NCBI RefSeq assembly: GCF_013167455.1
Contig: NZ_CP038328.1
Source: Escherichia coli O157:H7
GTDB taxonomy: Bacteria; Pseudomonadota; Gammaproteobacteria; Enterobacterales; Enterobacteriaceae
Reading direction: 5' to 3' (one strand)
Length of the DNA: 64,000 bases
In this document: positions 1 to 64,000 of the stretch, in pieces
How positions within the stretch are numbered: position 1 is the first letter of the stretch
How the letters are laid out: the number at the start of each line of letters is the position of its first letter
Notes under the pieces: generated by a model
The model's database searches: none
Told to the model about the DNA's origin: nothing
What the model saw: only the letters and a program-made list of their open reading frames with translations
Position numbers and translations under genes: made by a program

Positions 1-317
1 GTGAGTAAAATATTAAAGGGGTTGCGATAGCAGACCCATAAATGTACCCACCACGGCGACGGTTGTTGTGCGGGTAATTTATTTTCACCATGTTGTTCGC
101 GGGCAGATTCCACTTCCGCCTGATTTAACCCTTCCGGATGGGTGTCGAACGTTTTCCACAATTCTTCTTCGGGCATCACCGCCATTTTCAGGCAATGCGC
201 ACTTAAGGACGGCGGGACCACCGTATTCACTGTCTGCTGCGCGCCAGGCAATGGATCACGATGAACCAGACGGGAAGGTAAATGGCGAATGAGCCGGGTA
301 AAAATTTCTTTAAACAT
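1..317 (-). CDS. mgtA: Mg2+-importing P-type ATPase MgtA, N-terminal ~105 codons (rest of gene lies beyond window start)
   Basis: Reverse-strand translation from ATG at ~315-317 reads MFKEIFTRLIRHLPSRLVHRDPLPGAQQTVNTVV..., which I recognise as the MgtA N-terminus; open to position 1, so absent from ORF track. Confidence 0.9.
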   Translation of the reverse strand, partial: MFKEIFTRLIRHLPSRLVHRDPLPGAQQTVNTVVPPSLSAHCLKMAVMPEEELWKTFDTHPEGLNQAEVESAREQHGENKLPAQQPSPWWVHLWVCYRNPFNILL

Positions 318-580
318 AAGGAGTCCCTCCGCACTGTCTGAAACAGTACAGAAATGTCTTCAGGCGTGGCGAAGCCTTACCTGAAGGTAATAAAGCTGAG
401 CAGGGACGTTAAAACGTCACGGCCTTACGCATCCGGTAACGCCGTGAAAAGACGGGCTTACCGGAAAAGTTTTAATCTCCGTCGAGGGAGAGGCGTGGGA
501 TCAGGTTCCATATAACCTCCGGTAAGTGAAAAAAGCGCCGCAAATAATAAGGAGAATCCAATAATATTCGTAGCATCTAT
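318..580 (-). promoter_or_regulatory. mgtA 5' leader (long regulatory leader, Mg2+/proline-responsive) containing mgtL
   Basis: ~265 nt between predicted PhoP-dependent promoter and mgtA ATG; contains proline-rich leader ORF; fits known mgtA leader architecture. Confidence 0.7.
458..511 (-). CDS. mgtL: mgtA leader peptide MgtL, 17 aa ([17 protein letters not shown])
   Basis: Last 17 codons of ORF-track entry 458..799(-) start at ATG and encode the proline-rich MgtL peptide; the rest of that 113-aa ORF is a spurious upstream extension overlapping treR. Confidence 0.8.
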
Positions 581-586
581 GGCGAT

Positions 587-621
587 ATAATACCTGCTGG
601 CAACTAAACCAACGATAAACC
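587..621 (-). promoter_or_regulatory. PhoP-dependent mgtA promoter: PhoP box GGTTTA-N5-GGTTTA plus -10 TATTAT
   Basis: Reverse strand reads GGTTTATCGTTGGTTTAG at ~604-621 (direct hexamer repeat, 5-nt spacer) with TATTAT ~11 bp downstream at ~587-592. Confidence 0.65.
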
Positions 622-695
622 AGACTTTACCCATTGCTGAATGCACGGGTAAAGTTAGGCTCAAATAATTAAACAACACGTTACAGGACAACAGG

Positions 696-1643
696 ATGCA
701 AAATCGGCTGACCATCAAAGACATCGCGCGCTTAAGCGGCGTGGGGAAATCTACAGTTTCCCGGGTGCTGAATAACGAAAGCGGCGTGAGCCAGCGCACC
801 CGCGAGCGTGTTGAAGCAGTGATGAATCAGCATGGATTTTCCCCTTCCCGTTCTGCGCGCGCTATGCGTGGGCAAAGCGATAAAGTGGTCGCCATCATTG
901 TTACCCGTCTGGATTCGTTGTCAGAAAATCTCGCCGTTCAAACCATGCTGCCAGCGTTCTATGAACAAGGTTACGACCCAATCATGATGGAAAGTCAGTT
1001 TTCCCCGCAATTAGTTGCCGAACATTTGGGGGTGCTGAAACGGCGTAATATCGACGGCGTAGTGCTGTTCGGTTTTACTGGCATAACAGAAGAAATGTTA
1101 GCCCACTGGCAGTCATCGCTGGTTCTGCTGGCGCGTGACGCAAAAGGCTTTGCTTCGGTCTGTTATGACGACGAAGGGGCAATCAAGATCCTGATGCAAC
1201 GGCTGTATGACCAGGGGCATCGTAATATCAGTTATCTCGGCGTGCCGCACAGTGACGTGACAACCGGTAAGCGACGTCACGAAGCCTACCTGGCGTTCTG
1301 CAAAGCGCATAAACTGCATCCCGTTGCCGCCCTGCCAGGGCTTGCTATGAAGCAAGGCTATGAGAACGTAGCAAAAGTGATTACGCCTGAAACTACCGCC
1401 TTACTGTGCGCAACCGACACGCTGGCACTTGGCGCAAGTAAATACCTGCAAGAGCAACGCATCGACACCTTGCAACTGGCGAGCGTCGGTAATACGCCGT
1501 TAATGAAATTCCTTCATCCGGAGATCGTCACCGTAGATCCTGGTTACGCCGAAGCTGGACGCCAGGCGGCTTGCCAGTTGATCGCGCAGGTAACCGGACG
1601 CAGCGAACCGCAACAAATCATCATCCCCGCCAACCTGTCCTGA
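696..1643 (+). CDS. treR: trehalose operon repressor TreR (LacI family), 315 aa
   Basis: Full ORF; N-terminal HTH (TIKDIARLSGVGKSTVSRVLN) and periplasmic-binding-protein-like core; sits upstream of treBC. Confidence 0.97.
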   Translation: MQNRLTIKDIARLSGVGKSTVSRVLNNESGVSQRTRERVEAVMNQHGFSPSRSARAMRGQSDKVVAIIVTRLDSLSENLAVQTMLPAFYEQGYDPIMMESQFSPQLVAEHLGVLKRRNIDGVVLFGFTGITEEMLAHWQSSLVLLARDAKGFASVCYDDEGAIKILMQRLYDQGHRNISYLGVPHSDVTTGKRRHEAYLAFCKAHKLHPVAALPGLAMKQGYENVAKVITPETTALLCATDTLALGASKYLQEQRIDTLQLASVGNTPLMKFLHPEIVTVDPGYAEAGRQAACQLIAQVTGRSEPQQIIIPANLS

Positions 1644-1700
1644 TCGTTTCCTGAACGATAAATTGTGATCTTCGCTGCGTTTCGGGAACGTTCCCGTTTT
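1643..1700. promoter_or_regulatory. treB promoter region with two palindromes (candidate TreR operators) and a CRP-like half site
   Basis: ATCGTTtcctgAACGAT at ~1643-1659 and perfect palindrome CGGGAACGTTCCCG at ~1683-1696; TGTGATcttcgcTGCG at ~1664-1679. Confidence 0.45.
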
Positions 1701-1761
1701 TAAATTTTTCCGCGCAATATATTCTGCAGCCAACCAAAAATGTCATCTGCCATGGGGCTTT

Positions 1762-3183
1762 ATGATGAGCAAAATAAACCAAACGGATATCGATCGGTTG
1801 ATTGAACTGGTCGGCGGGCGCGGCAATATTGCGACGGTGAGCCACTGTATTACTCGCCTGCGCTTTGTCCTCAACCAACCGGCCAATGCCAGACCGAAAG
1901 AAATTGAGCAACTCCCCATGGTGAAAGGCTGTTTCACCAATGCCGGGCAATTTCAGGTGGTGATTGGCACCAACGTGGGTGATTACTATCAAGCACTGAT
2001 AGCGTCAACCGGACAGGCGCAGGTTGATAAAGAGCAGGTAAAAAAAGCCGCCCGGCAGAATATGAAATGGCATGAGCAGTTGATCTCTCATTTCGCAGAG
2101 ATCTTCTTCCCGTTGCTGCCCGCGTTGATTAGCGGCGGTTTGATCCTCGGTTTTCGCAATGTGATCGGCGATTTGCCCATGAGCAACGGTCAAACGCTGG
2201 CGCAAATGTACCCTTCCCTGCAAACGATCTACGATTTTCTGTGGTTGATCGGTGAAGCGATCTTCTTCTACCTGCCGGTCGGGATTTGCTGGTCAGCGGT
2301 GAAAAAAATGGGCGGCACGCCGATCCTTGGTATCGTGCTTGGCGTGACACTGGTTTCCCCCCAACTGATGAACGCTTATCTGCTCGGGCAGCAGCTGCCG
2401 GAAGTGTGGGACTTTGGCATGTTCAGCATCGCCAAAGTGGGCTATCAGGCGCAGGTGATCCCGGCACTGTTAGCCGGGCTGGCGCTGGGCGTTATTGAAA
2501 CTCGCCTTAAACGCATCGTGCCGGATTACCTCTATCTGGTGGTGGTGCCCGTCTGTTCGCTGATCCTCGCGGTGTTCCTCGCCCATGCGCTGATTGGTCC
2601 GTTTGGTCGCATGATTGGCGATGGCGTTGCCTTTGCGGTACGTCACCTGATGACCGGCAGCTTTGCTCCGATTGGCGCGGCATTGTTTGGCTTCCTGTAC
2701 GCCCCGCTGGTGATCACCGGTGTACACCAGACCACGCTTGCTATTGATTTGCAGATGATTCAAAGCATGGGTGGTACGCCAGTGTGGCCGCTGATTGCGC
2801 TGTCGAATATCGCTCAGGGCTCCGCCGTGATAGGCATTATCATTTCCAGCCGCAAGCACAATGAACGCGAGATCTCCGTGCCTGCGGCGATCTCCGCCTG
2901 GCTTGGGGTCACTGAGCCTGCAATGTACGGCATCAACCTGAAATATCGCTTCCCGATGCTGTGCGCGATGATTGGTTCTGGTCTGGCAGGATTGCTATGC
3001 GGCCTGAACGGCGTTATGGCGAATGGCATCGGCGTAGGCGGCCTGCCGGGAATTCTCTCGATTCAACCGAGCTACTGGCAGGTGTTTGCGCTGGCAATGG
3101 CTATCGCCATCATCATCCCGATTGTACTCACCTCGTTTATCTATCAGCGGAAATACCGCCTGGGCACGCTGGACATTGTTTAA
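1762..3183 (+). CDS. treB: PTS trehalose-specific EIIBC component, 473 aa
   Basis: Full ORF, polytopic membrane protein with N-terminal EIIB cysteine motif (TVSHCITRLRF); followed by treC. Confidence 0.97.
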   Translation: MMSKINQTDIDRLIELVGGRGNIATVSHCITRLRFVLNQPANARPKEIEQLPMVKGCFTNAGQFQVVIGTNVGDYYQALIASTGQAQVDKEQVKKAARQNMKWHEQLISHFAEIFFPLLPALISGGLILGFRNVIGDLPMSNGQTLAQMYPSLQTIYDFLWLIGEAIFFYLPVGICWSAVKKMGGTPILGIVLGVTLVSPQLMNAYLLGQQLPEVWDFGMFSIAKVGYQAQVIPALLAGLALGVIETRLKRIVPDYLYLVVVPVCSLILAVFLAHALIGPFGRMIGDGVAFAVRHLMTGSFAPIGAALFGFLYAPLVITGVHQTTLAIDLQMIQSMGGTPVWPLIALSNIAQGSAVIGIIISSRKHNEREISVPAAISAWLGVTEPAMYGINLKYRFPMLCAMIGSGLAGLLCGLNGVMANGIGVGGLPGILSIQPSYWQVFALAMAIAIIIPIVLTSFIYQRKYRLGTLDIV

Positions 3184-3191
3184 TTTTCTTC

Positions 3192-3209
3192 GGGGCGCAA
3201 TTGCGCCCC
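3192..3209. other. perfect 18-bp palindrome GGGGCGCAATTGCGCCCC in treB-treC intercistronic spacer (RNA stem-loop)
   Basis: Sequence is its own reverse complement; lies between treB stop and treC start. Confidence 0.6.
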
Positions 3210-3232
3210 CTCGCATTTGCAGGAATAACGTA

Positions 3233-4888
3233 ATGACTAATCTTCCCCACTGGTGGCAAAACGGCGTTATCTACCAGATTTATCCAAAGAGTTTTCAGGA
3301 CACCACGGGTAGCGGCACCGGCGATTTACGTGGCGTTATCCAACGCCTGGACTATCTGCATAAACTGGGCGTTGATGCCATCTGGCTAACCCCCTTTTAT
3401 GTCTCTCCGCAGGTCGATAACGGTTACGATGTAGCGAACTATACGGCGATTGATCCCACCTACGGCACGCTGGACGATTTTGACGAACTGGTGACGCAGG
3501 CAAAATCGCGCGGGATTCGTATCATTCTCGATATGGTGTTTAACCATACCTCTACCCAACATGCCTGGTTTCGCGAGGCGCTGAACAAAGAAAGCCCTTA
3601 CCGCCAGTTTTATATCTGGCGCGATGGCGAACCAGAAACGCCACCGAACAACTGGCGTTCAAAATTTGGCGGTAGTGCGTGGCGCTGGCATGCGGAAAGC
3701 GAACAGTACTATTTGCATCTCTTTGCACCAGAACAGGCGGATCTCAACTGGGAGAATCCAGCGGTACGCGCAGAGCTGAAAAAAGTCTGTGAGTTCTGGG
3801 CCGATCGTGGGGTCGACGGGTTGCGCCTGGATGTGGTGAATCTGATCTCCAAAGACCCGCGTTTCCCTGATGACCTGGATGGCGACGGGCGTCGCTTCTA
3901 CACCGACGGGCCACGAGCACACGAGTTTTTGCACGAGATGAACCGCGATGTGTTTACGCCACGCGGGTTAATGACCGTAGGTGAAATGTCCTCCACCAGC
4001 CTTGAGCATTGCCAGCGATACGCGGCACTGACAGGCAGTGAATTGTCGATGACCTTTAATTTTCATCACCTGAAGGTCGATTATCCCGGTGGTGAAAAAT
4101 GGACGCTGGCTAAACCTGACTTTGTGGCGTTGAAAACATTGTTCCGCCACTGGCAACAAGGAATGCACAACGTAGCATTGAATGCCTTGTTCTGGTGTAA
4201 CCACGATCAGCCGCGCATTGTTTCTCGCTTTGGTGATGAAGGTGAATACCGCGTGCCTGCGGCAAAAATGCTGGCGATGGTGCTGCATGGCATGCAGGGA
4301 ACGCCGTATATCTACCAGGGCGAAGAGATTGGCATGACCAACCCGCATTTCACGCGCATTACTGACTATCGCGACGTAGAGAGCCTCAATATGTTTGCCG
4401 AGCTGCGCAACGATGGGCGTGATGCCGACGAGTTATTGGCAATCCTCGCCAGTAAATCCCGTGACAACAGCCGCACGCCCATGCAATGGAGCAACGGCGA
4501 TAATGCCGGGTTTACGGCTGGCGAACCGTGGATTGGCCTGGGCGATAACTATCAACAAATCAACGTAGAAGCCGCGCTGGCCGATGAGTCCTCGGTGTTT
4601 TACACCTACCAAAAGTTAATCGCACTGCGTAAGCAGGAAGCCATCCTGACATGGGGCAATTACCAGGATCTGCTGCCAAACAGCCCTGTATTGTGGTGCT
4701 ATCGCCGTGAATGGAAGGGGCAAACCTTGCTGGTCATTGCCAACCTTAGCCGTGAGATCCAACCCTGGCAGCCAGGGCAAATGCGCGGCAACTGGCAGCT
4801 TGTGATGCATAACTACGAAGAAGCCTCACCACAACCCTGTGCCATGACTTTACGGCCTTTTGAGGCTGTCTGGTGGTTACAGAAGTAA
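3233..4888 (+). CDS. treC: trehalose-6-phosphate hydrolase, 551 aa (GH13)
   Basis: ORF-track 3086..4888 starts at an upstream TTG; the real start is the ATG giving MTNLPHWWQNGVIYQIYPKSF; alpha-amylase family motifs present. Confidence 0.95.
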   Translation: MTNLPHWWQNGVIYQIYPKSFQDTTGSGTGDLRGVIQRLDYLHKLGVDAIWLTPFYVSPQVDNGYDVANYTAIDPTYGTLDDFDELVTQAKSRGIRIILDMVFNHTSTQHAWFREALNKESPYRQFYIWRDGEPETPPNNWRSKFGGSAWRWHAESEQYYLHLFAPEQADLNWENPAVRAELKKVCEFWADRGVDGLRLDVVNLISKDPRFPDDLDGDGRRFYTDGPRAHEFLHEMNRDVFTPRGLMTVGEMSSTSLEHCQRYAALTGSELSMTFNFHHLKVDYPGGEKWTLAKPDFVALKTLFRHWQQGMHNVALNALFWCNHDQPRIVSRFGDEGEYRVPAAKMLAMVLHGMQGTPYIYQGEEIGMTNPHFTRITDYRDVESLNMFAELRNDGRDADELLAILASKSRDNSRTPMQWSNGDNAGFTAGEPWIGLGDNYQQINVEAALADESSVFYTYQKLIALRKQEAILTWGNYQDLLPNSPVLWCYRREWKGQTLLVIANLSREIQPWQPGQMRGNWQLVMHNYEEASPQPCAMTLRPFEAVWWLQK

Positions 4889-4900
4889 ATCTTCCCTAAG

Positions 4901-4934
4901 CCCCGGTAATGCCGGTCATTCCGGGGTTTTGTCT
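4901..4934 (+). terminator. rho-independent terminator after treC
   Basis: GC-rich hairpin CCCCGGTAATGCCGGTCATTCCGGGG followed by TTTTGTCTG. Confidence 0.6.
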
Positions 4935-5049
4935 GTCAGCATGTTGTTTTTGTTGATTTTTCAACCAGCAAATTCATTAAAAAATTTACATAACGCTGTA
5001 GCGCCCGTCATCCGTACGCTCTGCTTTTTACTTTGAGCTACATCAAAAA

Positions 5050-5130
5050 AAGTTCAAACATCCTTGATGCAAAGCACTATATATAGACTTTAAAATGCGT
5101 CCCAACCCAATATGTTGTATCAATCGACTA
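5050..5130 (+). promoter_or_regulatory. nrdDG promoter region: NrdR-box-like AT palindromes and FNR-like TTGAT half sites
   Basis: CACTATATATAG at ~5075-5086 and CAATATGTTGTAT at ~5108-5120; TTGATgcaa at ~5064-5072; assignment by resemblance to consensus only. Confidence 0.4.
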
Positions 5131-5169
5131 TAATTGCTACTACAGCTCCCCACGAAAAAGGTGCGGCGT

Positions 5170-5255
5170 TGTGGATAAGCGGATGGCGATTGCGGAAAGC
5201 ACCGGAAAACGAAACGAAAAAACCGGAAAACGCCTTTCCCAATTTCTGTGGATAA
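5170..5255 (-). promoter_or_regulatory. two consensus DnaA-box 9-mers (TTATCCACA on reverse strand) in the nrdD 5' region
   Basis: Plus strand shows TGTGGATAA at ~5170-5178 and again at ~5247-5255, same orientation, the second ~27 nt upstream of the nrdD ATG. Confidence 0.4.
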
Positions 5256-5281
5256 CCTGTTCTTAAAAATATGGAGCGATC

Positions 5282-7420
5282 ATGACACCGCATGTGATGA
5301 AACGAGACGGCTGCAAAGTGCCGTTTAAATCAGAGCGCATCAAAGAAGCGATTCTGCGTGCAGCTAAAGCAGCGGAAGTCGATGATGCCGATTATTGCGC
5401 CACTGTTGCTGCAGTTGTCAGCGAGCAGATGCAGGGCCGCAACCAGGTGGATATCAATGAGATCCAGACCGCTGTTGAAAACCAGCTGATGTCAGGTCCA
5501 TACAAACAACTGGCTCGTGCTTACATCGAGTACCGTCACGATCGCGACATTGAACGTGAAAAACGCGGTCGCCTGAATCAGGAGATCCGTGGTCTGGTCG
5601 AGCAGACCAACGCCTCGTTACTCAACGAAAACGCCAACAAAGACAGCAAGGTGATTCCAACCCAGCGCGACCTGCTGGCCGGGATCGTGGCTAAACACTA
5701 TGCACGTCAGCACCTGCTGCCGCGTGACGTGGTGCAGGCACATGAGCGTGGCGATATTCACTATCACGATCTCGATTACTCACCGTTTTTCCCGATGTTC
5801 AACTGCATGTTGATCGACCTGAAAGGCATGCTGACCCAGGGCTTTAAGATGGGGAACGCCGAGATTGAACCGCCGAAGTCGATCTCTACGGCAACCGCGG
5901 TAACTGCGCAGATTATTGCTCAGGTTGCCAGCCATATTTATGGCGGCACCACCATTAACCGTATCGATGAAGTGCTGGCACCGTTTGTCACCGCCAGCTA
6001 CAACAAACATCGCAAGACCGCAGAAGAGTGGAACATCCCGGACGCCGAAGGCTACGCTAACTCTCGTACCATTAAAGAGTGCTACGATGCCTTCCAGTCG
6101 CTGGAGTACGAAGTAAACACCCTGCACACCGCCAACGGTCAGACGCCGTTTGTAACCTTTGGTTTTGGTCTGGGCACCAGCTGGGAGTCGCGCCTGATTC
6201 AGGAATCTATCCTGCGTAACCGTATCGCAGGCCTCGGTAAAAACCGTAAAACTGCGGTGTTCCCGAAACTGGTGTTTGCGATTCGCGATGGTCTGAACCA
6301 TAAAAAAGGCGATCCGAACTACGACATCAAACAGCTGGCGCTGGAGTGCGCAAGCAAGCGCATGTATCCGGATATCCTGAACTACGATCAGGTAGTGAAA
6401 GTCACCGGTTCGTTTAAAACCCCGATGGGCTGCCGCAGCTTCCTCGGCGTGTGGGAAAATGAAAACGGCGAGCAGATCCACGATGGTCGTAACAACCTCG
6501 GCGTGATCAGCCTGAACCTGCCGCGTATTGCTCTGGAAGCAAAAGGCGATGAAGCCACCTTCTGGAAGCTGCTGGATGAACGTCTGGTGCTGGCACGTAA
6601 GGCTCTGATGACCCGTATCGCTCGTCTCGAAGGCGTGAAAGCGCGCGTGGCCCCGATCCTCTATATGGAAGGTGCTTGTGGCGTGCGTCTCAATGCTGAC
6701 GATGATATTTCTGAAATCTTCAAAAACGGTCGTGCGTCTATTTCGCTGGGTTACATCGGCATCCACGAAACCATTAACGCGCTGTTCGGCGGCGAACATG
6801 TTTACGACAACGAGCAGCTCCGCGCGAAAGGTATCGCCATTGTTGAACGTCTGCGTCAGGCAGTGGATCAGTGGAAAGAAGAAACGGGTTATGGTTTCAG
6901 TCTCTACAGCACGCCGAGTGAAAACCTGTGCGACCGCTTCTGCCGTCTCGATACTGCTGAGTTTGGCGTGGTGCCGGGCGTGACCGATAAAGGTTACTAC
7001 ACCAACAGTTTCCACCTCGATGTGGAGAAGAAGGTGAACCCGTACGACAAGATCGACTTTGAAGCGCCTTACCCGCCGCTGGCGAACGGTGGTTTCATTT
7101 GCTACGGCGAGTATCCAAACATTCAGCACAACCTGAAGGCGCTGGAAGATGTCTGGGATTACAGCTATCAGCATGTACCGTATTACGGCACCAATACACC
7201 GATTGATGAGTGCTACGAGTGTGGCTTTACCGGTGAGTTCGAGTGCACCAGCAAAGGCTTCACCTGCCCGAAATGTGGTAACCATGACGCCTCCCGTGTG
7301 TCGGTAACTCGCCGCGTGTGCGGATATTTAGGTAGCCCGGATGCACGTCCGTTTAACGCCGGCAAGCAGGAAGAAGTTAAGCGCCGCGTTAAACATTTGG
7401 GAAATGGGCAGATAGGTTGA
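5282..7420 (+). CDS. nrdD: anaerobic ribonucleoside-triphosphate reductase (class III), 712 aa
   Basis: Full ORF; N-terminal ATP-cone, C-terminal zinc ribbon (CYECGF...CPKCG) and glycyl-radical motif (RVCGYLG). Confidence 0.97.
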   Translation: MTPHVMKRDGCKVPFKSERIKEAILRAAKAAEVDDADYCATVAAVVSEQMQGRNQVDINEIQTAVENQLMSGPYKQLARAYIEYRHDRDIEREKRGRLNQEIRGLVEQTNASLLNENANKDSKVIPTQRDLLAGIVAKHYARQHLLPRDVVQAHERGDIHYHDLDYSPFFPMFNCMLIDLKGMLTQGFKMGNAEIEPPKSISTATAVTAQIIAQVASHIYGGTTINRIDEVLAPFVTASYNKHRKTAEEWNIPDAEGYANSRTIKECYDAFQSLEYEVNTLHTANGQTPFVTFGFGLGTSWESRLIQESILRNRIAGLGKNRKTAVFPKLVFAIRDGLNHKKGDPNYDIKQLALECASKRMYPDILNYDQVVKVTGSFKTPMGCRSFLGVWENENGEQIHDGRNNLGVISLNLPRIALEAKGDEATFWKLLDERLVLARKALMTRIARLEGVKARVAPILYMEGACGVRLNADDDISEIFKNGRASISLGYIGIHETINALFGGEHVYDNEQLRAKGIAIVERLRQAVDQWKEETGYGFSLYSTPSENLCDRFCRLDTAEFGVVPGVTDKGYYTNSFHLDVEKKVNPYDKIDFEAPYPPLANGGFICYGEYPNIQHNLKALEDVWDYSYQHVPYYGTNTPIDECYECGFTGEFECTSKGFTCPKCGNHDASRVSVTRRVCGYLGSPDARPFNAGKQEEVKRRVKHLGNGQIG

Positions 7421-7429
7421 TCTGCACTA

Positions 7430-7600
<171 letters not shown>

Positions 7601-7609
7601 GGCGAAATA

Positions 7610-8074
7610 ATGAATTATCATCAGTACTATCCTGTCGACATCGTCAACGGTCCCGGCACTCGCTGCACCCTGTTTGTCTCCGGGTGTGTTCATGAATGCC
7701 CCGGTTGCTATAACAAAAGCACATGGCGGGTAAATTCCGGTCAGCCATTTACTAAAGCAATGGAAGACCAGATCATTAACGATCTGAATGACACTCGTAT
7801 CAAACGCCAGGGTATTTCCCTCTCCGGCGGCGATCCGCTGCATCCGCAAAACGTGCCGGATATTCTGAAACTGGTACAACGCATCCGCGCCGAGTGTCCG
7901 GGTAAAGACATCTGGGTGTGGACAGGCTATAAACTCGACGAACTCAACGCTGCGCAAATGCAGGTTGTTGATTTGATTAACGTGCTGGTCGACGGCAAAT
8001 TTGTGCAGGATTTAAAAGACCCTTCCCTGATCTGGCGCGGCAGCAGCAATCAGGTGGTGCATCATTTGCGATGA
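7610..8074 (+). CDS. nrdG: anaerobic RNR activating enzyme (radical SAM), 154 aa
   Basis: ORF-track 7565..8074 trimmed to the ATG giving MNYHQYYPVDIVNGPGTRCTLFVSGCVHECPGCYN (CxxxCxxC cluster motif). Confidence 0.95.
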   Translation: MNYHQYYPVDIVNGPGTRCTLFVSGCVHECPGCYNKSTWRVNSGQPFTKAMEDQIINDLNDTRIKRQGISLSGGDPLHPQNVPDILKLVQRIRAECPGKDIWVWTGYKLDELNAAQMQVVDLINVLVDGKFVQDLKDPSLIWRGSSNQVVHHLR

Positions 8075-8078
8075 TAAG

Positions 8079-8110
8079 TTCCCTGTTACCTGAGTGCAGG
8101 CAACAGGGAA
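8079..8110. terminator. stem-loop between convergent nrdG and cybC (possible bidirectional terminator)
   Basis: TTCCCTGTT...AACAGGGAA 9-bp arms; no strong T-tract on either side. Confidence 0.45.
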
Positions 8111-8118
8111 ATGAGGAA

Positions 8119-8508
<390 letters not shown>

Positions 8509-8688
8509 TCACTTCCTTTTTTATTTACACTTCATCCTTCACACTGCCTCATCGACGACTACGCTCATTCGACCGGGTCACGTACTGCGAGTACGCTCCC
8601 CGGCCCTCATTCACTTTCCGTCTCGATGCAGTGCGAATGATTTTGTGTAATTTTTTAGTTTATAGCGCGGCAGGTCGCGCCAGTTTTT

Positions 8689-10041
8689 TTACTGTCCGGC
8701 GATTTTCATCTCCGGCAACAGCACAGAACCACACTGTATATTACTGCGTGTTTCAATATCGTTACCGACGGTGACAATATTGCGCCACATATCTTTTAAA
8801 TTACCTGCGATGGTGATTTCGCTAACCGGATACTGAATTTCGCCGTTTTCTACCCAGAAGCCCGCCGCACCACGGGAATAATCACCGGTAATTGCACTCA
8901 CGCCCTGGCCCATCAATTCCGTCACCACCAGCCCGGTGCCCATCTCTTTGAGCATCTGCTCGAAGCTTAGACCTTGTCCGGCAATCCGCCAGTTGTGAAT
9001 ACCGCCCGCATGTCCGGTGCTTTTCAGCCCCAGTTTCCGCGCCGAGTAGCTGGTCAGCAGCCACTGAGTCAGGATGCCATCTTTAATAATATCGCGACGC
9101 TCGGTGCGCACACCTTCGCTGTCAAATGGCGTCGATGCCAGCCCTTTCAGCAGATGCGGATGCTCTTCAATGGTCAGCCAGTCCGGCAGAATTTGTTTAC
9201 CCAGCGAATCCAGCAGGAAGGTAGATTTACGGTAAACCGATCCACCCGCTATCGCCCCCACCAGATGCCCAAAAAGCCCGGTTGCCACTTCATTGGCAAA
9301 AATGACCGGCGCTTTCATGGTGGAGAGTTTACGCGGTGACAGACGCGATAAAGTACGGCGAGCGCAATCGGCCCCGACCCACTCTGGCGTCTGCAAATCG
9401 CTCATCGCGCGGCCAATGGTGTAGGCGTAATCACGCTCCATATCGCCATTTTCTTCGGCAATTACACAGCTGGAGAGCGAATGACGCGTTGAGCAGTAAC
9501 CCTGCAACATGCCGTGGCTGTTGCCAAAAACTTTGACACCGTAGTGGCTGTTAAAGCTGCCACCTTCGGTATTGGTGATGCGTTTGTCCGCCTGCAATGC
9601 CGCCTGTTCTGCGCGGGCCGCCAGTTCAATGGCTTCATCCGGGGAAACTTCCGCAGGGTGGAACAAGTCGAGATCCGGTGCGTCAAAGGCCAGCAGCTCT
9701 TTGTCTGCCACGCCGGCACAGGGATCTGGCGAGGTATAACGGGCAATATCCAGCGCCGCCTGTACAGTACGGGCAATGGCCTGCGGGCTTAAATCGGTGG
9801 ATGATGCGCTACCTTTGCGGTTCTGGTGATAAACAGTGATCCCCAGCGCGCCATCGCTATTGAATTCAACATTCTCCACTTCACCATAACGCGTGCTTAC
9901 GCTAATGCCGGTGGTCTTGCTGACGGCAACTTCCGCACCGTCCGATTTGCCTGAGGCCAACTCCAGCGCAGTGGAAACTGCTTCTTCCAGAATCTTGCGC
10001 TGCGCTTCAACTTGAGAGATTACTTTCATTGCAAGTGCCAT
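8689..10041 (-). CDS. pmbA: metalloprotease PmbA/TldE, 450 aa
   Basis: Full ORF; PmbA/TldD family sequence. Confidence 0.95.
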
Positions 10042-10134
10042 AATGTAGAGAGTTTCTCTGAAGTCTAACAGAGAACCGTTTTTCAGTGCGCATCTTAACT
10101 GGTAACATTAGCCTCTTTTTTTAAGGAGCCTGAG

Positions 10135-10686
10135 ATGACTAAGCAGCCCGAAGACTGGCTCGACGACGTTCCCGGTGATGACATCGAAGACGAAGACGAT
10201 GAAATTATCTGGGTCAGTAAAAGTGAAATTAAACGTGATGCCGAGGAGCTAAAACGCCTTGGCGCGGAAATTGTTGATCTGGGGAAAAACGCGCTGGATA
10301 AGATCCCGTTAGATGCGGATCTGCGCGCGGCTATTGAGCTCGCCCAGCGTATTAAGATGGAAGGTCGCCGCCGCCAGTTGCAGCTCATCGGTAAGATGCT
10401 GCGCCAGCGCGATGTAGAACCGATCCGTCAGGCGCTGGATAAGCTGAAAAACCGTCACAACCAGCAGGTGGTGCTGTTCCATAAACTGGAAAACCTGCGC
10501 GATCGTCTGATCGATCAAGGTGATGACGCCATCGCTGAGGTATTAAATCTGTGGCCCGATGCCGATCGTCAGCAACTGCGTACTCTGATCCGCAACGCGA
10601 AGAAAGAGAAAGAAGGGAATAAGCCGCCGAAATCCGCACGCCAGATTTTCCAGTATCTGCGCGAACTGGCGGAGAATGAAGGGTAA
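10135..10686 (+). CDS. yjgA: ribosome-associated protein YjgA (DUF615), 183 aa
   Basis: Full ORF, acidic N-terminus then basic helical protein; divergent from pmbA as in K-12. Confidence 0.9.
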
Positions 10687-10704
10687 TTTTCGTTGTTGAT
10701 GTGA

Positions 10705-10820
10705 GTATGGTTTGCCGGATGCGGTGCACCTGTAGGCCTGATAAGACGCATCAAGCGTCGCATCAGGCACTATGCTCAAATGCCGGATGCGGCGTGAACG
10801 CCTTATCCGGCCTACGCACA
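10705..10820. repeat. REP elements between yjgA and mpl
   Basis: GCCGGATGCGG...CCTTATCCGGCCTAC and GTAGGCCTGATAAGACGC...CGCATCAGGC motifs. Confidence 0.85.
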
Positions 10821-10841
10821 CTATCTCAGGCTGAGGCCGAA

Positions 10842-12215
10842 TTACTGCGCAGCTTCCGCCTTCTTCGCCAGACCATCCAGTAGTTTCTGATGGATCCCAC
10901 CAAAACCGCCGTTGCTCATCACCAGAATATGGTCGCCAGGCTGAGCGGTTTTCACCACCATATCTGCCAGCGTATCCACATCGCCACTCCAGTGTGCAGG
11001 CTGAACGCAGGCTTCTGCCACTTCTGCCACCTGCCACGGAATATGCGCCGGTTGCAGCAGGAAGACTTCATCGGCACGACCTAATGAAGGTGCCAGATCG
11101 TCTTTGCAGATCCCCATTTTCATGGTATTCGAGCGCGGCTCCAGCACAGCAATAATGCGCGCCGTACCACCAACTTTGCCACGCAGCGCCGCCAGCGTTG
11201 CCAGAATCGCCGTCGGATGATGGGCAAAATCGTCATATACCGTGACGCCATTCGCTTCACCACGCAACTCCAGACGGCGGCGAGCGTTAATAAACGAACC
11301 CAGCGCGTTAGCGGCATCTGCCGGCGCTACACCAACATGGCGAGCCGCTGCAATCGCCATCAGGCCATTGTGCATATTATGTTCGCCTACCAGCGACCAT
11401 TTCACTTCGCCCACTTTTTCGCCATCCAGCAAAACTTCCCATTCGGAAGCATCGGTGGTCAGCTTTTTCGCCTGCCAGTGACCCTGCTCACCCACCAGCT
11501 CCTGCTCGCTCCAGCAGCCCATCGCCATGGTCTGTTTCAGGTTGATGTCATTTTCCGGCCAGATAATACGACCCTGCCCCGGAACGATACGCACCAGATG
11601 GTGGAACTGTTTCTGGATCGCTTTCAGGTCGTCAAAGATATCGGCGTGATCGAACTCAAGGTTGTTGAGGATCAGCGTACGCGGGCAGTAATGGACAAAT
11701 TTAGAGCGTTTGTCGAAGAAGGCGCAGTCGTACTCATCCGCTTCGATAACAAAGAAGTCGCTTTCGCCCAGACGCGCCGAAACCTCAAAGTTCCCCGGCA
11801 CACCGCCGATTACAAAGCCCGGTTTGTAACCACACTGTTCCAGAATCCAAGTCGCCATTCCCGCGGTGGTGGTTTTGCCGTGTGTACCGGCAACGGCCAG
11901 CACCCAGCGGTCGCGCAGCACAAAATCGTGCAGCCACTGTGGACCTGACATATAAGGGATGTTTTTTTCCAGTACCGCTTCCACACACGGATTTCCACGG
12001 GTCATGGCGTTGCCAATAATCACCAGATCCGGCTGCGGGTCGAGCTGGCTGGCATCGTAACCCTGAATCAGCTCAATGCCTTGCTTCTCAAGTAAGGTGC
12101 TCATCGGCGGATACACATTGGCGTCCGAACCCGTTACTTCATGGCCTAACTGGCGCGCCAGCATCGCCAGACCGCCCATAAACGTGCCACAAATTCCTAA
12201 AATATGAATGCGCAT
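10842..12215 (-). CDS. mpl: UDP-N-acetylmuramate:L-alanyl-gamma-D-glutamyl-meso-DAP ligase (murein peptide ligase), 457 aa
   Basis: Full ORF; Mur ligase family motifs (GTHGKTTT). Confidence 0.95.
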   Translation of the reverse strand: MRIHILGICGTFMGGLAMLARQLGHEVTGSDANVYPPMSTLLEKQGIELIQGYDASQLDPQPDLVIIGNAMTRGNPCVEAVLEKNIPYMSGPQWLHDFVLRDRWVLAVAGTHGKTTTAGMATWILEQCGYKPGFVIGGVPGNFEVSARLGESDFFVIEADEYDCAFFDKRSKFVHYCPRTLILNNLEFDHADIFDDLKAIQKQFHHLVRIVPGQGRIIWPENDINLKQTMAMGCWSEQELVGEQGHWQAKKLTTDASEWEVLLDGEKVGEVKWSLVGEHNMHNGLMAIAAARHVGVAPADAANALGSFINARRRLELRGEANGVTVYDDFAHHPTAILATLAALRGKVGGTARIIAVLEPRSNTMKMGICKDDLAPSLGRADEVFLLQPAHIPWQVAEVAEACVQPAHWSGDVDTLADMVVKTAQPGDHILVMSNGGFGGIHQKLLDGLAKKAEAAQ

Positions 12216-12390
12216 GCGTCACTATCCTTTTTTAATCTGCCGCTCATTTTACGCATATGTCGGGCAAGTGAGAAACGCATTTCAGGATAATCCGTAATTT
12301 GCTGGCGCGATTCACCTGAGCGCAACATTGAGATTATTTGTTAAGATTGTTGCGGTCGCTTTACTCCATAAACATTGCAGGGAAAGTTTT

Positions 12391-13389
12391 ATGAAAACGT
12401 TAGGTGAATTTATTGTCGAAAAGCAGCACGAGTTTTCTCATGCTACCGGTGAGCTCACTGCTTTGCTGTCGGCAATAAAACTGGGCGCCAAGATTATCCA
12501 TCGCGATATCAACAAAGCAGGACTGGTTGATATCCTGGGTGCCAGCGGTGCTGAGAACGTGCAGGGCGAGGTTCAGCAAAAACTCGACTTGTTCGCTAAT
12601 GAAAAACTGAAAGCCGCACTGAAAGCACGCGATATCGTTGCAGGCATTGCCTCTGAAGAAGAAGATGAGATTGTTGTCTTTGAAGGCTGTGAACATGCAA
12701 AATACGTGGTGCTGATGGACCCACTGGATGGCTCGTCCAACATCGATGTTAACGTCTCTGTCGGTACCATTTTCTCCATCTACCGCCGAGTTACGCCCGT
12801 CGGCACGCCGGTAACGGAAGAAGATTTCCTCCAGCCTGGTAACAAACAGGTTGCGGCAGGTTACGTGGTATACGGCTCCTCTACCATGCTGGTTTACAGT
12901 ACCGGATGCGGTGTTCACGCTTTTACTTACGATCCTTCGCTCGGCGTTTTCTGCCTGTGCCAGGAACGGATGCGCTTCCCGGAGAAAGGCAAAACCTACT
13001 CCATCAACGAAGGAAACTACATTAAGTTTCCGAACGGGGTGAAGAAGTACATTAAATTCTGCCAGGAAGAAGATAAATCCACCAACCGCCCGTATACCTC
13101 ACGTTATATCGGCTCACTGGTTGCGGATTTCCACCGTAACCTACTGAAAGGCGGTATTTATCTCTACCCAAGCACCGCCAGCCACCCGGACGGCAAACTG
13201 CGTTTGCTGTATGAGTGCAACCCGATGGCATTCCTGGCGGAACAAGCGGGCGGTAAAGCGAGCGATGGCAAAGAGCGTATTCTGGATATTATCCCGGAAA
13301 CCCTGCACCAGCGCCGTTCATTCTTTGTCGGCAACGACCATATGGTTGAAGATGTCGAACGCTTTATCTGTGAGTTCCCGGACGCGTAA
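12391..13389 (+). CDS. fbp: fructose-1,6-bisphosphatase class I, 332 aa
   Basis: ORF-track 12328..13389 trimmed to the ATG giving [32 protein letters not shown]. Confidence 0.95.
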
Positions 13390-13395
13390 TCTCCT

Positions 13396-13426
13396 GCGCC
13401 TCTCCACACGGAGAGGCGATTTTATT
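13396..13426 (+). terminator. rho-independent terminator after fbp
   Basis: GCGCCTCTCC-ACAC-GGAGAGGCG hairpin followed by ATTTTATT. Confidence 0.6.
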
Positions 13427-14417
13427 GCTGCGCAATGTTGACTCTTGTCACAGGCGAACTCTGACGATTCTCCCACAGCACCGTTAATCCACGCTGTAAT
13501 GCTATAAAAATAAACAACAAAATACCGATGGCGATTTTCGTCCACCATGAGCTCAGCGTACCATCAAAGTTTATGTAAGTCTGAATCAGTCCCTGAATCG
13601 CCACGCCAAAAAGCGTCCCTAATACCGTTCCAACGCCACCGCTCAAAAGCGTACCGCCAATCACCACTGAGGCGATAGCGTCCAGTTCCACACCTACGCC
13701 CGCCAGCGCGTATCCGGCCTGGGTATAAATCGAGAAGACAATCCCCGCCAGTGTCGCCAGTCCGGTAGAGAGCATATAAATGCGAATAGTTGTGCTGCGA
13801 GTGGAAATCCCCATCAGGTTTGCCGACGTCGCATTGCCGCCAATGGCGTACACCTGATTACCAAAGCGGGTACGATGCGCGAGGAATATGCCGATAACCA
13901 CCACCGCCAGCATCAGCAGCCCCATCGCACTTAAGCGACCGCCGCCAGGAATTTTCCATGCAAGGCTTGAGAGCGTGTCATAAACAGGATGGTTTATCGG
14001 GATCGACTCTTCCGAAACGAGGTAGCTGACGCCGCGCAAAAAGAACATTCCTGCCAAAGTAATGATAAATGCCGGGATCTTCAGGGCGTCGATCAAAAGC
14101 CCCATAAATGCGCCAAAGGCACAGCCCATTACCAGCACCAGCGGAAATGCCAGCAACGGCGAGAGGCCGAAATCGCCAATCACTTTTGCCAGAAACACGC
14201 CGGTAAAGGCGATCACCGAACCAACGGAGAGATCGATCCCACCGGAGAGGATCACAAAGGTCATGCCAACGGCGATTATCCCAAGAAAGGCATTATCGGT
14301 CAGGATATTGCAGATCACTCTTGTGGAAGCAAAACCGGGAAACTGGGTCAGGCAGTAGAGATAACCCAGCACAAAGACGCCGATGGTGATCATCAGTGGC
14401 AAATTACGTTTTATCAC
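13422..14417 (-). CDS. yjfF: ABC transporter permease (galactofuranose transporter), 331 aa
   Basis: Full ORF, polytopic membrane protein; last gene of ytfQRT-yjfF cluster. Confidence 0.9.
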   Translation of the reverse strand: MIKRNLPLMITIGVFVLGYLYCLTQFPGFASTRVICNILTDNAFLGIIAVGMTFVILSGGIDLSVGSVIAFTGVFLAKVIGDFGLSPLLAFPLVLVMGCAFGAFMGLLIDALKIPAFIITLAGMFFLRGVSYLVSEESIPINHPVYDTLSSLAWKIPGGGRLSAMGLLMLAVVVIGIFLAHRTRFGNQVYAIGGNATSANLMGISTRSTTIRIYMLSTGLATLAGIVFSIYTQAGYALAGVGVELDAIASVVIGGTLLSGGVGTVLGTLFGVAIQGLIQTYINFDGTLSSWWTKIAIGILLFIFIALQRGLTVLWENRQSSPVTRVNIAQQ

Positions 14418-15429
14418 GGCTACGCACTCCTTTAATCAGACTGATAAAGCGTTGCGACTGGACAATCAGCACGCAAAGCACCACCACCGCTTTCACCACC
14501 TGGTTCATCTCTGGCGGAAAGCCCGAAAGCAAAATTCCGGTGTTCATCCCCTGAATAATCAGCGCCCCCACCACCGAAAGCAGTAGGTTAAAACGTCCGC
14601 CCATCAGCGAACCACCGCCAATCACCACCGCGAGAATGGCGTCCAGCTCCAGCCATAATCCGGCGTTGTTGGCATCGGCACCGCGAATATCCGCCGCCAC
14701 GATAATGCCCGCAATCGCCGCACACAGCCCGCTCAACACGTAGGTAAGCATGACGATGATCCGCGTGTTTACCCCGGCATTTTTTGCCGCCCGAATGTTG
14801 ATACCAACGGCTTCGATAAACATCCCCAGCGCCGTTTTGCGGGTCAACAGCCAGAACAGGATAAGCGTCAGCACCGCGATAATGACCGGCGTTGGCAGGA
14901 ACAACAGCGATCCACTGCCGAACCATGAGAGATCCGGCGAGTTAAACGTGATGATCTGTCCGGAGGTGATCAGTTGCGCCACGCCGCGCCCGGCGACCAT
15001 CAGGATCAGAGTGGCGACAAACGGCTGAATTTTGAGGATCGCTACCAGTATGCCGTTCCACAATCCCGCCAGGATGCCGGTGCCCAGGGCGCTTAACAAA
15101 ACAATCGGCAGGCTGAATCCCGCGACCGTCATCGCAGCCGTTGTGGCTCCGGCGATAGCCATCACCGCCCCTACGGAGAGATCAATCCCACCTGTTGCGA
15201 TCACCAGCGTCATACCAATCGCCAGTAGCGCAACGGGGGCGGCGCGATTAAGAATGTCGATAGGGCTACCGAACAAACGCCCATCCTGAAGCACCACCTG
15301 CCAGAAATGCGGGGCCACCAGGCTATCGACCAGCAGCACCAGCAACAGTGCCGCCAGCTGCGGCATTCCCGTTGGCCAGCGAAAGCGCCTTTTTGGCGGC
15401 GTAGTGTCCGGGAGAGATTGAGGCATCAC
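14404..15429 (-). CDS. ytfT: ABC transporter permease (galactofuranose transporter), ~341 aa
   Basis: ORF-track 14404..15456; start set to the GTG preceded by GGAGAA (MMPQSLPDTT...); the ATG one codon downstream is an alternative. Confidence 0.88.
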   Translation of the reverse strand: MMPQSLPDTTPPKRRFRWPTGMPQLAALLLVLLVDSLVAPHFWQVVLQDGRLFGSPIDILNRAAPVALLAIGMTLVIATGGIDLSVGAVMAIAGATTAAMTVAGFSLPIVLLSALGTGILAGLWNGILVAILKIQPFVATLILMVAGRGVAQLITSGQIITFNSPDLSWFGSGSLLFLPTPVIIAVLTLILFWLLTRKTALGMFIEAVGINIRAAKNAGVNTRIIVMLTYVLSGLCAAIAGIIVAADIRGADANNAGLWLELDAILAVVIGGGSLMGGRFNLLLSVVGALIIQGMNTGILLSGFPPEMNQVVKAVVVLCVLIVQSQRFISLIKGVRSRDKT

Positions 15430-15439
15430 ACTGTTCTCC

Positions 15440-16942
15440 TTACGCCGCAATGGCATTCATGATCGCCGGAACGGAAAGCTCTGCCAGCGGGATCTCCGCC
15501 ACCTGTTTGCGATCGCGCATGATGATCACCCGGTCGGCATAGCCCACCAGTTCTTCCAGTTCGGAGGAGATCACCAGCAGCGCCAGACCATCGGCGCATA
15601 GCGTTTCAATCAGGCGGATGATCTCGGCGTGGGCACCAACATCAATGCCGCGGGTTGGCTCATCGAGGATCAGAAATTGCGGTCGGGTCAGTAGCCAACG
15701 TGAAAGCAACACTTTTTGCTGATTGCCGCCGGAGAGAAATTCAATCGGTTGTTCAGTTGAAGGTGTGCGAATGCCAAGCTGGCGGATAAAGCGTTCGGCA
15801 ATCTCTTGCTGTTCTTTGCGGGAAATGGGACGTAGCCAGCCGCGCCGGGCCTGGAGAGCGAGGATGATATTTTCCCGCACCGAGGCGGCAGCGATGATGC
15901 CATCGGTTTTCCTGTCTTCCGGGCAGAAGCCAATGCCAAGTACCGAAGCCTGATGTGGCGATCGCAGGTTTTGCGGTTTGCCTTTGATCAACGCCGTGCC
16001 GCTGTCAGCAGGTTTGATACCGAAGATCACTTCGGCGGTTTCGGTACGTCCTGATCCCAGCAATCCAGCCAGACCGACGATCTCGCCGGGGCGTACTTCG
16101 AGATCAAACGGTGCGATCGTTCCTTTTTTGCCGTAATTTTTGAACGCGGCAACGGGTTTGTCGCTCAACAATGTTCGCCCGGCACGCTGTAGCGCGTGGG
16201 TATCCAGCTCGCGCCCCAGCATCATTTTTACCAGTTCGATCTGCGGTAGCTCGCACGTTTCCCGACAGCCTACGAAACTGCCGTTGCGTAAGACGGTGAT
16301 CCGATCGCTGACCTGATAGACCTGATCGAGAAAGTGAGTGACAAAGATCAGGCTGACGCCGCGATCGCGCAACTGACGCATCAGGTCAAACAGTAACTCC
16401 ACTTCCTGGGTGTCGAGACTGGCGGTGGGTTCATCGAGGATCAGCACTTTGGCAGAGAGATCGATAGCCCGGCAAATAGCGACGATTTGCTGCATCGCGA
16501 CTGAAAAGCGGTTGAGCGGTTCGCGCACGTCGAGGGAGAAACCGTAAGATGCCATCAGTTCGGTGGCGCGCTTTTCCATCTCTTTGCGGCGTAGAAGGCC
16601 GAAGCGTTTGGGTTCGCGGCCTATAAATAGATTATCAGCGACCGACATATTGGGTAGCAGGTTGACTTCCTGATAGACGGTGCCAATGCCGAGTTGTTGC
16701 GCGTGGGCGGTATTTTTCGGTGAGATAGCCTGGCCTTCCAGCCAGATGGTGCCGCGATCAGCGTGGTATACACCAGTTAATGCTTTGATTAGCGTTGATT
16801 TTCCCGCCCCGTTTTCACCGAGCAGCGCCATGATTTCGCCACGGCGCAGGCTGAAATCAACGTTGTCTAACGCTTTGACGCCGGGGAAAAATTTACTTAA
16901 TCCTTCGGTGCGGAGGATCTCCTGGTGTTGGTCGGTCGTCAT
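15440..16942 (-). CDS. ytfR: ABC transporter ATP-binding protein with duplicated ATPase domains, 500 aa
   Basis: Full ORF; two Walker A motifs (GENGAGKST and GLLGSGRTE) and ABC signature motifs. Confidence 0.95.
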   Translation of the reverse strand: MTTDQHQEILRTEGLSKFFPGVKALDNVDFSLRRGEIMALLGENGAGKSTLIKALTGVYHADRGTIWLEGQAISPKNTAHAQQLGIGTVYQEVNLLPNMSVADNLFIGREPKRFGLLRRKEMEKRATELMASYGFSLDVREPLNRFSVAMQQIVAICRAIDLSAKVLILDEPTASLDTQEVELLFDLMRQLRDRGVSLIFVTHFLDQVYQVSDRITVLRNGSFVGCRETCELPQIELVKMMLGRELDTHALQRAGRTLLSDKPVAAFKNYGKKGTIAPFDLEVRPGEIVGLAGLLGSGRTETAEVIFGIKPADSGTALIKGKPQNLRSPHQASVLGIGFCPEDRKTDGIIAAASVRENIILALQARRGWLRPISRKEQQEIAERFIRQLGIRTPSTEQPIEFLSGGNQQKVLLSRWLLTRPQFLILDEPTRGIDVGAHAEIIRLIETLCADGLALLVISSELEELVGYADRVIIMRDRKQVAEIPLAELSVPAIMNAIAA

Positions 16943-16959
16943 GGTTTCCCCCGGTGTAA

Positions 16960-17075
16960 AGCGTGCTCCCAGTAGGCATGATAAGACGCGGTAAGCGTCG
17001 CATCAGGCTTCAGTGCACCATCGCCGGATGCGGCGCGAGCGCCTTATCCGGCCTACGAATCGGCATCAGGCATAG
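16960..17075. repeat. intercistronic REP elements between ytfQ and ytfR
   Basis: GTAGGCATGATAAGACGCG...CGCATCAGGC and GCCGGATGCGGCGCGAGCGCCTTATCCGGCCTAC motifs. Confidence 0.85.
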
Positions 17076-17081
17076 CAACCC

Positions 17082-18038
17082 TCAATACCCCATATTTTTC
17101 TTCTTCTCTAACTCTTCTTTTGCGGTATCAGGCAGGTAAAGGGTGGATTTGGTTAACGTCAGCTTTTCAGGCATGGTGCCGTCTTTTTTGTATTTCTCCA
17201 GCGCATCGAAAGCGGGTCCCGCCATGTTCGGCGTCAGTTCAACACTGGCGTTCGCTTCGCCATCCATCATCGCTTTGTAGATGTCCGGTACACCGTCAAT
17301 GGAACCCGTGAGGATATCTTTGCCCGGTTTCAGGCCCGCTTCTTTAATTGCCTGAATTGCACCAATCACCATGTCGTCGTTATGGGCGTAAACCATGCAG
17401 ATGTTTTTGCCGTTGTTTTCCGCTTTGATAAAGCTCTCCATGACTTCTTTGCCTTTACTGCGGGTGAAGTCACCTGACTGCGAGCGGATGATTTTGATAT
17501 TTGGCGCATTCTTAATGGCTTCGGCAAAGCCTTTCTTACGGTCAATGGCGACGCTGGCCCCAACGGTGCCCTGCAGCTCCACCACGTTGCATGGTTTGCC
17601 ATTCACTTCTTTTACCAGCCAGTCACCGATCAACTTACCTTCGAGGATGTTGTCGGCAGTAACGGTGGTCATATAGAGAGATTTGTCTTTCACATCGATG
17701 GAACGGTCGAGCAAGAAGACCGGGATTTCGGCATCTTTCGCCTCTTTTAATACCGGTTCCCAACCTGTCGCGACCACCGGAGCGATAAAGATCGCATCCA
17801 CCCCTTGTGCAACGAAGGAACGTACCGCTTTAATCTGGTTTTCCTGCTTTTGCTGACCATCGGCAATTTTCAGCGTAATTCCGCGTTTTTCGGCCTCACT
17901 TTTCGCCACATTGGTTTCTGCGGCGCGCCAGCCGGATTCCGATCCGACCTGCGAAAATCCTACGGTTAATGGAGCGGCCAACGCCATAGACGACATGGCT
18001 GCCGAGACTGCAGAGACTACAAGTAAGCGTTTCCACAT
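17082..18038 (-). CDS. ytfQ: periplasmic sugar-binding protein (galactofuranose-binding), 318 aa
   Basis: Full ORF with signal peptide (MWKRLLVVSAVSAAMSSMALA); periplasmic binding protein fold. Confidence 0.95.
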   Translation of the reverse strand: MWKRLLVVSAVSAAMSSMALAAPLTVGFSQVGSESGWRAAETNVAKSEAEKRGITLKIADGQQKQENQIKAVRSFVAQGVDAIFIAPVVATGWEPVLKEAKDAEIPVFLLDRSIDVKDKSLYMTTVTADNILEGKLIGDWLVKEVNGKPCNVVELQGTVGASVAIDRKKGFAEAIKNAPNIKIIRSQSGDFTRSKGKEVMESFIKAENNGKNICMVYAHNDDMVIGAIQAIKEAGLKPGKDILTGSIDGVPDIYKAMMDGEANASVELTPNMAGPAFDALEKYKKDGTMPEKLTLTKSTLYLPDTAKEELEKKKNMGY

Positions 18039-18108
18039 AGGGTTGTCCTCGTCGGAGTAATTATTATTGGTGAAAAGATGTTCGCGAAAAAACTATAGAC
18101 AATTCGTT

Positions 18109-18129
18109 ATGTAACGGATTGCGTTACAT
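18109..18129. promoter_or_regulatory. inverted repeat ATGTAACG-N5-CGTTACAT upstream of ytfQ (candidate operator)
   Basis: 8-bp perfect arms ~70-90 bp upstream of ytfQ start in the ytfQ-ppa divergent intergenic region. Confidence 0.35.
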
Positions 18130-18347
18130 CACACTTCAAAAAAGTAAATAAAACGTTAATCACAAGTTTGTAATCGCTTTCATCTCACTATGAAAAATGC
18201 GGCTACGGTTATGGATTTTCCTGCTCTGCATACCGTCTTAAAACTGGCGAAAAAGGAAAATGAAGACGAAAACAAGCGAAGACATTCGGCGCGAGTTGGC
18301 TATAATACTCGGCACTTGTTTGCCACATATTTTTAAAGGAAACAGAC

Positions 18348-18878
18348 ATGAGCTTACTCAACGTCCCTGCGGGTAAAGATCTGCCGGAAGACATCTACGT
18401 TGTTATTGAGATCCCGGCTAACGCAGATCCGATCAAATACGAAATCGACAAAGAGAGCGGCGCACTGTTCGTTGACCGCTTCATGTCCACCGCGATGTTC
18501 TATCCGTGCAACTACGGTTACATCAACCACACCCTGTCTCTGGACGGTGACCCAGTTGACGTACTGGTCCCAACTCCGTACCCGCTGCAGCCGGGTTCTG
18601 TGATCCGTTGCCGTCCGGTTGGCGTTCTGAAAATGACCGACGAAGCCGGTGAAGATGCGAAACTGGTTGCGGTTCCGCACAGCAAGCTGAGCAAAGAATA
18701 CGATCACATTAAAGACGTTAACGATCTGCCTGAACTGCTGAAAGCGCAAATCGCTCACTTCTTCGAGCACTACAAAGACCTCGAAAAAGGCAAGTGGGTG
18801 AAAGTTGAAGGTTGGGAAAACGCAGAAGCCGCTAAAGCTGAAATCGTTGCCTCCTTCGAGCGCGCAAAGAATAAATAA
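18348..18878 (+). CDS. ppa: inorganic pyrophosphatase, 176 aa
   Basis: Full [38 protein letters not shown]...; TATAAT -10 element at ~18301. Confidence 0.97.
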
Positions 18879-18957
18879 GTTCTTCTGGCGTAATAACCCT
18901 GAACGCCGGGCTTCGGTTAGTAAGGGTTTTTTTATGCCCGCGATAAATAAACACACC

Positions 18958-19308
18958 TTATTCCACCACCGCCTGCAAGCGTAATAACGCCTCTTCCACC
19001 ACCTCATCCGCAGCCAGACCAATACGCTTTGCCAGCCGGGCGCGTAGATCCATCATCCGCACCTGATTAACCAGCACCACGCCGTGCACATCGCCTTCTT
19101 CGCAATGTAAAGGAACGCTAAATCCGGCATAACGGGCAAAATTTCCACCCTGCGTAATGGGGGCCACCAGCGTCATTCCCAGTTGATTAAAGGCTTGAAC
19201 GGAGAGCACAAGCGCAGGTCGACCAGCACCTTGCTGTTCATGGCCGCTTGCTGGATCAAAGCCAACCAGCACAATGTCTCCCCGTTCAAATTCACTTTTC
19301 TTTACCAT
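18958..19308 (-). CDS. chpB: type II toxin ChpB (MazF/PemK-family endoribonuclease), 116 aa
   Basis: Full ORF; PemK/MazF-like sequence; overlaps upstream antitoxin gene by a few nt. Confidence 0.9.
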   Translation of the reverse strand: MVKKSEFERGDIVLVGFDPASGHEQQGAGRPALVLSVQAFNQLGMTLVAPITQGGNFARYAGFSVPLHCEEGDVHGVVLVNQVRMMDLRARLAKRIGLAADEVVEEALLRLQAVVE

Positions 19309-19553
19309 ATTTCGTCACCCGCAGGGGTGGATTTACCCCAGACATCCTGCTCGCTAAGTTCCGCGGCGTTCATGTCACACTGTGCCAGCAGTTCATCAAG
19401 CGAGTAGCGCCTGGAGATGGGTGTCAGAATCAGTTGGTTGTTGCTCACCTGCACTTCCACGCTCTGCCCCGGCTGTAAGTTAAGTTCTTTCATTACGATA
19501 TTGGGAATGACCATACCTGCACTGTTCCCCCATCTTTTTATGGTAATACGCAT
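19302..19553 (-). CDS. chpS: antitoxin ChpS (MazE/AbrB-like), 83 aa
   Basis: ORF-track 19302..19559 trimmed to the ATG giving MRITIKRWGNSAGMVIPN; strong RBS AAGGAGG upstream. Confidence 0.9.
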   Translation of the reverse strand: MRITIKRWGNSAGMVIPNIVMKELNLQPGQSVEVQVSNNQLILTPISRRYSLDELLAQCDMNAAELSEQDVWGKSTPAGDEIW

Positions 19554-19566
19554 CTGCACCTCCTTA

Positions 19567-19585
19567 AGTTATACAAAGTATAACT
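19567..19585. promoter_or_regulatory. palindrome AGTTATAC-AAA-GTATAACT immediately upstream of chpS RBS (candidate chpSB operator / -10)
   Basis: Perfect 8-bp arms with 3-bp spacer; contains TATACT -10-like hexamer on the reverse strand. Confidence 0.4.
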
Positions 19586-19721
19586 CACGGTGCTACAGGA
19601 AACGTTTTACCCCTGCGCATTTGTGAATGCCAGCAGAGTTTTTTATGCGTTAATAGATATGGAAAGCGGCTCGGAGAGAAAAGCAAAAGGTGAGGGAATT
19701 ACAAAACAGAATGCGAGTCGT

Positions 19722-19757
19722 CTCGCAAAAAACAACGCCACCCGAAGGTGGCGTATG
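19722..19757 (-). terminator. rho-independent terminator after ytfP
   Basis: Reverse strand hairpin ACGCCACC-TTCG-GGTGGCGT followed by TTGTTTTTTG. Confidence 0.6.
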
Positions 19758-19764
19758 CATAGGG

Positions 19765-20106
19765 TTACTTATCCCTGTCTAACCAGTCGCCGCTTTCAAT
19801 TAGCTTTAATCCATCGACGGGTCGTTGATAAACGTACATCCATGCACTCCCGTACGGCGTCTGAATCAACTGGCGCGCGTATTCACCGCCCCTGGTGCGC
19901 AAGGCATCAAGTTCGGCCAGCGTGGCGTTGTCAATACGATAAACTTCACCGTGTACCGTTCCGTTCCCCGGAACTGCGCCTGGATAGTGGCCCAGGCTAT
20001 ACAACTGGTAGTTATCGATACTGAAATCGCCCAGTAACTGGGCATTGGTCATCCAGTGACTGTTGCCTTGTTTGTGGCGTAAACTGCCGTAGACAAATAT
20101 TCGCAT
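19765..20106 (-). CDS. ytfP: gamma-glutamylcyclotransferase-family protein, 113 aa
   Basis: Full ORF MRIFVYGSLRHKQGNSH... (AIG2/GGCT-like YGSL motif); 3 nt downstream of tamB stop. Confidence 0.9.
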   Translation of the reverse strand: MRIFVYGSLRHKQGNSHWMTNAQLLGDFSIDNYQLYSLGHYPGAVPGNGTVHGEVYRIDNATLAELDALRTRGGEYARQLIQTPYGSAWMYVYQRPVDGLKLIESGDWLDRDK

Positions 20107-20108
20107 TG

Positions 20109-25660
<5,552 letters not shown>

Positions 25661-25823
25661 TTAAACGGCTTAACAAAAATCCAGTAATATGGATTAAAAA
25701 GCAGACTAAACCCCAAATATTTCTTATGTTTTACTTTAGACCTATTCACGGTGGTTATTGTGTGCAAATACGCCTCTTGTTACAACCTTAACCCCAATGA
25801 CCGATTTTCGGGAGAGCGACACC

Positions 25824-26462
25824 ATGAGTTTATTTGATAAAAAGCATCTGGTTTCCCCCGCCGATGCCCTGCCTGGACGTAACACCCCGATGCCCGTAGC
25901 CACGCTGCATGCGGTTAACGGTCACTCAATGACCAATGTACCTGACGGAATGGAGATTGCCATTTTTGCGATGGGTTGTTTCTGGGGTGTGGAGCGTCTG
26001 TTCTGGCAGTTACACGGCGTTTACAGCACCGCCGCAGGTTATACCGGCGGCTATACGCCAAATCCGACTTATCGGGAAGTGTGCTCCGGTGATACTGGTC
26101 ATGCCGAAGCGGTACGCATTGTTTACGATCCTTCCGTCATCAGCTATGAGCAGTTGCTACAGGTATTTTGGGAGAATCACGATCCCGCCCAGGGAATGCG
26201 TCAGGGCAATGACCACGGCACGCAGTATCGTTCAGCGATTTATCCGCTGACCCCAGAACAGGATGCCGCAGCTCGCGCCAGTCTGGAACGTTTTCAGGCG
26301 GCGATGCTTGCCGCCGATGACGATCGTCACATCACCACGGAAATCGCTAACGCCACACCGTTTTATTATGCCGAAGATGACCACCAGCAATATCTGCATA
26401 AAAACCCGTACGGTTACTGTGGAATTGGCGGAATTGGCGTCTGTCTGCCACCGGAAGCATAG
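25824..26462 (+). CDS. msrA: peptide methionine-S-sulfoxide reductase MsrA, 212 aa
   Basis: ORF-track 25758..26462 trimmed to the ATG giving [10 protein letters not shown]; GCFWG active-site motif present. Confidence 0.95.
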
Positions 26463-26504
26463 CGTTACGGGTACAAATGTAGATTGTTGATAAAGTGCGT
26501 TTTG

Positions 26505-26612
26505 TTTATGCCGGATGCGGCGTAAACGCCTTGCCAGGCCTACAAAATCGTCCAAATTCAATATATTGCAAGGACTGCGTAGGCCTGATCGGCATAGCGC
26601 ATCAGGCAGTTT
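26505..26612. repeat. REP elements downstream of msrA
   Basis: GCCGGATGCGGCGTAAACGCCTT...GGCCTAC and GTAGGCCTGATCGGCATAGCGCATCAGGC motifs. Confidence 0.8.
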
Positions 26613-26784
26613 TGCATTTTTCAGCTGTCTGAATTTTAACCCTCTGGCGGCTTTACAGTACCTTACGCTATACTAGCCACTGAAAATGCCGGTTCACTTT
26701 CTTCGAATCGGCTTTCAATGTGTATTTCACACAAATTAATCAACTTCCCCTTCCGAGGATCTGGCCTGAAAGGTCGGATAAGAT

Positions 26785-28128
26785 ATGTTAAACAGTATTT
26801 TAGTCATACTCTGCTTGATCGCTGTAAGTGCGTTCTTCTCGATGTCTGAGATCTCACTTGCCGCCTCACGCAAAATCAAACTTAAACTGCTGGCTGATGA
26901 AGGCAATATAAATGCCCAACGCGTTCTGAATATGCAGGAAAATCCCGGCATGTTCTTTACCGTGGTCCAAATCGGTCTGAACGCAGTGGCGATTCTCGGC
27001 GGTATCGTCGGTGATGCGGCATTTTCTCCAGCTTTTCACAGCCTGTTCTCCCGCTATATGTCGGCAGAGCTCTCTGAGCAACTGAGCTTTATTCTCTCTT
27101 TCTCGTTAGTGACTGGCATGTTTATCCTGTTTGCGGATTTAACCCCGAAACGCATCGGTATGATTGCGCCAGAAGCTGTGGCTTTGCGTATCATCAACCC
27201 GATGCGCTTCTGCCTGTACGTTTGCACCCCGCTGGTGTGGTTCTTCAACGGCCTGGCGAACATAATCTTCCGTATTTTCAAACTGCCAATGGTACGTAAA
27301 GATGACATCACTTCTGATGACATCTACGCGGTAGTGGAAGCCGGTGCGCTGGCGGGCGTGTTACGTAAACAGGAACACGAGCTGATTGAAAACGTCTTTG
27401 AGCTGGAATCCCGTACCGTTCCGTCTTCAATGACACCGCGTGAAAACGTGATTTGGTTTGATCTCCACGAAGATGAGCAAAGTCTGAAAAATAAGGTGGC
27501 GGAACATCCGCACTCTAAGTTCCTCGTCTGTAATGAAGATATTGACCACATCATCGGCTATGTCGATTCTAAAGACCTGCTGAACCGCGTGCTGGCTAAC
27601 CAAAGCCTGGCACTGAACAGCGGCGTACAAATTCGCAACACGCTGATTGTGCCGGATACGTTAACCCTTTCAGAGGCGTTGGAAAGTTTTAAAACCGCAG
27701 GAGAAGACTTCGCGGTGATCATGAACGAGTACGCGCTGGTAGTGGGGATCATCACCCTCAACGACGTGATGACCACGCTGATGGGCGATCTGGTCGGTCA
27801 GGGACTGGAAGAGCAGATTGTCGCCCGTGATGAGAACTCATGGCTGATTGACGGCGGCACTCCGATTGACGACGTCATGCGCGTGCTGGATATTGACGAG
27901 TTCCCGCAGTCGGGCAACTACGAAACCATCGGCGGCTTTATGATGTTTATGCTGCGTAAGATCCCGAAACGCACCGATTCGGTGAAATTCGCCGGCTACA
28001 AATTTGAAGTGGTGGATATCGATAACTACCGCATCGACCAGCTGCTGGTGACCCGGATCGACAGCAAGGCCACAGCCCTTTCGCCAAAACTGCCTGACGC
28101 TAAAGATAAAGAAGAAAGCGTCGCGTAA
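26785..28128 (+). CDS. ytfL: inner-membrane protein with DUF21-CBS-CorC/HlyC domains (CNNM/UPF0053 family), 447 aa
   Basis: Full ORF; N-terminal TM region, tandem CBS region and C-terminal CorC_HlyC-like segment. Confidence 0.93.
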   Translation: MLNSILVILCLIAVSAFFSMSEISLAASRKIKLKLLADEGNINAQRVLNMQENPGMFFTVVQIGLNAVAILGGIVGDAAFSPAFHSLFSRYMSAELSEQLSFILSFSLVTGMFILFADLTPKRIGMIAPEAVALRIINPMRFCLYVCTPLVWFFNGLANIIFRIFKLPMVRKDDITSDDIYAVVEAGALAGVLRKQEHELIENVFELESRTVPSSMTPRENVIWFDLHEDEQSLKNKVAEHPHSKFLVCNEDIDHIIGYVDSKDLLNRVLANQSLALNSGVQIRNTLIVPDTLTLSEALESFKTAGEDFAVIMNEYALVVGIITLNDVMTTLMGDLVGQGLEEQIVARDENSWLIDGGTPIDDVMRVLDIDEFPQSGNYETIGGFMMFMLRKIPKRTDSVKFAGYKFEVVDIDNYRIDQLLVTRIDSKATALSPKLPDAKDKEESVA

Positions 28129-28144
28129 CCCCCATAAACATCAA

Positions 28145-28170
28145 CGGCTCCTGAATCAGGAGCCGTCTTA
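28145..28170 (+). terminator. rho-independent terminator after ytfL
   Basis: CGGCTCCTGA-ATCAGGAGCCG hairpin followed by TCTTATT. Confidence 0.55.
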
Positions 28171-28222
28171 TTACTGCATAGCACTTTTTACTGCATAGCA
28201 CTTTTTACTGCATAGCACTTTG
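28171..28222. repeat. tandem direct repeat, ~17-18 bp unit (ACTGCATAGCACTTTTT) x ~3
   Basis: Three consecutive copies read directly in sequence between convergent ytfL and ytfK stops. Confidence 0.7.
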
Positions 28223-28223
28223 G

Positions 28224-28430
28224 TTAAGCCATCTCTGTTTGCAGACGCATAACCTGACGGTTAACTTCGGACATCACTGACAAATGCAGCTTATCCTTCA
28301 CTTTTGGGATAAGAATCTTACCCTTATCGAATTCAAAAGCGCCAACGTCCTTGATGTATAATCGTCCACGGAACAGGATCTTTACGTACTTCGCCACCTG
28401 AAGTGGGTTGTACCGTTGGAAAATTTTCAT
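28224..28430 (-). CDS. ytfK: small protein YtfK (DUF1107), 68 aa
   Basis: ORF-track 28224..28496 trimmed to the ATG giving [19 protein letters not shown], preceded by AGGAGA RBS. Confidence 0.9.
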
Positions 28431-28754
28431 TGTTATCTCCTGCTGAGTATTACGCCTGTGCGGTGCCACAATCGGCCCAACTATTATGAGGCGCAAATTT
28501 TAATGCTTAGTGACTATAGACTATCCGGGCAATGTTTCCACCGCGTATAACTTTTTTTACCTAAAGGTTACAATTATTCAGAATTATCTTTTTACCGAAG
28601 CGCGGTCTTCAGTATAAGCATTCATTTTTCATATGATTTGTGCGCTTGACCGCAAACTGGCATCACACTTGCGGGAAATTCGATAAATAGCACATATGAT
28701 TAAAACTCAGACCCAAGTGGTCGGATCACCTGCATATCATAAGAAGGAAACACC

Positions 28755-29309
28755 ATGACCCTACGCAAGATTCTGGCACTCACCTGCCTGCTGTTGCCGA
28801 TGATGGCTTCCGCACATCAGTTCGAAACCGGTCAGCGAGTGCCGCCGATTGGCATTACCGATCGGGGCGAGTTGGTGCTTGATAAAGATCAGTTTAGCTA
28901 CAAAACCTGGAACAGCGCGCAGTTAGTGGGAAAAGTGCGAGTACTGCAACATATTGCTGGTCGCACCTCTGCAAAAGAGAAAAACGCGACGCTGATTGAA
29001 GCGATTAAATCAGCGAAGTTACCGCACGATCGTTACCAGACCACCACCATTGTTAACACCGACGACGCGATTCCGGGTTCCGGCATGTTTGTGCGCAGCA
29101 GTCTGGAGAGTAATAAAAAGCTTTATCCCTGGTCGCAGTTTATTGTCGATAGCAATGGCGTCGCGCGCGGTGCCTGGCAGCTGGATGAAGAAAGTTCCGC
29201 TGTAGTGGTGCTGGATAAAGACGGTCGCGTGCAATGGGCCAAAGACGGGGCGCTCACTCAGGAAGAGGTGCAGCAAGTGATGGACCTGCTGCAAAAGTTG
29301 CTCAAATAA
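28755..29309 (+). CDS. ytfJ: periplasmic protein YtfJ, 184 aa
   Basis: Full ORF with signal peptide (MTLRKILALTCLLLPMMASA). Confidence 0.9.
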   Translation: MTLRKILALTCLLLPMMASAHQFETGQRVPPIGITDRGELVLDKDQFSYKTWNSAQLVGKVRVLQHIAGRTSAKEKNATLIEAIKSAKLPHDRYQTTTIVNTDDAIPGSGMFVRSSLESNKKLYPWSQFIVDSNGVARGAWQLDEESSAVVVLDKDGRVQWAKDGALTQEEVQQVMDLLQKLLK

Positions 29310-29329
29310 TGGCAATAACATAAATTCTG

Positions 29330-29371
29330 CAAAAATAATTTTCCCCTATCGTTATCTATGGGATAGGGGAA
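29330..29371 (-). terminator. rho-independent terminator after ytfI (hairpin shared with convergent ytfJ)
   Basis: TTCCCCTATC...GATAGGGGAA 10-bp stem; T-tract on reverse strand (AATTATTTTT). Confidence 0.6.
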
Positions 29372-30310
29372 TTAAGTCTCTGAGTTCTTACGCCGAACTA
29401 ATACTGGTAACGCTAGTTGCTCTTTTTTAAACGCCTCAATGGTCGATTTATATTTCTCGCAAATCTTTTCTTTGGTAATATCACTATCTGCGGCCAGATT
29501 CGCACTTACTATCGCATCCACTTGTTCGGCTAATTCGACTTGTTGGCAACCCGCATTAACCAGAAAATTATAAATAAGAGAGTAATCTTCATCCTCCAAG
29601 ACAACAGAGGAACCATTACGAAAACGTTCATCCCCTCCATAGATTTTAAGCGCAAAGCCCAAAGATTCTATGACTATGGCAAAATTATCATCAATTATTT
29701 TTTCGTAAATATACCATCCATCGCACTGTTTAATTCCACCTCCTGGCCCTTGTAGTTCAAATTTACCCCGTTTTAATTTGCTTACTATATCATCCAATAA
29801 AGCATAACCTAAAGACACGTCACCAATCGCCTGGTGAATATAACCTTTAATCCTTTTCGGTATGTCAGACTGTTTTTTCTGCAGAATATCCCAGGCATAC
29901 AATCGTCTGTTTTGTTCTAACGGAAATTCACGGTTCTTGAAATCCATGAATGAGTTATACTCATTTATTGTTATGGGGATTTCTTCGTATTCAAATCCAC
30001 TGCCTCGCAATGTCATTGTATATTCGGCACCGTTATCTTTAAGGCTGAAACTGATAAGAAACTTATCCATAGCGTTAACAGTTTCATTTTTTGATGAAAG
30101 CACCTGATAACTACTTTTATCAATCTGAGTTGCGCAACGAAAGAACTCCCTCAAAGTTAACAGGCTATCATAATTCGAAATCCAATCTTTTTTCTTAAAT
30201 GCATGATGGATGTTGTTAAAAAAATTGTTTGAATGTGTTTTTGTATACGAAGACTTTACAAATAACTCCACCGCACCAATAAAATTATTGTGTCTGATCC
30301 TGGGTAACAT
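29372..30310 (-). CDS. ytfI: uncharacterized protein YtfI, 312 aa; AT-rich orphan gene
   Basis: Full ORF, visibly AT-rich relative to neighbours, no recognisable domain by eye; same position as ytfI in K-12. Confidence 0.8.
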   Translation of the reverse strand: MLPRIRHNNFIGAVELFVKSSYTKTHSNNFFNNIHHAFKKKDWISNYDSLLTLREFFRCATQIDKSSYQVLSSKNETVNAMDKFLISFSLKDNGAEYTMTLRGSGFEYEEIPITINEYNSFMDFKNREFPLEQNRRLYAWDILQKKQSDIPKRIKGYIHQAIGDVSLGYALLDDIVSKLKRGKFELQGPGGGIKQCDGWYIYEKIIDDNFAIVIESLGFALKIYGGDERFRNGSSVVLEDEDYSLIYNFLVNAGCQQVELAEQVDAIVSANLAADSDITKEKICEKYKSTIEAFKKEQLALPVLVRRKNSET

Positions 30311-30480
30311 ATGACAACCTTATTTTATTTGGTTACTTTATATCGCCATTAAATATCTCACTATAGAAGTAAACTATCAAAAAACGCTCATTATTAAAAT
30401 GTAACTTATTAGCAATTGAATTTTTGCACTTTAAATACAATCTCTTTTTATTTATAACTTTTTAGGTTGGGAGAAATCAG

Positions 30481-30516
30481 GATGGCAGAATCAGGAAATA
30501 CACTGTTTCTGCCATC
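30481..30516 (-). terminator. stem-loop downstream of cysQ (candidate terminator)
   Basis: GATGGCAGAA...TTCTGCCATC 10-bp arms with 16-nt loop. Confidence 0.45.
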
Positions 30517-30521
30517 TGAAT

Positions 30522-31262
30522 TTAGTAAATAGACACTCTGAACCCCGGATTCAGGAACGACTCGCGCGGAGTGTAATCCAGCGGTTTACCCTGCCAGTCG
30601 TGAACGTGCGCTCCGGCAGCTGCAGCCACAGCATGTCCAGCGGCGGTGTCCCAAATATTCGTTGGTCCGAAACGCGGGTACAGCTGCGCCTGTCCTTCCG
30701 CCACCAGGCAGAACTTCAGCGAAGAGCCGATGGACGTGGTCTGATGTTCGCCAAGCTGTTGCAGATACTCTTTCAGCTCCGCATCCGCATGAGAGCGGCT
30801 GATCACCACCAGCGGCGGGCGCGCATCGCGGACCTGAATCTGCTTGCGCACGCCGCACTCTTCTTTCCAGGCCTTGCCTTCTGCCGCGCTGTACATTACG
30901 TTCATTACCGGCGCATACACCACACCTAAAATCGGTTTGCCATGGTCAATGAGCGCAATGTTAACGGTGAATTCGCCATTACGTTTAATAAACTCTTTCG
31001 TACCATCCAGCGGGTCTACCAGCCAGTAACGCTGCCAGTGCTGACGGACTTCCCAACCGGGAGGATCTTCTTCAGAAAGGACCGGAATATCCGGTGTCAG
31101 CGTACGTAAACCGTCCATGATAACGGTGTGAGCGGCAATATCCGCTGCCGTTACCGGAGAATTGTCCGCTTTGCTGACGACGTCCATCGGTTTCGCCCCG
31201 TCGTAGACCTGCATAATGGCATCGCCTGCATTCCGTGCAAGCTGGCATACTTGATCTAACAT
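30522..31262 (-). CDS. cysQ: 3'(2'),5'-bisphosphate nucleotidase CysQ, 246 aa
   Basis: Full ORF; inositol monophosphatase family motifs (WLVDPLDGT). Confidence 0.95.
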
Positions 31263-31451
31263 TTCTCCACCTCGTCTCTGTGAGCGGTGTTAACTTATTG
31301 TTTTACTTATACCCTATCATTAATGAATGCGCCAACTGTGATAGTGTCATCATTTTCAAAGCGTAAAATTGTGGCATTCTTCACTGTTCTATAAGTAAGA
31401 CGTTTATTCTCCCTTTTCTTTCGTATTCCCGATGATAAAAGGATGTCCCTG

Positions 31452-33395
31452 ATGATTAAGTTTAGCGCAACGCTCCTGGCCACGCTGATTGCCGCCAGTG
31501 TGAATGCAGCGACGGTCGATCTGCGTATCATGGAAACCACTGATCTGCATAGCAACATGATGGATTTCGATTATTACAAAGACACCGCCACGGAAAAATT
31601 CGGACTGGTACGTACGGCAAGCCTGATTAACAATGCCCGCAATGAAGTGAAAAACAGCGTACTGGTCGATAACGGCGATTTGATTCAGGGGAGTCCGCTG
31701 GCCGATTACATGTCGGCGAAAGGATTAAAAGCAGGTGATATTCACCCGGTCTATAAGGCATTAAATACGCTGGACTATACCGTCGGAACGCTTGGCAACC
31801 ACGAGTTTAACTACGGTCTGGATTACCTGAAAAATGCGCTGGCAGGAGCGAAATTCCCTTATGTAAATGCCAACGTCATTGACGCCAGAACCAAACAGCC
31901 AATGTTTACACCGTATTTAATTAAAGACACCGAAGTGGTCGATAAAGACGGAAAAAAACAGACGCTGAAGATTGGCTATATTGGCGTCGTGCCGCCGCAA
32001 ATCATGGGCTGGGATAAAGCTAATTTATCCGGAAAAGTGACGGTGAATGATATTACCGAAACCGTGCGCAAATACGAGCCTGAAATGCGCGAGAAAGGTG
32101 CCGATGTCGTTGTCGTTCTGGCGCATTCCGGGCTGTCTGCCGATCCGTATAAAGTAATGGCGGAAAACTCAGTTTATTACCTCAGTGAAATTCCGGGCGT
32201 TAACGCCATTATGTTTGGCCATGCTCACGCCGTTTTCCCGGGTAAAGATTTTGCTGATATCGAAGGGGCTGATATCACCAAAGGCACGCTGAATGGTGTT
32301 CCGGCGGTAATGCCGGGCATGTGGGGCGATCATCTTGGGGTGGTCGACTTACAACTCAGTAATGACAGCGGTAAATGGCAGGTGACGCAGGCGAAAGCGG
32401 AAGCACGGCCGATTTACGACATCGCCAATAAAAAATCCCTCGCGGCGGAAGACAGCAAGCTGGTAGAAACACTCAAAGCCGATCACGATGCCACACGCCA
32501 GTTCGTCAGCAAGCCAATCGGTAAATCTGCCGACAATATGTATAGCTATCTGGCGCTGGTGCAGGACGATCCGACCGTGCAAGTAGTGAACAACGCGCAA
32601 AAAGCGTATGTCGAGCATTACATTCAGGGCGATCCGGATCTGGCAAAACTGCCGGTGCTTTCAGCTGCCGCACCGTTTAAAGTCGGTGGTCGCAAAAATG
32701 ACCCGGCAAGCTATGTGGAGGTGGAAAAAGGCCAGTTGACCTTCCGTAATGCCGCCGATCTTTATCTCTATCCCAATACGCTGATTGTGGTGAAAGCCAG
32801 CGGTAAAGAGGTGAAAGAGTGGCTGGAGTGCTCCGCCGGACAGTTTAACCAGATTGATCCCAACAGCACGAAACCACAGTCACTCATCAACTGGGATGGT
32901 TTCCGCACTTATAACTTTGATGTTATTGATGGTGTGAATTATCAGATTGATGTTACCCAGCCCGCCCGTTATGACGGCGAGTGCCAGATGATTAATGCCA
33001 ATGCGGAAAGGATTAAGAACCTGACCTTTAATGGCAAGCCGATTGATCCGAACGCTATGTTCCTCGTTGCCACCAATAACTATCGCGCTTACGGCGGCAA
33101 ATTTGCCGGGACGGGCGACAGCCATATCGCTTTTGCTTCACCGGATGAGAACCGCTCGGTGCTGGCAGCGTGGATTGCTGATGAGTCGAAACGTGCGGGG
33201 GAAATTCACCCGGCGGCAGATAACAACTGGCGTTTAGCACCGATAGCTGCCGATAAGAAACTGGATATCCGTTTCGAAACTTCCCCGTCAGATAAAGCCG
33301 CAGCGTTTATTAAAGAGAAAGGGCAGTATCCGATGAATAAAGTCGCGACCGATGATATCGGGTTTGCGATTTATCAGGTGGATTTGAGTAAGTAA
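31452..33395 (+). CDS. cpdB: periplasmic 2',3'-cyclic-nucleotide 2'-phosphodiesterase / 3'-nucleotidase, 647 aa
   Basis: ORF-track 31443..33395; start set to the ATG giving [19 protein letters not shown] signal peptide; calcineurin-like and 5'-nucleotidase C-terminal regions. Confidence 0.95.
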
Positions 33396-33419
33396 AACAC
33401 TTCTTTTTCGGCCTATAAA

Positions 33420-33525
33420 TCATCAATCGCATCCGGCATTTATTGGCGGATGCGATGCTGGCGCATCTTATCCGCCCTACAAGTCATACACCGTAGGCCG
33501 CGCATCCGGCAGTTATGCCGCACGT
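33420..33525. repeat. REP-like elements downstream of cpdB
   Basis: CATCCGGCA / GGCGGATGCG...CTTATCCGCCCTAC / GTAGGCCGCGCATCCGGCA motifs. Confidence 0.7.
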
Positions 33526-33893
33526 TCATCCCGCACCGCCAACACCTCGGGCAAATTCAACTCAATCCAGTCCGCCAGTGCAGCAACCTTTTCGCTCACC
33601 TGCTCGCCCAGCGGCGTGAGGCTGTATTCAACATGCGGCGGCACCACCGGATACGCGATACGGTTAAGAAAACCATCCTGTTCTAACGCCTGTAACGACT
33701 GCGCAAGCATCTTTTCGCTCACCCCGCCGATTTTGCGCCGCAGGTCGCTAAAGCGATGAGTACCTTCGCGTAGCGCCACCAGAATCAACACCCCCCAACG
33801 GCTGGTGACGTGTTTCAACACCTCGCGCGACGGGCACTGTTCCGCAAAGAGATTACCCTCTTTCAGTTGTTGCGACAGGCTAACCTGACTCAT
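33513..33893 (-). CDS. ytfH: HxlR-family transcriptional regulator, 126 aa
   Basis: ORF-track 33513..34004 trimmed to the ATG giving MSQVSLSQQLKEGNLFAEQCPSREVLKHVTSRWGVLIL. Confidence 0.9.
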   Translation of the reverse strand: MSQVSLSQQLKEGNLFAEQCPSREVLKHVTSRWGVLILVALREGTHRFSDLRRKIGGVSEKMLAQSLQALEQDGFLNRIAYPVVPPHVEYSLTPLGEQVSEKVAALADWIELNLPEVLAVRDERAA

Positions 33894-33981
33894 TTCATAC
33901 TTACCTTTTTGTGCGTACTTACTAAAAGTAAGTTTAGGTGTTAGCGTATTTAAACACAAGACAAAACGATGGAGACTTCCC

Positions 33982-34842
33982 ATGATCGCTATTACTGGTG
34001 CCACTGGCCAACTTGGTCAGTATGTTATTGAATCCTTGATGAAAACGGTTCCTGCCAGCCAAATAGTGGCTATCGTTCGTAATCCGGCAAAAGCCCAGGC
34101 ACTGACAGCACAAGGCATTACCGTGCGTCAGGCTGACTACGGCGATGAAGCCGCACTGACATCTGCACTTCAGGGAGTGGAAAAACTACTGCTGATCTCT
34201 TCCAGCGAAGTGGGTCAACGTGCCCCGCAGCATCGTAATGTTATTAATGCCGCAAAGACGGCTGGCGTGAAATTTATCGCTTATACCAGCCTGCTTCACG
34301 CGGATAAATCTCCGCTCGGCCTCGCCGATGAGCACATCGAGACGGAGAAAATGCTGGCTGATTCTGGCATCGTTTACACCCTACTGCGCAACGGCTGGTA
34401 CACCGAAAACTACCTCGCCAGCGCCCCGGCAGCACTGGAACACGGCGTATTTATCGGTGCGGCGGGCGATGGCAAAATCGCCTCAGCAACGCGGGCAGAT
34501 TATGCGGCAGCTGCGGCACGCGTGATTAGCGAAGCCGGTCACGAAGGCAAGGTTTACGAACTGGCGGGCGATAGTGCCTGGACGTTGACACAGTTAGCGG
34601 CAGAGCTGACCAAACAGAGCGGCAAACAGGTTACCTATCAAAATCTGAGCGAAGCCGATTTCGCCGCGGCACTGAAAAGCGTCGGACTGCCCGACGGACT
34701 GGCGGATATGCTGGCGGATTCTGACGTTGGCGCATCGAAAGGCGGTCTGTTTGATGACAGCAAAACACTTAGCAAATTGATTGGCCACCCAACGACAACG
34801 TTAGCCGAAAGCGTAAGCCATCTTTTTAATGTTAATAACTAG
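33982..34842 (+). CDS. qorB: NAD(P)H:quinone oxidoreductase (NmrA-like), 286 aa
   Basis: Full ORF with Rossmann GATGQLG motif; divergent from ytfH. Confidence 0.9.
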   Translation: MIAITGATGQLGQYVIESLMKTVPASQIVAIVRNPAKAQALTAQGITVRQADYGDEAALTSALQGVEKLLLISSSEVGQRAPQHRNVINAAKTAGVKFIAYTSLLHADKSPLGLADEHIETEKMLADSGIVYTLLRNGWYTENYLASAPAALEHGVFIGAAGDGKIASATRADYAAAAARVISEAGHEGKVYELAGDSAWTLTQLAAELTKQSGKQVTYQNLSEADFAAALKSVGLPDGLADMLADSDVGASKGGLFDDSKTLSKLIGHPTTTLAESVSHLFNVNN

Positions 34843-34940
34843 TTAATTAAAGTGGCATCCTCCCGCATCCTCTCTGATAATGACGGGATGCCGGGAGCAA
34901 TCATGTCTGCTTCCTGAACTTTCTTCTGACAGATCAATGG

Positions 34941-35915
34941 ATGCCAGTAATGATTAGCGGCGTGCTGTACGCCCTGTTAGCAGGGTTGATGTGGGGGCTT
35001 ATTTTTGTCGGGCCGTTGATCGTGCCGGAATACCCGGCGATGTTGCAGTCGATGGGGCGTTATCTGGCGTTAGGGTTAATTGCGCTGCCCATTGCCTGGC
35101 TGGGACGCGTGCGTCTGCGTCAGTTGGCGCGTCGCGACTGGCTTACCGCCTTGATGCTCACTATGATGGGCAACCTCATCTATTACTTCTGCCTTGCCAG
35201 TGCCATTCAACGTACTGGTGCGCCTGTTTCCACGATGATTATCGGCACCCTGCCGGTGGTGATTCCCGTCTTCGCCAATCTGCTTTATAGCCAGCGCGAC
35301 GGCAAACTCGCGTGGGGAAAACTCGCCCCGGCACTGATTTGTATTGGCATCGGCCTGGCGTGTGTGAATATTGCTGAGTTAAACCACGGACTCCCCAATT
35401 TTGACTGGGCACGTTATACCTCTGGCATCGTGCTGGCGTTAGTTTCCGTGGTCTGCTGGGCGTGGTATGCCCTGCGCAACGCCCGCTGGCTGCGGGAAAA
35501 TCCCGACAAACATCCGATGATGTGGGCAACAGCGCAGGCGCTGGTCACACTGCCGGTTTCACTTATCGGCTATCTCGTCGCTTGTTACTGGCTGAATACG
35601 CAAACGCCGGACTTCTCCCTACCCTTTGGCCCCCGTCCGCTGGTGTTTATTAGTCTGATGATTGCGATAGCCGTGCTTTGCTCATGGGTTGGCGCACTCT
35701 GCTGGAACGTCGCCAGCCAGCGATTACCGACAGTGATTCTCGGGCCGCTGATTGTTTTCGAAACGCTGGCAGGTTTGCTGTACACCTTTTTACTCCGCCA
35801 GCAAATGCCGCCGCTAATGACGCTGAGCGGTATCGCGCTGTTAGTGATTGGCGTGGTCATCGCGGTTAGAGCAAAACCAGAAAAACCTTTAACTGAATCT
35901 GTCTCAGAAAGTTGA
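34941..35915 (+). CDS. ytfF: inner-membrane protein YtfF (DMT/EamA-like), ~321-324 aa
   Basis: Full ORF, polytopic membrane protein; start may instead be the ATG 9 nt downstream (34950). Confidence 0.85.
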   Translation: MPVMISGVLYALLAGLMWGLIFVGPLIVPEYPAMLQSMGRYLALGLIALPIAWLGRVRLRQLARRDWLTALMLTMMGNLIYYFCLASAIQRTGAPVSTMIIGTLPVVIPVFANLLYSQRDGKLAWGKLAPALICIGIGLACVNIAELNHGLPNFDWARYTSGIVLALVSVVCWAWYALRNARWLRENPDKHPMMWATAQALVTLPVSLIGYLVACYWLNTQTPDFSLPFGPRPLVFISLMIAIAVLCSWVGALCWNVASQRLPTVILGPLIVFETLAGLLYTFLLRQQMPPLMTLSGIALLVIGVVIAVRAKPEKPLTESVSES

Positions 35916-35973
35916 CACGCTGGCAGTGAGTTAAATAAGCCTCTGCTACGTAAGGGTTATAGCTTTTGCCTTA

Positions 35974-35996
35974 AAGATGCATTTAAAATACATCTT
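35974..35996. promoter_or_regulatory. NsrR operator upstream of ytfE (AAGATGCATTT-A-AAATACATCTT)
   Basis: Near-perfect 11-1-11 inverted repeat matching the NsrR binding consensus, ~30 bp upstream of ytfE start. Confidence 0.8.
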
Positions 35997-36022
35997 ATCT
36001 TATTAAGAATGAGGTATCAGCT

Positions 36023-36685
36023 ATGGCTTATCGCGACCAACCTTTAGGTGAACTGGCGCTCTCTATTCCTCGCGCTTCGGCTCTGTTTCGTAAATATGAT
36101 ATGGATTACTGCTGCGGCGGTAAGCAAACGCTGGCGCGTGCGGCGGCACGTAAAGAACTGGATGTTGAGGTCATTGAAGCTGAGCTGGCAAAGCTTGCTG
36201 AACAACCGATTGAGAAAGACTGGCGTAGCGCCCCGCTGGCAGAAATCATCGACCATATCATCGTGCGCTACCACGCTCGTCACCGCGAGCAACTGCCGGA
36301 GCTGATTCTGCAAGCGACTAAAGTCGAGCGCGTTCACGCCGACAAACCGAGCGTGCCAAAAGGGCTGACAAAATACCTGACCATGCTGCATGAAGAGCTT
36401 TCCAGCCACATGATGAAAGAAGAGCAGATCCTCTTCCCGATGATCAAACAAGGCATGGGCAGCCAGGCAATGGGGCCAATCAGCGTAATGGAAAGCGAGC
36501 ACGATGAAGCGGGTGAACTGCTGGAAGTGATCAAACACAATACCAATAACGTCACACCGCCGCCGGAAGCCTGCACCACCTGGAAAGCGATGTATAACGG
36601 CATTAATGAACTGATTGATGACCTGATGGATCACATCAGCCTGGAAAACAATGTACTGTTCCCAAGGGCGCTGGCGGGTGAGTGA
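36023..36685 (+). CDS. ytfE: iron-sulfur cluster repair di-iron protein (RIC), 220 aa
   Basis: Full ORF; ScdA N-terminal region and hemerythrin-like histidine motifs. Confidence 0.95.
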
Positions 36686-36692
36686 TCTAAAA

Positions 36693-36717
36693 GCTGGATG
36701 GCATTGCGCCATCCAGC
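36693..36717. terminator. bidirectional terminator hairpin between convergent ytfE and cycA
   Basis: GCTGGATGGC-ATTGC-GCCATCCAGC perfect 10-bp stem. Confidence 0.6.
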
Positions 36718-36729
36718 ATGATAATGCGG

Positions 36730-38142
36730 TTATTTCCGCAGTTCAGCAGCCCGCTTCTTACCAATAAACAACCAGCCCAGCCCCAGCGCGATAAACCACA
36801 GCGGGGTAACCAGCAGCGCCTGGCGAGTGTCATCTTCCAGTGTCAGCAACACGACCACGAACACAAAGAACGCCATACATACCCAGCACATCAGCTTGCC
36901 GAGCGGCATCTTGTAGATCGACTTCTCATGTAGATGAGGACGCTGTTTGCGATACACAAGGTACGAGCAAAGGATAATCGTCCAGACGAACATAAACAGA
37001 ATCGCGGAAACGGTTGTAATCATCGTGAACGCGCCAATCACGCTAGGATTCACATACAACATCACCACGCCGCCGAGCAGACAGATACACGAGAAAGTCA
37101 ACCCTTTCGCGGGTACTGCGCGCTTAGAAAGTTTAGCGAACGCTTTCGGTGCCACACCTTCCTGCGCCAGACCAAACAGCATACGGCTGGTAGAGAAGAC
37201 GCCACTGTTAGCGGAAGACGCCGCAGAGGTCAGCACCACAAAGTTGATCACGCTGGCAGCCGCAGGCAAACCTACCAACACAAACAGTTCAACAAACGGG
37301 CTTTTCTCCGGGACTACCGAACTCCACGGCGTCACGGACATAATAACAATCAGCGCGAAGACGTAGAACATAATGATACGGATCGGAATGGAGTTAATCG
37401 CGCGTGGCAGTGATTTCTCTGGATCTTTGGTTTCCGCAGCTGTTGTACCTACCAGCTCAATCCCCACGAAAGCGAAAACCGCTATCTGGAATCCGGCAAA
37501 GAAGCCACTTAAACCTTTCGGGAACCAGCCGCCGTCATTCCACAAATGCGCGAATGACGCTTCCACACCAGTCGGTGACTGAAAGTGCATCGCCACCATG
37601 ACCAGGCCGACGACAATCAGCGACACAATGGCGACGATTTTGATCATCGCAAACCAGAACTCCATCTCACCGAACATTTTCACAGTGGCGAGGTTAAGCG
37701 TCAGCAGCAGCACTATCACCGCCAGCGAGGCGACCCAGTCGGAGAGATCGGGGAACCAGAACTGAGCATAAGCCGTGATCGCCACCACGTCTGCCATACC
37801 GGTTACAACCCAGCAGAACCAGTAAGTCCAGCCGGTGAAATATCCTGCCCACGGCCCGAGTAAATCGGAAGCGAAGTCACTAAAAGATTTGTATTCCAGA
37901 TTCGAAAGCAGCAATTCCCCCATTGCCCGCATCACGAAAAAGAGCATAAAACCAATGATCATATAAACGAAAATGATCGACGGCCCGGCAAGGCTAATCG
38001 TTTTGCCAGACCCCATAAACAACCCCGTACCAATGGCACCACCAATGGCAATAAGCTGAATATGTCGGTTTGTGAGATTGCGCCGTAGCGACTGTTCAGC
38101 CGGAGCCTGATCATCGGCAACGACTTTTACCTGATCTACCAT
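36730..38142 (-). CDS. cycA: D-serine/D-alanine/glycine:H+ symporter (APC family), 470 aa
   Basis: Full ORF, 12-TM amino-acid permease sequence. Confidence 0.95.
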   Translation of the reverse strand: MVDQVKVVADDQAPAEQSLRRNLTNRHIQLIAIGGAIGTGLFMGSGKTISLAGPSIIFVYMIIGFMLFFVMRAMGELLLSNLEYKSFSDFASDLLGPWAGYFTGWTYWFCWVVTGMADVVAITAYAQFWFPDLSDWVASLAVIVLLLTLNLATVKMFGEMEFWFAMIKIVAIVSLIVVGLVMVAMHFQSPTGVEASFAHLWNDGGWFPKGLSGFFAGFQIAVFAFVGIELVGTTAAETKDPEKSLPRAINSIPIRIIMFYVFALIVIMSVTPWSSVVPEKSPFVELFVLVGLPAAASVINFVVLTSAASSANSGVFSTSRMLFGLAQEGVAPKAFAKLSKRAVPAKGLTFSCICLLGGVVMLYVNPSVIGAFTMITTVSAILFMFVWTIILCSYLVYRKQRPHLHEKSIYKMPLGKLMCWVCMAFFVFVVVLLTLEDDTRQALLVTPLWFIALGLGWLFIGKKRAAELRK

Positions 38143-38450
38143 GTTTTTTTCTTCCTGTACCTGTCTGTGTTGTTCAGGCTCTACGGCCTTTAGTCAGTCT
38201 ATGATACGACGAATCTGTATCGGGACTCATCGATATTAGGTAACAATACGCGGGATGAATACTAAGATTTAGATCTAATGTTAATTTTATGTTTAAAGTG
38301 AGTGTCATATCACGGTGATAACGCGAAACAGCTCACAAAAATACACGCTTACGGGGTCTTTGCAACACAAAATAGCGCCGTTTGGCAAACTGAAGGGTTT
38401 ATTGCTGAATGCCTGCTCCCCTCTGGTTCGAGGGGAACAGAATGCGCTGC

Positions 38451-39071
38451 TTAGAGGATTTCCAGCAGTTCGACTTCAAACACCAGGGTGCTGAACGGAG
38501 GGATGGATGCGCCTGCGCCGCGCTCGCCATATGCCAGTTCCTGCGGGATAGTCAGTTCCCATTTAGAACCTACCGGCATCAGAGTCAGTGCTTCAATCCA
38601 GCCAGGGATCACGCCATTAACCGGAAATTCAGCGGGTTCACCACGAGCAACGGAGCTGTCAAACACGGTGCCGTCGATCAGTTTACCGGTGTAATGAACA
38701 CGAACGCGGTCGGTACGTGCCGGAATTGCGCCTTCACCCTGGTTGATCACGCGGAATTGCAGGCCAGATTCGGTGCTATTCACACCTTCTTTTTTGGCGT
38801 TTTCTTCCAGGTATTTCACACCTTCAGCAGCCATCGCCTGGAAACGCTGACGACGAACGGCATCGGCGCGCTCGTGGATTTCACGCAGCGCGCGATGCAC
38901 CACATCAACCGGAACAGCCGGATGTTTGCCTTCCAGCGCATCGGCAATACCTGCAACCAGTGCTTCTGGCAGCAGCCCTTCCAGGCCAGATTCACTCAGT
39001 TGTTGCCCTACCTGCAAACCAATGCCGTAGCTTGCTTGCGCTTCGATGGTGTCAAAAGTTGGGGTGGTCAT
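38451..39071 (-). CDS. fklB: FKBP-type peptidyl-prolyl cis-trans isomerase, 206 aa
   Basis: ORF-track 38451..39230 trimmed to the ATG giving [20 protein letters not shown]; FKBP domain at C-terminus. Confidence 0.93.
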
Positions 39072-39288
39072 CGTATTTCCTTTCTTAGGGTATAAAGTAG
39101 CGGGCAGCATATCAGCCACACTTCTTTGGGTAAAACTTTGTCGCGGGAATGATGACAAATCCCAGGGAAAAAGAAACAATAGCAATATCCCGTATGAATA
39201 TAATAAAGGCGGGTTTACCACGGACATCATAGCGTTAGCTTATTCATAGGCTATGATTGAGGAACAAGACGCGGAGCAGGAGGAAACC

Positions 39289-39927
39289 ATGCCCGGGCGC
39301 TTTGAACTAAAACCAACCCTGGAGAAAGTCTGGCACGCACCGGACAATTTTCGCTTCATGGACCCGCTGCCGCCGATGCATCGTCGGGGGATCATTATTG
39401 CCGCCATTGTATTGGTGGTCGGATTTCTGCTTCCATCTGATGATACGCCCAACGCGCCGGTGGTGACGCGTGAAGCGCAGTTAGATATTCAGTCGCAATC
39501 ACAACCGCCGACAGAAGAACAGCTGCGGGCGCAATTAGTCACCCCACAAAATTATCCTGATCAGGTGGCTCCGGTCGCTCCAGAACCTATACAGGAAGGC
39601 CAGCCAGAAGAACAGCCGAAAACTACCCAAACGCAACCATTCCAGCCAGATAGCGGAATTGATAATCAATGGCGCTCTTACCGTGTCGAACCCGGTAAAA
39701 CGATGGCGCAGCTGTTCCGCGACCACGGACTGCCCGCTACCGATGTCTATGCAATGGCGCAGGTAGAAGGCGCGGGTAAGCCGCTGAGTAATTTGCAAAA
39801 CGGGCAGATGGTGAAAATCCGCCAGAACGCCAGCGGCGTGGTGACGGGCTTAACCATTGATACGGGGAATAATCAACAGGTCCTGTTCACCCGCCAGCCG
39901 GATGGCAGTTTTATTCGTGCGCGGTAG
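39289..39927 (+). CDS. ytfB: OapA-domain cell-division protein YtfB, 212 aa
   Basis: ORF-track 39253..39927; start set to the ATG giving [16 protein letters not shown] preceded by AGGAGG RBS; TM segment, Pro/Gln-rich linker, C-terminal OapA-like domain. Confidence 0.88.
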
Positions 39928-40061
39928 ATGAAGGGTCAACCAAAAGCCAGCTAAGGATTGTCTCTTTGATGACCTTACGTCTGGCTTCCAGTGCCTGGGG
40001 TGAAACCATACTGATGTGTTGACATCCTCCAAGCCCTGAAGGACGTGGATCCCTGCTACGT

Positions 40062-41270
40062 TCAGGCTGTCGCCTGAATCATTTCGGTGGGTTCCTGCTT
40101 CAACGGGCGGCCTGACTGCACCATCTCCCCACAGGCAAGAACGGCGTGCCCCGCCGCTAAAATGTTACGAGCGCCATTTACATCAGCGTTCGCTGTATAT
40201 CCACATGCCTGGCATCTGAATTTACTTTGTGACAGGCGATTTTCTTTCGCTGTATGACCACAGCACGCGCAACGCTGGCTTGTGTACGCTGGCGGAACAG
40301 CAAGCACCTGACCGCCACGCCAGAGCTGCTTGTACTCAAGCTGGCGGCGCATTTCATACCAGCCCTGATCCAGTATCGAACGGTTTAAACCTGATTTTGC
40401 CCGGACATTGCGCCCCGGCTGGCTGACCGTACCCGCTGCTGACTTTGACATGTTGCTGACCTTCAAATCCTCAATGACTATCATTGCGTGGTTTTTGCTG
40501 ACGGTCGTTGTGACTTTGTGAAGGTAGTCCCTGCAGATATTTGCGATACAGGAATGCAGTCGCTGTATTTTGCGTTTCTGCTTCTGCCAGTTGTTGCTGA
40601 ATTTGACCTTGCGGCTTAACTGTCGCTGAAGTCTCGCCAGCGTCTTCTGGTTTTTCTGAAAACTGTTTACAGGTCCAAAGACTGTGCCATCTGACAGCGT
40701 GGCGAGTTTAGCCACGCCAGCATCCAGTCCGACCATTAATGCTGAAGGGTGAACCGGAGTTGATACTTCATTTTCAGTCTGAATACTGATGTACCACTTA
40801 CCGCAGGACTGGCTGGCAGTGACATTTTTCACAACACCCGTGACCTGACGGCTATTCCGGTAGCGCATCCAGCCAAGTTTCGGCAGAAAAATACGGCTGT
40901 TTTCCTGATCGAGCTTAACGCCCTGCGGGTAGCGGAATGCATCATTCTGTCCCCGCTTTTTGAATCGGGGAAAAGCAGCCCGCTTCCGGAAGAAGTTTTT
41001 GTAAGCCCGCTCAAGGTCTTTCAGTGACTGTTGCAATGGCTGTGACGGGGCATCTTTAAGCCATTGCGTTTCAGTGGCATTTTTCCACTCAACCAGCCAG
41101 GAAGCCATTTTCCCGTAAGGGATGTATTTATTACCGGCCTCATGATTCTCATTCTGAAGCGCCAGAGCACGATTGAAAACGAAACGACATGCGCCTGCGA
41201 AGCGCCTCATTTCACGCTCCTGTTGACCACCGGGTCTTAACTGGAATTTAAATGCCTGTAGTCGTTTCAC
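40062..41270 (-). CDS. tnpB: TnpB (IS605 OrfB family; putative RNA-guided endonuclease), 402 aa
   Basis: Full ORF; RuvC-I ([15 protein letters not shown]), RuvC-II ([11 protein letters not shown]), zinc finger CACCGH...CQACGY and RuvC-III ([11 protein letters not shown]) all present. Confidence 0.92.
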
Positions 41271-41277
41271 AGGCCAA

Positions 41278-41709
41278 ATGATACTTTGGTCTGTGAAAAA
41301 AGAAACCGATATCCGGCGTGGAAGGCATTGTGTTTTCCTGATGCATGTTCACCTGGTCTTTGTCACCAGATACCGACGCCAGATTTTTGACCATGACGCG
41401 ACAGAAAAACTACGCACTTACTTTTCAAAGGTATGTGCTGATTTTGAAGCTGAACTGGTTGAAATGGATGGCGAACCAGATCACGTCCATTTGTTAATTA
41501 ACTATCCTCCCAAACTGGCGATATCCAGTCTGGTAAACAGCCTCAAAGGCGTATCGGGTAGGTTACTGCGACGAGATCGACCAGATATTGCAGTCAGGTA
41601 TTACTACAAAGGCGTTTTGTGGAGTCCTGGCTATTTTGCCAGTAGCTGCGGAGGTGCGCCAATATCCGCCATCCGTCAATACATTGAACAACAGCAAACA
41701 CCTGGTTAG
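41278..41709 (+). CDS. tnpA: IS200/IS605-family Y1 (HUH) transposase TnpA, ~143 aa
   Basis: HUH motif (DHVHLL) and catalytic Tyr region (SPGYFASS); divergent from tnpB with start codons ~8 nt apart; true start may be a downstream Met. Confidence 0.9.
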
Positions 41710-41765
41710 GTGGAAAACCGCGCCGTATATCCCCGCCCTGAAGGACGGGGTTTTACGGCGCACCG

Positions 41766-41985
41766 GATAAACCAGGCCAAGCGTATGCTGGTTGATCAAA
41801 TAATATCCCCCAAGCGCAGCAATATTAATATTCACCTGCAATGGGTCGATATCTGGCTTAAAAATATTGTATTTCTTCCCTTCATCCAATAAGGATTCCA
41901 TTAACTGCAAGTGCGCATGGTTGATTTCTAAGAGACGCTGTGATTTTGCATAATGCACACCTTTACTTTGATTTTCACTATGCAC
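41766..41985 (-). pseudogene. ytfA: N-terminal portion of ytfA-like ORF, interrupted by the IS insertion
   Basis: Reverse-strand frame [36 protein letters not shown]... runs from a GTG into IS sequence; a matching C-terminal frame (...[32 protein letters not shown]) lies on the other side at ~39911-40010. Confidence 0.45.
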
Positions 41986-42331
41986 AATTTTTAAAAACCA
42001 GGGGTTAGCAATATAATAATCCCATGTAAAATCAATAATTTTCTCAATGGCTTTTTGTGGCTGGTTAACCTGCTGATTAACGAATACACCGATACCGACA
42101 GCGTAGAATAATTACATACCGCACAACAAGAATGTACGGTGTAAGGCGTGGAAGTCATTTTCTCCCCGGGTGCATCGTTATATCCATAATGAGCGATTTT
42201 TGATATTAATATCTTTCACCATCCGCTATTTTCACCACTTCAGAAAACAAACTTATTTTTATTAATATCGATTTTTTTCTGTGAACATTCAGCTGCGATA
42301 TTTATAAAAACATTAAACAGGTCACATTACA

Positions 42332-43126
42332 ATGACATTACCAACCACTATTTATTCATTTCCTGCATATTTATCTCGTTTTTCGTCCACCGACAAACCA
42401 GTAAAATTAAAATTTCATCAATACGCACGCGCTACATTACTTTCAAATCGTGGAAGAGATCATAATTGCGATGGCAGACGTACTGTTGAGATCCACAAAC
42501 TAGATCTCTCAGACTGGCAAGCATTCAATAAGTTAGCAACGAAGTGTAATGCTTACGATGGAGTAACAATGAATGGTGATAATTCTTTTGGATGGAACCA
42601 TGAAGCTACATTAGATAATATTCACGCCCAGAAATACAATAAAGCTTACGCGGGTGCGAGGTTAACCGCAGAACTGAAATATTTATTGCAAGATGTCGAA
42701 TCCTTCGAACCCAACAGTAAATACACAATACACGAAGTGGTTTTGGGACCTGGTTATGGTACTCCAGACTATACCGGCCAAACGATAGGATACGTTGTAA
42801 CCCTTCCTGCCCAAATGCCTAATTGCTGGTCATCTGAACTACCAACAATCGATCTTTATATCGACCAACTTCGCACTGTTACAGGCGTTTCTAATGCCCT
42901 CGGATTCATCATTGCTGCATTGCTAAACGCGTATTCTGATTTACCCCATGATTTGAAAATTGGTCTGCGTTCCTTATCAAGTTCAGCCGCAATCTACTCG
43001 GGTTTGGGTTTCGAGCGAGTGCCGCAGGAGCGAGACATCAGTTGCGCTCGTATGTATCTAACGCCAGCAAACCATCCTGACTTATGGACACAAGAGAATG
43101 GTGAATGGATCTACTTGCGAAACTAA
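42332..43126 (+). CDS. yjfZ: uncharacterized protein YjfZ, 264 aa; AT-rich orphan
   Basis: Full ORF with AT-rich sequence and long AT-rich upstream region; no recognisable domain by eye. Confidence 0.85.
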   Translation: MTLPTTIYSFPAYLSRFSSTDKPVKLKFHQYARATLLSNRGRDHNCDGRRTVEIHKLDLSDWQAFNKLATKCNAYDGVTMNGDNSFGWNHEATLDNIHAQKYNKAYAGARLTAELKYLLQDVESFEPNSKYTIHEVVLGPGYGTPDYTGQTIGYVVTLPAQMPNCWSSELPTIDLYIDQLRTVTGVSNALGFIIAALLNAYSDLPHDLKIGLRSLSSSAAIYSGLGFERVPQERDISCARMYLTPANHPDLWTQENGEWIYLRN

Positions 43127-43196
43127 TACCTGACGAAAAATAGAAAGCAAAACGCCGACCAGTGGTCGGCGTTTTTACGTCTCGTTGAATAACGAA

Positions 43197-43658
<462 letters not shown>

Positions 43659-43687
43659 TCAAAGTCGTATTAATGGACCGTGACCGA

Positions 43688-44234
<547 letters not shown>

Positions 44235-44240
44235 CAGAAA

Positions 44241-44654
<414 letters not shown>

Positions 44655-44962
44655 TTATTCAGCCTCCTGTCTGGGTCAGCCGAATCCCGGGGAGGCAAGG
44701 AACGTGTTAAAGGTCGGCTGAAAAATGACGCGTTATAGTACTGACATACCCCGCTAAACTCAAGGCCAGCCGACAAATAAATCTCATCTTTCACCAAAGT
44801 GGACTAACACGCTGATTTGAAGTTCATCACACTTCATCATGGTGTTTTTTCGAACAACTGCATCAGAAATGGTCACCATCAACTTCTTTATCATTGATTA
44901 AAATTAAATCAGAAGATCATCACAGAGGAGAGCACACAAAGTCAGCCGTCGAGGAGGTATCT

Positions 44963-45238
44963 ATGTTCAGTCGAGTTTTAGCCCTTCTGGCTGTGCTTTT
45001 GCTAAGTGCAAATACATGGGCAGCCATTGAAATTAATAACCACCAGGCCAGAAATATGGACGATGTGCAAAGCTTAGGCGTGATTTATATCAATCATAAT
45101 TTCGCCACTGAAAGCGAAGCACGTCAGGCATTAAATGAAGAAACAGATGCGCAAGGCGCAACGTACTACCACGTAATTCTGATGCGGGAACCGGGGAGTA
45201 ACGGCAATATGCACGCCAGCGCGGATATTTATCGCTAG
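44963..45238 (+). CDS. yjfY: DUF1471-family small periplasmic protein YjfY, 91 aa
   Basis: ORF-track 44894..45238 trimmed to the ATG giving MFSRVLALLAVLLLSANTWA signal peptide. Confidence 0.85.
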   Translation: MFSRVLALLAVLLLSANTWAAIEINNHQARNMDDVQSLGVIYINHNFATESEARQALNEETDAQGATYYHVILMREPGSNGNMHASADIYR

Positions 45239-45278
45239 CACCAGGTATAACCAACGAAACATTGCCATAGTTTGCTTT

Positions 45279-45303
45279 GCCCCCTTCGCAGGGGGCTTTT
45301 TTT
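45279..45303 (+). terminator. rho-independent terminator after yjfY
   Basis: GCCCCC-TTCGCA-GGGGGC hairpin followed by TTTTTTT. Confidence 0.7.
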
Positions 45304-45366
45304 GAAAAACGGCTGCGGAATTAGACCAGTTATCTCCCGAGGAAGGAAATTTCCGCAGCGCGTGTT

Positions 45367-46053
45367 CTACTTCTGCCCGTAATAAGCGTTGGGGCCGTGC
45401 TTACGCATGAAGTGTTTATTCATCAGGAAGCTGTCGATGTGATTGAGTTGTGGATTAATACTGCGCGCAATCCACGCCATTTTCGCCACTTCTTCCATCA
45501 CTACCGCGTTATGCACCGCGTCGTGGGCATCTTTCCCCCAGGCGAACGGTCCGTGCTGATACACCACAATTCCCGGCGTATGCAGCGGCTCGGCGTTGCC
45601 CAGCGTTTCGATAATCACTTTGCCAGTGTTCAGTTCATACTCACCCTGCACCTCTTCTTCGCTTAATCCACGCGTACACGGGATATCACCAAAGAAGTAG
45701 TCAGCGTGCGTGGTGCCTAACGCCGGGATCGCCAGCCCCGCCTGCGCCCATGCGGTAGCATGAGTGGAGTGGGTATGGACAATGCCGCCAAGCGACGGAT
45801 AACGACGGTAGAGTTCGAGATGCGTCGCGGTGTCGGAAGACGGACGATATTCCCCTTCCACCACCTTACCGCTCATATCGACCACCACCATATCGTCTGC
45901 TTTCATGGTTTCGTAGGCGACGCCGCTGGGCTTGATCACCACCAGCCCGCGTTCGCGGTCGATAGCGCTGACGTTGCCCCAGGTAAAGGTCACCAGCCCA
46001 TAGCGCGGCAGATCCATGTTGGCTTCAAACACCTGCTGTTTTAGCTTTTGCAT
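45367..46053 (-). CDS. ulaF: L-ribulose-5-phosphate 4-epimerase, 228 aa
   Basis: ORF-track 45367..46101 trimmed to the ATG giving [21 protein letters not shown]; start overlaps ulaE stop by 1 nt. Confidence 0.95.
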
Positions 46054-46907
46054 TATGCCGCCTCCACCATGCCCGCTTTCGCCATGCGCGCTTTCACCCA
46101 ATCACGCGCTTTCGCCACTTCTGCCGCCGGGTCTTCCGCCGTTTCGCTCCACATCTCAATCAGGTACGGCCCGCAATAGCCACTCTGTTTGAGCGTTTCG
46201 AAGCAACGTTCGAAATCCACCACACCTTCGCCAAATGGCACGTTTTTGAAGACGCCCGGTTTGGTGTCTTTCACATGTACCGCGACGATATGCCCGATTC
46301 CGGCCTGCAACTCCATCTGCACATCGTTGTCCCACGCCGACAGGTTGCCGATATCCGGGTAGAGCTGGAACCACGGATTGTTGAGATAGTGCGCGTAGCC
46401 CAGCGCCTTGCTGATGGAGTTCATCAACGGATAATCCATGATCTCCATCGCCAGCGTCACCTGCGCGCGGCTCGCCATCTCAACGCTCTCTTTCAGGCCG
46501 TCACGGAAACGACGACGCGTTTCGTTATTGGCTTCCTGATAGTAAACGTCATAGCCCGCCAGTTGGATCACGCGAATACCAACGTCCTGGGCGAACTGGA
46601 TAGCTTTACGCATAATCTCCAGCCCCTGCGCCCGCACCGCGTCATCTTCACTGCCCAGCGGGAAACGACGATGAGCAGAAAAGCACATGGACGGCACGCG
46701 CACGCCGGTTTCAACAATCGCATTCACCAGCGCCAGACGCTGCTCGCGGCTCCAGTCGAGGCGCGACAGGCGCTCGTCCGTTTCATCTACCGACATCTCG
46801 ACAAAATCGAAGCCCAACGTTTTTGCCAGTTGCAGGCGTTCCAGCCAGCACTCCCCGGCGGGGAGCGCTTTTTCATAGATGCCAAGCGGGATTTGTTTGG
46901 ACAACAT
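46053..46907 (-). CDS. ulaE: L-ribulose-5-phosphate 3-epimerase, 284 aa
   Basis: Full [45 protein letters not shown]... (TIM-barrel sugar-phosphate epimerase). Confidence 0.95.
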
Positions 46908-46916
46908 ATCCGCTCC

Positions 46917-47567
46917 TTAGCCCCACAGTTCGGCGATGGAACGTTTGAACTGACGTGCGGCTTCCACCGGAGAAGCGGCATCACGGATACTACGGCCCGC
47001 GATAAAGACGTGAATCGGAATGCCTTTGAACAGCGGCAGATCTTCCAGCGCCAGGCCACCAGTGACGGTGACTTTGAAGCCCATATCGGAAAGACGTTTG
47101 ATCGCGGTGATGTCCGCTTCGCCCCACGCCACGCCTGCGGCCTGCGCGTCACGGCTGCGGTGATAAACCACCTGCTGAATACCTGCGTCGCGCCACTGTT
47201 GCGCCTGTTCCCAGGTCCAGTAACCGGTCAGTTCGATCTGCACGTCGCCGTTAAACTCTTTTGCCACGTCCAGCGCGCCTTTGGCGGTGTTGATATCCGC
47301 ACAGCAAATTACCGTCACCCAGTCAGCGTTGGCTTCGAAGCACATACGCGAAAGGATTTTGCCTGCATCGGCAATTTTGGCGTCTGCCAGTACGATTTTG
47401 TGCGGGTAGAGCGCTTTCAGGTCACGAACCGCACGCACGCCTTCGCCCACGCACAGAATGGTGCCCACTTCGATAATGTCGACTTCTTCGGCAATCAGGC
47501 GAGTGGTTTCGTAGGCGCTATCCATAGTCTGGTTGTCCAGCGCGACTTGCAACATCGGTAATGACAT
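46917..47567 (-). CDS. ulaD: 3-keto-L-gulonate-6-phosphate decarboxylase, 216 aa
   Basis: ORF-track 46917..47765 trimmed to the internal ATG giving [20 protein letters not shown]; start coordinate may be off by 1 nt. Confidence 0.93.
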
Positions 47568-47580
47568 GTTCAATTCCTTC

Positions 47581-48045
47581 TTAAGCTGCCGCGTTGGTGC
47601 GGTCAATGAGATCCAGTACTTCCTGCTCGGTACGGCAGGCGCGTAAACGGTCAAAATTCTCTTCATCTTCAAACAGGTTGACGATCTGCATGATGCCCAC
47701 TTCCTGGTGAGTATTGGCATCGACCGCCGCCATGGTGATGAGGATATCCACCGGATCGTTGTCATCGTGGTTGAACTCCAGCGGCTTTTTCAGCGTTACC
47801 AGAGAGAAACCGGTTTTCTTAACGCCCTCTTCCGGACGCCCGTGCGGCATTGCCAGGCCCGGAGCGATAACGAAATAAGGACCGAACTGTTCAACGCCAT
47901 CCAGAATCGCCTGGTAGTAACGCGGCTCTACCACATCTGCCGCCACCAGCAGGTCAACGCCGATTTTCACCGCTTCCTGCCATGTCTCTGCTTCAGCCTG
48001 CAGACGGATGGATTTATTTTCAGCCAGCGAATCACGTAATTTCAT
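47581..48045 (-). CDS. ulaC: PTS ascorbate-specific EIIA component, 154 aa
   Basis: Full [32 protein letters not shown]... Confidence 0.95.
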
Positions 48046-48054
48046 GGCGCGTCC

Positions 48055-48360
48055 TTACTTCACGTCCTGCGGGAAATGCTCTTTGATCACTTCCAGCAGT
48101 TTCGGGCCAAAGTCGGCAGGAGAGAGCATGTTGCGCACGCCAACCACGTATTTGTTGCCGGTCACGGTGATTTCGCCCGCAATGTGCGTAGAAGCGATGA
48201 TGATATCCGCGCCACTCAACTCGCTTTTGTACTCGCCAACCGCGCAGCTGTTTACCGTATGGTCAATGTTTGATTGGGTTAAAAACTGGTCCACTTTCAT
48301 CTTCATGATCATGGAACTGCCTTGTCCGTTGCCACACACAGCCAGAATACGTACGGTCAT
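48055..48360 (-). CDS. ulaB: PTS ascorbate-specific EIIB component, 101 aa
   Basis: ORF-track 48055..48366 trimmed to [16 protein letters not shown] (phospho-cysteine motif). Confidence 0.95.
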
Positions 48361-48375
48361 AATCAAAACTCCTTA

Positions 48376-50127
<1,752 letters not shown>

Positions 50128-51192
50128 ATGAGTAAAGTGAAAAGTATCACCCGTGAATCCTGGATCCTGAGCACTTTCCCGGAGTGGGGTAGCTGGTTGA
50201 ATGAAGAAATTGAACAAGAACAGGTCGCTCCTGGCACATTTGCGATGTGGTGGCTTGGCTGCACCGGGATCTGGTTGAAATCGGAAGGTGGCACCAACGT
50301 TTGCGTTGATTTCTGGTGCGGCACTGGCAAACAAAGTCACGGTAACCCGTTAATGAAACAGGGTCACCAGATGCAGCGCATGGCTGGCGTGAAAAAACTG
50401 CAGCCAAACCTGCGTACCACCCCGTTTGTTCTTGATCCGTTTGCGATTCGCCAGATCGACGCGGTACTGGCGACTCACGATCACAACGATCATATCGACG
50501 TTAACGTCGCTGCTGCCGTGATGCAGAACTGTGCTGATGACGTACCGTTTATCGGACCGAAAACCTGTGTGGATTTGTGGATTGGCTGGGGCGTACCGAA
50601 AGAGCGTTGCATCGTGGTCAAACCGGGCGATGTAGTAAAAGTGAAAGACATTGAAATTCATGCGCTTGATGCTTTCGACCGTACTGCACTGATCACCCTG
50701 CCTGCCGATCAAAAAGCGGCTGGCGTACTGCCAGATGGCATGGACGATCGCGCGGTGAACTACCTGTTCAAAACGCCTGGCGGCTCCCTGTATCACAGCG
50801 GCGACTCCCACTACTCTAACTATTATGCGAAGCACGGTAACGAACATCAGATCGACGTGGCGTTAGGATCGTACGGCGAAAACCCGCGCGGTATCACCGA
50901 CAAGATGACCAGCGCCGATATGCTGCGTATGGGTGAAGCGCTGAATGCGAAAGTGGTTATCCCGTTCCACCACGATATCTGGTCAAACTTCCAGGCCGAT
51001 CCGCAAGAGATCCGCGTGCTGTGGGAGATGAAAAAAGATCGTCTGAAGTATGGCTTCAAGCCGTTTATCTGGCAGGTGGGCGGCAAATTTACCTGGCCGC
51101 TGGATAAAGACAACTTCGAGTACCACTATCCGCGCGGTTTCGATGATTGCTTCACTATTGAACCGGATCTGCCGTTCAAGTCATTCCTGTAA
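50128..51192 (+). CDS. ulaG: L-ascorbate-6-phosphate lactonase (metallo-beta-lactamase fold), 354 aa
   Basis: ORF-track 50122..51192 trimmed to [14 protein letters not shown]; HxHxDH metal motif (THDHNDHID). Confidence 0.95.
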
Positions 51193-51213
51193 TCTGTCGT
51201 TTATACCGGATAG

Positions 51214-51245
51214 CGTGGAGAAGTTCGCGCTATCCGGCGTAGTAT
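51214..51245 (+). terminator. stem-loop downstream of ulaG
   Basis: CCGGATAGCG...CGCTATCCGG 10-bp arms. Confidence 0.5.
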
Positions 51246-51299
51246 TTCCTGGCTATTTCAAATATCATCTAAAAAAATCAAATTTTATCGGAATAGCTC

Positions 51300-52055
51300 A
51301 TGACTGAAGCACAAAGACATCAAATCCTCCTGGAAATGCTCGCACAATTGGGCTTTGTGACCGTTGAGAAAGTCGTTGAGCGTCTGGGAATTTCGCCTGC
51401 CACTGCGCGACGCGATATCAATAAACTTGACGAAAGCGGCAAACTGAAAAAAGTGCGCAATGGTGCAGAAGCTATTACCCAACAGCGCCCGCGCTGGACG
51501 CCGATGAATCTGCATCAGGCGCAGAATCACGATGAAAAAGTACGTATCGCTAAAGCGGCCTCGCAGCTGGTTAATCCGGGCGAAAGCGTAGTCATCAACT
51601 GCGGCTCCACCGCGTTTCTGCTTGGGCGGGAAATGTGTGGCAAGCCAGTGCAAATCATCACTAATTATCTACCGCTGGCAAATTACCTGATCGATCAAGA
51701 ACATGACAGCGTGATCATTATGGGCGGACAGTACAACAAAAGTCAGTCCATCACTTTAAGCCCGCAGGGCAGCGAAAACAGTCTCTATGCCGGGCACTGG
51801 ATGTTTACCAGCGGAAAAGGGCTGACCGCAGAAGGGTTGTATAAAACCGATATGCTGACAGCAATGGCAGAGCAGAAGATGCTGAGCGTGGTAGGGAAAC
51901 TGGTGGTACTGGTTGATAGCAGTAAGATTGGCGAACGCGCGGGAATGCTTTTTAGCCGTGCCGATCAAATCGATATGCTTATCACCGGCAAAAATGCTAA
52001 CCCGGAAATCCTGCAACAACTGGAAGCGCAAGGGGTCAGCATTCTGCGTGTTTAA
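51300..52055 (+). CDS. ulaR: DeoR-family repressor of the ula regulon, 251 aa
   Basis: Full ORF with N-terminal HTH and DeoR C-terminal sugar-phosphate-binding region; 3' end overlaps convergent yjfP by 4 nt. Confidence 0.95.
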
Positions 52056-52801
52056 AGATGCTGGCGGAAAAATGTCACGGCAGCATCTAACGCCTCAGGC
52101 GTAATGCGGTGACGCACGCCTGGCTGCCATGAACAGGTTAGCAGTTTATCCCGTCCCGTCTCGCTTAAGGCCTGCTGCAAACGTAGTGATTCGTCGGCAG
52201 GCACAACGTCATCGTCGAGGCCATACCACAGCAGTAGAGGTCTGTCACTAAGTTGTTCCAGGTGGTTTGTCGCTTCCCACTCTGCCAGTGGCGCGACAAT
52301 GTTATTGAATTCATTCTGCTGTGCTACCGTTTCAGGTATCAGCGGTGGAAACAGTGAACGGGCGAGTGATGTAAAATAGCCCGATCCCATCATGCTGGCG
52401 GTACATCTCACCGTGGGGTGGCGAGCGGTAATCCCCAGTGCCGTCATCGCGCCCATCGACGCACCACCGACTGCCAGACGGTCATCAAGCAGCCACTTTT
52501 CTTCGGCTATTGCCGCACGTAAAGTAGTGAATTCCTGCATACTTTGTAGCAAGATTTGCCAGAATTGATTTAACCGCCGCGCTGCGTCACCACTAAAACG
52601 GCTACCGTGATCGGGCGCATCCGGCATGATCACCCGCAAACCAGCCTGCGCCAGCGCAACGGCAAAATAGCTATACACCAGACTGGACGAAGTAAAGCCG
52701 TGATAAAAAATCACGCACGGTAACGGGGTATCTTTTTGTCCGACAGGATAAGCATGAAGAACGGGAATATCTGCCAGCTCGCGTGATTCTATTTCAATCA
52801 T
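52052..52801 (-). CDS. yjfP: alpha/beta-hydrolase esterase YjfP, 249 aa
   Basis: Full ORF; GxSxG nucleophile motif (GGASMGA). Confidence 0.9.
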
Positions 52802-52982
52802 CTGTCTCTCCTTTTTGTCTGGTATGACATGAAGAAATCCTTAGCACAAGTTTCTGCTGGCGGTATTAGTTCATAATGTTGAGATGTGGGTTACGCTTTC
52901 GTCACGTTTTCATTCGAAAATCGCGTACCAGGTAACAATTCGGGAACATTCCCCCAAAGTTAAATTAATAAGGCACTACACT

Positions 52983-53312
52983 ATGGTTAGCAGGAAACGT
53001 AATAGCGTTATTTACCGGTTTGCCAGTTTATTATTGGTGTTGATGTTAAGTGCCTGTAGCGCACTGCAAGGTACGCCACAGCCAGCACCGCCAGTAACGG
53101 ACCATCCGCAAGAGATTCGCCGCGACCAGACGCAAGGGTTACAGCGAATAGGTAGCGTAAGCACAATGGTTCGGGGTTCTCCGGATGACGCATTAGCAGA
53201 AATCAGAGCAAAAGCTGTCGCTGCAAAAGCTGATTATTACGTTGTCGTCATGGTGGACGAAACCATCGTGACAGGACAGTGGTATTCACAAGCCATTTTG
53301 TACCGTAAATAA
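52983..53312 (+). CDS. bsmA: DUF1471-family lipoprotein BsmA (YjfO), 109 aa
   Basis: ORF-track 52884..53312 trimmed to MVSRKRNSVIYRFASLLLVLMLSACSA (lipobox LSAC). Confidence 0.85.
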   Translation: MVSRKRNSVIYRFASLLLVLMLSACSALQGTPQPAPPVTDHPQEIRRDQTQGLQRIGSVSTMVRGSPDDALAEIRAKAVAAKADYYVVVMVDETIVTGQWYSQAILYRK

Positions 53313-53460
53313 ATCAGACAACTTACATAGTCAGCTTTACATTGCTTTGCGTCCCTATGCGTTTACCTGTGCACAATAAATTACCGGCTGGAAGCCTGGG
53401 CGTTTATTACCGCGATGGAATGCCCTGCAACATGTGGGGAAACGAAAAATGGAGCTGACG

Positions 53461-53736
53461 ATGAAACAATTACTTGCCTCACCCTCGCTGCAATTAGTGA
53501 CTTATCCTGCGAGCGCCACGGCACAGTCTGCAGAATTCGCCAGTGCTGACTGCGTGACGGGCCTGAATGAAATAGGTCAGATCTCAGTTAGCAATATTTC
53601 AGGGGATCCGCAGGACGTGGAACGTATCGTGGCGTTAAAGGCCGATGAACAAGGTGCGTCATGGTACCGCATTATTACCATGTACGAAGACCAGCAGCCT
53701 GATAACTGGCGCGTACAGGCGATACTGTATGCATGA
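53461..53736 (+). CDS. yjfN: DUF1471-family small periplasmic protein YjfN, 91 aa
   Basis: ORF-track 53434..53736 trimmed to MKQLLASPSLQLVTYPASATA; C-terminus resembles yjfY and bsmA. Confidence 0.85.
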   Translation: MKQLLASPSLQLVTYPASATAQSAEFASADCVTGLNEIGQISVSNISGDPQDVERIVALKADEQGASWYRIITMYEDQQPDNWRVQAILYA

Positions 53737-53757
53737 GTGTCATCTACAGCAAATGAA

Positions 53758-53798
53758 CAATGCCGGATGCGGCGCGAGCGCCTTGTCCGGCCTACAAT
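53758..53798. repeat. REP element downstream of yjfN
   Basis: GCCGGATGCGGCGCGAGCGCCTTGTCCGGCCTAC motif. Confidence 0.8.
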
Positions 53799-53852
53799 TT
53801 TCACATATTTCATTTAGTTAATCGAAACCAGCGTCGCATCAGTCGTATACGC

Positions 53853-55478
53853 TTACACACACACTCCCCCCGTCGCCCGCAGCAATAAATCATTCTGGAT
53901 CTGCTCTGACAACCGTACGCCGCCGCGCGTATCTAACATCACCTGACACCACGCCTGCGCCATTGGCGGAGAAGCATATTTCAACATTTGCGCACCGCAG
54001 CCCAGCAGGAATAGCTGATGAGTAATCTCTCGCCCCAGTTCTTCAGCTGGCTTACGCAGCTGCTGCTGTAAACGACGAACCGCGCAATCAAAATAGCGAT
54101 CCTGCCCTTTCACTTCTACAAATGCTTCCGACAATAAGTCGTATACGCCCGCTTGCTTATTGAGAACGCGCAGCACATCCAGGCACATAATATTGCCGGA
54201 ACCTTCCCAAATACTGTTTACCGGCATCTCCCGGTAAAGCCGCGGCAGCTCGCTCTCCTCGCAATAACCAATGCCGCCCAGCACCTCCATCGCTTCGGCC
54301 ACAAACGGCATACCTCGTTTGCAGATCACAAATTTTGCCGCAGGCGTAAATAAACGCGCCCACAGAGCTTCTTTGGCATCGGCGCGCCGGTCCCACGCTC
54401 GCGCAAGACGAAACAGCAACGCCGTTTGCCCTTCAAGCTGAAGTGCCATGCGACTTAAGACATGACGCATAAGGGGCTGTTGGATCAATGGATTACCAAA
54501 AACATGGCGTTGATGCGCATGATAAATCGCCAGCGAGAACGCACGGCGCATCATGGCATGGCTACCCAGGGCGCAATCAAAACGCGTCATCCCCCCCATT
54601 TTCAGGATCAGACGAATTCCTTCCCCTTCCTGCCCCAATAACCAGCCAATGGCATCCTGAAACTCCACTTCACAACTGGCGTTAGAGCGATTACCCAGCT
54701 TATCTTTCAGCCGCTCGAGGCGAATCGCGTTGCGTTGCCCGTCAGGCAAAAAGCGCGGCACAAAAAAGCAGGACAAACCGCCCGCGGTCTGCGCCAGCAC
54801 CAGATGCGCATCGCTTTGCGGAACTGAGAAAAACCATTTATGCCCCACCAGCCGATAAGAGCCATCCTCCAGACGCTCTGCGCGGGTGGTGTTGCTCATG
54901 ACATCGGAACCGCCCTGCTTTTCCGTCATTCCCATGCCAATCAACAAACCGCGTTTTTGCCCACCTGGCAATAAGTGAGAATCGTAGCGATCGCTCAACA
55001 GCGGTGTGGTCCAGTCCTGAAACGGCGCGGGTAACATCTGTAACAACAATGGCGTGGCGGCAAAGGTCATGGTTATCGGACATAACGACCCCGCCTCAAC
55101 CTGTGCGTGCAACATAAAACGCGCCGCGCGCGCCACAAATGCGCCGGAGCGAGCGTCTTCTTCCCAGGCAAGATTGTGCACCCGATTGGTACATAGTGCC
55201 TGCATCAGCAGGTGCCAGGCGGGGTGAAAACGCACATCGTCCAGACGGCGTCCTTGCGCATCGTAGCGCAACAGTTCAGGCGGATTCACATTCGCCAGCC
55301 GCCCCAGTTCAAGGGATTCAGCCGTTCCTAACTGCTGACCAATACTGGCTAGAAAATCGCTATCCCAGCCAGCACCTTCACGCGTTACCGCTTCGCAAAG
55401 CGCGCCATCAGACAGGTATAAGTTGCTGTTATTTAATGGTATAGGTTGATTAAAAACGGTGTGAGTTTGCCAGTGCAC
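53853..55478 (-). CDS. aidB: acyl-CoA-dehydrogenase-like adaptive-response protein AidB, 541 aa
   Basis: ORF-track 53853..55496; start set to the GTG giving (M)HWQTHTVFNQPIPLNNSNLY; acyl-CoA dehydrogenase fold. Confidence 0.92.
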   Translation of the reverse strand: MHWQTHTVFNQPIPLNNSNLYLSDGALCEAVTREGAGWDSDFLASIGQQLGTAESLELGRLANVNPPELLRYDAQGRRLDDVRFHPAWHLLMQALCTNRVHNLAWEEDARSGAFVARAARFMLHAQVEAGSLCPITMTFAATPLLLQMLPAPFQDWTTPLLSDRYDSHLLPGGQKRGLLIGMGMTEKQGGSDVMSNTTRAERLEDGSYRLVGHKWFFSVPQSDAHLVLAQTAGGLSCFFVPRFLPDGQRNAIRLERLKDKLGNRSNASCEVEFQDAIGWLLGQEGEGIRLILKMGGMTRFDCALGSHAMMRRAFSLAIYHAHQRHVFGNPLIQQPLMRHVLSRMALQLEGQTALLFRLARAWDRRADAKEALWARLFTPAAKFVICKRGMPFVAEAMEVLGGIGYCEESELPRLYREMPVNSIWEGSGNIMCLDVLRVLNKQAGVYDLLSEAFVEVKGQDRYFDCAVRRLQQQLRKPAEELGREITHQLFLLGCGAQMLKYASPPMAQAWCQVMLDTRGGVRLSEQIQNDLLLRATGGVCV

Positions 55479-55561
55479 TGTGTCTCCCTCCATCAATGGC
55501 AGTCACCATTAGTATGGTCACTGCCATGGATTCATGACAGAAAGAGATTGCTAAAACATTC

Positions 55562-56725
55562 TTATCCAGCAATGTAATGCGGAACGAAACGTGAGGTGTC
55601 TTTGGTGATCAGTGTGTTATCTTCACGGATCCCCATTCCGCACGCTTCATCATCGACAATCCAGCTACCGATGAGTGTGTAGCTATCGCCAAACCGCGGC
55701 AGAGGTTGAAACGCCTGGTAGATCATCGGTTCATCGGCGTAATCACCATCAGCGTGGTCAACGACGTTATTCTGGCCGTCGAAAATGGTGACATTTCCGC
55801 CTTCGCGCGAGTAGATCGGTTTACGCACATAGCTTTCGCCAGCGGCAATCTGCGGTTTTTCACCCTCAAACCAGGATGCAAGAAGGTTAGGATGACCAGG
55901 GAAGAAGCGCCAAAGCAGCGGCATTAGCCCTTTATTACTCAAGATACTTTTCCATAACGGCTCCACCCATTGCTCGCGACGCTTGCGCAGCAGCGGACCG
56001 TTATCGTCACGCATCATCCACTCCAGCGGATACAGCTTAAATGCACGCTGGATGACATTATCATCAAGATCGGTCAGTACGCCGCCGACGCCCAAACCGA
56101 GATCTTCAATGTAGATAAACCGCGACTCCTGCCCTGCCTGCTGGGCGCAGTCCTGCAAGTACAGCACGGTACTCCTGTCTTCATCGGTGTCCTGACAGCA
56201 GCAAAAATAAAACGGTTCCCGACTGTAAAGCTCGCTAAAGCGTGAAATCAGGCGTTCCTGAATAGCATTGTACTGATCGGCATCACGCGGAATAATGCCG
56301 CTGCGCCGGGCATCCTCCAGCCACAGCCACTGGAAATAAGCCGACTCGTACAATGAAGTTGGCGTATCGGCGTTGTACTCCAGCAGCTTCACCGGCGCAT
56401 TGCCACACCAGGCAAAATCCATCCGTCCATACAGCGAAGGATCGCGGGCGCGCCAGCTTTCAGCGATCACATCCCAGTACAACGGCGGGATCGCCAGTTG
56501 CGTCAGGATCTCTTCATCTTTTACCGCGCGATCCACCACCTCAAGGCACATCTGATGCAGTTCCGCAGTCGGTTTTTCGATCTGCTCTTCAATCTGGCGC
56601 AGAGTAAAACGGTAAGCCCGACTCTCATCCCAATAGATTTCATTGTCGATGATATGAAAGTCGAAACCGTTGTCAGCGGCGATCTGGTCCAGATCCCGTC
56701 GCACAGGAACGTTGTGTCTCAGCAT
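55562..56725 (-). CDS. yjfC: ATP-grasp protein YjfC (glutathionylspermidine-synthetase-like), 387 aa
   Basis: ORF-track 55562..56740 trimmed to MLRHNVPVRRDLDQIAADNGFDFHIID; 2 nt downstream of yjfM. Confidence 0.9.
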   Translation of the reverse strand: MLRHNVPVRRDLDQIAADNGFDFHIIDNEIYWDESRAYRFTLRQIEEQIEKPTAELHQMCLEVVDRAVKDEEILTQLAIPPLYWDVIAESWRARDPSLYGRMDFAWCGNAPVKLLEYNADTPTSLYESAYFQWLWLEDARRSGIIPRDADQYNAIQERLISRFSELYSREPFYFCCCQDTDEDRSTVLYLQDCAQQAGQESRFIYIEDLGLGVGGVLTDLDDNVIQRAFKLYPLEWMMRDDNGPLLRKRREQWVEPLWKSILSNKGLMPLLWRFFPGHPNLLASWFEGEKPQIAAGESYVRKPIYSREGGNVTIFDGQNNVVDHADGDYADEPMIYQAFQPLPRFGDSYTLIGSWIVDDEACGMGIREDNTLITKDTSRFVPHYIAG

Positions 56726-56727
56726 GA

Positions 56728-57366
56728 TTAGCCTCCCCAATGCCCACGGGCGCTGGAAGAACGACCATAGCCGCCGCGAGAAACGGTTGACGCTTTTTTG
56801 GTGGTAAAGCCGCCTGAAGAGTAAGACTCTTTTTTGCCAGAACCGGAGCGCCAGGAGTAATCACCGGAAGTGTTGCGCCAGACGGGGCGGGAAGCAAATG
56901 AGGATCCGCCGCTGTTATAGACAAACGGCTCATCGCGATCTTTACGAATAACCCGGCTTAACAAAAATCCAGAAACGACCGGGATCCAACTCTGTTCAAC
57001 ATTGTCGTAGTAGCAATTTTCGTACTTAGACTGACAGTTCTGCTGAGTCATATTCTTCGGAACATCGGCATAAAATGCCGCTTTGGCGTTGTTCCAGCCA
57101 CGCGCGCAAATGTCGGCATTATTACCGTCATCAATACAATCCTGCACTGTCGAATAAAACGTTCCGTCGCCGTCGTTATCGACATCGCCACTATCGCCAC
57201 AACCTTTCAATACAAAAAAAGCGGCACCGCCCATTAGCGCCAACGTTAAGTATTTTTGTGCGTAGCGATTGCGACGCGGTTCAAAAGGATTATTCGGTCT
57301 ACCAATGCGACTGATCGCTCCGTGACCAATTTTACTGTTATTTCTTGATTTGCGTTTTCTGGCCAT
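56728..57366 (-). CDS. yjfM: uncharacterized protein YjfM (DUF1190), 212 aa
   Basis: Full ORF; basic N-terminus, one hydrophobic segment, Gly/Ser-rich C-terminal tail. Confidence 0.85.
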   Translation of the reverse strand: MARKRKSRNNSKIGHGAISRIGRPNNPFEPRRNRYAQKYLTLALMGGAAFFVLKGCGDSGDVDNDGDGTFYSTVQDCIDDGNNADICARGWNNAKAAFYADVPKNMTQQNCQSKYENCYYDNVEQSWIPVVSGFLLSRVIRKDRDEPFVYNSGGSSFASRPVWRNTSGDYSWRSGSGKKESYSSGGFTTKKASTVSRGGYGRSSSARGHWGG

Positions 57367-57375
57367 GATCGTCCA

Positions 57376-57774
57376 TTACCATGTCATACAAGCTGCGTTA
57401 AAAATACCGCCAGCCAGCGCGGCGGTTCCCATAAACATTCCTGCTGCGGTATTGTGATTAATAATTTTTTCGCTTAATGCGGGCATATAAAGTCTGACAC
57501 CAGCAAAAACGAGTAACTGAATCACCAGTGCAATCCCGCCCCAGGCGAAATAGTCTGGAATACTCACCGCATTGATTGCCGCACTGGATAAGGGGATCAC
57601 GTAACCCAACAATGTACCGCTGAACGCCAGTGACGCTGCGGTATTATTGTTTTTGATTAATTGCCATTCATTGTGCGGTGTAATTTTGGAGTAGATAAAC
57701 AGAAAAATAATCACCATAGCCACGCCAATAAAAAAATAGGCACTAAAGGCAAGAAGTGAATCCAGTATATGCAT
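57376..57774 (-). CDS. yjfL: small inner-membrane protein YjfL (DUF350), 132 aa
   Basis: ORF-track 57376..57855 trimmed to the ATG giving MHILDSLLAFSAYFFIGVAMVIIFLF; four hydrophobic segments. Confidence 0.85.
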   Translation of the reverse strand: MHILDSLLAFSAYFFIGVAMVIIFLFIYSKITPHNEWQLIKNNNTAASLAFSGTLLGYVIPLSSAAINAVSIPDYFAWGGIALVIQLLVFAGVRLYMPALSEKIINHNTAAGMFMGTAALAGGIFNAACMTW

Positions 57775-57791
57775 TGTAAACGTCCTTGTAA

Positions 57792-58451
57792 TTAACCAAT
57801 AATATGAAGTGATGTCAGCGGGATATCGACACCCAACGCGCGCGAAAATAACCACTCTGGCTCGCCGAGATCGTTAAAAGATTCCTCACCATTTAGCAGC
57901 AAATATTCGTAAGTATCTTCGGTCACTTGCCGCTGGTAGCCCATGGTAAAATTATGGACTTCCCATTTAGCATGATTTTGATTTTCTACTTTTTCCAGCA
58001 TGTAGACGGGTTCGATATTTCCCGGTTCTTCGCTGTTAAAAAATCGCTGCCAGCGTTTTTCCTGCCAGTTTAAGGTCATTGCCCCCATCGTTTTGGCGTT
58101 GATCGCCTCGCGCCAGTGATTCTCTTTACTGATACCGTAGCTCTCTTCATAGACAAAGAGCTTGATATCATCAATGTCATCAATATCTTCGCCGCCGGTG
58201 GTATTGATTTGCAGAAACTCATCGCCTGAAGTGTAGTAGCGGAAAATCTGACTACCGCCGCCCAGATCGATGTGGCTGACAGCGACTACCGTAAATTCCT
58301 CACCCGGCAGCGCAATCAGCAATTCATCTTCCAGCAAACGAAACGCTAACGTGTCGAGCGTAAAGCCACTATTGAGATGAAGTCCCAGCGGACCGCGAGC
58401 GATAGCAGGCTTATTATCCTTGCCAAACAGACGCTGGAAAAAACCAGACAT
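57792..58451 (-). CDS. yjfK: uncharacterized protein YjfK (DUF2491), 219 aa
   Basis: Full ORF in tight series with yjfJ and yjfL. Confidence 0.85.
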   Translation of the reverse strand: MSGFFQRLFGKDNKPAIARGPLGLHLNSGFTLDTLAFRLLEDELLIALPGEEFTVVAVSHIDLGGGSQIFRYYTSGDEFLQINTTGGEDIDDIDDIKLFVYEESYGISKENHWREAINAKTMGAMTLNWQEKRWQRFFNSEEPGNIEPVYMLEKVENQNHAKWEVHNFTMGYQRQVTEDTYEYLLLNGEESFNDLGEPEWLFSRALGVDIPLTSLHIIG

Positions 58452-58501
58452 ATTTTATCCTTAAAATAGTTGCCAGCCTTGCAGTGAGGCTGGCAAAAAA
58501 A

Positions 58502-59200
58502 TTACTCGCCCTGTTGGCGTTGCAGTCTTGCTAATACATCCTGGGCGCTACTTTTATTGCTACCGCCAATTCCGGCTTCCGCCAGCTTTTCGTCAAGGTC
58601 GCGACCGTCTGCGACTTTTTCTAACTGTGCGGCAGCATCCAGGCGAGCCTGACGTTCGGCCTGACGCGTTTGCAGGCGTTTTAAGGATTCTGCTGCTGTC
58701 GAAACGCTGGAAGATGCGCCAACGGTAGAAGTCGTTACAGCCTGTTGTGCACGCTGCATGGCTTCAGTGGCTTTAACGACTTCCATTTGCTGCTCAAACT
58801 GAGCGATACGCTGCGCTGTCGCTGCAACTGCTTTTTCCACGCCATCACGGGAGACTTCCAGATTCGACAACACTTGCTCTTCAGCGGTAATGAGATTCTC
58901 AAGGCGCGCGATTTCTTCAGCAACTTCGTTAATCAACGACGGATTAACGTTCTTGCTTAACGCTTCCAGCGTACGGGCTTCCAGACTGGCTTTGCGCTCA
59001 CGTAAATCTTTCAGCTTATCGTGACTTAATTTCACCCGCGCCAGCAGATCAACGCGAGATTTTCCGGCTTTATCGAGTTCAGCTTTAGCGTCACGAATAT
59101 GCTGTTCCAGCATGCGCACACCCTGGGTTTCTTCAATGGATTCTTCCGCCTGGGAGATAAACGATTTCCCCAGCGTAAATAAACTTTTTAAAATTCCCAT
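58502..59200 (-). CDS. yjfJ: PspA/IM30-family protein YjfJ, 232 aa
   Basis: Full ORF; long coiled-coil sequence typical of PspA/Vipp1 (ESCRT-III-like) proteins. Confidence 0.9.
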   Translation of the reverse strand: MGILKSLFTLGKSFISQAEESIEETQGVRMLEQHIRDAKAELDKAGKSRVDLLARVKLSHDKLKDLRERKASLEARTLEALSKNVNPSLINEVAEEIARLENLITAEEQVLSNLEVSRDGVEKAVAATAQRIAQFEQQMEVVKATEAMQRAQQAVTTSTVGASSSVSTAAESLKRLQTRQAERQARLDAAAQLEKVADGRDLDEKLAEAGIGGSNKSSAQDVLARLQRQQGE

Positions 59201-59218
59201 AAATACCCGTCCTTGTAA

Positions 59219-59620
59219 TTAGTGTGAATATTCTTCTGTAATTTCAGCCAGATCCAATGCGTTATCTACCAGCGAGGTTATCTCAAGCAGGATATCTTCA
59301 AGAGAAGATTTAAGCGATAACGCCCCGAAAACAATGTAATACTCTTCTTGTTGTACGCTGGAGATTCCTACCGATGACAACGGCATCATCTTCTGATTTC
59401 TTAATAAGAAGGTATTAAATTCATCTGGATTGCTGATACTACTCACCGGACAAATAAAGGTTTCGATAATCATTTGGCGGGAAGTAAAAAGAATATTGAT
59501 TTGCAAATCGCCATAATCATTCATTTTAATAATTAATGCGTTCTCGCTATTTGTTACATCAATATTTTGTTCAGGTACAGTTTGCAGCGCCGTCGCCAGC
59601 GCCAACGGATTCCATGTCAT
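59219..59620 (-). CDS. yjfI: uncharacterized protein YjfI (DUF2170), 133 aa
   Basis: Full ORF, first gene of the yjfIJKLMC series. Confidence 0.85.
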   Translation of the reverse strand: MTWNPLALATALQTVPEQNIDVTNSENALIIKMNDYGDLQINILFTSRQMIIETFICPVSSISNPDEFNTFLLRNQKMMPLSSVGISSVQQEEYYIVFGALSLKSSLEDILLEITSLVDNALDLAEITEEYSH

Positions 59621-59698
59621 ATATTATTCCATATAGATTAAGTTTAAATATTAATAAAATGAATATTTGCAATACGTAATTATCTTACCAGCTATAGA

Positions 59699-59727
59699 CA
59701 AAAAAAAACCATCCAAATCTGGATGGC
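59699..59727 (-). terminator. rho-independent terminator after rlmB
   Basis: Reverse strand GCCATCCA-GATT-TGGATGG hairpin followed by a run of ~9 T. Confidence 0.7.
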
Positions 59728-59746
59728 TTTTCATAATTCAGAGGAA

Positions 59747-60478
59747 CTAGCTGCGCTGACGAACCGCTTCAAATAAGCAAATTCCGGTTGCAACCGAAAC
59801 GTTCAGGGAAGAAACACTTCCTGCCATTGGGATGCTGATCAACTCATCGCAATGTTCACGGGTCAGGCGACGCATACCTTCACCTTCCGCGCCCATCACC
59901 AGCGCCAGGCGTCCGGTCATTTTGCTTTGATAGAGCGTATGATCCGCCTCACCTGCCGTACCGACGATCCAGATATTCTCTTCCTGCAACATACGCATGG
60001 TGCGCGCAAGGTTAGTCACCCGAATCAGTGGAACGCTTTCTGCCGCGCCGCAGGCTACTTTTTTCGCCGTGGCGTTGAGCTGTGCGGAGCGATCTTTCGG
60101 CACAATCACCGCGTGAACGCCAGCAGCGTCCGCGCTACGCAGGCACGCGCCGAGGTTGTGCGGATCGGTTACACCGTCGAGGATCAGCAGGAACGGTTGA
60201 TCGAGCGAAGCGATCAGATCCGGCAGATCGTTTTCCTGGTACTGACGTCCTGGCTTCACGCGGGCGATAATGCCCTGATGCACGGCACCGTCGCTTTTCT
60301 CGTCGAGATATTGGCGGTTTGCCAACTGGATAACCACGCCCTGGGACTCAAGGGCGTGGATCAGCGGTAACAGACGTTTATCTTCACGGCCTTTTAAAAT
60401 AAAGACTTCCTGAAAACGTTCAGGGGCGCGCTCCAGCAGGGCCTGCACTGCATGGATGCCGTAAATCATTTCGCTCAT
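59747..60478 (-). CDS. rlmB: 23S rRNA (guanosine2251-2'-O)-methyltransferase, 243 aa
   Basis: Full ORF; SpoU/TrmH-class methyltransferase sequence. Confidence 0.95.
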
Positions 60479-60504
60479 TAATGTACTCGTTGTTTACGTT
60501 TTGC

Positions 60505-60600
60505 CTGATGCACTACGTTTATCCGGTCTACATGATCCCTGCAATATATTGAATTTGCGTGATTATGTAGGCCGGATAAGGCGTTCACGCCGCATCCGGC
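60505..60600. repeat. REP elements between rnr and rlmB
   Basis: TTATCCGGTCTAC...GTAGGCCGGATAAGGCGTTCACGCCGCATCCGGCA motifs. Confidence 0.8.
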
Positions 60601-60658
60601 ATGAACAAAGCGCATTTTGTCAGCAATCTAACCCTCTTCTGTTTGAAGAGGGTAATGA

Positions 60659-63100
60659 TCACTCTGCCACTTTTTTCTTCGCCGCACGCTTCGCTTTGGT
60701 CGCTGCAGCTATTTTCTGCGTTTTCGCCGATGGCTTTTTCGCTTTTCTCGCGTCTTTCTTCGCTGCTTTCGGCTTCGTTTTTTTCTCACCGCGGAAGGCG
60801 CTGTCTGGCTCAAAGTTTACCTTTTTACCGACCTGACGACGCTTGCCGCCTTTTTTACCTGCATCGCCTTTTTTCGCTTTCTCGCGCGCCGTTTTACCGA
60901 CGTTGCGCGGTGCGCGTTCGCTGGAGATCAGGCTAAAGTCGATTTTGCGCTCGTCCATATTAACCGCTTCGACGCGAACTTCCACGCGATCGCCCAGGCG
61001 ATAAGTCTGGCCGCTGGATTCACCCATCAGGCGTTGCCCTACCTGGTCAAAGCGATAGTAGTCATTGTCCAGCGAAGAGACATGGACCAGCCCATCAATG
61101 AACAAGTCGTCCAGACGGACGAAGAAGCCAAAGCCAGTGACGCTGGAAATTACGCCTTTAAAGACGTTACCTACCTGGTCGAGCATGAAGTCACACTTCA
61201 GCCAGTCAGACACATCGCGCGTTGCTTCGTCGGCACGACGTTCCGCCATCGAACAGTGCTGACCCAATTGCAGCATCTCTTCCATCGAATAATGGTAGCC
61301 ACCGGTTTCAGTGGTGTTGCCCTGATGCCCCTGCTCTTTCGCCAGCAGATACTTAATGGCGCGGTGCAGCATCAGGTCAGGATAACGACGAATCGGCGAA
61401 GTAAAGTGCGCATAGGACTGCAATGCCAGGCCAAAGTGACCACGGTTTTCCGGATCGTAAATCGCCTGTTTCATCGAGCGCAGCAGCATGGTTTGCAGCA
61501 TTTCTGCATCAGGACGGTCGGCAACCGACTCCAGCAGCTCCGCGTAGTCGCGCGGTTCCGGCTTGTTACCGCCCGGCAGTTCCAGCCCCAGCTCTGCCAG
61601 CACTGAACGGAAAGAGGTAATCGCTTCGGTGCTCGGCTTGTCGTGAATACGGAACAGTGCCGGTTCTTTCGCTTTCTCAACGAAACGCGCCGCCGAGATA
61701 TTCGCCAGAATCATGCACTCTTCAATTAACTTGTGTGCGTCGTTACGCTGAGTCTGTTCGATACGTTCAATACGGCGTTCAGCGTTGAAAATGAACTTCG
61801 CTTCTTCGCTCTCAAATGAGATCCCGCCGCGTTCTTCACGGGCTTTATCCAGCACTTTATAGAGGTTATGCAACTCTTCGAGATGCTTAACCAGCGGGGC
61901 GTACTGCTCGCGCAGATCCTGATCGCCCTGCAGAATATGCCAGACTTTGGTGTAGGTCAGACGCGCGTGAGAGCTCATCACCGCTTCGTAGAATTTGTAG
62001 CCAGTCAGGCGGCCTTTCGACGAAACCGTCATCTCGCACACCATACACAGGCGGTCTACCTGCGGATTGAGCGAGCACAGACCGTTAGAGAGCACTTCCG
62101 GCAGCATCGGGATAACCTGCGAAGGGAAGTACACCGACGTACCACGGTTACGCGCTTCTCTGTCCAGCGGCGTTGGCGGACGCACATAGTAGCTGACGTC
62201 AGCAATCGCGACCCATAAACGCCAGCCGCCGCCGCGTTTTTTCTCGCAGTAAACCGCATCGTCAAAGTCACGGGCGTCTTCGCCATCAATGGTGACCAGC
62301 GGTAAATCGCGCAAATCGACACGGCCCGCTTTTGCTTCTTCCGGCACTTCTTCTTTCAGCCCAGCAACCTGTTGCTCAACAGCCTGCGGCCAGATGTACG
62401 GAATTTCATGGGTACGCAGAGCGATATCAACCGCCATGCCCGTGCCCATATTGTCGCCCAGCACTTCGACGATTTTACCCACCGCTTTGGTACGGCGAGT
62501 CGGGCGTTGGGTCAGTTCAACAACCACCACAAAGCCCATCCGCGCGCCCATGATCTGATCGGGCGGGATTAAGATATCGAAGCTCAGACGGCTATCGTCA
62601 GGAACCACAAAGCCGACGCCCGCTTCGGTAAAGTAGCGACCAACAATCTGGCTGGTTTTTGGCACCAGTACGCGGACAATACGCGCTTCACGACGACCTT
62701 TACGGTCAGCACCCAGCGGCTGAGCCAGCACCTGATCGCCATGAATGCAGGTTTTCATCTGCTCGCTGGAGAGATACAAATCATCTTTACGCCCTTCAAC
62801 CCGCAGAAAGCCGTAGCCATCACGGTGGCCAATAACGGTACCTTTCACCAGGTCGAGGCGTTCCGGCAGCGCATAGCACTGACGACGAGTAAAGACCAGT
62901 TGACCATCGCGCTCCATCGCGCGCAGGCGGCGACGCAGGCCTTCAAGCTGCTCTTCGCCTTCAATGTGCAGTTCTACCGCCAGCTCATCACGGCTGGCCG
63001 GTTTTTCACATTTGGTTAAATGTTCGAGGATAAATTCCCGACTAGGGATGGGATTCGCGTATTTTTCAGCTTCGCGTTCCTGGAAAGGATCTTGTGACAT
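60659..63100 (-). CDS. rnr: ribonuclease R (3'-5' exoribonuclease), 813 aa
   Basis: ORF-track 60659..63142 trimmed to the ATG giving [20 protein letters not shown]; RNB catalytic domain, S1 domain and Lys-rich C-terminal tail. Confidence 0.95.
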
Positions 63101-63138
63101 CTCGGTTCCTCCGTTGTCATCTCTGATGAAGATTTTCG

Positions 63139-63564
63139 TCACTCCACCAGCAATAATTTATAAAGCGGTTGATTCTCTTCAACCAAATCGGCAAGCGTGT
63201 AGTTATCCAGTTCCGTAAGAAAACTTTGCACGGCCTTAGAAAGCGCCTGTTTCAACCGACAGGCAGGTGTAATGTGGCAAAACTCACTGCTGCAATTCAC
63301 CAGCGATAAGGGCTCCAGCTCGCGCACCACATCACCAATACGTATCGCACTCGCCGGTTTACCCAGGCGAATGCCGCCATTTTTTCCACGAACAGCAGTC
63401 ACGTAGCCGGCACGACTAAGTTGATTGATTATTTTGACCATATGATTACGGGAGACGCCGTAGACGTCAGTCACTTCAGAAATACTGGTCATCCGCCCTT
63501 CTGGCAATGACGCCATGTAGATCAGCGCACGTAATCCGTAATCAGTGAAACTCGTTAACTGCAC
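63139..63564 (-). CDS. nsrR: NO-sensing Rrf2-family repressor NsrR, 141 aa
   Basis: Full [53 protein letters not shown]...; three-Cys cluster motif. Confidence 0.95.
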
Positions 63565-63768
63565 ATCAACCTCAAAAGGGAAATCGGGAAAAAATACATT
63601 TATATTGATGATAAACCAGCCACAAGCTGTGTCGCTAATTTATTTCAGTTCGGGGAAGGAAAAAAGCGAGGATTTAACACTGTGTCGGATAGCGTAATGG
63701 CTTAACCGACACAGCAATGTATCACACTGTTAGCCCGGCAGGCAAAATATCTGCCAGGCGTACCAGAA

Positions 63769-64000
63769 TTACGCGTCGAACGGGTCGCGCAGAATCATGG
63801 TTTCAGTACGATCCGGACCGGTAGAGATGATATCGATCGGTACACCGGTCAGCTCTTCAATGCGCTTGATGTAGTTCAGCGCCGCCTGCGGCAGGCCGCT
63901 ACGATCTTTCACGCCGAAGGTGGATTCAGACCAGCCCGGCATGGTTTCGTAAATCGGCTCTACACCTTTCCAGTCGTCAGCTGCCAGCGGAGTGGTAGTC
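63769..64000 (-). CDS. purA: adenylosuccinate synthetase, C-terminal ~77 codons (5' part of gene beyond window end)
   Basis: Reverse strand ends ...LRDPFDA-stop at ~63769, matching the PurA C-terminus; frame open to the window end. Confidence 0.9.

Follow-up and report, generated by a model that had tools for sequence, protein, structure and literature searches.

ytfI, an AT-rich orphan gene inserted between ytfJ and cysQ in Escherichia, as a probable H-NS-bound single-gene cassette

The closest described counterparts of the locus analyzed here are the H-NS-bound xenogeneic genes of E. coli and Salmonella, the intrinsic terminators of convergent genes and the ORFans of the E. coli y-ome. ytfI itself is a typical "y-gene" of E. 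coli, which has figured in annotations for about 30 years and occurs in both K-12 and O157:H7. Its nature as a foreign, H-NS-bound and strain-specific insertion is already published, as ChAP-seq in K-12 presented ytfI as an H-NS-bound strain-specific insertion (Higashi et al. 2016, PLoS Genet, PMC4720273, S10 Fig). According to the part of the same study that deals with ytfI, the H-NS signal on cpdB, cysQ, ytfJ and ytfK is missing in the ytfI-less strains SE11 and SE15, and in K-12 H-NS spreads from the ytfI segment to its neighbours only where ytfI is present (PMC4720273).

A 64-kb stretch of E. coli O157:H7 DNA, hereafter the window, was analyzed around this gene. The reading we favour, with a probability of roughly 0.8, is that ytfI is a single-gene xenogeneic cassette with its own promoter and both flanking hairpins, bound by H-NS and encoding an accessory product. 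According to this reading, a 1.22-kb AT-rich segment would have entered the 11-bp tail-to-tail overlap of ytfJ and cysQ, H-NS would bind the cassette and keep ytfI largely silent, and the hairpins, acting as Rho-independent terminators, would set the 3' ends of cysQ, ytfI and possibly ytfJ, the cysQ hairpin shielding the cassette promoter from cysQ read-through. To the published picture the present analysis adds the insertion point, located to a few bases in the overlap, and an empty site that is ancestral across the family. It further adds two hairpins that came with the insert and are now putative 3' ends for neighbouring core genes, purifying selection on a strict orphan with a localized variable patch, and a junction reused by unrelated cargo. 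The locus is a well-documented case of a known phenomenon rather than a surprise. Its features are collected in Table 1; the coordinates given in the first-pass annotation of this DNA were right to within a few bases.

Table 1. Features of the ytfI locus, in positions of the 64-kb window
Feature	Position	Strand	Description
AT-rich insert, ~1.22 kb	29306..30521	.	35% GC; relative to ytfI-less genomes
Hairpin 1, putative ytfI terminator	29341..29371	-	arms 29341-29350 and 29362-29371, 10/10 complementary, 11-nt loop
ytfI CDS	29372..30310	-	312 aa, ATG start, 35.9 kDa, pI 6.3
AT-rich upstream tract	30311..30480	.	~28% GC; contains promoter-like site and Shine-Dalgarno
Sigma-70-type promoter-like site, ytfI	30352..30380	-	TTGATA, 17-nt spacer, TG-n-GATATT (extended -10)
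Hairpin 2, probable cysQ terminator	30481..30516	-	perfect 10-bp arms 30481-30490 and 30507-30516, 16-nt loop

Insertion into the ytfJ/cysQ overlap

The distribution of the gene was surveyed in complete E. coli genomes, 1622 of 5426 of which (30%) carry ytfI, in one copy per genome (median 1 place). In the ytfI-less E. coli genomes ytfJ and cysQ overlap by 11 bp, and the two genes abut or overlap tail to tail in about 70 further Enterobacteriaceae species, with the abutting arrangement found in Citrobacter, Salmonella, Klebsiella, Enterobacter, Kluyvera and others. E. whittamii and other Escherichia lacking ytfI display the same seamless overlap as these genera. Since ytfI-less E. coli and other Enterobacteriaceae share this abutment, the empty site is ancestral and the 1.22 kb is an insertion. 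The junctions, defined by comparison with E. whittamii and further empty sites, fall within the former 11-bp overlap (TTAATAAATAG), and the net gain in length is 1220 bp with respect to both BL21 and clone D i2, which lack ytfI. On the minus strand the elements of the insert follow each other in this order: the hairpin next to the cysQ stop, the AT-rich region with the promoter-like site, ytfI itself, and the hairpin next to the ytfI stop.

The composition of the gene was compared with that of all further ORFs in the window that reach 150 aa, 44 in number. The GC content of ytfI is 36.5% vs 52.9 +/- 2.8% in this set (z = -5.9) and its GC3 34.5% vs 59.0 +/- 6.1% (z = -4.0), while GC in 300-nt windows reaches a minimum of 31% at the locus. 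A codon index trained on the other window genes gave 0.564 for ytfI vs 0.678 +/- 0.056 (z = -2.0), the second lowest value of 45, and rare codons account for 8.3% of the gene vs 3.2%. The composition is not ordinary, and the earlier description of a 312-aa AT-rich ORF unlike its neighbours agrees with these figures.

The first-pass annotation had also proposed an old horizontal acquisition, and both parts of this proposal found support. The patchy presence of ytfI, the ancestral empty site and the AT-richness of the inserted segment point to horizontal acquisition. As to age, divergent Escherichia lineages carry, at this same locus, alleles whose amino-acid identity is down to 77% and 69%, and the synonymous divergence of ytfI tracks that of cysQ (0.68 vs 0.66 in the most distant pair). 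As no donor lineage of the insert was found, the horizontal origin is argued from composition and distribution. We conclude that ytfI is a real gene on an AT-rich foreign segment that was inserted between the core genes ytfJ and cysQ in an Escherichia ancestor.

The divergent alleles at a constant locus, with dS like that of cysQ, would also fit a gene ancestral to Escherichia whose absence reflects repeated deletion, and secondary deletions do exist. We consider this very unlikely, because the ytfI-less Escherichia show the same seamless overlap as Citrobacter, Salmonella and Klebsiella, and an exact overlap would not be recreated time after time; the sole clear deletion allele, which arose via IS1, leaves a scar, and the composition of ytfI is foreign. 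Besides this IS1-mediated deletion, an IS adjacent to ytfI was observed as a further sign of decay at the locus.

Unrelated cargo has also entered the ytfJ/cysQ junction, on separate occasions, in E. albertii, Citrobacter youngae and Kluyvera.

Coding status, orphan status and possible roles of YtfI

At the composition of ytfI, 312 open codons would arise by chance with a probability of about 1e-11; each of the other five frames is interrupted by 13-39 stops. The reading frame is still intact in alleles as divergent as 69% identity, dN/dS among alleles ranges from 0.12 to 0.41, and the non-synonymous rate exceeds that of cysQ about 20-fold. When the protein was divided into segments, pN/pS amounted to 0.06-0.39 for aa 1-157, the N-terminal half, and to 0.36-1.05 for a variable patch (aa ~154-208), values that are nowhere convincingly above 1, and no positive selection is claimed. 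As the frame remains open to 31% amino-acid divergence, with dN/dS well below 1 and dS parallel to cysQ, ytfI is a real protein-coding gene under purifying selection.

These data bear on the possibility that ytfI is a non-functional relic, a piece of unexpressed foreign DNA heading for loss. Such a reading would account for the 70% of E. coli genomes without the gene, the IS-mediated deletion and IS insertions at the locus, H-NS binding together with poor codon usage, the low confidence of the AlphaFold model, and the common occurrence of truncated or frameshifted alleles (P0026, 251 aa with 729 member sequences; Shigella partials). It is nevertheless improbable in view of the length of the open frame and its integrity across divergent alleles, of the low dN/dS both overall and in the N-terminal half, and of the conservation of the Shine-Dalgarno sequence, the -35 element and the putative terminator. 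Within the favoured reading, that of a functional cassette, we tentatively regard ytfI as dispensable and as lost or truncated in many lineages.

Homology searches returned no family for the protein. YtfI gave no match in Pfam even at E <= 10, in NCBIfam at E <= 1 or in a PDB sequence profile search at E <= 10. A phmmer search of 1.84 billion representatives retrieved YtfI fragments only, apart from P0019, in which 30-48 residues matched a repeated "DxDYxLxY..N.NAG" surface-repeat motif, judged a chance motif resemblance. When 5.8 billion clusters were searched, first with the single sequence and also with a profile, Escherichia/Shigella YtfI alone was retrieved. All relatives in these sets (1.8 + 5.8 billion proteins) are Escherichia/Shigella alleles of 69-100% identity and always occupy this locus. 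Neither tblastn against 50,697 phage records nor a scan of IMG/VR with the allele profile produced a match, and the plasmid matches obtained by tblastn were 4.9-Mb chromosomes or 655-kb split chromosomes misfiled as plasmids, not mobile carriers. PHROG 3250, of unknown function, matched at E 0.0015-0.019 and the match was lost in the 69% allele, so that membership was not accepted. YtfI is a strict Escherichia/Shigella orphan. The empty Pfam and NCBIfam results fit the earlier remark that the protein has no recognizable domain, and homology to a housekeeping family, which would have spoken against the proposed origin, was not found.

No transmembrane segment or signal peptide was predicted for YtfI. 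AlphaFold2 returned a pLDDT of 38 from the single sequence, and a pLDDT of 52.7 with a pTM of 0.37 from an alignment of 9 alleles. The resulting model and the AFDB entry for YtfI superpose poorly (TM 0.35), and both are therefore unreliable. Like the beta4-alpha folds of PUR-alpha and Whirly proteins, the model has 4-5 beta strands preceding a helix, an arrangement that occurs twice (aa 60-126 and 180-253), and PUR-alpha headed both the PDB and the AFDB50 lists when this low-confidence model was submitted to Foldseek. No significant structural superposition was obtained, and this fold was rejected as evidence. An internal repeat was sought with hhalign, with negative result. With low confidence, we picture YtfI as a cytoplasmic, soluble protein of alpha/beta type that combines constraint in its N-terminal half with a fast-evolving patch, and its role as conditionally useful and accessory, of the conflict/defence or stress kind rather than housekeeping.

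A more specific proposal is that YtfI is a single-gene anti-phage defence or immunity protein, with an N-terminal effector and with the variable patch recognizing the target, which H-NS keeps off until needed. The accessory distribution of ytfI, its AT-richness and H-NS binding, the higher pN/pS of the patch than of the N-terminal half and the presence of other accessory cargo at the ytfJ/cysQ junction in other genera would all suit such a protein. In PADLOC-DB v2 a partial match to Cas6b (aa 112-152, E 5e-4 to 6e-3, 14-18 bits) persists in all alleles; however, it covers 40 of the 240 profile positions, no PADLOC model was significant, and membership was rejected since the match is sub-threshold and neither a CRISPR array nor a cas gene lies in the vicinity. 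The locus does not form a defence island, ytfI has no partner gene, pN/pS does not exceed 1 and no link between ytfI and phages was found in the literature. Moreover, most defence genes spread widely, but the searches revealed no relative of YtfI among phages, on plasmids or in another genus. On balance we hold a defence function to be unlikely; if it were true that YtfI has a defence or immunity role, the family would be new. The wider idea that YtfI founds a genus-restricted family of conflict proteins, silenced by H-NS, its presence/absence polymorphism kept since before the Escherichia species split and the junction serving as a cross-genus landing pad for unrelated cargo, is likewise improbable.

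Literature data raise a third option, that of a stress-protection factor acting in heat shock or oxidative chlorine stress. According to the passages on ytfI in the respective papers, cells overexpressing the gene from ASKA grew at three times the MIC of NaOCl (PMC8228696), the sigma-32 ChIP score of ytfI was among the highest in Wade et al. 2006 (quoted in PMC3870955), and ytfI is listed with multi-stress-responsive uncharacterized genes (PMC9501238). The sigma-32 signal, however, was not reproduced and is presented as a ChIP-chip false positive in the corresponding passages of PMC2996942 and PMC3870955. Overexpression screens yield many indirect matches, 70% of E. coli do without ytfI, and Pfam and NCBIfam reveal no redox or chaperone motif in YtfI, so we judge a dedicated stress function decidedly improbable. 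A literature search for b4215 retrieved no relevant paper. A toxin-antitoxin module was discarded, as the insert contains one 312-aa ORF, the other ORFs being out-of-frame overlaps, and no Rfam RNA.

Promoter, hairpins and H-NS binding

The promoter-like site upstream of ytfI agrees with the consensus at 9 of 12 positions, with the TG present, and is a consensus match only. No allele departs from TTGATA at the -35, and the -10 varies. A Shine-Dalgarno AAGG at 30318-30321, 7 nt upstream of the ytfI ATG, is conserved among the alleles. The 211-bp upstream tract as a whole (30311-30521) has 28% GC and contains no ORF of at least 40 aa.

Hairpin 1 directly adjoins the TAA stop of ytfI, and on the minus strand AAAUUAUUUUUG comes after its stem. 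On this strand the predicted fold has -18.4 kcal/mol (z = -4.5; 0 of 200 shuffles as good); on the plus strand z is -2.2 and the U-tract is weaker. Stem and T-tract are kept in all alleles including the 69% one, with a CCCCTA/TAGGGG core. The cysQ stop codon (30522-30524) is followed after 5 nt by hairpin 2, which belongs to a 21-nt inverted repeat of 81% and folds on the minus strand with -21.4 kcal/mol (z = -5.8); its U-tract is weak and interrupted (CCUGAUUUCUCCC). All alleles retain this hairpin, in L007/L010 with a single compensatory exchange of G-C for U-A at the base of the stem, and ytfI-less genomes lack it. Two perfect 10-bp stems were observed in 1.35 kb vs 0.09 expected from shuffles. 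About eight such perfect 10-bp hairpins occur in the entire window.

From these sequence features, the hairpins are putative Rho-independent terminators of ytfI (hairpin 1) and cysQ (hairpin 2); hairpin 1 may also stop convergent plus-strand transcripts of ytfJ, and hairpin 2 would probably terminate cysQ and shield the ytfI promoter from read-through. Intrinsic terminators typically have a short loop (3-8 nt) and an unbroken U-tract behind the stem, and the loops here measure 11 and 16 nt. A consensus terminator scan flagged neither hairpin, and Rfam at a permissive E-value gave no match in the insert. As the ancestral locus with overlapping ytfJ and cysQ has no hairpin, both were imported with the insert. 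The perfect 10-bp-stem hairpin at the 3' end of ytfI, and the 10-bp-arm inverted repeat with an AT-rich tract on its 5' side, are thus present as the first-pass annotation had reported them. Its picture of a gene bracketed by strong hairpins holds insofar as these are real, stable and conserved; they are no special trait of the island, and appear to be ordinary terminators, each placed directly after a stop codon.

The position of the hairpins near both ends of the insert, together with an AAATA-type repeat at both junctions (5 nt, too short for significance), might instead indicate the ends of a mobile element of MITE, IS or integron-cassette type. We give this very little credence, since the hairpins show no sequence relationship to each other, the insert lacks terminal repeats of either orientation as well as a transposase or integrase ORF, it is single-copy per genome and Rfam found nothing in it, and each hairpin directly follows a stop codon and has a U-rich run downstream on the transcribed strand.

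As to H-NS, the earlier suggestion that the gene is probably silenced agrees with the binding published for K-12, in the part of PMC4720273 that treats ytfI. That binding refers to K-12 and not to O157, and from it we infer that ytfI is kept largely silent; in the literature passages that mention ytfI, no report of its expression in an hns mutant was found. The upstream tract and the gene body are likely the region of H-NS nucleation and spreading. A scan for the H-NS motif (TCGWTWAATT, up to 2 mismatches) was uninformative, as all sites in the insert have 2 mismatches and are not enriched over the whole window.

Comparison with described systems

The ytfI cassette, as we read it, resembles the H-NS-bound xenogeneic genes of E. 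coli and Salmonella in being AT-rich, with a GC content far below the host mean, and strain-specific. The higher dN reported for H-NS-bound genes, in the relevant part of PMC4720273, has its counterpart in the non-synonymous rate of ytfI relative to cysQ. It differs from them in being one 1.2-kb gene rather than a multi-gene island, and in lacking mobility genes, a tRNA or att site and an identifiable donor.

With the intrinsic terminators of convergent genes the two hairpins share stable G+C-containing stems placed directly after stops and followed by a U-rich run, and like them they are conserved, the alleles differing by one compensatory base-pair change. Their loops are long (11 and 16 nt) in comparison, the cysQ hairpin has a broken U-tract, and both arrived with the insert instead of having evolved in place.

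Finally, like other y-ome ORFans, ytfI has no Pfam or NCBIfam family and no solved or confidently predicted structure, is confined to one genus and is annotated only as "protein YtfI". Compared with these, its orphan status was tested against 1.8 + 5.8 billion proteins, its coding status is backed by dN/dS, and its insertion point is located to a few bases.

Layout, composition and homology of ytfI

The interval 29310-30521 (1212 bp) matches E. coli O157:H7 chromosomes at 100% identity and K-12 at 98.3%, and the matching stretch in those genomes carries the RefSeq name "ytfI: protein YtfI". A Shine-Dalgarno motif (AAGG) occurs 7 nt upstream of the ORF.

Features of the ytfJ-ytfI-cysQ region
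Feature	Coordinates	Strand	Description
ytfJ	28755-29309	plus	flank of ytfI
Hairpin 1 (ytfI side)	arms 29341-29350 and 29362-29371		10/10 complementary, 11-nt loop
ytfI ORF	29372-30310	minus	312 aa
ytfI promoter-like site	30380-30352	minus	TTGATA + 17-nt spacer + TG-n-GATATT
Hairpin 2 (cysQ side)	arms 30481-30490 and 30507-30516		perfect 10-bp arms within a 21-nt imperfect inverted repeat
cysQ	30522-31262	minus	flank of ytfI

The first-pass annotation had described ytfI as AT-rich compared with its neighbours and bracketed by hairpins, and this observation was confirmed. Against 44 other long ORFs of the window, ytfI showed a GC content of 36.5% (mean 52.9 ± 2.8%, z = -5.9) and a GC3 of 34.5% (59.0 ± 6.1%, z = -4.0), and the tract upstream of it (30311-30521) has a GC content of 28%. 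The codon index, calculated with the other window genes as reference set, was the second lowest among 45 genes (z = -2.0), and rare codons were 2.6-fold enriched. A second compositional outlier (42332-43126, plus strand; 264 aa, GC 42%, GC3 36%) ranks last of all window genes by codon index and adjoins the rpsF-priB-rpsR-rplI operon; it probably corresponds to yjfZ, which is likewise uncharacterised. The window also contains a divergent ORF pair typical of an IS200/IS605-family element, comprising a 402-aa TnpB-like (OrfB) protein that ends in a zinc-ribbon motif (40062-41270, minus) and a 143-aa Y1 transposase-like TnpA (41278-41709, plus), both recognised by eye from the translations only.

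YtfI (35.9 kDa, pI 6.3, without transmembrane segment) returned no match in Pfam at E <= 10 or in NCBIfam, in agreement with the earlier statement that it has no recognisable domain. A phmmer search of 1.84 billion representatives retrieved only YtfI fragments and one motif match judged to be due to chance, while single-sequence and 9-allele profile searches of 5.8 billion clusters found only Escherichia and Shigella entries. PDB sequences, 50,697 phage records and IMG/VR gave no match, and PHROGs returned one family of unknown function (E 0.0015-0.019), absent in the 69% identity allele. A 40-residue partial match to Cas6b (PADLOC), seen in all alleles at E 5e-4 to 6e-3, was far below membership level and was discarded, as was plasmid carriage, the plasmid matches being misfiled chromosomes. 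The UniProt label "Galectin domain-containing protein" on two YtfI fragments (A0A3A6TYV3 and A0A377DE36, AFDB50; 89-95% identity) looks like an automatic annotation artefact, since a Pfam scan of YtfI shows no such domain at E <= 10.

The ytfJ/cysQ junction as an insertion site

Of 5426 complete E. coli genomes, 5420 matched a ytfJ-to-cysQ query, only 1610 of them with full coverage; in the others the alignment was split in two, with a total span of 1288 bp instead of 2508 bp. The RefSeq annotation of BL21 and clone D i2 gives ytfJ (558 bp) and cysQ an 11-bp tail-to-tail overlap, with the sequence CTGCTGCATAAATTAATTAATAAATAGACAC. The same overlap, TTAATAAATAG, was located at 848-858 in two ytfI-less E. 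coli loci (L001/L002), without an intergenic hairpin, and corresponds to window positions 29299-29309 and 30522-30532. The YtfJ C-terminus is altered from ...LLHKLINK to ...LLQKLLK by the insertion.

The ytfJ loci from 80 species (GTDB genome set) were then compared, with ytfJ, cysQ and YtfI located by tblastn. In nearly all of them ytfJ and cysQ abut or overlap, including Citrobacter, Salmonella, Klebsiella, Raoultella, Enterobacter, Kosakonia, Kluyvera, Leclercia and Pluralibacter, as well as E. whittamii and the representatives of three further Escherichia species; tblastn found no YtfI match in these loci, whose junctions are homologous in sequence. Only one other species representative, labelled E. 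coli SCPM-O-B-8794 (L010), carries ytfI. The empty junction across species and its homology thus show that the ytfI-less arrangement is the ancestral state, and sequence comparison identifies the AT-rich stretch between about 29306 and 30521 as an insertion into the 11-bp overlap. The proposed horizontal acquisition is upheld by low GC, patchy presence and an ancestral empty site across genera. The insert (35% GC, net +1220 bp) contains both hairpins and is single-copy per genome; it has no terminal inverted repeats, transposase or integrase, and its junctions share only an AAATA-type recurrence.

Including ytfI, four unrelated cargos were found at this one convergent junction across genera. 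In E. albertii NBRC 107761 (L014 4556-6059), the site equivalent to window ~29306-30521 holds a different AT-rich insert (1504 bp, 33% GC) encoding a 385-aa ORF (4792-5949) with pentapeptide repeats, no YtfI similarity and weak NCBIfam matches, including the N-terminal region of a T3SS HECT-type effector (SopA-like, E 4e-5). Citrobacter youngae ATCC 29220 (L042 4559-6678) carries a 2.1-kb insert at whose flanks about 35 bp of the ytfJ 3' end are duplicated. It encodes a membrane protein that combines a TIGR04222 domain with a C-terminal tail rich in Cys, Gly and Ser, and a radical SAM/SPASM maturase; the two look like a peptide-modification pair. Two Kluyvera loci (L066 4556-5459 and L069 4556-5460) share an insert of about 905 bp (55% GC) encoding a serine-type D-Ala-D-Ala carboxypeptidase-like protein (E 6e-14 to PRK10001).

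Coding status, age and loss of ytfI

The chance of 312 stop-free codons at ytfI composition is about 1e-11, and the other five frames contain 13-39 stops. Alleles with 77% (P0027) and 69% (P0029) amino-acid identity retain intact ORFs at exactly the same cysQ/ytfJ locus. Across seven alleles, dN/dS (Nei-Gojobori) was 0.12-0.41 for ytfI versus 0.01-0.05 for cysQ, while dS was similar for the two genes between O157 and K-12 (0.070 and 0.066) and between O157 and L007, a locus with the 69% allele (0.68 and 0.66). Taken together, the improbable open frame, intact divergent alleles, dN/dS and flank-tracking dS show that ytfI is a real gene. Since ytfI dS tracks that of cysQ and divergent alleles share the locus, the insertion predates the split of these Escherichia lineages, in line with the suggested old acquisition. 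The L003 allele showed a higher ytfI dS (0.36) than cysQ (0.21) and ytfJ (0.09), which suggests either flanks homogenised by recombination or a faster-mutating insert.

Along the gene, pN/pS was 0.06-0.39 in the N-terminal half (codons 1-160) and 0.36-1.05 at codons ~161-215, a 55-codon patch in which allele P0022, with flanks 98.4% identical to O157, has 21 non-synonymous changes. Constraint on the C-terminal tail is loose too. In no segment of ytfI was pN/pS convincingly above 1. A conditionally useful accessory role of the conflict or defence type is considered unlikely.

Truncated and frameshifted forms also occur, namely the 251-aa P0026, N-terminally truncated and with 729 member sequences, P0028 and P0036, both frameshifted, and partial forms in Shigella; that ytfI is a decaying relic seems improbable beside the intact divergent alleles. 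In E. coli ETEC1738 (L095 1371-2664), an IS1 element takes the place of ytfI and of the ytfJ 3' end, ytfJ being annotated there as a pseudogene, and a 164-bp remnant of the ytfI promoter region is left beside cysQ. Unlike the clean ancestral empty site, this IS1-mediated deletion is a scarred secondary loss.

Candidate terminators and H-NS binding

Both hairpins were located where they had been placed, with perfect 10-bp stems, of which there are two in 1.35 kb versus about 0.09 expected and about eight across the 64-kb window. Folded as minus-strand RNA, hairpin 1 reached -18.4 kcal/mol (z = -4.5) and hairpin 2 -21.4 kcal/mol (z = -5.8), with 0/200 shuffles as good in either case; the plus-strand fold of hairpin 1 is weaker (z = -2.2). 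Hairpin 1 begins at the base after the ytfI TAA and is followed on the minus strand by AAAUUAUUUUUG, while hairpin 2 begins 5 nt past the cysQ TAA, upstream of the ytfI promoter-like site. Every allele examined, the most divergent included, keeps both: hairpin 1 retains a CCCCTA/TAGGGG core and T-tract, and the basal pair of hairpin 2 has undergone a single compensatory exchange, being G-C in most alleles but U-A in L007/L010. We read them as putative Rho-independent terminators brought in by the cassette, with long loops and a cysQ tail only moderately U-rich; neither was flagged by a consensus scan or matched an Rfam family. In the ancestral overlap, which lacks a hairpin, each transcript must end inside the other gene. 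Hairpin 2 would terminate cysQ transcripts and insulate the ytfI promoter, and hairpin 1 would terminate ytfI transcripts and perhaps convergent ytfJ transcripts as well. In L007 (6967-7421) and L008 (4146-5126), which belong to the lineage carrying the 69% allele, an IS with DDE_Tnp_1/DUF772 domains, about 45 bp past the ytfI stop, replaces the terminator hairpin present in L010, whose near-identical allele differs only at the C-terminus.

Higashi et al. 2016 (PMC4720273) use ytfI to illustrate strain-specific insertions bound by H-NS in K-12. SE11 and SE15, which do not carry ytfI, give no H-NS signal on cpdB, cysQ, ytfJ and ytfK, and the authors also report higher dN for H-NS-bound genes. 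Two further papers (PMC2996942, PMC3870955) deal with the sigma-32 ChIP-chip targets of Wade et al., which are disputed; the ytfI score was among the highest of these, but the signal was not reproduced and was presented as a false-positive example. With ytfI overexpressed from the ASKA collection, cells reportedly grew in NaOCl at three times the MIC, in a listing that labels the gene "uncharacterized" (PMC8228696). We give little weight to a conditionally useful stress-related accessory role. The remaining mentions in the literature are gene lists.

These data support the earlier interpretation. We take ytfI to be a single-gene xenogeneic cassette (terminator, AT-rich promoter, ORF, terminator) that entered the ytfJ/cysQ overlap in an Escherichia ancestor, is probably bound by H-NS, from which we infer silencing, and has been kept as a presence/absence polymorphism, its product being a predicted soluble orphan protein that evolves under relaxed purifying selection. 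For K-12, the central point of this interpretation, that the insertion is foreign and H-NS-bound, has been published before. The gene has long been annotated, and it exemplifies a known phenomenon well.

Follow-up and report, generated by a model that had tools for sequence, protein, structure and literature searches.

What happened to ytfA in Escherichia coli O157:H7, where an insertion sequence divides the gene into two pieces? A preliminary description of the 64,000-nucleotide stretch of DNA analysed here (the window), made from the letters alone, noted a ytfA-like reading frame split by an IS and concluded that the insertion had most likely inactivated the gene. The answer depends on the identity of the locus and of the element, on the exact point of insertion, and on the state of the gene that received it.

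The window is O157:H7 sequence, matching strains Sakai and EDL933 at 100% over both 5.8-kb loci compared and, by megablast, at 100% identity across 2,801 bases of the region. Its genes follow the order fklB (-), ytfB (+), TetR fragment (-), tnpB (-), tnpA (+), TetR fragment (-), yjfZ (+), rplI (-), the reverse complement of the K-12 order rplI-yjfZ-ytfA-ytfB-fklB. Position argues for orthology with K-12 b4205, since ytfA lies between ytfB and yjfZ in both genomes, with its strand relative to the neighbours and the colinearity kept. K-12 ytfA is on the plus strand and the window is reversed with respect to K-12, so the minus-strand placement given in the preliminary description is consistent. 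The locus comprises the following features.

39911 to 40018, minus strand: ytfA, downstream fragment; the last 35 codons and the stop codon, 100% identical to K-12.
40019 to 41766, minus strand in the sense of tnpB (LE at 41766, RE at 40019): IS609, an IS200/IS605 element of 1,748 bp, from the Sakai annotation and the K-12 empty site.
41767 to 42061, minus strand: ytfA remnant, upstream fragment; codons 83-180 of an intact 215-amino-acid TetR regulator.
41563 to 41985, minus strand: a 140-amino-acid chimeric open reading frame that is no gene, from the ORF list, its domain coverage and its antisense tail.

Alignment of the K-12 ytfA locus with the window gave two blocks, 39707-40018 (312 of 312 positions, 100% identity) and 41766-42354 (581 of 589, 98.6%), which have one ambiguous G in common. 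This two-block alignment defines an extra segment of 1,748 bp in the window, 40019-41766, without target-site duplication, and the segment coincides with the Sakai repeat_region labelled 'IS609 Family: IS200/IS605'. Once the IS is removed, the flanking pieces join seamlessly and differ from K-12 by point substitutions only: joining 41767-42060 to 39911-40018 yields 402 nt with an uninterrupted translation (...TLGLVY/HISMVSP..., the stroke marking the junction), which reproduces the K-12 ytfA pseudogene b4205 (402 nt) except for one amino acid (Y/H) within the annotated span. With the GTG at 41985 as its start, the joined frame has exactly 108 amino acids (73 + 35 codons), in agreement with the length of about 108 given for K-12 YtfA in the preliminary description. 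The minus-strand frame had likewise been traced correctly from 42111 through this GTG into the IS, and is bounded by a TAA at 42112-42114 and a stop at 41563-41565; the second frame ends at 39911 as described, but the point of resumption is the very edge of the IS, 40018, and not about 40010.

Public annotation already contains much of this. IS609 is annotated in the Sakai record, and in EDL933 PGAP flags both TetR fragments as pseudogenes, the upstream one at 41746-42060 ('TetR/AcrR... missing N-terminus and C-terminus') and the downstream one at 39911-40033; the frame of the upstream fragment remains open by chance up to 42111. That an IS200/IS605-family element, IS609, interrupts the ytfA frame, with the K-12 empty site aligning on both sides, agrees with the earlier proposal of an insertion in ytfA. 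The presence of IS609 within the ytfA remnant is a correct observation of an ordinary feature that is already in the public record. The 3' ends of the ytfA remnant and of ytfB overlap convergently by 17 nt (39911-39927), and the RE of IS609 lies 91 nt past the ytfB stop; tnpB is read in the direction of ytfB.

What is the 140-amino-acid open reading frame that spans the upstream junction? It is a chimera, as the preliminary description had recognised, composed of 73 ytfA codons (41985-41767) followed by 67 IS codons (41766-41566). ORF finders call it as a single frame, since the reading frame is kept across the junction and the LE lacks a stop for 67 codons. The stretch 41563-41709 is antisense to tnpA, and the tail, PVRRKTPSF..., is translated LE. 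A genuine fusion gene, in which a TetR_C fragment has gained a new C-terminus, has next to no probability in our judgement. The frame does have a GTG start and a length sufficient to be called, and similar chimeras, such as P0105, a ytfA-IS609 read-through of 163 amino acids with 585 member sequences, occur in public protein sets. Against this, Pfam matches residues 2-85 only, to a truncated TetR_C_29 (positions 27-110), the last 67 codons are antisense of LE and tnpA with no family match, the tail is longer or shorter according to point differences between IS copies (140 amino acids here, 163 in P0105), the frame has neither promoter nor HTH, and PGAP leaves it uncalled. Domain coverage and the antisense origin of the tail rule it out as a real gene. 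Junction-derived chimeric or fragmentary 'proteins' of this kind are numerous in public collections (P0105, P0083, P0103). In-frame IS junctions yield spurious chimeric ORFs, and caution in annotation is the practical value of this observation.

The element itself carries two intact genes and two structured ends.

41278 to 41709, plus strand: tnpA, Y1 (HUH) transposase, 143 amino acids, intact; from Pfam and NCBIfam, and named 'IS609 family transposase' by PGAP.
40062 to 41270, minus strand: tnpB (insQ), RNA-guided endonuclease, 402 amino acids, intact; from Pfam, NCBIfam and structure matches.
41720 to 41761, minus strand: LE subterminal imperfect hairpin (inverted repeat I1, 20-nt arms, 85% complementary).
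40019 to 40061, minus strand: RE with a subterminal hairpin at about 40029-40050, from direct repeat D3, its fold and the conservation of this end across copies.

TnpA matches Pfam Y1_Tnp over the complete profile (1-121 of 121; 141.5 bits, E = 1.8e-41) and NCBIfam transpos_IS200 at 145.7 bits (cut-off 55), and the TnpA proteins of ISHp608 and ISDra2 are among the closest solved structures (E of about 1e-19 to 2a6m/2vhg). TnpB is full-length with respect to its HTH, RuvC-type OrfB and zinc-ribbon (TNB) domains: the Pfam families HTH_OrfB_IS605, OrfB_IS605 and Cas12f1-like_TNB all score above cut-off, NCBIfam guided_TnpB reaches 378.8 bits (cut-off 100), and the ISDra2 TnpB structures 8h1j/8bf8 are matched with E of about 1e-52. 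The Sakai annotation gives a shorter tnpB that starts at window position 41210, but the longer form with the GTG start matches HTH_OrfB_IS605 from residue 1 onwards. The two genes are divergent, with start codons 7 nt apart (tnpB GTG at 41270, tnpA ATG at 41278). A 14-nt inverted repeat, TTTCACAGGCCAAA / TTTGGTCTGTGAAA, 93% complementary, occupies window 41265-41298 and flanks this 7-nt gap; it may be a regulatory site shared by tnpA and tnpB.

Terminal inverted repeats are absent from IS609, and subterminal hairpins are present at both ends on the same strand. Relative to shuffled controls, the DNA fold of the LE hairpin (-19.2 kcal/mol) has z = -3.6 and that of the RE z = -3.2. The cores of the two hairpins (GCCCTGAAGGACG) form direct repeat D3, 86% identical over 21 nt. 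All testable defining features of the IS200/IS605 family were found in this copy, and its identity to five further E. coli copies, each at another locus, is 97.5-98.1% from end to end. Window positions 40019-40061 would be the expected 3' scaffold end of an omega-RNA, by analogy with related elements; Rfam, searched with 39000-43000 at E <= 1, gave neither an omega-RNA nor any other RNA family. A search for a second IS609 end within the window gave none. Both tnpA and tnpB are intact in the O157 copy at the ytfA site. Elsewhere, tnpA is a pseudogene with a frameshift or an internal stop in most of the other IS609 copies examined, and tnpB is usually intact; the loci surveyed (L007, L008, L009, L011, L012 and L014) include the K-12 ydcO copy and several copies at the ytfA site.

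The insertion point and its polarity were defined by comparison of six independent IS609 sites, namely the O157 ytfA copy and copies at yedK, DUF1869/yeaR, ydcO (K-12), yfeD and DUF3251 (comparison loci L005-L009). In all six, YTTAT adjoins the LE (TTTAT four times, CTTAT twice), and the sequences flanking the RE are unrelated.

41767 to 41771, minus strand: target motif 5'-TTTAT-3', directly 5' of the LE, within the ytfA codons GTT TAT (V-Y).

Because YTTAT always lies beside the tnpA-proximal end, the LE is 41766, the RE is 40019 and the target is TTTAT on the ytfA sense strand, which places the insertion between the ytfA codons TAT (Tyr) and CAC (His). By analogy with related elements, YTTAT presumably serves both as the TnpA target and as the TAM of TnpB.

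Was the interrupted gene functional when IS609 arrived? Removal of the IS in silico restores a complete TetR_C_29 domain (profile 1-119 of 119, E = 2.5e-30), and this full match appears only after that removal. Pfam found no TetR_N HTH in the joined frame or in the 55-amino-acid ORF upstream of it. This ORF (41991-42158, in another frame) was considered as a frameshifted HTH and rejected, as it has no Pfam match and the sequence past 42061 is unrelated to the intact gene. With regard to the features of TetR/AcrR proteins, the C-terminal ligand-binding/dimerisation domain is present and the TetR_N DNA-binding domain is absent; judged from its sequence, the ytfA locus is a remnant of a member of this family and not a functional one.

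Protein searches identified the intact form, a 215-amino-acid TetR/AcrR regulator with both domains, in UTI89, Salmonella and Citrobacter, some of the Salmonella and Citrobacter orthologues being labelled KstR2-like; the full-length E. coli cluster of 215 amino acids holds 2,350 sequences at 98% identity. Over residues 83-215, the intact protein of UTI89 (WP_001298021.1) and its orthologues are 98-99% identical to the remnant in E. coli and 83-87% identical in Salmonella/Citrobacter. Residues 1-82, which hold the TetR_N HTH, and the promoter are present in UTI89 but missing from the window, as is the 3-ketoacyl-ACP reductase / enoyl-CoA hydratase / CoA-transferase cluster beside the UTI89 TetR gene. 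There, ytfA is divergent from a cluster comprising 3-ketoacyl-ACP reductase, enoyl-CoA hydratase, CoA transferase, FAD oxidoreductase and an MFS transporter.

42061 to 42062, no strand assigned: older ytfA truncation breakpoint, where homology between UTI89 and the window ends, at codon 82/83 of the intact gene.

In B2-type genomes the match to the query breaks off at this point (42061/42062). Past it, O157 and K-12 carry unrelated sequence, 42062-42331 followed by yjfZ (DUF2686). UTI89 has about 10.7 kb between the intact TetR gene and rplI; the corresponding interval in O157 and K-12 (window 42061-43196) is about 1.07 kb with yjfZ at 42332-43126. The UTI89 segment of about 10.7 kb contains an HTH/HipA toxin-antitoxin pair, an MFS transporter, IS1 and a fatty-acid/ketoacid-type catabolic cluster. 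Replacement by the yjfZ segment took away the first 82 codons of ytfA. The O157 and K-12 genes are promoterless and lack the HTH, and RefSeq accordingly marks K-12 ytfA as a pseudogene.

The distribution of the element across 5,426 complete E. coli genomes bears on the order of these changes. A synthetic join of the IS609 LE, the ytfA remnant and an intact N-terminus served as the query for IS609 in full-length ytfA, and no genome among the 5,426 contained such an arrangement. The truncated remnant with IS609 at exactly this site occurs in 1,699 of the 5,426 (about 31%). Three states of ytfA exist, intact in about 58%, truncated with IS609 in about 31% and truncated without the IS (the K-12 type) in about 10%, where the first and last percentages were estimated from rows taken at even spacing. 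A divergent TetR homologue, about 81% identical, is present in some genomes, SBF22 among them.

This distribution indicates that the IS609 insertion probably came after the truncation, or took place only within the truncated haplotype. The missing HTH in the joined frame, the pseudogene status of the K-12 gene and the count of zero among 5,426 genomes together lead us to conclude that IS609 struck an already-dead ytfA. The opposite view, that IS609 entered a functional ytfA and knocked it out, is very improbable. It can draw on the fact that the IS does split the ytfA frame, and on a K-12 remnant frame that is open for more than 150 codons and 98-99% identical to intact alleles; but the remnant is without the TetR_N HTH and the upstream region, RefSeq lists K-12 ytfA as a pseudogene, no genome carries the IS in an intact gene, and the remnant is also frameshifted in some lineages (L011). 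The inactivation by the IS that the preliminary description had put forward is unsupported, since the joined frame has no TetR_N HTH and K-12 ytfA is a pseudogene even though it has no IS, and since O157 and K-12 lack the promoter region and 82 codons at the N-terminus, and no full-length ytfA among the 5,426 genomes carries IS609.

We propose the following model. The locus was very probably shaped by two successive events, truncation of ytfA and then insertion of IS609 into the already-dead gene. In the first, the ancestral 215-amino-acid ytfA would have lost its first 82 codons with the HTH, its promoter and the divergent catabolic cluster; the yjfZ segment would have taken their place, leaving, as in K-12, a promoterless ytfA remnant that encodes the C-terminal domain. 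In the second, IS609 would have used the single-strand 'peel-and-paste' mechanism of the IS200/IS605 family to enter this remnant. The insertion, which left no target duplication, would have separated Tyr(TAT) from His(CAC), directly 3' of a TTTAT in the sense strand of ytfA. The proposed order rests on distribution, that is, on no full-length allele with the IS, rather than on a dated phylogeny. It is possible that the HTH-less remnant had a residual role in K-12-type strains.

When did IS609 arrive, and have some strains lost it? Four further lineages share these junctions exactly; their IS copies show 97.9-98.6% identity to that of O157, and their flanks have diverged to a similar degree. 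Identical junctions, together with an IS divergence of about 2% that resembles that of the flanks, argue for one old insertion that was vertically inherited. About three quarters of the truncated-haplotype genomes carry IS609 (1,699 with it and about 550 without, the latter figure from evenly spaced rows). It is conceivable that the IS allele is ancestral in the yjfZ haplotype and that the K-12-type empty sites are scarless revertants produced by precise TnpA-mediated excision. Excision of IS200/IS605 elements is seamless (bioRxiv 10.1101/2023.03.14.532601), and both the age of the insertion, with IS copies about 2% diverged, and its presence in some three quarters of the truncated haplotype are in keeping with such a history; a single insertion in a sub-lineage is simpler and fits equally well, and we regard the excision history as rather unlikely. 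Even if it holds, truncation precedes or is independent of IS609, and the main conclusion is unchanged.

The persistence of IS609 at exactly this site invites a further speculation. Models of peel-and-paste transposition and of TnpB-dependent retention have been described for related IS200/IS605 elements (bioRxiv 10.1101/2023.03.14.532601; PMC8612924). By analogy, the 3' end of tnpB and the RE would form an omega-RNA, its guide corresponding to the neighbouring sequence CACATCAGTATGGTTT... With such a guide, TnpB could cleave the joint that excision leaves in the donor, TTTAT/CACATCAG..., which would favour retention of IS609; the putative TnpB target would be TTTAT followed by CACATCAGTATGGTTTCACC. 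Persistence at the exact site might then be actively maintained by TnpB and an omega-RNA with a guide from the ytfA remnant, and K-12-type empty sites would be rare scarless escapees. We consider this improbable; if true, TnpB retention at ytfA would only illustrate, in natural strains, a mechanism that has already been demonstrated in other members of the IS200/IS605 family.

In the literature searched for ytfA and IS609, no account of this particular insertion came up; a survey reported ytfA in only part of E. coli strains (PMC6790063). That an IS interrupts a gene does not mean that it inactivated the gene, unless the gene has been checked as intact beforehand. The three states of ytfA (intact, truncated, and truncated with IS609) could offer a simple marker for E. 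coli lineages. Beyond annotation hygiene, the significance of the locus is small.

How does this locus compare with known systems? The IS609 of O157:H7 Sakai (ECs_5182/ECs_5183) and EDL933 is this very copy, with the same sequence at the same position. The TetR-family pseudogene ytfA of K-12 (b4205) has the length, frame and stop that the joined O157 fragments give; it has no insertion, whereas the O157 copy is split by IS609 between the Tyr and His codons. K-12 does possess an IS609 near ydcO, 97.7% identical to the copy described here, but its tnpA is defective. ISDra2 and ISHp608, the models for the mechanism of IS200/IS605 elements and for TnpB with its omega-RNA, encode the same protein families as IS609, and in all of these elements the target motif lies 5' of the LE. 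Unlike ISDra2 and ISHp608, in which the genes are co-directional, IS609 has divergent tnpA and tnpB genes and a different target motif, YTTAT.

Follow-up and report, generated by a model that had tools for sequence, protein, structure and literature searches.

Does the gene pair between ytfB and yjfZ in Escherichia coli O157:H7 belong to a complete transposon with an RNA-guided nuclease, and is that transposon still at work? The locus was studied in a 64,000-nucleotide stretch of DNA (the window), which was 100% identical to E. coli O157:H7 Sakai/EDL933. An earlier note had placed an IS200/IS605-family insertion with an apparently intact TnpB there. The element at 40019-41766 is IS609, which is already known and catalogued, and it is annotated at exactly these coordinates in the Sakai reference genome. 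It is very likely a complete IS609 within the O157:H7 ytfA pseudogene, with a presumed mechanism of the IS608/ISDra2 type and with an insertion that is old and vertically inherited.

Identity and insertion site of the element

The complete copy contained 1748 bp. It lies on the minus strand, and the top strand of the element is the window minus strand. It was identified from the Sakai repeat_region ("IS609 Family: IS200/IS605"), the alignment with the empty MG1655 site, and an ungapped match to the MG1655 copy annotated as IS609. DNA identity to that copy was 97.65% without gaps; the ISfinder convention for the same element is at least 95%. RefSeq labels the two genes "IS609 family transposase" and "RNA-guided endonuclease InsQ/TnpB."

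The element splits ytfA, a TetR/AcrR-like pseudogene. The upstream fragment (41767-42060, minus strand) is labeled "TetR/AcrR family transcriptional regulator, incomplete" in the EDL933 RefSeq annotation. The downstream fragment (39911-40018, minus strand), identified from EDL933 RefSeq and the empty-site alignment, overlaps the 3' end of ytfB. In MG1655, ytfA is a contiguous, uninterrupted 402-bp pseudogene. The position between ytfB and yjfZ given in the earlier note was correct but imprecise. Its statement that MG1655 has no IS at this site agreed with the aligned MG1655 allele. It had also called the element the only clearly mobile DNA in the window, and the Sakai annotation of window positions 14001-64000 contained no second repeat_region.

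The exact ends were set by two sources, the Sakai repeat_region annotation and the alignment with the uninterrupted MG1655 site. A 1-nt ambiguity arises because a G is common to both sides of the junction. The interval 40019-41766 was chosen over the 1-nt alternative because of the published IS609 TTAT/TCAA cleavage sites and the second copy in MG1655. The ends first proposed, 40015 and 41770, gave the right place but not the exact boundaries.

The target and transposon-adjacent motif (TAM) is TTAT at 41767-41770 on the minus strand, or TTTAT counting the preceding T. It was assigned from the flanks and the published site, and it abuts the left end on its 5' side on the element strand. The 5' flank reads ...GGTTTAT followed by CCGGTGCG in the window copy and ...CTTTTTAT followed by CCGGTGCG at the MG1655 copy. 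TTAT 5' of the left end and the TCAA terminus were found at both independent E. coli sites. No target duplication was seen between the empty MG1655 site and the occupied window site. Comparison with an IS-free allele, which had been suggested for deducing the adjacent motif, gave TTAT at the left end, a TCAA terminus, and no duplication. Published IS609 cleavage sites are TTAT on the left and TCAA on the right (PMC6906374). TTAT was also the TAM chosen for an "IS609" TnpB in a further paper (PMC12781874).

Both ends carry subterminal imperfect palindromes that lie on the same strand and fold as hairpins. There are no terminal inverted repeats. The left end (41720-41766, minus strand) contains CCCCGTCC-TTCA-GGGCGGGG at 41731-41750 inside a longer hairpin at 41720-41761 (inverted repeat I1). 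Its DNA fold had an energy of -22.2 kcal/mol (z = -4.3). The core hairpin sequence of the left end is repeated at the right end (direct repeat D3). The right end (40019-40049, minus strand) contains CCACGTCC-TTCA-GGGCTTGG, then AGGATG, and then the cleavage site TCAA (40019-40022). All 13 of 13 aligned relatives shared the right terminus GGAGGATG(T/C)CAA and diverged directly after it. The aligned relatives have the common end GGAGGATGTCAA, after which their sequences part.

The right-end hairpin has one lineage-specific change. Position 40032 is A on the plus strand in O157, which gives a C.T or C.U mismatch. MG1655 and the three same-site copies compared from other lineages, four E. coli copies in all, have C there on the plus strand. 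A standard pair was kept at this position in every other aligned relative.

Transposase and nuclease genes

(a) tnpA. The gene lies at 41278-41709 on the plus strand and encodes an intact Y1 HUH single-strand DNA transposase of 143 amino acids. It was assigned by its open reading frame, profile, and structure alignment. TnpA scored 145.7 bits against NF033573 (cutoff, 55). Its alignment to solved IS200/IS605 transposases was full length and matched HVH to the HUH motif and the Y of RQYIEQ to the catalytic Tyr. The gene is divergent from tnpB, and the two start codons are 7 nt apart. A palindrome over both start codons was considered as a conserved translational control element and was ruled out, as it is not conserved in a Providencia copy.

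(b) tnpB (insQ). The gene lies at 40062-41270 on the minus strand. It encodes a predicted RNA-guided RuvC nuclease of 402 amino acids, assigned by the same three kinds of evidence. The divergent arrangement of a Y1/HUH tnpA and a tnpB had been read from the DNA correctly. TnpB scored 378.8 bits against NF040570 (cutoff, 100). It contains the Pfam domains HTH_OrfB_IS605 (PF12323), OrfB_IS605 (PF01385), and Cas12f1-like TNB (PF07282). These domains and the two profile scores above cutoff agree with the proposed IS200/IS605 family. TnpB fell below the narrower "exception" model NF038281 (298.5; cutoff, 425), which places it outside that subgroup. The start codon of tnpB is GTG here and ATG in plasmid relatives.

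The three RuvC motifs are GLDAG at 181 (D183), IEDL at 266 (E267), and ADVNG at 362 (D363). The zinc finger consists of the CxxC pairs C334/C337 and C353/C356. In the PDB alignment (8h1j/8exa; E = 1e-52), D183/E267/D363 fall on ISDra2 D191/E278/D361. The claim that all three motifs and the CxxC...CxxC finger are retained was upheld by this triad and both cysteine pairs. TnpB had also been called apparently intact and not obviously decayed, and it is full length with catalytic residues unchanged relative to ISDra2. The dN/dS ratio of tnpB lay between 0.21 (MG1655) and 0.24 for comparisons within E. coli and was 0.075 for a Klebsiella plasmid copy. These ratios indicate purifying selection acting on TnpB.

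A scan for promoters and terminators returned 3 promoter-like sites (1.9 expected by chance) and placed none for tnpA, tnpB, or a separate RNA. A literature search for insQ together with TnpB retrieved nothing relevant. A 94%-identical "IS609" TnpB has been purified and tested with a TTAT TAM; the main text gives no separate result for that protein (PMC12781874).

Predicted guide RNA

(a) Scaffold. An omega-RNA (guide RNA) scaffold of about 138 nt is predicted at 40019-40156 on the minus strand, from covariation and reduced dS. It spans the last 31 tnpB codons and the right end. It contains stem A (40142-40156), an invariant CCUGU/GCAGG helix (40131-40135 with 40094-40098), stem B (40105-40127), a short 2-bp helix (40086-40087 with 40052-40053), stem C (40058-40082), and a terminal hairpin (40028-40049), all on the minus strand. 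In a 29-sequence alignment, four of these helices showed compensatory changes. In that alignment 97% of cells were paired (38 to 54% with slid partners), and 21 of 38 pairs had changes on both sides (4 to 10 when slid). The observed covariation values were reached in 0 of 500 shuffles. The window sequence forms 36 of the 38 consensus pairs. An A.C mismatch in stem B is common to the O157 and K-12 copies.

The overlapping codons point the same way. The dS was 0.32 in the last 96 nt of tnpB and 1.76 upstream, an approximately 5-fold depression of synonymous change in the overlap. The earlier note had assigned the guide-RNA scaffold to the tnpB 3' end and adjoining element end by analogy, and both the covariation across relatives and the low synonymous change bear this out. 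In 82 of 120 loci from many phyla, the 3' motif of the scaffold followed a TnpB homologue at a median distance of 72 nt and was invariably on the strand of that homologue. Derivatives of the element without genes retain at least its last ~100 nt (L014) or ~135 nt (L013). Together, these comparisons support a structured guide-RNA scaffold at the tnpB 3' end and right end that would be common to TnpB elements of many phyla.

The sequences for covariation were gathered with a 22-nt pattern from the window element. As a result, two short helices and the single-stranded blocks that are conserved show no variation and are uninformative either way. For the same reason, a covariance model from nonenterobacterial sequences was set aside as an independent membership test, since a match to it would be partly circular. 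Neither an omega-RNA family nor an IS605-associated RNA family of Rfam matched the element (39000-43000 at E ≤ 1; whole window at gathering thresholds). As Rfam has no model, the RNA call rests on our own alignment. With a MAFFT alignment of 58 sequences (A1), RNAalifold recovered the terminal hairpin alone; A1 was too gappy because loop lengths vary. It was replaced by A2, the 29-sequence subset of A1 with one architecture. A single-sequence fold of the 248-nt 3' region (z = -2.3) differed from the consensus and was not used as evidence. In ISDra2, a pseudoknot joins the 3' end of the scaffold to an upstream loop. A search of the IS609 scaffold for such a partner of the 3' UGUCAA gave none that was convincing; both candidate regions are invariant in the sample and so carry no covariation signal.

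(b) Guide. The predicted guide is 16 nt (CACATCAGTATGGTTT; 40003-40018, minus strand). It would consist of flanking ytfA-remnant DNA, transcribed by readthrough past the right end. This assignment follows the ISDra2 model, in which a scaffold precedes a 16-nt guide (PMC10097598; PMC8612924). The empty MG1655 allele reads TTTAT followed by CACATCAGTATGGTTTCACC, which is a TAM and a perfect target for the predicted guide.

Other copies in E. coli and plasmids

(a) The ytfA site. An insertion with the same junction was found in 1743 of 5426 complete E. coli genomes, from several lineages; two-thirds of the genomes are without it. Same-site copies were ~1 to 2% apart among sampled lineages. The three that we inspected from other lineages were decayed, with an 11-bp deletion, an IS1203 insertion, or a tnpA frameshift. 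To judge from these lesions, the decay in other lineages is independent. The O157 copy keeps both genes intact, unlike these three and unlike the K-12 copy. IS609-like sequence covering at least 80% of the element was found in 4858 of the 5426 genomes. Only 2 places in O157 genomes match the element.

(b) MG1655 IS609. This copy (insQ b1432, yncK) also contained 1748 bp, with the same ends, TTAT flank, and TCAA terminus. It lies at another chromosomal site, between ydcL and ydcO, and not in ytfA. Its TnpB is 402 amino acids long and differs from the window TnpB by 13 substitutions. Its tnpA (yncK) has an in-frame stop, whereas the tnpA of the O157 ytfA copy is intact. On the element strand, it has G in the right-end hairpin where the O157 copy has T (window 40032). 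K-12 IS609, whose tnpA is dead, did not transpose in mutation-accumulation lines.

(c) Plasmid copies. Related copies were found on more than 2000 plasmids of several genera, a spread which implies that the family has moved recently. Among copies on enterobacterial plasmids and P1-like phage-plasmids, right ends were 81 to 98% identical to that of the window copy, and the terminus and RNA helices were the same. Of the plasmid copies inspected, several lack an annotated tnpA next to tnpB, or are miniature elements or derivatives with deletions (L011, L013, and L014), and the start codon of their tnpB is ATG. A published study describes IS609 in P1-like elements and gives the same cleavage sites (PMC6906374).

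Proposed mechanism and alternatives

TnpA would excise and insert the top strand (window minus strand) as a single-stranded circle, as in the IS608 and ISDra2 mechanisms. It would cleave after TTAT and after TCAA. The GC skew is negative on the window plus strand; the element top strand is therefore on the lagging-strand template. The tnpB transcript would be processed to an omega-RNA made of the scaffold (40019-40156) and the 16-nt flank guide. TnpB with this RNA would cut any copy of the site that lacks or has lost the element (TTAT and then CACATCAGTATGGTTT, as in K-12). Repair off the occupied sister copy would then restore the element. The O157 copy looks to be among the versions that are still functional, and it probably moves rarely or never. 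Recognition by TnpA or folding of the RNA could be weaker because of the mismatch at 40032 or the A.C mismatch in stem B.

How much of this machinery still runs in O157:H7 may be read in several ways. It is conceivable, though on balance improbable, that O157 IS609 is a live homing system that cuts the uninterrupted ytfA allele (about two-thirds of E. coli), with the 40032 change locking the element in place and the nuclease arm working. Another reading, which we also consider rather unlikely, is an immobile relic: IS609 by descent, with transposon and nuclease functions both lost in O157:H7 and the reading frames intact for lack of time to decay. The insertion is indeed fixed at one site common to the 1743 genomes, and O157 genomes have only the 2 matching places. 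Decay at the same site elsewhere, the immobile K-12 copy with its dead tnpA, and the O157-specific mismatch in the right-end hairpin also agree with a relic. Against it, the dN/dS values between E. coli copies (0.21 to 0.24) and against plasmid relatives (0.075) suggest continuing purifying selection on TnpB. The two reading frames are intact, as are the hairpin and cleavage site of each end, and the family appears to have moved recently among plasmids.

TnpB might instead be kept for a host or regulatory role, as an RNA-guided repressor or TnpA modulator, and not for homing. Roles of this kind were proposed for ISDra2 TnpB before 2021 and have been shown for the nuclease-dead TldR relatives. 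Domesticated TnpB regulators reportedly exist, K-12 insQ is intact despite its pseudogene tnpA, and most complete E. coli genomes (the 4858 above) carry IS609-like sequence. We nevertheless judge such a role very improbable. Domesticated TnpB regulators typically lack the RuvC triad and zinc finger, both of which are intact here. The guide position is ordinary pseudogene flank and not a promoter, and both transposon ends and an intact tnpA are kept. A further reading concerns history alone and does not bear on the identity of the element. The occupied state could be ancestral, and the polymorphism would then reflect precise excision in K-12-type lineages and not insertion in O157-type lineages. 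Excision of IS200/IS605 elements is precise and scarless, so an empty allele looks the same as one never occupied, and the empty MG1655 allele is compatible with this history. The ~1 to 2% distance between same-site copies likewise fits an old insertion. Ancestral occupancy is nonetheless unlikely, with two-thirds of genomes lacking the insertion. An old, vertically inherited IS609 that is complete in O157:H7 is the reading that we prefer.

The locus carries little weight as a discovery: IS609 is catalogued, the annotation of the reference O157:H7 genome includes this copy, and RefSeq names its TnpB an RNA-guided endonuclease. The analysis adds the base-exact ends, the TAM, and the predicted guide of the O157 ytfA copy. 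It adds a covariation-backed secondary structure for an IS609-type guide-RNA scaffold that occurs in many phyla and has no Rfam family. It also adds a copy with both genes intact, set against those of K-12 and the three same-site copies, and a concrete target sequence that bears on endogenous TnpB activity in E. coli. If live homing were true, the element would work as a gene drive that occurs naturally in the chromosome, or would hinder the entry of DNA from unoccupied strains into occupied ones.

Comparison with characterized elements

(a) ISDra2. The IS609 TnpB aligned with that of ISDra2 from Deinococcus radiodurans (PDB 8H1J/8EXA) over residues 3 to 376, and the D-E-D triad and zinc finger are shared. 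The ISDra2 omega-RNA resembles the IS609 scaffold in its similar size, its several stems, and its overlap with the tnpB 3' end. Both have a terminal hairpin with a U-rich tetraloop just 5' of the guide. The loop is UUCA in IS609 and UUUA in most relatives and in ISDra2. The TAM is TTGAT in ISDra2 and TTAT in IS609. Unlike ISDra2, IS609 has tnpA divergent from tnpB. Stem A of its scaffold is an additional covarying hairpin on the 5' side, and stem B is a short hairpin at the place of the ISDra2 stem-1 loop.

(b) IS608, IS605, and IS606. These Helicobacter pylori elements share a Y1 HUH TnpA with IS609, which matched the ISHp608 transposase at E = 7e-19. Like IS609, they have subterminal imperfect palindromes, insert 3' of a tetranucleotide with no duplication, and finish in TCAA on the right. 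The divergent tnpA/tnpB layout is that of IS605 and IS606. The DNA sequences of IS609 and the H. pylori elements are unrelated, and the target is TTAT in IS609 and TTAC in IS608. In IS609, unlike the H. pylori reference elements, a longer hairpin of 42 nt encloses the one at the left end.

Identity and boundaries of the element

The insertion is almost certainly IS609. The earlier note had described an IS200/IS605-family element with an apparently intact TnpB at about 40015-41770, between ytfB and yjfZ. That interpretation was correct: a 402-aa ORF and a divergent 143-aa ORF are present with the motifs it quoted. The element was, however, already catalogued. In a megablast search of all complete E. 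coli genomes, 40000-41800 aligned from one end to the other at 100% with O157:H7 strains, Sakai and EDL933 among them. The annotated features that it overlaps there carry the names "IS200/IS605-like element IS609 family transposase" and "RNA-guided endonuclease InsQ/TnpB family protein." The Sakai repeat_region "IS609 Family: IS200/IS605" falls at 40019-41766 on the minus strand. These names and this repeat_region show that the element had been named and annotated here before, and the finding is known. The EDL933 RefSeq annotation contains a TetR/AcrR-family pseudogene in two fragments, one on each side of the element. In MG1655, the ytfA pseudogene (402 bp) is uninterrupted between yjfZ and ytfB, with no IS at that site.

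MG1655 ytfA was aligned to the window. The flanks adjoin with no duplication, and the window matches to 40018 and resumes at 41766. The inserted DNA is 1747-1748 bp, with one G shared at the junction of this empty-site alignment. On the element strand (window minus), the left junction consists of flanking GGTTTAT followed by CCGGTGCGCC, and the right junction consists of GGAGGATGTCAA followed by flanking CACATCAGTATGG. The MG1655 copy of IS609 is located between ydcL and ydcO. It is 1748 bp and 97.65% identical to the window copy, without gaps. TTAT precedes its left end (flanking CTTTTTAT, then CCGGTGCG), and its terminus is TCAA. The cleavage sites of both copies are those published for IS609 in a P1-like plasmid, TTAT on the left and TCAA on the right (PMC6906374). 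All 13 related copies, from E. coli, Klebsiella, Salmonella, Providencia, and Moellerella, end in GGAGGATG(T/C)CAA. The right boundary is confirmed because these copies diverge directly after (T/C)CAA.

The subterminal hairpin core is CCCCGTCC-TTCA-GGGCGGGG at the left end and CCACGTCC-TTCA-GGGCTTGG on the same strand at the right end (direct repeat D3, inverted repeat I1). The left-end hairpin is nested within a 42-nt hairpin (predicted fold, -22.2 kcal/mol; z = -4.3). This is the IS200/IS605 arrangement, with one-strand hairpins and without terminal inverted repeats. The four bases 5' of the hairpin are AAAA on the left and GGAT on the right, where most relatives contain GAAT. In IS608, the four bases at this position reportedly pair with the cleavage sites, as Barabas et al. 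are said to have described in 2008. By analogy, AAAA and GGAT would pair with TTAT and TCAA. GC skew is negative over the entire plus strand of the window. By composition, then, the top strand of the element is of the leading-strand type, which puts it on the lagging-strand template. That orientation is reportedly the one favoured by the IS200/IS605 family (attributed to Ton-Hoang et al., 2010).

Transposase and TnpB genes

The tnpB gene (40062-41270, minus strand) encodes 402 aa from a GTG start, and tnpA (41278-41709, plus strand) encodes 143 aa. They are divergent, with 7 nt separating the start codons. Against the IS200/IS605 transposase equivalog, TnpA reached 145.7 bits (cutoff, 55). Its whole length aligned to IS200/IS605 transposases of known structure; HVH falls on the HUH motif, and the Y of RQYIEQ falls on the catalytic tyrosine. 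The K-12 tnpA contains an in-frame stop that is absent from the window copy.

TnpB scored 378.8 bits on NF040570 (cutoff, 100). It contains HTH_OrfB_IS605, OrfB_IS605, and Cas12f1-like TNB domains. The motifs GLDAG, IEDL, and ADVNG start at residues 181, 266, and 362, and C334/C337 and C353/C356 form the two cysteine pairs. Residues 3-376 aligned with ISDra2 TnpB (8H1J, 8EXA; E = 1e-52), placing D183, E267, and D363 on the ISDra2 catalytic residues. The tnpB dN/dS was 0.21 against K-12, 0.24 against a same-site copy from another lineage, and 0.075 against a Klebsiella plasmid relative. By these comparisons, tnpB has been under purifying selection.

The tnpB start (41268-41270) is GTG in chromosomal E. 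coli IS609 copies and ATG in plasmid relatives (L006, L008, L010). The GTG start suggests that the chromosomal copies are translated at a lower level. A 14-bp palindrome (41265-41298) lies over both start codons (tnpB GTG at 41270, tnpA ATG at 41278). It is retained in K-12 via a G.U change and is not conserved in the Providencia relative. In tnpA-sense RNA its fold is -20.3 kcal/mol (z = -4.3). It is a possible translational control element, because the modelled fold covers the AGG upstream of the tnpA ATG.

Predicted guide-RNA scaffold

No Rfam 15 family matched the scaffold. Relatives were gathered from one genome per species by a scan for GAAGCAGGAA-N(50-80)-GGAGGATGTCAA, two blocks conserved among enterobacterial copies. 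The scan retrieved at least 120 loci from Proteobacteria, Actinobacteria, Cyanobacteria, Bacillota, Chlamydiota, Planctomycetota, and others. Among the matches listed, a TnpB homologue was directly upstream in 82 of 120 loci, always on the same strand, with a median of 72 nt from its end to TCAA. Of the listed loci, 71 had 1400 nt or more of sequence upstream, and the homologue was present in 56 of these. Also among the matches listed, tnpA was found in 29 loci and was divergent in 28. Because the homologue lies upstream at a constant strand and position, the motif identifies the 3' terminus of a broad IS609/IS605-type clade. Both blocks are exact in TnpB elements (L016-L135) of phyla as far off as those of Streptomyces, cyanobacteria, Chlamydiota, Bacillota, Planctomycetota, and Gracilibacteria.

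The last 140 nt of 29 element 3' ends were aligned (A2). A consensus structure was obtained with RNAalifold and tested by pair counts. Standard pairs made up 97.0% of cells, against 38-54% when the 3' partners were slid by 1-3 columns. Both sides had changed in 21 of 38 pairs, compared with 4-10 in the slid controls. In 500 shuffles, no observed measure was ever reached. The covariation resides in four helices: stem A (40142-40156; both sides changed in 5/5 pairs), stem B (40105-40127; 4/7), stem C (40058-40082; 7/8), and the terminal hairpin (40028-40049; 5/9). Three others are uninformative for covariation, namely an invariant CCUGU/GCAGG helix and two 2-bp helices with one-side variation or none. 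G.U pairs are common; at one position, for example, 16 sequences have U.G and 11 have C-G. This is what pairing in RNA, not in DNA, would predict.

The synonymous rate against the Klebsiella copy was 0.32 in the last 96 nt of tnpB (window 40065-40156) and 1.76 in the remainder, about a fivefold difference. This fits dual coding and RNA constraint. Gene-less derivatives retain the 3' part of the element. L014 has about the last 100 nt joined to a left end, and L013 has a solitary stretch of about 135-140 nt. The low synonymous rate and this retention support a functional RNA. From sequence, the TnpB-RNA arm is likely functional.

By cryo-EM, the ISDra2 omega-RNA (guide RNA) has a 116-nt scaffold with four stems and a pseudoknot, and a UUUA tetraloop closes its final stem a few bases ahead of a 16-nt guide (PMC10097598). 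The IS609 scaffold has a similar layout. Its terminal hairpin cap is UUCA here and UUUA in most relatives. An ISDra2-type pseudoknot was not identified in the IS609 scaffold.

Predicted guide and target

On the ISDra2 model, the predicted guide is the 16 nt past the right end, CACATCAGTATGGTTT (40003-40018, minus strand). Because TTTAT and then exactly CACATCAGTATGGTTT occur in the empty K-12 allele, that allele is the predicted substrate. TnpB would act on this K-12-type allele as in the homing and retention model (PMC8612924; 10.1101/2023.03.14.532601).

Copies across E. coli

The ytfB-side junction was found in 1743 of 5426 complete genomes, including O157:H7, O111:H8, and unrelated isolates. 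The K-12-type ydcL junction was found in 3267 genomes. Both genes are intact in the O157 copy. The ytfA-site copies of three other lineages (L136, L137, L138) are all damaged. One contains an 11-bp tnpB deletion and a truncated tnpA, another has IS1203 inside the element, and the last has a tnpA frameshift. Their decay is independent. The flank that would serve as guide differs by one base in two of the three (CATATCAG versus CACATCAG).

Position 40032 is A on the plus strand, specific to O157:H7, and C in all four of the E. coli IS609 copies with which it was compared. The change converts a conserved right-end hairpin C-G pair to a C.T (DNA) or C.U (RNA) mismatch. Every other relative in the 29-sequence alignment has a standard pair there. 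The mismatch may influence how TnpA recognises the right end or how the guide RNA folds. No IS609 transposition was reported in K-12 mutation-accumulation lines (PMC5009759), which fits the dead K-12 tnpA. It is doubtful that the element still transposes.

Plasmid relatives and other observations

The L013 fragment (1148-1286; E. coli IncY P1-like plasmid NZ_CP080373.1) is about 140 nt. It matches the IS609 right end and scaffold at 78% identity and ends in GGAGGATGCCAA. It lies between a repA iteron region and a parA-like ATPase gene, and there is no tnpB close by. The fragment may be an isolated right end or an orphan guide RNA. L014 (about 1700-1907; Moellerella plasmid NZ_CP093251.1) is a miniature element in which left-end-like sequence meets the right end. 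L011 (1766-2077; Klebsiella plasmid) has a left end joined to the last ~280 nt of tnpB. Both are gene-less or internally deleted derivatives. L012 (846-3841; Klebsiella plasmid NZ_MW911671.1) contains a tandem pair of TnpB genes with tnpA between them. It may represent adjacent or nested IS200/IS605-type elements.

The GC content was 0.356 at 42000-42500 (upstream and 5' region of yjfZ), against about 0.51 for the window, and GC skew there was strongly negative. REP-associated tyrosine transposases, which are related to IS200/IS605 TnpA, are proposed to mobilise REP-type repeats. Rfam naRNA4, which we take to represent such repeats, matched at 7436-7506, 10735-10812, and 16975-17053.

Follow-up and report, generated by a model that had tools for sequence, protein, structure and literature searches.

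Our analysis indicates that the two identical 13-nt sequences near the ends of IS609 in Escherichia coli O157:H7 are very probably the cores of the left-end (LE) and right-end (RE) imperfect palindromes, IP_L and IP_R, the hairpins to which the transposase TnpA would bind. The window, that is, the whole stretch of 64,000 nucleotides that was analysed, holds GCCCTGAAGGACG on its plus strand in direct orientation at 40033-40045 and 41735-41747, and these are its only two matches even when one mismatch is allowed. By chance 0.05 matches would be expected, and two or more were found in none of 100 shuffled sequences. The first-pass annotation had described an identical 13-mer at both ends of the IS in the same orientation, and both of its coordinates proved exact. 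Its estimate that the motif lies 20-30 bp inside the ends was incorrect, as the copies lie 14 nt (RE) and 19 nt (LE) inside the true ends. On the minus strand, which is the top strand of the element, the 13-mer reads CGTCCTTCAGGGC and forms the centre of an 8-bp stem at each end. The CCCCG...CGGGG hairpin that had been reported at 41731-41750 is present, and the 40033 copy likewise lies in a hairpin, at 40029-40048 (CCAAG...CGTGG on the plus strand), which had been overlooked.

The element is a member of the IS200/IS605 family that carries both tnpA and tnpB (IS605 group):

40019-41766, minus strand: IS609 element, 1748 bp; delimited by an empty site (L001) and insertion loci L002-L004, and named after the RefSeq tnpA
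41278-41709, plus strand: tnpA, encoding a 143-aa Y1 (HUH) transposase and transcribed toward LE
40062-41270, minus strand: tnpB (insQ), encoding a 402-aa member of the RNA-guided endonuclease family

Its extent is set at 40019-41766 because the empty site and the three other insertion loci fix both junctions. In E. coli without the insertion, CTGATGTG is joined directly to ATAAACCAGG (ATAAACC...). In the window, CTGATGTG is followed by the element, TTGACATCC......GCGCACCGG, and then by ATAAACCAGG. Copies at yedK, yeaQ/DUF1869 and ydcO have identical end bases and unrelated flanks, with ATAA adjacent each time. LE is the high-coordinate end and RE the low-coordinate end, and the cleaved (top) strand is the minus strand of the window. 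Insertion is without target-site duplication, TTAT (ATAA on the plus strand) being present once in the empty site and once in the occupied site. The RefSeq/PGAP label of an identical tnpA is 'IS200/IS605-like element IS609 family transposase', beside an 'InsQ/TnpB' gene. Copies at 97-100% identity were found in 4836 of 5426 complete E. coli genomes. Insertion at this site was seen in 797 of the 5426, and the exact junction sequence in 309, for which the listed examples are O157:H7. A gene for a TetR-family regulator is split by this IS609 copy.

Both genes are intact and they are divergently oriented, the tnpB stop codon lying 43 nt from the RE end so that the 3′ end of tnpB abuts RE. TnpA matches the Pfam Y1_Tnp profile over 121 of 121 positions (E 1.8e-41). 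Homology was found to the crystallised TnpA of IS608 (2a6m/2vju, E 7e-19), and also to PDB 2xm3 (titled 'transposase', E 2e-17), presumably ISDra2 TnpA. Its HVH motif and the Tyr of the catalytic helix (...IRQYIEQQ) align with those of solved TnpAs, including 2ec2. TnpB contains OrfB_IS605 (1.2e-32), Cas12f1-like_TNB (zinc ribbon, 9.2e-25) and HTH_OrfB_IS605 (3.9e-14) domains and matches solved chains described as 'RNA-guided DNA endonuclease TnpB' (8h1j/8exa, E 1e-52), presumably ISDra2 TnpB. The Y1_Tnp and OrfB_IS605 domains agree with the earlier description of an IS200/IS605 element without inverted repeats, as does the comparison of the ends, which stays at chance level: anchored matches amounted to only 2/10 and 6/25, and the inverted local score of 8 (shuffle mean 6.5) was equalled or exceeded in 98 of 500 shuffles. 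In direct orientation the ends agree at 18 of 21 bases, a score reached by 0 of 500 shuffles.

Read on the minus strand, LE consists of TTAT, the cleavage site, and then CCGGTGCGCCGT AAAA CCCCGTCC-TTCA-GGGCGGGG AT ATACGGCGC GGTTTTCC. Its parts are the following:

41767-41770, minus strand: TTAT (ATAA on the plus strand), target and left cleavage tetranucleotide C_L, or 'TAM'; adjoins LE at 4/4 E. coli loci
41755-41766, minus strand: linker CCGGTGCGCCGT, 12 nt from the left cleavage site to the guide, defined by sequence and LE alignment
41751-41754, minus strand: AAAA, predicted left guide G_L, directly 5′ of the LE hairpin foot, as is the G_L of IS608
41731-41750, minus strand: IP_L, imperfect palindrome CCCCGTCC-TTCA-GGGCGGGG, which holds the 13-mer at 41735-41747 and has a T·G at the sixth pair
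41729-41730, minus strand: AT, directly 3′ of IP_L; in the LE alignment the A is invariant and the T is present in at least 90%
41720-41761, both strands: LE outer stem of the centroid fold, 41720-41727 with 41754-41761, enclosing IP_L and G_L

The left cleavage site is 16 nt from the foot of IP_L. The DNA fold of IP_L has an energy of -7.5 kcal/mol (z -3.0) for the minus strand and of -6.9 kcal/mol for the plus strand. Among 23 distinct relatives, 92.9% of its cells are paired; 20 of the 23 rows retain the T·G pair, and one has G-C in its place. Since IP_L is almost invariant, its structure is supported by thermodynamics and by its similarity to IP_R and not by covariation. The outer stem, whose 5′ arm is part of the linker, does covary at columns 11/50 (CG 13, UA 7, UG 2), while columns 15/46 are unpaired in 20 of 23 rows and form a G-C only in the window copy. 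TTTT directly follows IP_L on the plus strand, and the conserved GGTTTTCC follows the outer stem on the minus strand.

At the other end, the minus strand reads ...CAG GGAT CCACGTCC-TTCA-GGGCtTGG AGGATGTCAA up to the right cleavage site and continues into the flank as CACATCAG..., with these parts:

40049-40052, minus strand: GGAT, predicted right guide G_R, on the 5′ side of the RE hairpin foot; many relatives have GAAT
40029-40048, minus strand: IP_R, imperfect palindrome CCACGTCC-TTCA-GGGCTTGG, which holds the 13-mer at 40033-40045; defined by covariation and folds
40019-40028, minus strand: tail AGGATGTCAA, 10 nt between the foot of IP_R and the right cleavage site; invariant where readable among 22 relatives

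The tail starts with A,G and ends with TCAA (40019-40022), the predicted right cleavage tetranucleotide C_R. Between the LE stem (CCCCG/CGGGG) and the RE stem (CCACG/CGTGG) of the element, one pair differs with compensation. The IP_R of the window also has a C·T stem mismatch, as position 40032 is A on the plus strand and C in other copies. The hairpin is weak because of this copy-specific substitution: it folds with -3.1 kcal/mol (z -0.6), no better than shuffles, versus -7.7 kcal/mol (z -3.7) for the consensus IP_R. Folding of both ends as DNA had been proposed as a check, and it gave a significant hairpin at LE and, at RE, a significant hairpin only in the consensus form. The same substitution accounts for the length of the shared stretch, which is 13 nt and would otherwise be 14. 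Because of the mismatch and the poor fold, the O157:H7 copy may be a poor substrate. The foot of IP_R could take one more T-A pair, in which case G_R would be shifted by one base, and GGAT as the guide in E. coli would imply that the first base of C_R is contacted through T·G and not through T-A. A degenerate form of the hairpin pattern with two mismatches also matched the window at 60340-60359; this match was treated as chance since CCACGCCCTTGAGTCCCAGG is unable to form a stem.

A TnpA scan of species-representative genomes yielded 43 loci with 49-94% protein identity, in hosts that include Klebsiella, Serratia, Pantoea, Erwinia, Buttiauxella, Morganella, Yersinia, Edwardsiella and Photorhabdus. 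From these, top-strand alignments of 24 LE and 22 RE sequences were built, with 23 distinct LE rows used for pairing counts. The motif positions are kept in the 24 LE and 22 RE sequences. Other E. coli copies have the motif at the same positions, exact or with one substitution, the empty site does not contain it, and the flanks of the other copies are different, which answers the concern of the first-pass annotation that the motif might be absent from other copies or belong to the flanking chromosome. In IP_R, 96% of cells are paired across 22 relatives and compensatory changes occur at two pairs: columns 59/74 show four pair types (UG 7, CG 6, AU 3, UA 2) and columns 62/71 show three (UG 12, CG 6, UA 3). 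There is one CG-to-UA double change at columns 60/73. When the partners were slid by 1-3 columns, pairing fell to 30-52%. The exact 13-mer is common at LE (17 of 25) and rare at RE (3 of 24), where the loop is TTTA in most relatives; the alignments indicate that it is the structure, not the 13-mer itself, that is conserved.

These alignments also bear on the active strand. The proposal that the top strand is the minus strand of the window is supported, as TTAT or TTAC stands 5′ of LE only on that strand, in 24 of 24 aligned LEs, and G·T pairs lie mostly there. Counting G·T pairs that can form on one strand only, we found 23 on the top versus 9 on the bottom strand in IP_L, and 21 versus 1 in IP_R. 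The plus strand was considered as the active strand and rejected: there is no conserved tetranucleotide at the 40019 side, and the G·T pairs would become A·C mismatches.

The fourth base of the target changes together with the fourth base of G_L, TTAT being combined with AAAA in 14 cases and TTAC with AAAG in 6, with three exceptions. Because the flank is host DNA that the element chose, this covariation is direct comparative evidence of guide-directed target choice. The exceptions are the LE at locus L005 and the Buttiauxella LEs (ATAT where the guide is expected). The Buttiauxella ATAT variants have one long perfect palindrome and were found at four different TTAC sites, and they do not fit the IS608 pairing rule even with a shifted hairpin foot. 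If true, ATAT at TTAC sites would imply target choice without a canonical guide.

Based on the agreement of the hairpin, guide and cleavage-site positions with the IS608 scheme, we predict, as the first-pass annotation had proposed, that the 13-mers belong to the recognition hairpins of TnpA. When the minus strand becomes single-stranded, each palindrome would form a hairpin whose 8-bp stem includes a T·G pair and whose loop is TTCA, and a dimer of the Y1/HUH TnpA would bind both hairpins. The guides AAAA (LE) and GGAT (RE) would pair with TTAT outside LE and with TCAA at the RE end, positioning the catalytic tyrosine and the cuts, so that a single-stranded circle would be excised and could reinsert 3′ of another TTAT. 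The presence of the same sequence at both ends would then reflect its reading by the same protein surface. The donor joint, TTAT followed by CACATCAG..., is identical to the empty site and, under the published TnpB model, would be the target of the element's own TnpB, guided by RNA from RE and the flank.

RE may have a second role, in RNA. In the published TnpB model the guide RNA (omega RNA) is derived from the tnpB 3′ end and RE, and its guide is encoded just outside RE. Two further features are relevant here:

40062-40077, minus strand: hairpin TCAGGC-GACA-GCCTGA, predicted omega RNA scaffold stem, which holds the tnpB stop codon
40003-40018, minus strand: flank CACATCAGTATGGTTT, 16 nt, predicted guide portion of the omega RNA according to the published TnpB model

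The stop-codon hairpin is paired in 100% of cells in 22 relatives, with two pairs changed on both sides and 13 G·U pairs on the top strand versus none on the bottom. TTAT joined to the flank CACATCAGTATGGTTT is the empty site L001. The 182 nt upstream of the RE end have a multi-stemmed consensus RNA fold; IP_R is its last stem, and double changes occur at 13 of its pairs. No Rfam family matched 39000-43000 with an E cutoff of 1. A long-range helix in this fold, ACAUUU (inside tnpB) with GGAUGU (beside the RE end), was rejected, as it showed one-sided changes only. An omega RNA role of RE is plausible, and the RE copy is probably also the last stem of the TnpB guide RNA. A broader version of this idea is tentative and, we consider, rather unlikely: that the 20 nt at RE are dual-coded, as a DNA hairpin for TnpA and a guide-RNA stem, and that the LE outer stem hides or exposes the guide and thereby regulates transposition or blocks read-in.

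It could be argued that the hairpins are transcriptional or RNA structures only, the RE hairpin being a guide-RNA stem and the LE hairpin a tnpA terminator or read-in insulator, with their similarity due to descent. The place of IP_R in the consensus RNA fold agrees with this, as does the preference of the G·U pairs for the tnpB-sense strand, and so do the TTTT after IP_L on the plus strand and the conserved sequence after the outer stem on the minus strand. However, a promoter and terminator scan flagged neither hairpin, for which reason a terminator role of LE is left as speculation, and the T-run on the plus strand is the complement of G_L, being CTTT or ATAT in relatives and covarying with the target. 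Such a reading also leaves unexplained why the distance to TCAA is always 10 nt, why TTAT or TTAC flanks the element, and why the T·G imperfection recurs at LE, which is not part of any guide RNA. An RNA function of RE is thus likely as an addition to recognition by TnpA and not likely as the sole explanation, and we regard an explanation by RNA alone as improbable.

It is less probable still that the hairpins are relics, with the window copy immobile and the motif functionless in this genome. The C·T mismatch at 40032, which weakens IP_R (-3.1 kcal/mol as against -7.7 for the consensus), would be in keeping with immobility, as would the fixed state of the insertion in the genomes counted above, but tnpA and tnpB are intact, and IP_L, G_L, G_R and the tail with C_R all have the consensus sequence. 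Further, TnpA might still bind a stem with one mismatch, such hairpins being imperfect by nature, and the argument bears on the activity of a single copy and not on the identity of the motif. As for a chance match or a REP-like host repeat in the flanking chromosome, the shortness of the motif and its GC-rich palindromic look are all that can be cited for it. Two matches were observed where 0.05 were expected, the empty site is without the motif, the direct similarity of the ends lies above all 500 shuffles, and the motif accompanies the element at three other E. coli loci and is present in homologous elements of about ten other genera, so that this explanation is exceedingly improbable. Recognition of the two hairpins by TnpA is the reading that we prefer.

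In kind, the feature is already known, being the usual recognition apparatus of an insertion sequence that has been catalogued, and current understanding is unchanged by our findings. No departure from the IS608 paradigm was seen. The literature searched yielded no paper specifically on IS609 ends and no report of binding, cleavage or transposition by IS609 TnpA; what it offered on the structure of the ends or the function of InsQ was limited to surveys and papers on other subjects. The value for annotation is that the exact ends (40019-41766), the target TTAT and the recognition elements are fixed. The comparison further indicates that the rules of IS608 (hairpin, guide tetranucleotide and 10-nt RE spacing) hold in the enterobacterial IS609 lineage, the natural retargeting between TTAT/AAAA and TTAC/AAAG being part of this comparative confirmation. 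A TAM (TTAT) and a guide (the flank at 40003-40018) are also predicted for the co-encoded TnpB.

Among known systems, IS608 of Helicobacter pylori, the model for the structure and biochemistry of single-strand transposition in the IS200/IS605 family, is similar to IS609 in its homologous Y1 TnpA, its tnpB and its top-strand subterminal imperfect palindromes at both ends. Where the IS608 hairpins have an extrahelical base as their imperfection, those of IS609 have a T·G pair, and IS609 differs further by the outer stem around IP_L. The tnpA of IS609 is divergent from tnpB (IS605-type layout), whereas the two genes of IS608 are co-oriented. Cleavage of IS608 takes place 3′ of TTAC, 19 nt 5′ of the IP_L foot (PMC3201880; PMC5934647), as compared with 16 nt and a TTAT target in E. 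coli IS609. At the right end of IS608, cleavage follows the C_R TCAA, 10 nt 3′ of the IP_R foot (PMC3201880), and the TCAA of IS609 lies exactly 10 nt 3′ of IP_R as well. The guides of IS608 stand directly 5′ of the hairpin feet, AAAG on the left and GAAT on the right (PMC3201880; PMC5934647). The TTAC target and AAAG guide of IS608 are thus matched by TTAT/TTAC with AAAA/AAAG in IS609, and GAAT is found in many IS609 relatives, E. coli IS609 having GGAT with G at the second base. Directly 3′ of IP_R, A-10/G-9 of IS608 form base triples with the guide (PMC3201880; PMC5934647), and directly 3′ of IP_L, A+42/T+43 are needed for a robust TnpA-LE complex (PMC3201880); IS609 has A,G and A,T at these respective positions.

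ISDra2 of Deinococcus radiodurans is related to IS609 by the homology of both TnpA (2xm3) and TnpB (8h1j, 8exa), but its end sequences are unrelated to those of IS609. Its target is the pentanucleotide TTGAT. IS200 of Salmonella belongs to the same family and, unlike IS609, is without tnpB. The left-end hairpin of IS200 doubles as a transcription terminator, and the LE outer stem of IS609 with TTTT after it offers a possible parallel, which went unflagged in the terminator scan. In the ISGst elements of Geobacillus stearothermophilus, the flanking motifs covary with DNA guides (Meers et al., bioRxiv 10.1101/2023.03.14.532601). ISGst2 differs from IS609 in host and sequence, and the activities of ISGst were measured by experiment, those of IS609 being predicted from sequence. 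It nevertheless shares top-strand subterminal palindromic ends and a TAM in the flank and a TEM encoded by the element that covary with the guides, and its TAM, TTTAT, resembles the (T)TTAT of IS609 (10.1101/2023.03.14.532601).

IS609 (an IS200/IS605-family element) splits a gene for a TetR/AcrR-family regulator into two pieces, both of which are pseudogenes in the RefSeq annotation:

39911-40033, minus strand: one piece of the TetR/AcrR-family gene
41746-42060, minus strand: the other piece

The gene is whole in L001, an E. coli genome with the empty site, and the 3′ end of the whole gene overlaps with that of ytfB's terminal stretch there. Among 5426 complete E. coli genomes, 797 carry the insertion in this gene and 309 have the exact IS609 junction; the examples listed are O157:H7. 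Within the right-end hairpin, the window copy has A on the plus strand at 40032 versus C in other copies, a copy-specific substitution that creates a C·T mismatch and weakens folding of the DNA (-3.1 kcal/mol, against -7.7 with C). The transposase may therefore act less well on the window copy.

At the left end, the subterminal palindrome (IP_L) is enclosed by an additional stem:

41720-41727 with 41754-41761: 8-bp outer stem enclosing IP_L, within 41712-41761

This stem covaries among relatives, with one pair being CG in 13, UA in 7 and UG in 2. In most relatives one position of the stem is a G·A mismatch; a G-C pair there (41725) is unique to the window copy. A conserved non-coding sequence, GGTTTTCC (41712-41719), directly follows the stem on the top strand. 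A putative insulator, terminator or regulatory role is possible for the outer stem.

Close relatives of this enterobacterial transposase also occur in records labelled as other taxa (L017, L040, L041 and L046):

Streptomyces mutabilis: 2-kb contig, TnpA identity 84%
Collinsella MAG: 2 kb
Paceibacterota MAG: 3.4 kb
Chlamydia trachomatis MAG: 60-kb contig

These relatives probably reflect contamination or misbinning. Separately, CCACGCCCTTGAGTCCCAGG (60340-60359, minus strand) matched the degenerate hairpin pattern with two mismatches; its stem cannot form, and the match was attributed to chance.

A further conserved hairpin contains the tnpB stop codon:

40062-40077, minus strand: hairpin TCAGGC-GACA-GCCTGA

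Its pairing is 100% across 22 relatives, among which its G·U pairs are confined to the tnpB-sense strand. The hairpin resembles a stem of the TnpB guide-RNA scaffold. As for the left guide, ATAT replaces AAAG in at least four copies from Buttiauxella warmboldiae (L013, L018, L019 and L020) at different TTAC sites, and their left-end hairpin and outer stem merge into a single long, near-perfect palindrome. AAAG is retained in L016 of the same genome, whose contigs end within the IS, implying many copies. The ATAT copies thus violate the IS608-type target/guide rule, by which flanking TTAC pairs with AAAG.

Follow-up and report, generated by a model that had tools for sequence, protein, structure and literature searches.

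Between the genes ytfB and rplI, Escherichia coli O157:H7 carries a short AT-rich segment that contains yjfZ, a poorly characterized gene, next to an insertion sequence that disrupts ytfA. How did such a segment come to lie here, and do ytfA and yjfZ belong together? A sequence-only reading of this DNA had suggested that they form a small ancient islet. We examined the segment within a 64,000-nucleotide stretch of the O157:H7 genome (RefSeq assembly GCF_013167455.1, contig NZ_CP038328.1), which we refer to as the window.

The AT-rich segment has a composite structure

The segment occupies positions 41986-43126, between ytfB (39253-39927) and rplI (43197-43646, minus strand). Its GC content is 39.7%, compared with 51.4% for the whole window, and it falls at percentile 1.55 among stretches of the same size. 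The compositional outlier described in the sequence-only reading is therefore real. That reading was also correct that yjfZ is an intact ORF of 264 aa (42332-43126, plus strand; 42.1% GC, GC3 35.8%) between ytfB and rplI, beside a ytfA gene disrupted by IS609 (40019-41765). The 346 bp in front of yjfZ (41986-42331) have a GC content of 34.1% (percentile 0.94).

These roughly 350 bp had been taken for one intergenic region. Colinear blastn searches and alignments, which mapped each piece and both junctions between them, instead revealed a mosaic of three parts: 76 bp of ytfA, a 111-bp relic of a reductase gene and about 165 bp of yjfZ flank. In the ytfA part (41986-42061), the minus-strand ytfA reading frame, encoding the TetR C-terminal domain, carries on through the final 76 bp of the 5'-truncated pseudogene. 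The true 5' flank of yjfZ covers only about 42150 or 42168 to 42331. Its native portion (42168-42331, plus strand; 29.9% GC) is shared with strain AR_0374, which keeps the island described below, and is the probable promoter region. A consensus promoter scan returned five sites, compared with 4.6 expected in shuffled sequence, and none lay within the native flank.

At the other end of yjfZ, a terminator scan identified a bidirectional intrinsic terminator common to yjfZ and rplI (43149-43175), with a 12-bp stem and T-runs on both strands. All haplotypes become homologous again from this point, which marks the right-hand edge of a variable slot. No Rfam family was detected in 41700-43300. A 55-aa antisense ORF with a good Shine-Dalgarno sequence (41991-42158) was rejected as a gene because a 2-bp indel shifts its frame and other alleles keep only 11-15 codons.

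ytfA was truncated before IS609 inserted

The TetR/AcrR-family pseudogene ytfA survives as two minus-strand pieces. The 3' piece (39911-40018) is severed by the insertion sequence and overlaps the 3' end of ytfB. The 5' piece (41766-42061) matches Pfam TetR_C_29 (E 1.3e-15), the C-terminal ligand-binding domain, and is 99% identical to the 3' part of a full-length TetR gene (215 aa) in strain HS. Relative to that gene, the N-terminal 81 codons are deleted, and RefSeq annotates ytfA as 'missing N-terminus'. Stop codons are present in all three minus-strand frames upstream of the remnant. The pseudogene thus belongs to the TetR/AcrR family by descent only, with TetR_C_29 present and the N-terminal helix-turn-helix half missing.

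TetR/AcrR repressors can be encoded divergently from their own operon, and this is the arrangement of the full-length 215-aa gene in HS and AR_0374, which faces away from an operon of six to eight genes. The ytfA remnant shares the TetR_C_29 domain with such repressors but has lost the helix-turn-helix domain, the operator/promoter spacer and the entire target operon, and is split by IS609. Judged from its sequence, the remnant lacks both a DNA-binding domain and its native promoter and is predicted to be incapable of acting as a repressor. A recent CRISPRi screen treats K-12 ytfA as a regulator while noting its pseudogene status (bioRxiv 10.64898/2025.12.20.695731).

The element at 40019-41765 (1747 bp), named IS609 in RefSeq, encodes tnpB (40062-41270, minus strand) and tnpA (41278-41709, plus strand). 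It matches Y1_Tnp (E 1.8e-41), OrfB_IS605 and Cas12f1-like_TNB in Pfam, and guided_TnpB (E 3.4e-113) and transpos_IS200 in NCBIfam. Subterminal hairpin repeats (repeat family D1) lie at 40028-40048 and 41730-41750. K-12 sequence runs through the insertion point uninterrupted, with no target-site duplication. A Y1 (HUH) TnpA, a TnpB, subterminal hairpins and the lack of a target-site duplication place IS609 in the IS200/IS605 family.

K-12 ytfA, annotated as a pseudogene at 2889-3290 of the K-12 locus, has the same truncation and is free of any IS at this locus; in blastn, positions 2878-2996 of that locus align to 39900-40018 of the window. Because K-12 carries the scar without the IS, the truncation predates the IS609 insertion. 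Calling ytfA an IS target is accurate insofar as IS609 splits it, but the gene was already an N-terminally truncated pseudogene when the element arrived.

The region upstream of yjfZ as the probable scar of a lost island

Many other E. coli genomes have an island of about 9-10 kb at this locus, with the TetR gene at one end and the rplI terminator at the other. Besides the TetR regulator, it encodes five enzymes and a transporter of either the MFS or the TRAP type. The operon begins with a 3-ketoacyl-ACP reductase, a sugar-phosphate isomerase/epimerase and an enoyl-CoA hydratase, continues with an acyl-CoA:acetate/3-ketoacid CoA-transferase and an FAD-dependent oxidoreductase, and ends with the transporter gene. 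A terminator-like hairpin lies 3' of the MFS gene. The enzyme genes have 50-55% GC, compared with 42% for yjfZ.

The island is intact, with the TetR gene, the divergent five-enzyme CoA-dependent operon and the transporter, in about 58% of 5426 complete E. coli genomes; we observed it in HS, AR_0374, NRG857C and ET490. By haplotype, 2228 genomes carry the scar seen in K-12 and O157, 1693 carry the MFS type and about 1446 carry the TRAP type. Together these make about 5360, in agreement with the 5361 genomes in which the relic or the reductase gene is present. When the relic was used as query in 'distant' mode, about 3100 genomes matched within an annotated, intact 3-ketoacyl-ACP reductase gene. 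Published work (PMC6790063) reports the TetR gene in every E. fergusonii and E. albertii strain examined and in a subset of E. coli, which suggests that the TetR part of the island is ancestral and not an insertion.

The relic (42057-42167, 111 bp) is 82% identical to the intact HS 3-ketoacyl-ACP reductase gene (blastn, E 7e-22, HS locus 5828-5939) and so derives from the first gene of the deleted operon. Its core (42062-42150, plus strand) corresponds to about codons 27-60 and is now non-coding. At junction 1 (42057-42064), the microhomology GTGGC(T/G)GG marks a 536-bp deletion that removed the TetR N-terminus, the spacer between the TetR gene and the operon, together with 79 nt from the start of the reductase gene. 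A three-way alignment with the window shows GTGGCGG at the breakpoints in both parents, the TetR and reductase genes of HS. At junction 2 (42143-42167), a four-way alignment identified an imperfect microhomology of about 25 bp that pairs the reductase gene with the MFS-yjfZ spacer at a deletion of about 7.3 kb, and homology to the AR_0374 MFS-yjfZ spacer starts here. All five scar alleles examined are colinear across both junctions. They fall into two classes that cross over at different points inside junction 2, so a single deletion event is not certain.

We propose that in the ancestral Escherichia arrangement between ytfB and rplI a TetR-family repressor gene was divergent from an enzyme operon. 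The lineage ancestral to K-12, O157:H7 and some 41% of the sequenced E. coli would have lost about 7.9 kb in two deletions, one of 536 bp at the GTGGCGG direct repeat and one of about 7.3 kb inside the imperfect repeat of about 25 bp. These events would have left behind the C-terminal half of the repressor gene (ytfA) and the 111-bp gene relic, and IS609 would have entered the dead ytfA later. The AT-rich 1.14 kb would then consist of two parts of different origin, the scar and yjfZ, joined by deletion.

yjfZ is a separate accessory gene under purifying selection

yjfZ is present in 2538 of the 5426 complete E. coli genomes (47%) and absent from 53%. It occurs in about 310 of the 1693 MFS-type islands and in no TRAP-type island examined. 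It forms its own single-gene cassette, about 1.05 kb long, within a hypervariable slot bounded by the terminator of the island MFS gene and the rplI terminator. In NRG857C this slot is occupied by hipA and an HTH gene, and in ET490 it is empty.

An exhaustive search of 1.84e9 representative proteins returned 23 matches, 21 of them fragments of YjfZ or its paralog YjiC. The other two (P0024 and P0026, long repetitive proteins found by phmmer) were rejected as spurious multi-stretch matches, leaving no relative outside Escherichia among these 1.84 billion proteins. Across 100,044 GTDB species genomes, only E. albertii yjiC and one contaminant contig matched. The E. coli species representative was not among the matches, so its genome evidently lacks both paralogs, and the scan therefore informs on other species and not on prevalence within E. 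coli. No phage copy of yjfZ was found by tblastn in 50,697 phage records. Among 72,556 plasmid records, tblastn matches were confined to records 0.37-4.9 Mb long and typed non-mobilizable by PLSDB, and the one that we inspected carries chromosomal genes such as uxuAB, gntP and iadA. PADLOC, PHROGs and NCBIfam gave no usable match for YjfZ or YjiC. A published 'YjfZ' qPCR assay actually targets the paralog yjiC.

yjfZ is thus neither universal nor normal in composition and has no housekeeping homologue, being AT-rich and without relatives outside Escherichia in these searches, which supports the view of an accessory, foreign-looking locus. This part of the islet idea stands. Its structure does not, since ytfA and yjfZ appear to be the ends left after the island was deleted. 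The features of a classical genomic island are also lacking: there is no integrase ORF, no tRNA gene in 36000-48000 and no flanking repeat around yjfZ.

Among nine intact yjfZ alleles, mean dN/dS is 0.25 and dS reaches 0.10. The relic and 5' flank beside the gene diverge by up to 10-18%, and neighboring non-coding DNA evolves 3-5 times faster. Purifying selection is also seen in genomes that lack the operon. All nine alleles in the dN/dS analysis have an intact ORF, and four other genomes carry frameshifted or truncated copies. The inactivating changes include frameshifts (strains D6 and AR_0374), one IS1 insertion and a 5' deletion associated with ISKpn26. Because yjfZ has been inactivated repeatedly, selection on it is weak or conditional, and because its alleles differ by dS up to 0.10, it has long been resident in E. 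coli and was not recently transferred. By these sequence measures, yjfZ behaves as a real gene that is under selection, evolves fast and is confined to E. coli.

In vitro, both RpoD holoenzyme and H-NS bind the K-12 spacer between yjfZ and ytfA (genomic SELEX table, PMC3946193). Since H-NS and RpoD bind this AT-rich flank in K-12, yjfZ is probably silenced under laboratory conditions. The literature that we searched contained no expression, binding or activity data for YjfZ and no phenotype. In its low GC content, patchy distribution and H-NS site in the K-12 5' spacer, yjfZ resembles the H-NS-silenced AT-rich 'xenogeneic' genes of enterobacteria. However, it has no identifiable donor or mobile vector, and its allele diversity points to long residence in E. 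coli.

YjfZ is predicted to adopt a GNAT-like fold

YjfZ had been described as having no recognizable domain. Profile searches show that residues 5-264 match positions 17-285 of Pfam PF10887 (DUF2686) with 517.6 bits (E 8.2e-156; gathering score 25 bits), and structure searches point to a GNAT-like fold. No Pfam family besides DUF2686 matched YjfZ even at E<=10. The family also includes YjiC (E. coli b4325), which is homologous to YjfZ over its full length (38% identity, 39 invariant positions), close to it in length, similarly AT-rich (40% GC) and also restricted to Escherichia. The two differ in setting and distribution. yjiC, whose neighbors are uxuR and iraD, occurs in 90% of E. coli genomes, with an ortholog in E. 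albertii, whereas yjfZ adjoins rplI, occurs in 47% of genomes and was found only in E. coli. Between E. coli and E. albertii, YjiC shares 65% identity, compared with 95-99% for the flanking UxuA, UxuB and UxuR.

AlphaFold2 models of the two proteins have a mean pLDDT of 56.5 (YjfZ) and 61.5 (YjiC), with C-terminal blocks at about 70-89. The models are of middling confidence and were built from a shallow alignment of 13-15 sequences that fall into two paralog groups; residues 1-49 and 61-103 are not modeled reliably. Both follow the strand and helix order of the GNAT core, with the YjfZ model predicted to form the mixed sheet beta1-alpha1-alpha2-beta2-beta3-beta4-alpha3-beta5-alpha4-beta6(-beta7) that characterizes this fold. 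Foldseek returned 98 PDB matches at E<=1e-3, and the best 50 of the 98 were all GNATs. Searches of PDB profiles with the whole protein or family and with the C-terminal core gave nothing significant, the best GNAT being 2qec (E 0.46).

Invariant family residues gather on the predicted beta-2/beta-3, beta-4/alpha-3 and alpha-4 elements. The most conserved block is strand beta-4, I-D-x-Y-I-D-Q, followed by T-V-[TS]-G-V-[SA]-N-x-x-G-F. We placed GNAT motif A (Q/R-x-x-G-x-G/A) on the fold by secondary-structure position and not by residue-level superposition. It falls on T182-V-T-G185-V-S187 in YjfZ and T-V-S-G-V-A in YjiC and is only partly kept, with an invariant Gly, Ser or Ala at position 6 and Thr at position 1. 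Strand beta-4 and the T-V-[TS]-G-V-[SA] block would serve as the catalytic strand and the CoA-pyrophosphate loop.

Known members of the superfamily include BH2621 (2qml), the acetyltransferase toxin 7byy, TacT, AtaT, AAC(6')-Ib, SpeG, PaiA and the acyltransferase domain of DfoC. YjfZ differs from the superfamily in its low identity (5-18%, with no significant profile match), in having Thr instead of Gln/Arg at position 1 of motif A, and in additional N-terminal sequence of about 45-100 residues that includes an inserted hairpin. From these models we infer that YjfZ may be a highly diverged GNAT-fold, acyl-CoA-dependent N-acyltransferase.

Weighing the explanations for the locus

Taken together, our data make it likely that the segment is the deletion scar of a metabolic cluster of about 8 kb plus an accessory, selected yjfZ cassette encoding an inferred GNAT-fold protein. 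Could ytfA and yjfZ instead have arrived together on a phage, plasmid or integrative element? The low GC and GC3, H-NS binding in K-12, patchy yjfZ presence and neighboring IS would all fit a small horizontally acquired islet. However, ytfA is the remnant of a regulator whose full form and operon occupy the same locus in most E. coli and which is also reported in E. fergusonii and E. albertii (PMC6790063), and IS609 came after the truncation, as the IS-free K-12 scar attests. Integrase, tRNA gene and flanking direct repeats are all absent, yjfZ has no phage or true-plasmid copies, and its dS of up to 0.10 implies long residence. We therefore regard joint acquisition as very unlikely. Equally hard to credit is a role for yjfZ as the functional last gene of the catabolic island, using its acyl-CoA and orphaned in scar-type genomes. 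The gene is found in only about 310 of the 1693 MFS-type islands and in none of the TRAP-type islands that we examined, is separated from the MFS gene by the terminator-like hairpin and differs in composition from the enzyme genes (42% versus 50-55% GC). Its paralog yjiC has an unrelated context, uxuR-iraD, and purifying selection on yjfZ persists where the operon is lost. We down-weighted this functional link accordingly.

It is also unlikely that yjfZ is a decaying or functionless ORF, a former gene or GNAT-derived pseudo-enzyme kept because it is silenced and free of cost. Its absence from 53% of genomes, its frequent inactivation by frameshifts, IS insertions and 5' deletion, its degenerate motif A and the lack of phenotype reports in the searched literature would suit such an ORF. 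These are countered by a dN/dS of about 0.25 across nine alleles that are all intact, adjoining non-coding DNA that changes 3-5 times faster, and 39 positions that are invariant between paralogs only 34-40% identical and cluster in predicted active-site elements. A conflict gene in an arms race, whether GNAT-type toxin, secreted effector or immunity/detoxifying acyltransferase, has a similarly low probability. The structural neighbors of YjfZ include tRNA-acetylating toxins (7byy, TacT2/3, AtaT), aminoglycoside acetyltransferases and phage Mu Mom, sequence change in the family is very rapid (65% identity for YjiC beside 95-99% for UxuA/UxuB/UxuR between E. coli and E. albertii), a hipA toxin-antitoxin module takes the same slot in NRG857C, and about 50 N-terminal residues are predicted to be disordered. 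Type II GNAT toxin-antitoxin modules (TacAT, AtaRT, KacAT) have an RHH/HTH antitoxin gene directly before the toxin gene. No such gene precedes yjfZ, and neither the 164-bp 5' flank nor the 22 bp from the yjfZ stop codon to the terminator contains a conserved ORF; the toxin-antitoxin reading was likewise down-weighted. The broader proposal that DUF2686 is an Escherichia-restricted, fast-evolving GNAT offshoot in inter-bacterial or host conflict, with yjfZ and the hipA module as interchangeable conflict cassettes at a hot spot by the rplI terminator, is quite improbable. If it were true, the conflict roles would include toxin, effector or detoxifying acyltransferase.

Implications for ytfA and DUF2686

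The scar reading explains a known variable locus and does not introduce a new kind of biological system. It would account for 'ytfA' and the AT-rich region upstream of yjfZ in K-12 and O157 as the microhomology-mediated scar of a lost CoA-dependent catabolic island, which matters to anyone handling K-12 ytfA as a regulator. Because just 47% of complete genomes carry yjfZ, it does not qualify as a conserved signature gene of E. coli. Finally, a DUF shared by two K-12 y-genes gains a testable hypothesis, that its members may be GNAT-like acyltransferases.

Locus layout and base composition

Along the window, cycA (36730-38142, minus strand) and then fklB precede ytfB (39253-39927, plus strand), the IS200/IS605 element IS609 (40019-41765), a TetR-like ORF that is the ytfA remnant (41766-42061, minus strand) and an intact yjfZ ORF (42332-43126, plus strand). 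A bidirectional terminator with a 12-bp stem (43149-43175) ends both yjfZ and rplI, and rplI-rpsR-priB-rpsF lies beyond it on the minus strand. Strain PV15-279 (O157:H7) has a sequence 100% identical to 41771-43180. The gene called fklB (FKBP-type isomerase) in most records is bamJ in newer RefSeq annotation ('BamJ family beta-barrel-assembly machinery protein'; L017 5428-6048, strain E8), with the identical protein WP_000211225.1.

The sequence-only reading was correct that this region is AT-rich: GC content is 39.7% for 41986-43126 compared to 51.4% for the entire window (1.55th percentile of equal-sized windows). GC is 34.1% in the 346 bp 5' of yjfZ (0.94th percentile) and 42.1% in the yjfZ coding sequence (GC3 35.8%). 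Elsewhere in the window, low-GC patches occur at 29200-30000, reaching 33% near 29700 (below the yjfZ region), and at 58900-59200, with about 39-40% around 59000. Rfam gathering-score matches also lie elsewhere (7436-7506, 10735-10812, 16975-17053, 26544-26723, 31329-31451, 411-526 and 44634-44718), the families being naRNA4 (three copies), ES036, STnc450, ES239, the Magnesium-II riboswitch element and, in front of rpsF, the RpsF leader.

Origin of the sequence between ytfB and yjfZ

The ~350 bp preceding yjfZ had been taken as its upstream region. Using blastn and alignments, we resolved them into pieces of different origin. Positions 41766-42061 are the 3' part of a TetR gene (99% identical to strain HS), 42057-42167 correspond to nt 80-191 of a reductase gene (82% identical), and the sequence from about 42150/42165 on corresponds to the spacer 5' of yjfZ in AR_0374.

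HS carries a full-length 215-aa TetR gene at the place of ytfA, divergent from eight genes. These encode a 3-ketoacyl-ACP reductase, a sugar-phosphate isomerase/epimerase, an enoyl-CoA hydratase, an acyl-CoA:acetate/3-ketoacid CoA-transferase and a ~690-aa FAD-dependent oxidoreductase, followed by three TRAP-transporter genes; rplI comes directly after, and yjfZ is absent. In AR_0374 the same regulator and five enzymes are followed by an MFS transporter, yjfZ and rplI. Homology between the two forms of this island ends within the 3'-terminal part of the oxidoreductase gene, and GC within the island is 39.5% for the TetR gene versus 50-55% for the enzyme genes. The deleted island (comparison loci L002, from HS, 5749-10291, L004, and L005 3925-11344) encodes an uncharacterised CoA-dependent pathway with alternative MFS or TRAP transporter cassettes, in which the isomerase is a TIM-barrel, the reductase short-chain and the FAD oxidoreductase large.

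Both junctions lie at repeats. At junction 1 (42057-42064), the 7-bp direct repeat GTGGCGG is found at both parental positions, while junction 2 (42143-42167) falls within an imperfect ~25-bp repeat that the MFS-yjfZ spacer shares with the reductase gene. The K-12/O157 arrangement, which we call the scar, therefore arose by one deletion of 536 bp and another of about 7.3 kb. Because genes that are complete elsewhere are represented in the scar by truncated pieces, the sequences point unambiguously from island to scar. Previous work found ytfA in every E. fergusonii and E. albertii strain that it examined but in only some E. coli (PMC6790063), a distribution that fits an ancestral island under loss in E. 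coli lineages. This scar reconstruction may be new.

Scar alleles fall into two classes, which cross over at different points in the junction-2 microhomology (42143-42167 in the window, ~1300-1330 in comparison loci L009/L010). The O157/K-12 class keeps to the reductase sequence for longer, and the AR_0372/EC556 class has the sequence of the MFS-yjfZ spacer instead. Therefore, either the same deletion occurred twice or gene conversion acted later. Between the classes, the relic diverges by up to 18%, above yjfZ dS.

Apart from 40019-41765, K-12 is colinear with the window. This segment is a copy of IS609, which encodes TnpA and TnpB and has a hairpin repeat at either end. The sole Pfam domain in 41766-42061 is TetR_C_29, stop codons close all three minus-strand frames upstream of the ORF, and RefSeq annotates the corresponding K-12 gene as a TetR/AcrR regulator 'missing N-terminus'. 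The IS609 insertion postdates the truncation. The identical position is occupied in O157, D6 (dog), AR_0372, A2 (platypus) and 4750 (blood) (L008, L009, L013, L015), which argues that the insertion is old, and the copy there has sometimes decayed itself (tnpA or tnpB). Its presence at one position in unrelated-looking strains means either that the insertion is old and was inherited vertically or that the element targets this specific site; IS609 is found in 5014 of 5426 complete E. coli genomes, at a median of 2 places.

Distribution and ongoing erosion

Across the same 5426 genomes, the scar type (truncated TetR gene, relic and yjfZ) accounts for 2228, the MFS-type island for 1693 and the TRAP-type island for 1446 (at least 80% coverage). 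Their sum of ~5360 agrees with the 5361 genomes that have either the relic or the intact reductase gene. Since yjfZ is present in 2538 genomes (47%), the MFS-type islands that include it number only about 310.

The locus is still eroding, independently in different strains. Strain E8 has a separate internal deletion and IS1, and in 2017.06.04CC both ytfA and the first two-thirds of yjfZ have been lost next to an ISKpn26. One genome has IS1 within yjfZ, and the gene is frameshifted in D6 and AR_0374. The slot of ~40 bp between the MFS and rplI terminators holds yjfZ in the window, a HipA-family toxin and HTH protein (a type II toxin-antitoxin-like pair) in O83:H1 NRG857C (L018 3921-5683) and nothing in ET490 (L019). 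These data indicate that the slot is a cargo hot spot, the recognition of which may be new.

Selection on yjfZ and its relatives

YjfZ is identical to a cluster of 3950 E. coli protein sequences. Nine intact alleles gave a mean dN/dS of 0.25 and dS up to 0.10, and in the same genomes divergence reaches 18% in the relic and 10% in the 5' flank compared to 3-4% in the yjfZ coding sequence. These values indicate that yjfZ has resided long in the species under purifying selection, weaker than that on core genes.

Among 5.8 billion proteins, a word-indexed search returned YjfZ alone. An exhaustive phmmer search of 1.84 billion cluster representatives gave 23 matches, all fragments either of YjfZ itself or of its paralog YjiC (~40% identical, 276 aa; NCBI 'YjfZ/YjiC family'), except two repeat proteins that we rejected as spurious. 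When one genome per species was scanned for the pattern in 100,044 GTDB species, only two loci emerged. One is the E. albertii yjiC ortholog, as judged by its neighbours UxuR, UxuB, UxuA, GntP and an IraD-like protein. The other, in 'Collinsella sp.' MAG contig JAIJJM010000835.1 (L006; 1283 bp, protein 95% identical to YjfZ), almost certainly reflects E. coli DNA contaminating the bin. No phage copies of yjfZ were found. The 'plasmid' matches were set aside, being records of 0.37-4.9 Mb typed as non-mobilizable, of which the one inspected carries chromosomal genes. Between E. coli and E. albertii, YjiC is 65% identical versus 95-99% for UxuA, UxuB and UxuR and 78% for IraD (L007 4135-4956, L020 4854-5684), showing that proteins of this family evolve unusually fast.

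YjfZ has been presented as a signature gene conserved in E. coli/Shigella, with published 'YjfZ' qPCR primers and probe (PMC11057252). These match yjiC (L020 5125-5238) with the reported 114-bp amplicon, the forward primer and probe exactly and the reverse primer with one mismatch. Neither of that study's two forward primers (qPCR, Sanger) matched the window with 3 mismatches allowed. However, just 47% of complete E. coli genomes carry yjfZ; yjiC is in 90%.

Predicted fold of DUF2686

YjfZ had been described as having no recognisable domain, but it matches Pfam DUF2686 (E 8e-156). In the alignment, invariant YjfZ/YjiC residues lie in the C-terminal 140 residues: Y-T-x-H-E-x-x-L-G-P-G ... G-x-T-I-G-Y ... 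P-x-I-D-x-Y-I-D-Q-x-x-T-V-x-G-V-x-N-x-x-G-F-x-x-A-A-L-L-N-A ... I-G ... G-[FY] ... R-M-x-L-x-P. The AlphaFold2 model of YjfZ, from a shallow alignment, is of middling confidence (mean pLDDT 56.5, core blocks 70-89) and unreliable at residues 1-49 and 61-103. Its elements run strand, helix, hairpin, long helix, three strands, helix, strand, helix, strands, and the YjiC model (pLDDT 61.5) agrees. Foldseek returned 98 PDB matches at E<=1e-3, and GNATs made up 50 of 50 among the matches listed.

The best-conserved block extends from the last part of predicted beta-4 into alpha-3, at the site that binds the CoA pyrophosphate in GNATs. Its sequence is T-V-T-G-V-S for YjfZ and T-V-S-G-V-A for YjiC, compared to the canonical Q/R-x-x-G-x-G/A. 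D174 and D178 on predicted beta-4, and a Tyr or His on alpha-4, occupy usual GNAT catalytic positions, as placed by secondary structure rather than by residue-level superposition. Since sequence-profile methods found no link between DUF2686 and GNATs, we consider a GNAT-like fold likely but no firmer. That YjfZ is an active acyl-CoA N-acyltransferase is a tentative prediction, which we rate at somewhat under even. Nothing on DUF2686 was found in the literature searched, and the fold assignment may be new.

Regulation and standing of the locus

In genomic SELEX, the K-12 yjfZ/ytfA spacer contained sites for both RpoD holoenzyme and H-NS (PMC3946193), and an FlhDC SELEX peak is listed near yjfZ (PMC9962212). 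The original TetR operator/promoter spacer is deleted in the window; therefore, any promoter activity must come from the 164-bp 5' flank of yjfZ itself (GC 29.9%) or from fortuitous AT-rich scar sequence. A consensus promoter scan performed no better than chance.

All components are of known kinds: a TetR-family pseudogene, an IS609 copy, a microhomology-mediated deletion and, in yjfZ, an H-NS-bound, AT-rich accessory gene of a DUF family. The locus is indeed a non-core, compositionally odd corner of the genome, but the small ancient islet of two genes that had been proposed gives way to the scar of a larger island. The family to which yjfZ belongs, DUF2686, can provisionally be placed in the GNAT fold on the basis of the predicted structures.

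Follow-up and report, generated by a model that had tools for sequence, protein, structure and literature searches.

What is the inverted repeat that lies just upstream of aidB in E. coli? To our knowledge, the control of aidB, a classic adaptive-response and sigma-S model promoter, has been described so far via proteins only (Ada, Lrp, sigma-S, and AidB), and a sequence-only reading of the region had proposed that the repeat could be a regulatory or autoregulatory site. The stretch of DNA that we analyzed (64,000 nucleotides, hereafter the window) is 100% identical to E. coli O157:H7, and E. coli K-12 MG1655 is identical to it across the 161 bp surrounding the repeat. Upstream of aidB and in the same direction lies yjfC; the intervening spacer is 83 bp long and, with the flanking codons, reads on the aidB strand TAA-G-AATGTTTTAGCAA-TCTCTTT-CTGTCA-TGA-ATCCATGGCAGTGAC-CATACT-AATGGTGACTGCCATTGAT-GGAGGGAG-ACACA-GTG. 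The features discussed below are collected in Table 1.

Table 1. Features of the yjfC-aidB spacer and its surroundings (window coordinates)
Feature	Position	Strand	Remarks
aidB coding sequence	53853-55478	-	GTG start at 55478; RefSeq annotation of identical or matching E. coli genomes agrees
aidB Shine-Dalgarno GGAGGGAG	55484-55491	-	paired within the predicted lower stem
Predicted 65-nt RNA hairpin of yjfC-to-aidB read-through transcripts	55483-55547	-	MFE between -35 and -43 kcal/mol, z about -5.8
Lower stem, 13 bp	55547-55535 with 55495-55483	-	UCUCUUUCUGUCA with UGAUGGAGGGAGA
Lower stem, 5' strand TCTCTTTCTGTCA	55535-55547	-	predicted anti-Shine-Dalgarno; overlaps the putative -35 CTGTCA
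Bulge, 7 nt	55534-55528	-	RNA fold
Upper stem	55527-55520 and 55518-55514 with 55509-55505 and 55503-55496	-	corresponds to the palindrome
Apical loop ACUA	55513-55510	-	RNA fold
Repeat as first described, 11-nt arms and 8-nt spacer	55497-55526		arms 55497-55507 and 55516-55526
Full DNA palindrome, 40 bp	55492-55531		arms 55492-55509 and 55514-55531, 18 nt, 16/18 complementary; 4-nt center
Approximate aidB transcription start	55504	-	placed 7 nt after -10; inside 3' arm of upper stem
aidB -10 hexamer CATACT	55511-55516	-	center of palindrome, hairpin apex
Putative -35 hexamer CTGTCA	55535-55540	-	placed by 18-bp spacing to -10
Ada box AATGTTTTAGCAA	55548-55560	-	fits AAT-N6-GCAA; about -56 to -44; upstream of -35, outside the repeat
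yjfC stop codon TAA	55562-55564	-	no terminator before aidB

The inverted repeat is part of a longer palindrome

The repeat exists: the plus strand carries TGGCAGTCACC-ATTAGTAT-GGTCACTGCCA, with 10 of 11 arm positions complementary. However, the coordinates first given for it (55507-55536) were shifted by +10, and its distance from the aidB GTG codon is 19 to 48 bp rather than approximately 30 to 60 bp. In the form first described, with 11-nt arms and one mismatch, the repeat is within chance: a shuffled window is expected to contain 0.65 such repeats (10/11) at the 8-nt spacing and about 13 at any spacing from 0 to 20 nt. The symmetry extends further, to the minus-strand palindrome ATCCATGGCAGTGACCAT-ACTA-ATGGTGACTGCCATTGAT, which is unique at such quality in the window, where dinucleotide shuffles expect 0.02. 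Of 5,426 complete E. coli genomes, 5,424 carry this palindrome exactly once, and even an E-value of 10 brings up only one place per genome; therefore, it is neither a REP/BIME element nor the end of an insertion sequence.

The half-site TGGCAGTSACC has eight matches in the window when the two arms are counted (1.5 expected, with no shuffle reaching eight). The other six are isolated one-mismatch copies, at window positions 1107, 4732, 11473, 21284, 28774, and 40814, none of them paired, and their excess is probably a codon-usage effect.

The palindrome is centered on the -10 element, downstream of the Ada box and the reported AidB target

The extended -10 element used by sigma-S has C at -13, C or T at -12, and then TAA-like bases. 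We assigned the aidB -10 hexamer to CATACT at 55516-55511 because CCATACT(T)A, a match to this pattern, has been conserved upstream of aidB from Yersinia to E. coli and because the sigma-S-dependent aidB -10 is reported to begin with C (-12C; PMC3141248). The motif (window 55517-55509, minus strand) hardly changes between Yersinia, Rahnella, or Pantoea and E. coli, with fully diverged flanks; one of its T residues is missing in E. coli K-12 and O157 and present in most genera and in E. albertii. Counted from the approximate start site, the palindrome would span about -27 to +13, its arms covering the -35/-10 spacer and about +1 to +13. A location within the transcribed leader, which together with a lack of protein binding had been named as an argument against a regulatory site, would thus hold for one half of the repeat, as only the downstream arm would be transcribed from aidB's own promoter.

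The repeat lies within the aidB control region and is probably regulatory, as had been proposed; the specific idea that Ada or AidB binds it is not supported. The Ada box consensus is AAT-N6-GCAA (PMC3788762). The aidB element that fits it lies upstream of the -35 region, and the repeat contains neither this consensus nor AAAGCGCA. AidB is reported to prefer UP-element DNA (PMC3546729), and that target is also upstream of the repeat. We rejected an Ada or AidB operator on this positional evidence and on the half-sites, which are not conserved in orthologues: the arms read TGGCAGTGACCAT (E. coli), TCAATGGCGCAGTCA (Salmonella), and GGCAGCGAC (C. sedlakii), with loops of 4 and 10 nt and differing bulges, whereas the operator of a dimeric protein would keep both half-site sequence and spacing in orthologous promoters. 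Inspected by eye, a sigma-54 -24/-12 reading of TGGCA was also rejected, as its spacing and -12 element do not fit.

Another element was seen 36 to 38 nt upstream of -10 in 35 of the 48 aidB promoter lineages described below (L001-L010, L088, and L092-L209): TTTTGTGA(C/T)C, followed 6 nt later by TCCCA-like bases (window equivalent 55551-55544). This is a CRP-like site (TGTGA-N6-TCNCA) centered near -41 to -42. The E. coli and E. albertii bases aligned to it are TTTTAGCAATC, the GCAA half of the Ada box; judging from this alignment, an older site may have given way to Ada control of aidB in the Escherichia lineage.

A hairpin is predicted for putative read-through transcripts from yjfC

A scan of 55350-55700 found no terminator-like site on either strand. 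An intrinsic terminator has a G+C-rich stem followed directly by a U-tract; here, the stem described below is followed by GAGACACAGUG, with no U-tract, and an intrinsic terminator was rejected. One E. coli Term-seq supplement (PMC7815308) has no entry for an RNA 3' end within the yjfC-aidB spacer and is silent on read-through. It does contain one RNA 3' end close to where aidB ends, on the antisense strand (MG1655 position 4415796, minus strand; approximately window 53950). No terminator separates the two genes; transcripts that run from yjfC across the spacer into aidB are putative.

A 106-nt sense-strand segment that begins at the yjfC end and reaches the aidB start folds at -42.9 kcal/mol with a z-score of -5.9 (RNAfold); none of 200 dinucleotide shuffles was as stable. 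In the 65-nt hairpin that dominates Table 1, the palindrome forms the upper stem, and the lower stem carries the putative -35 region on one strand and the whole Shine-Dalgarno sequence on the other. The helix is limited to the sense strand because four of the lower-stem pairs are G.U; for an 83-nt segment that starts 40 nt upstream of -10 and ends at the start codon, the MFE is -35.3 kcal/mol on the sense strand versus -25.3 kcal/mol on the antisense strand. A fold-back arrangement has an upstream segment complementary to the ribosome-binding region, and the 13-bp lower stem, which includes GGAGGGAG, is such a segment. The leader of the transcript from aidB's own promoter has no significant structure (z +0.97). 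In E. coli, the predicted cost of opening the region from the Shine-Dalgarno sequence to the start codon is 13.4 kcal/mol in the read-through RNA versus 3.1 kcal/mol in aidB's own mRNA, as computed in a local context beginning after the translated yjfC region; in a 260-nt context, such values are noisy, and the Salmonella result is contrary. The hairpin matched no Rfam family (best scores 11-15 bits against gathering thresholds of 40-53), and a known RNA family was rejected. A second predicted hairpin, with 9 bp (AUUGCUGGA-N9-UUUAGCAAU; 55573-55547, minus strand), spans the yjfC stop codon and the Ada box and may be a chance occurrence.

On the strength of these predictions and of the comparative evidence given below, the palindrome may well be the upper stem of an RNA hairpin around the aidB promoter, one that would keep the Shine-Dalgarno sequence of aidB masked in yjfC read-through transcripts; we hold this reading tentatively, at a little short of an even chance. 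Only sense transcripts that enter aidB from yjfC would be able to form the 65-nt hairpin. The promoter would lie inside it: the 5' strand of the lower stem would contain the -35 region, the apical loop would hold the -10 element, and transcription would start within the 3' arm. In the read-through RNA, UCUCUUUCUGUCA would pair with UGAUGGAGGGAGA and hide the Shine-Dalgarno sequence, while the palindrome would clamp the weak, G.U-rich lower helix shut. A transcript from aidB's own promoter, which depends on Ada and sigma-S, would lack the whole 5' half of the structure, so that its ribosome-binding site would be open. With read-through RNA masked and the own transcript open, AidB would be made only upon firing of its own promoter, and Rho would probably terminate the read-through RNA left untranslated.

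Hairpin strength follows the gene context of aidB

We collected 95 distinct aidB upstream regions by a genome scan, a metagenome pattern scan, and exact-protein look-ups. They fell into 48 clusters at 80% identity, 46 of which were used as lineages. In each, the pairing of the 40 nt upstream of -10 with the leader was compared with that of 300 dinucleotide shuffles of those 40 nt. The native sequence beats its shuffles at p<0.05 in 12 of the 46 lineages and at p<0.01 in 9 (Fisher 4.6e-8). The mean z-score is -4.0 in the nine lineages where the yjfC stop codon abuts aidB (six at p<0.05), -1.5 in the 11 with a T-run terminator upstream of aidB (one at p<0.05; for example, Citrobacter werkmanii, where the upstream gene is rlmB), and -0.7 in the 26 with all remaining contexts (five at p<0.05). 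The nine yjfC-adjacent lineages are E. coli, Salmonella, Phytobacter, and six metagenomic ones; the remaining-context group includes divergent neighbors, such as an MFS transporter gene in Enterobacter asburiae, together with a few terminator lineages missed by the T-run rule. The yjfC-adjacent lineages, which are interrelated and not fully independent, differ from the other two groups in both z-score (Mann-Whitney, 6e-5) and Shine-Dalgarno pairing (0.002). C. sedlakii, a yjfC-adjacent case added after the grouping, gave a z-score of -5.8, and S. enterica subsp. salamae gave -4.6. As for the loci themselves, yjfC adjoins aidB in C. sedlakii and Salmonella; rlmB and a terminator directly precede aidB in C. 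werkmanii and C. amalonaticus (L001, L212), and no yjf gene lies between in the two loci that were read.

In the yjfC-adjacent lineages, the Shine-Dalgarno sequence is paired to upstream sequence with a probability of 0.86, the sense strand is 4.5 kcal/mol more stable than the antisense strand, and the mean predicted opening cost is 15.1 kcal/mol in read-through RNA versus 4.6 kcal/mol in aidB's own mRNA. Many lineages in which aidB follows a terminator or has a divergent neighbor are predicted to mask the sequence as well (9-11.5 versus about 4 kcal/mol), and the contrast in masking between yjfC-adjacent and other contexts is modest (p = 0.009 to 0.018). Pyrimidine-rich tracts pair readily with the Shine-Dalgarno sequence GGAGGGAG. 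Salmonella enterica combines a strong hairpin with weak masking (8.2 versus 6.2 kcal/mol, reversed in the longer context).

The stems that surround the -10 element differ in sequence: GGCAGUGACCAU[ACUA]AUGGUGACUGCC in E. coli, UCAAUGGCGC-AGUCA[UGACCAUACU]UGACU-uca-GCGCCAUUGA in Salmonella, and UUCAA-GGC-GCGAC[CAUACUUAUU]GUCGC-GCC-UUGAA in C. sedlakii. Two metagenomic lineages (L112 and L134) and Phytobacter have long anti-Shine-Dalgarno stems (CUCCCUCCGUC/GACGGAGGGAG, CUCUCUCCAUC/GAUGGAGGGAG, and CUCCCUUCGUU/AACGGAGGGAG, respectively). In all of these, as well as in S. enterica subsp. salamae, the -10 element is always in or near the apex despite differing arms, loops, and bulges, and a total stability near -30 to -42 kcal/mol is found in yjfC-adjacent lineages only. 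The hairpin is thus kept while its arms, loop sizes, and bulges change; it therefore evolves in the manner of an RNA structure, unlike an operator.

RNAalifold on a MAFFT alignment recovered a core of only 6 bp, because the upper stems are out of register between genera; we therefore relied on the per-lineage shuffles and on a hand-set 18-pair lower stem on a 16-sequence alignment. In that alignment, the lower stem is paired in 82% of cells versus 36-55% for a slid partner, which none of 500 shuffles matched, and its covariation score was reached by 9 of 500 shuffles. Double-sided covariation is limited, amounting to five pairs and matched by 56 of 500 shuffles. Duplex energies within lineages differ from those across lineages (permutation p = 0.013). 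Just 5' of the Shine-Dalgarno sequence, a leader motif, GCCATTGA (window 55500-55493, minus strand; L088, L001, and L092-type loci), is conserved in Escherichia, Salmonella, Citrobacter, and Enterobacter, and it has a different upstream complement in each yjfC-adjacent lineage.

Taken one step further, these predictions would fit an insulator that evolved at aidB by placing the promoter inside a hairpin: transcripts of the yjf operon would be translationally silenced and own-promoter transcripts fully translatable, related genera would use a terminator or a divergent neighbor instead, and the stem sequence would turn over with its stability held. This broader proposal is possible, and we regard it with somewhat more reserve than the hairpin reading itself.

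Alternative explanations

The same hairpin could have another job, namely to mark or protect the yjf operon mRNA at its 3' end, whether by blocking exonucleases, by serving as a processing site, or by acting as a non-canonical stop, and it could overlap the promoter and the Shine-Dalgarno sequence only through the shortness of the 83-bp spacer. Several observations point this way: the hairpin is strongest exactly where yjfC lacks a terminator of its own, a canonical terminator occupies the same place where rlmB precedes aidB, and the Salmonella stem is strong yet masks the Shine-Dalgarno sequence poorly. However, the stem is not followed by a U-tract in the terminator scan, the Term-seq supplement has no 3' end in the spacer, and in most lineages the Shine-Dalgarno sequence lies within the base of the hairpin, which a 3'-end role does not need; we consider this explanation unlikely. 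We judge it equally unlikely that the palindrome has no function at all and arose by chance, or by template-switch "correction" of a quasi-palindrome after Escherichia-specific deletions that rebuilt the promoter, with the Shine-Dalgarno pairing following only from the richness of the promoter in pyrimidines and of the ribosome-binding site in purines. As calculated from the shuffles, chance would yield about one 16/18 palindrome per genome; relative to Citrobacter and Salmonella, Escherichia has indels exactly at the palindrome; upstream masking of the Shine-Dalgarno sequence is common in all contexts; and covariation is limited. Against an accidental origin stand the presence of at least three stems of different sequence that bracket the same -10 element in separate genera, the stability held in yjfC-adjacent lineages only, the sense-strand bias, and the Fisher-combined p over the 46 lineages.

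In a general form of the earlier sequence-only proposal, the palindrome would act in DNA as the operator of a dimeric repressor, known or unknown, that binds from -27 to +13 and blocks RNA polymerase at the aidB promoter. A 40-bp near-perfect palindrome centered on -10 is beyond chance in the window, of 11 variants read from E. coli and E. albertii, 9 keep the 11-nt arms intact (the other two have one 3'-arm change each), and the literature gives further, incompletely defined controls of aidB (Lrp, sigma-S, and AidB itself). This reading is nevertheless not supported, and we consider it improbable: Salmonella, C. sedlakii, and other orthologues are symmetric but differ in half-sites, spacing, and bulges; within Escherichia, the four outermost nucleotides of each arm vary with no compensating change; no second paired copy exists in the window and no other copy in the E. 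coli genomes; the extended structure is strand-specific; and the Ada box and the reported AidB target lie upstream. Far less probable still is a DNA cruciform that, under negative supercoiling, would expose or hide the -10 element and tune promoter use. The palindrome is indeed centered on -10, but its two mismatches and short arms make extrusion unlikely, and the conserved extension relies on G.U pairs, which are mismatches in DNA.

Relation to known systems and significance

Fold-back inhibition of externally initiated transposase transcripts was reportedly described by Davis, Simons, and Kleckner in 1985 and by Krebs and Reznikoff in 1986 for IS10 and IS50. The arrangement predicted for aidB resembles these elements in that an inverted repeat brackets the gene's own promoter, so that read-through RNA would carry both arms and hide the ribosome-binding site, whereas transcripts from the resident promoter would start inside the structure (for aidB, at the predicted start) and escape. 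Unlike these mobile elements, aidB is a chromosomal stress gene that follows an unrelated operon, and its translation effect is a prediction. The left end of IS200 combines a terminator against impinging transcription with a stem-loop in the 5' untranslated region that sequesters the Shine-Dalgarno sequence (PMC4513863). The aidB lineages show both of these alternatives, terminator or predicted Shine-Dalgarno-masking stem, against outside transcription; in IS200, however, the stem is in the element's own mRNA and represses constitutively, whereas aidB's own mRNA is predicted to be free.

Like REP/BIME and other mRNA-stabilizing intergenic stem-loops, the aidB palindrome is an imperfect palindrome of approximately 40 nt just after a stop codon, without a U-tract; unlike REP/BIME, it is single-copy, lacks the REP sequence, and encloses a promoter and a Shine-Dalgarno sequence. 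It shares with the LexA-, TetR-, and LacI-type operators that overlap -10 a dyad symmetry centered on the core promoter, but its half-site sequence and spacing are not conserved in orthologues, and no regulon copies were found in the window or in the E. coli genomes. The adaptive-response Ada box is found in this promoter too, as a separate element (55560-55548) outside the repeat.

If the masking hairpin operates as proposed, AidB output would be decoupled from yjf operon transcription at the RNA level, and aidB reporter fusions could differ with the amount of upstream DNA that they carry. The locus would then offer a clean natural example of a promoter inside a fold-back structure outside insertion sequences, with alternative solutions visible in sister genera. 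Should it be merely a 3' hairpin or a neutral palindrome, the finding would be an ordinary one.

Variation at individual loci

Sites that vary among E. coli and E. albertii sequences lie at the apex and in the 7-nt bulge, to which the outer 4 nt of the DNA palindrome also belong; one A-U pair is changed to G.U. In seven Enterobacter-type loci (L092, L123, L124, L143, L169, L174, and L199), the own-promoter leader can form a stem of its own, CCTTCA-N7-TGAAGG, overlapping the Shine-Dalgarno sequence. A double change that preserves the pair, CCTTT...AAAGG, is seen in two related sequences, while CCGTCA and TCGTCA in others break the pairing.

Two loci have changes in yjfC. In E. coli OkiPb01679 (L080), 13 bp comprising the last yjfC codons are deleted just upstream of the Ada box, and RefSeq annotates yjfC with a different end. 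In GCA_900450065.1 (L090), yjfC has decayed to a set of four or five short reading frames, and the aidB call is extended by 16 codons; in the same genome, a 1-nt deletion in the 3' arm of the palindrome changes GGTGACTGCC to GGTGATGCC, and the predicted hairpin is weakened to -29.6 kcal/mol.
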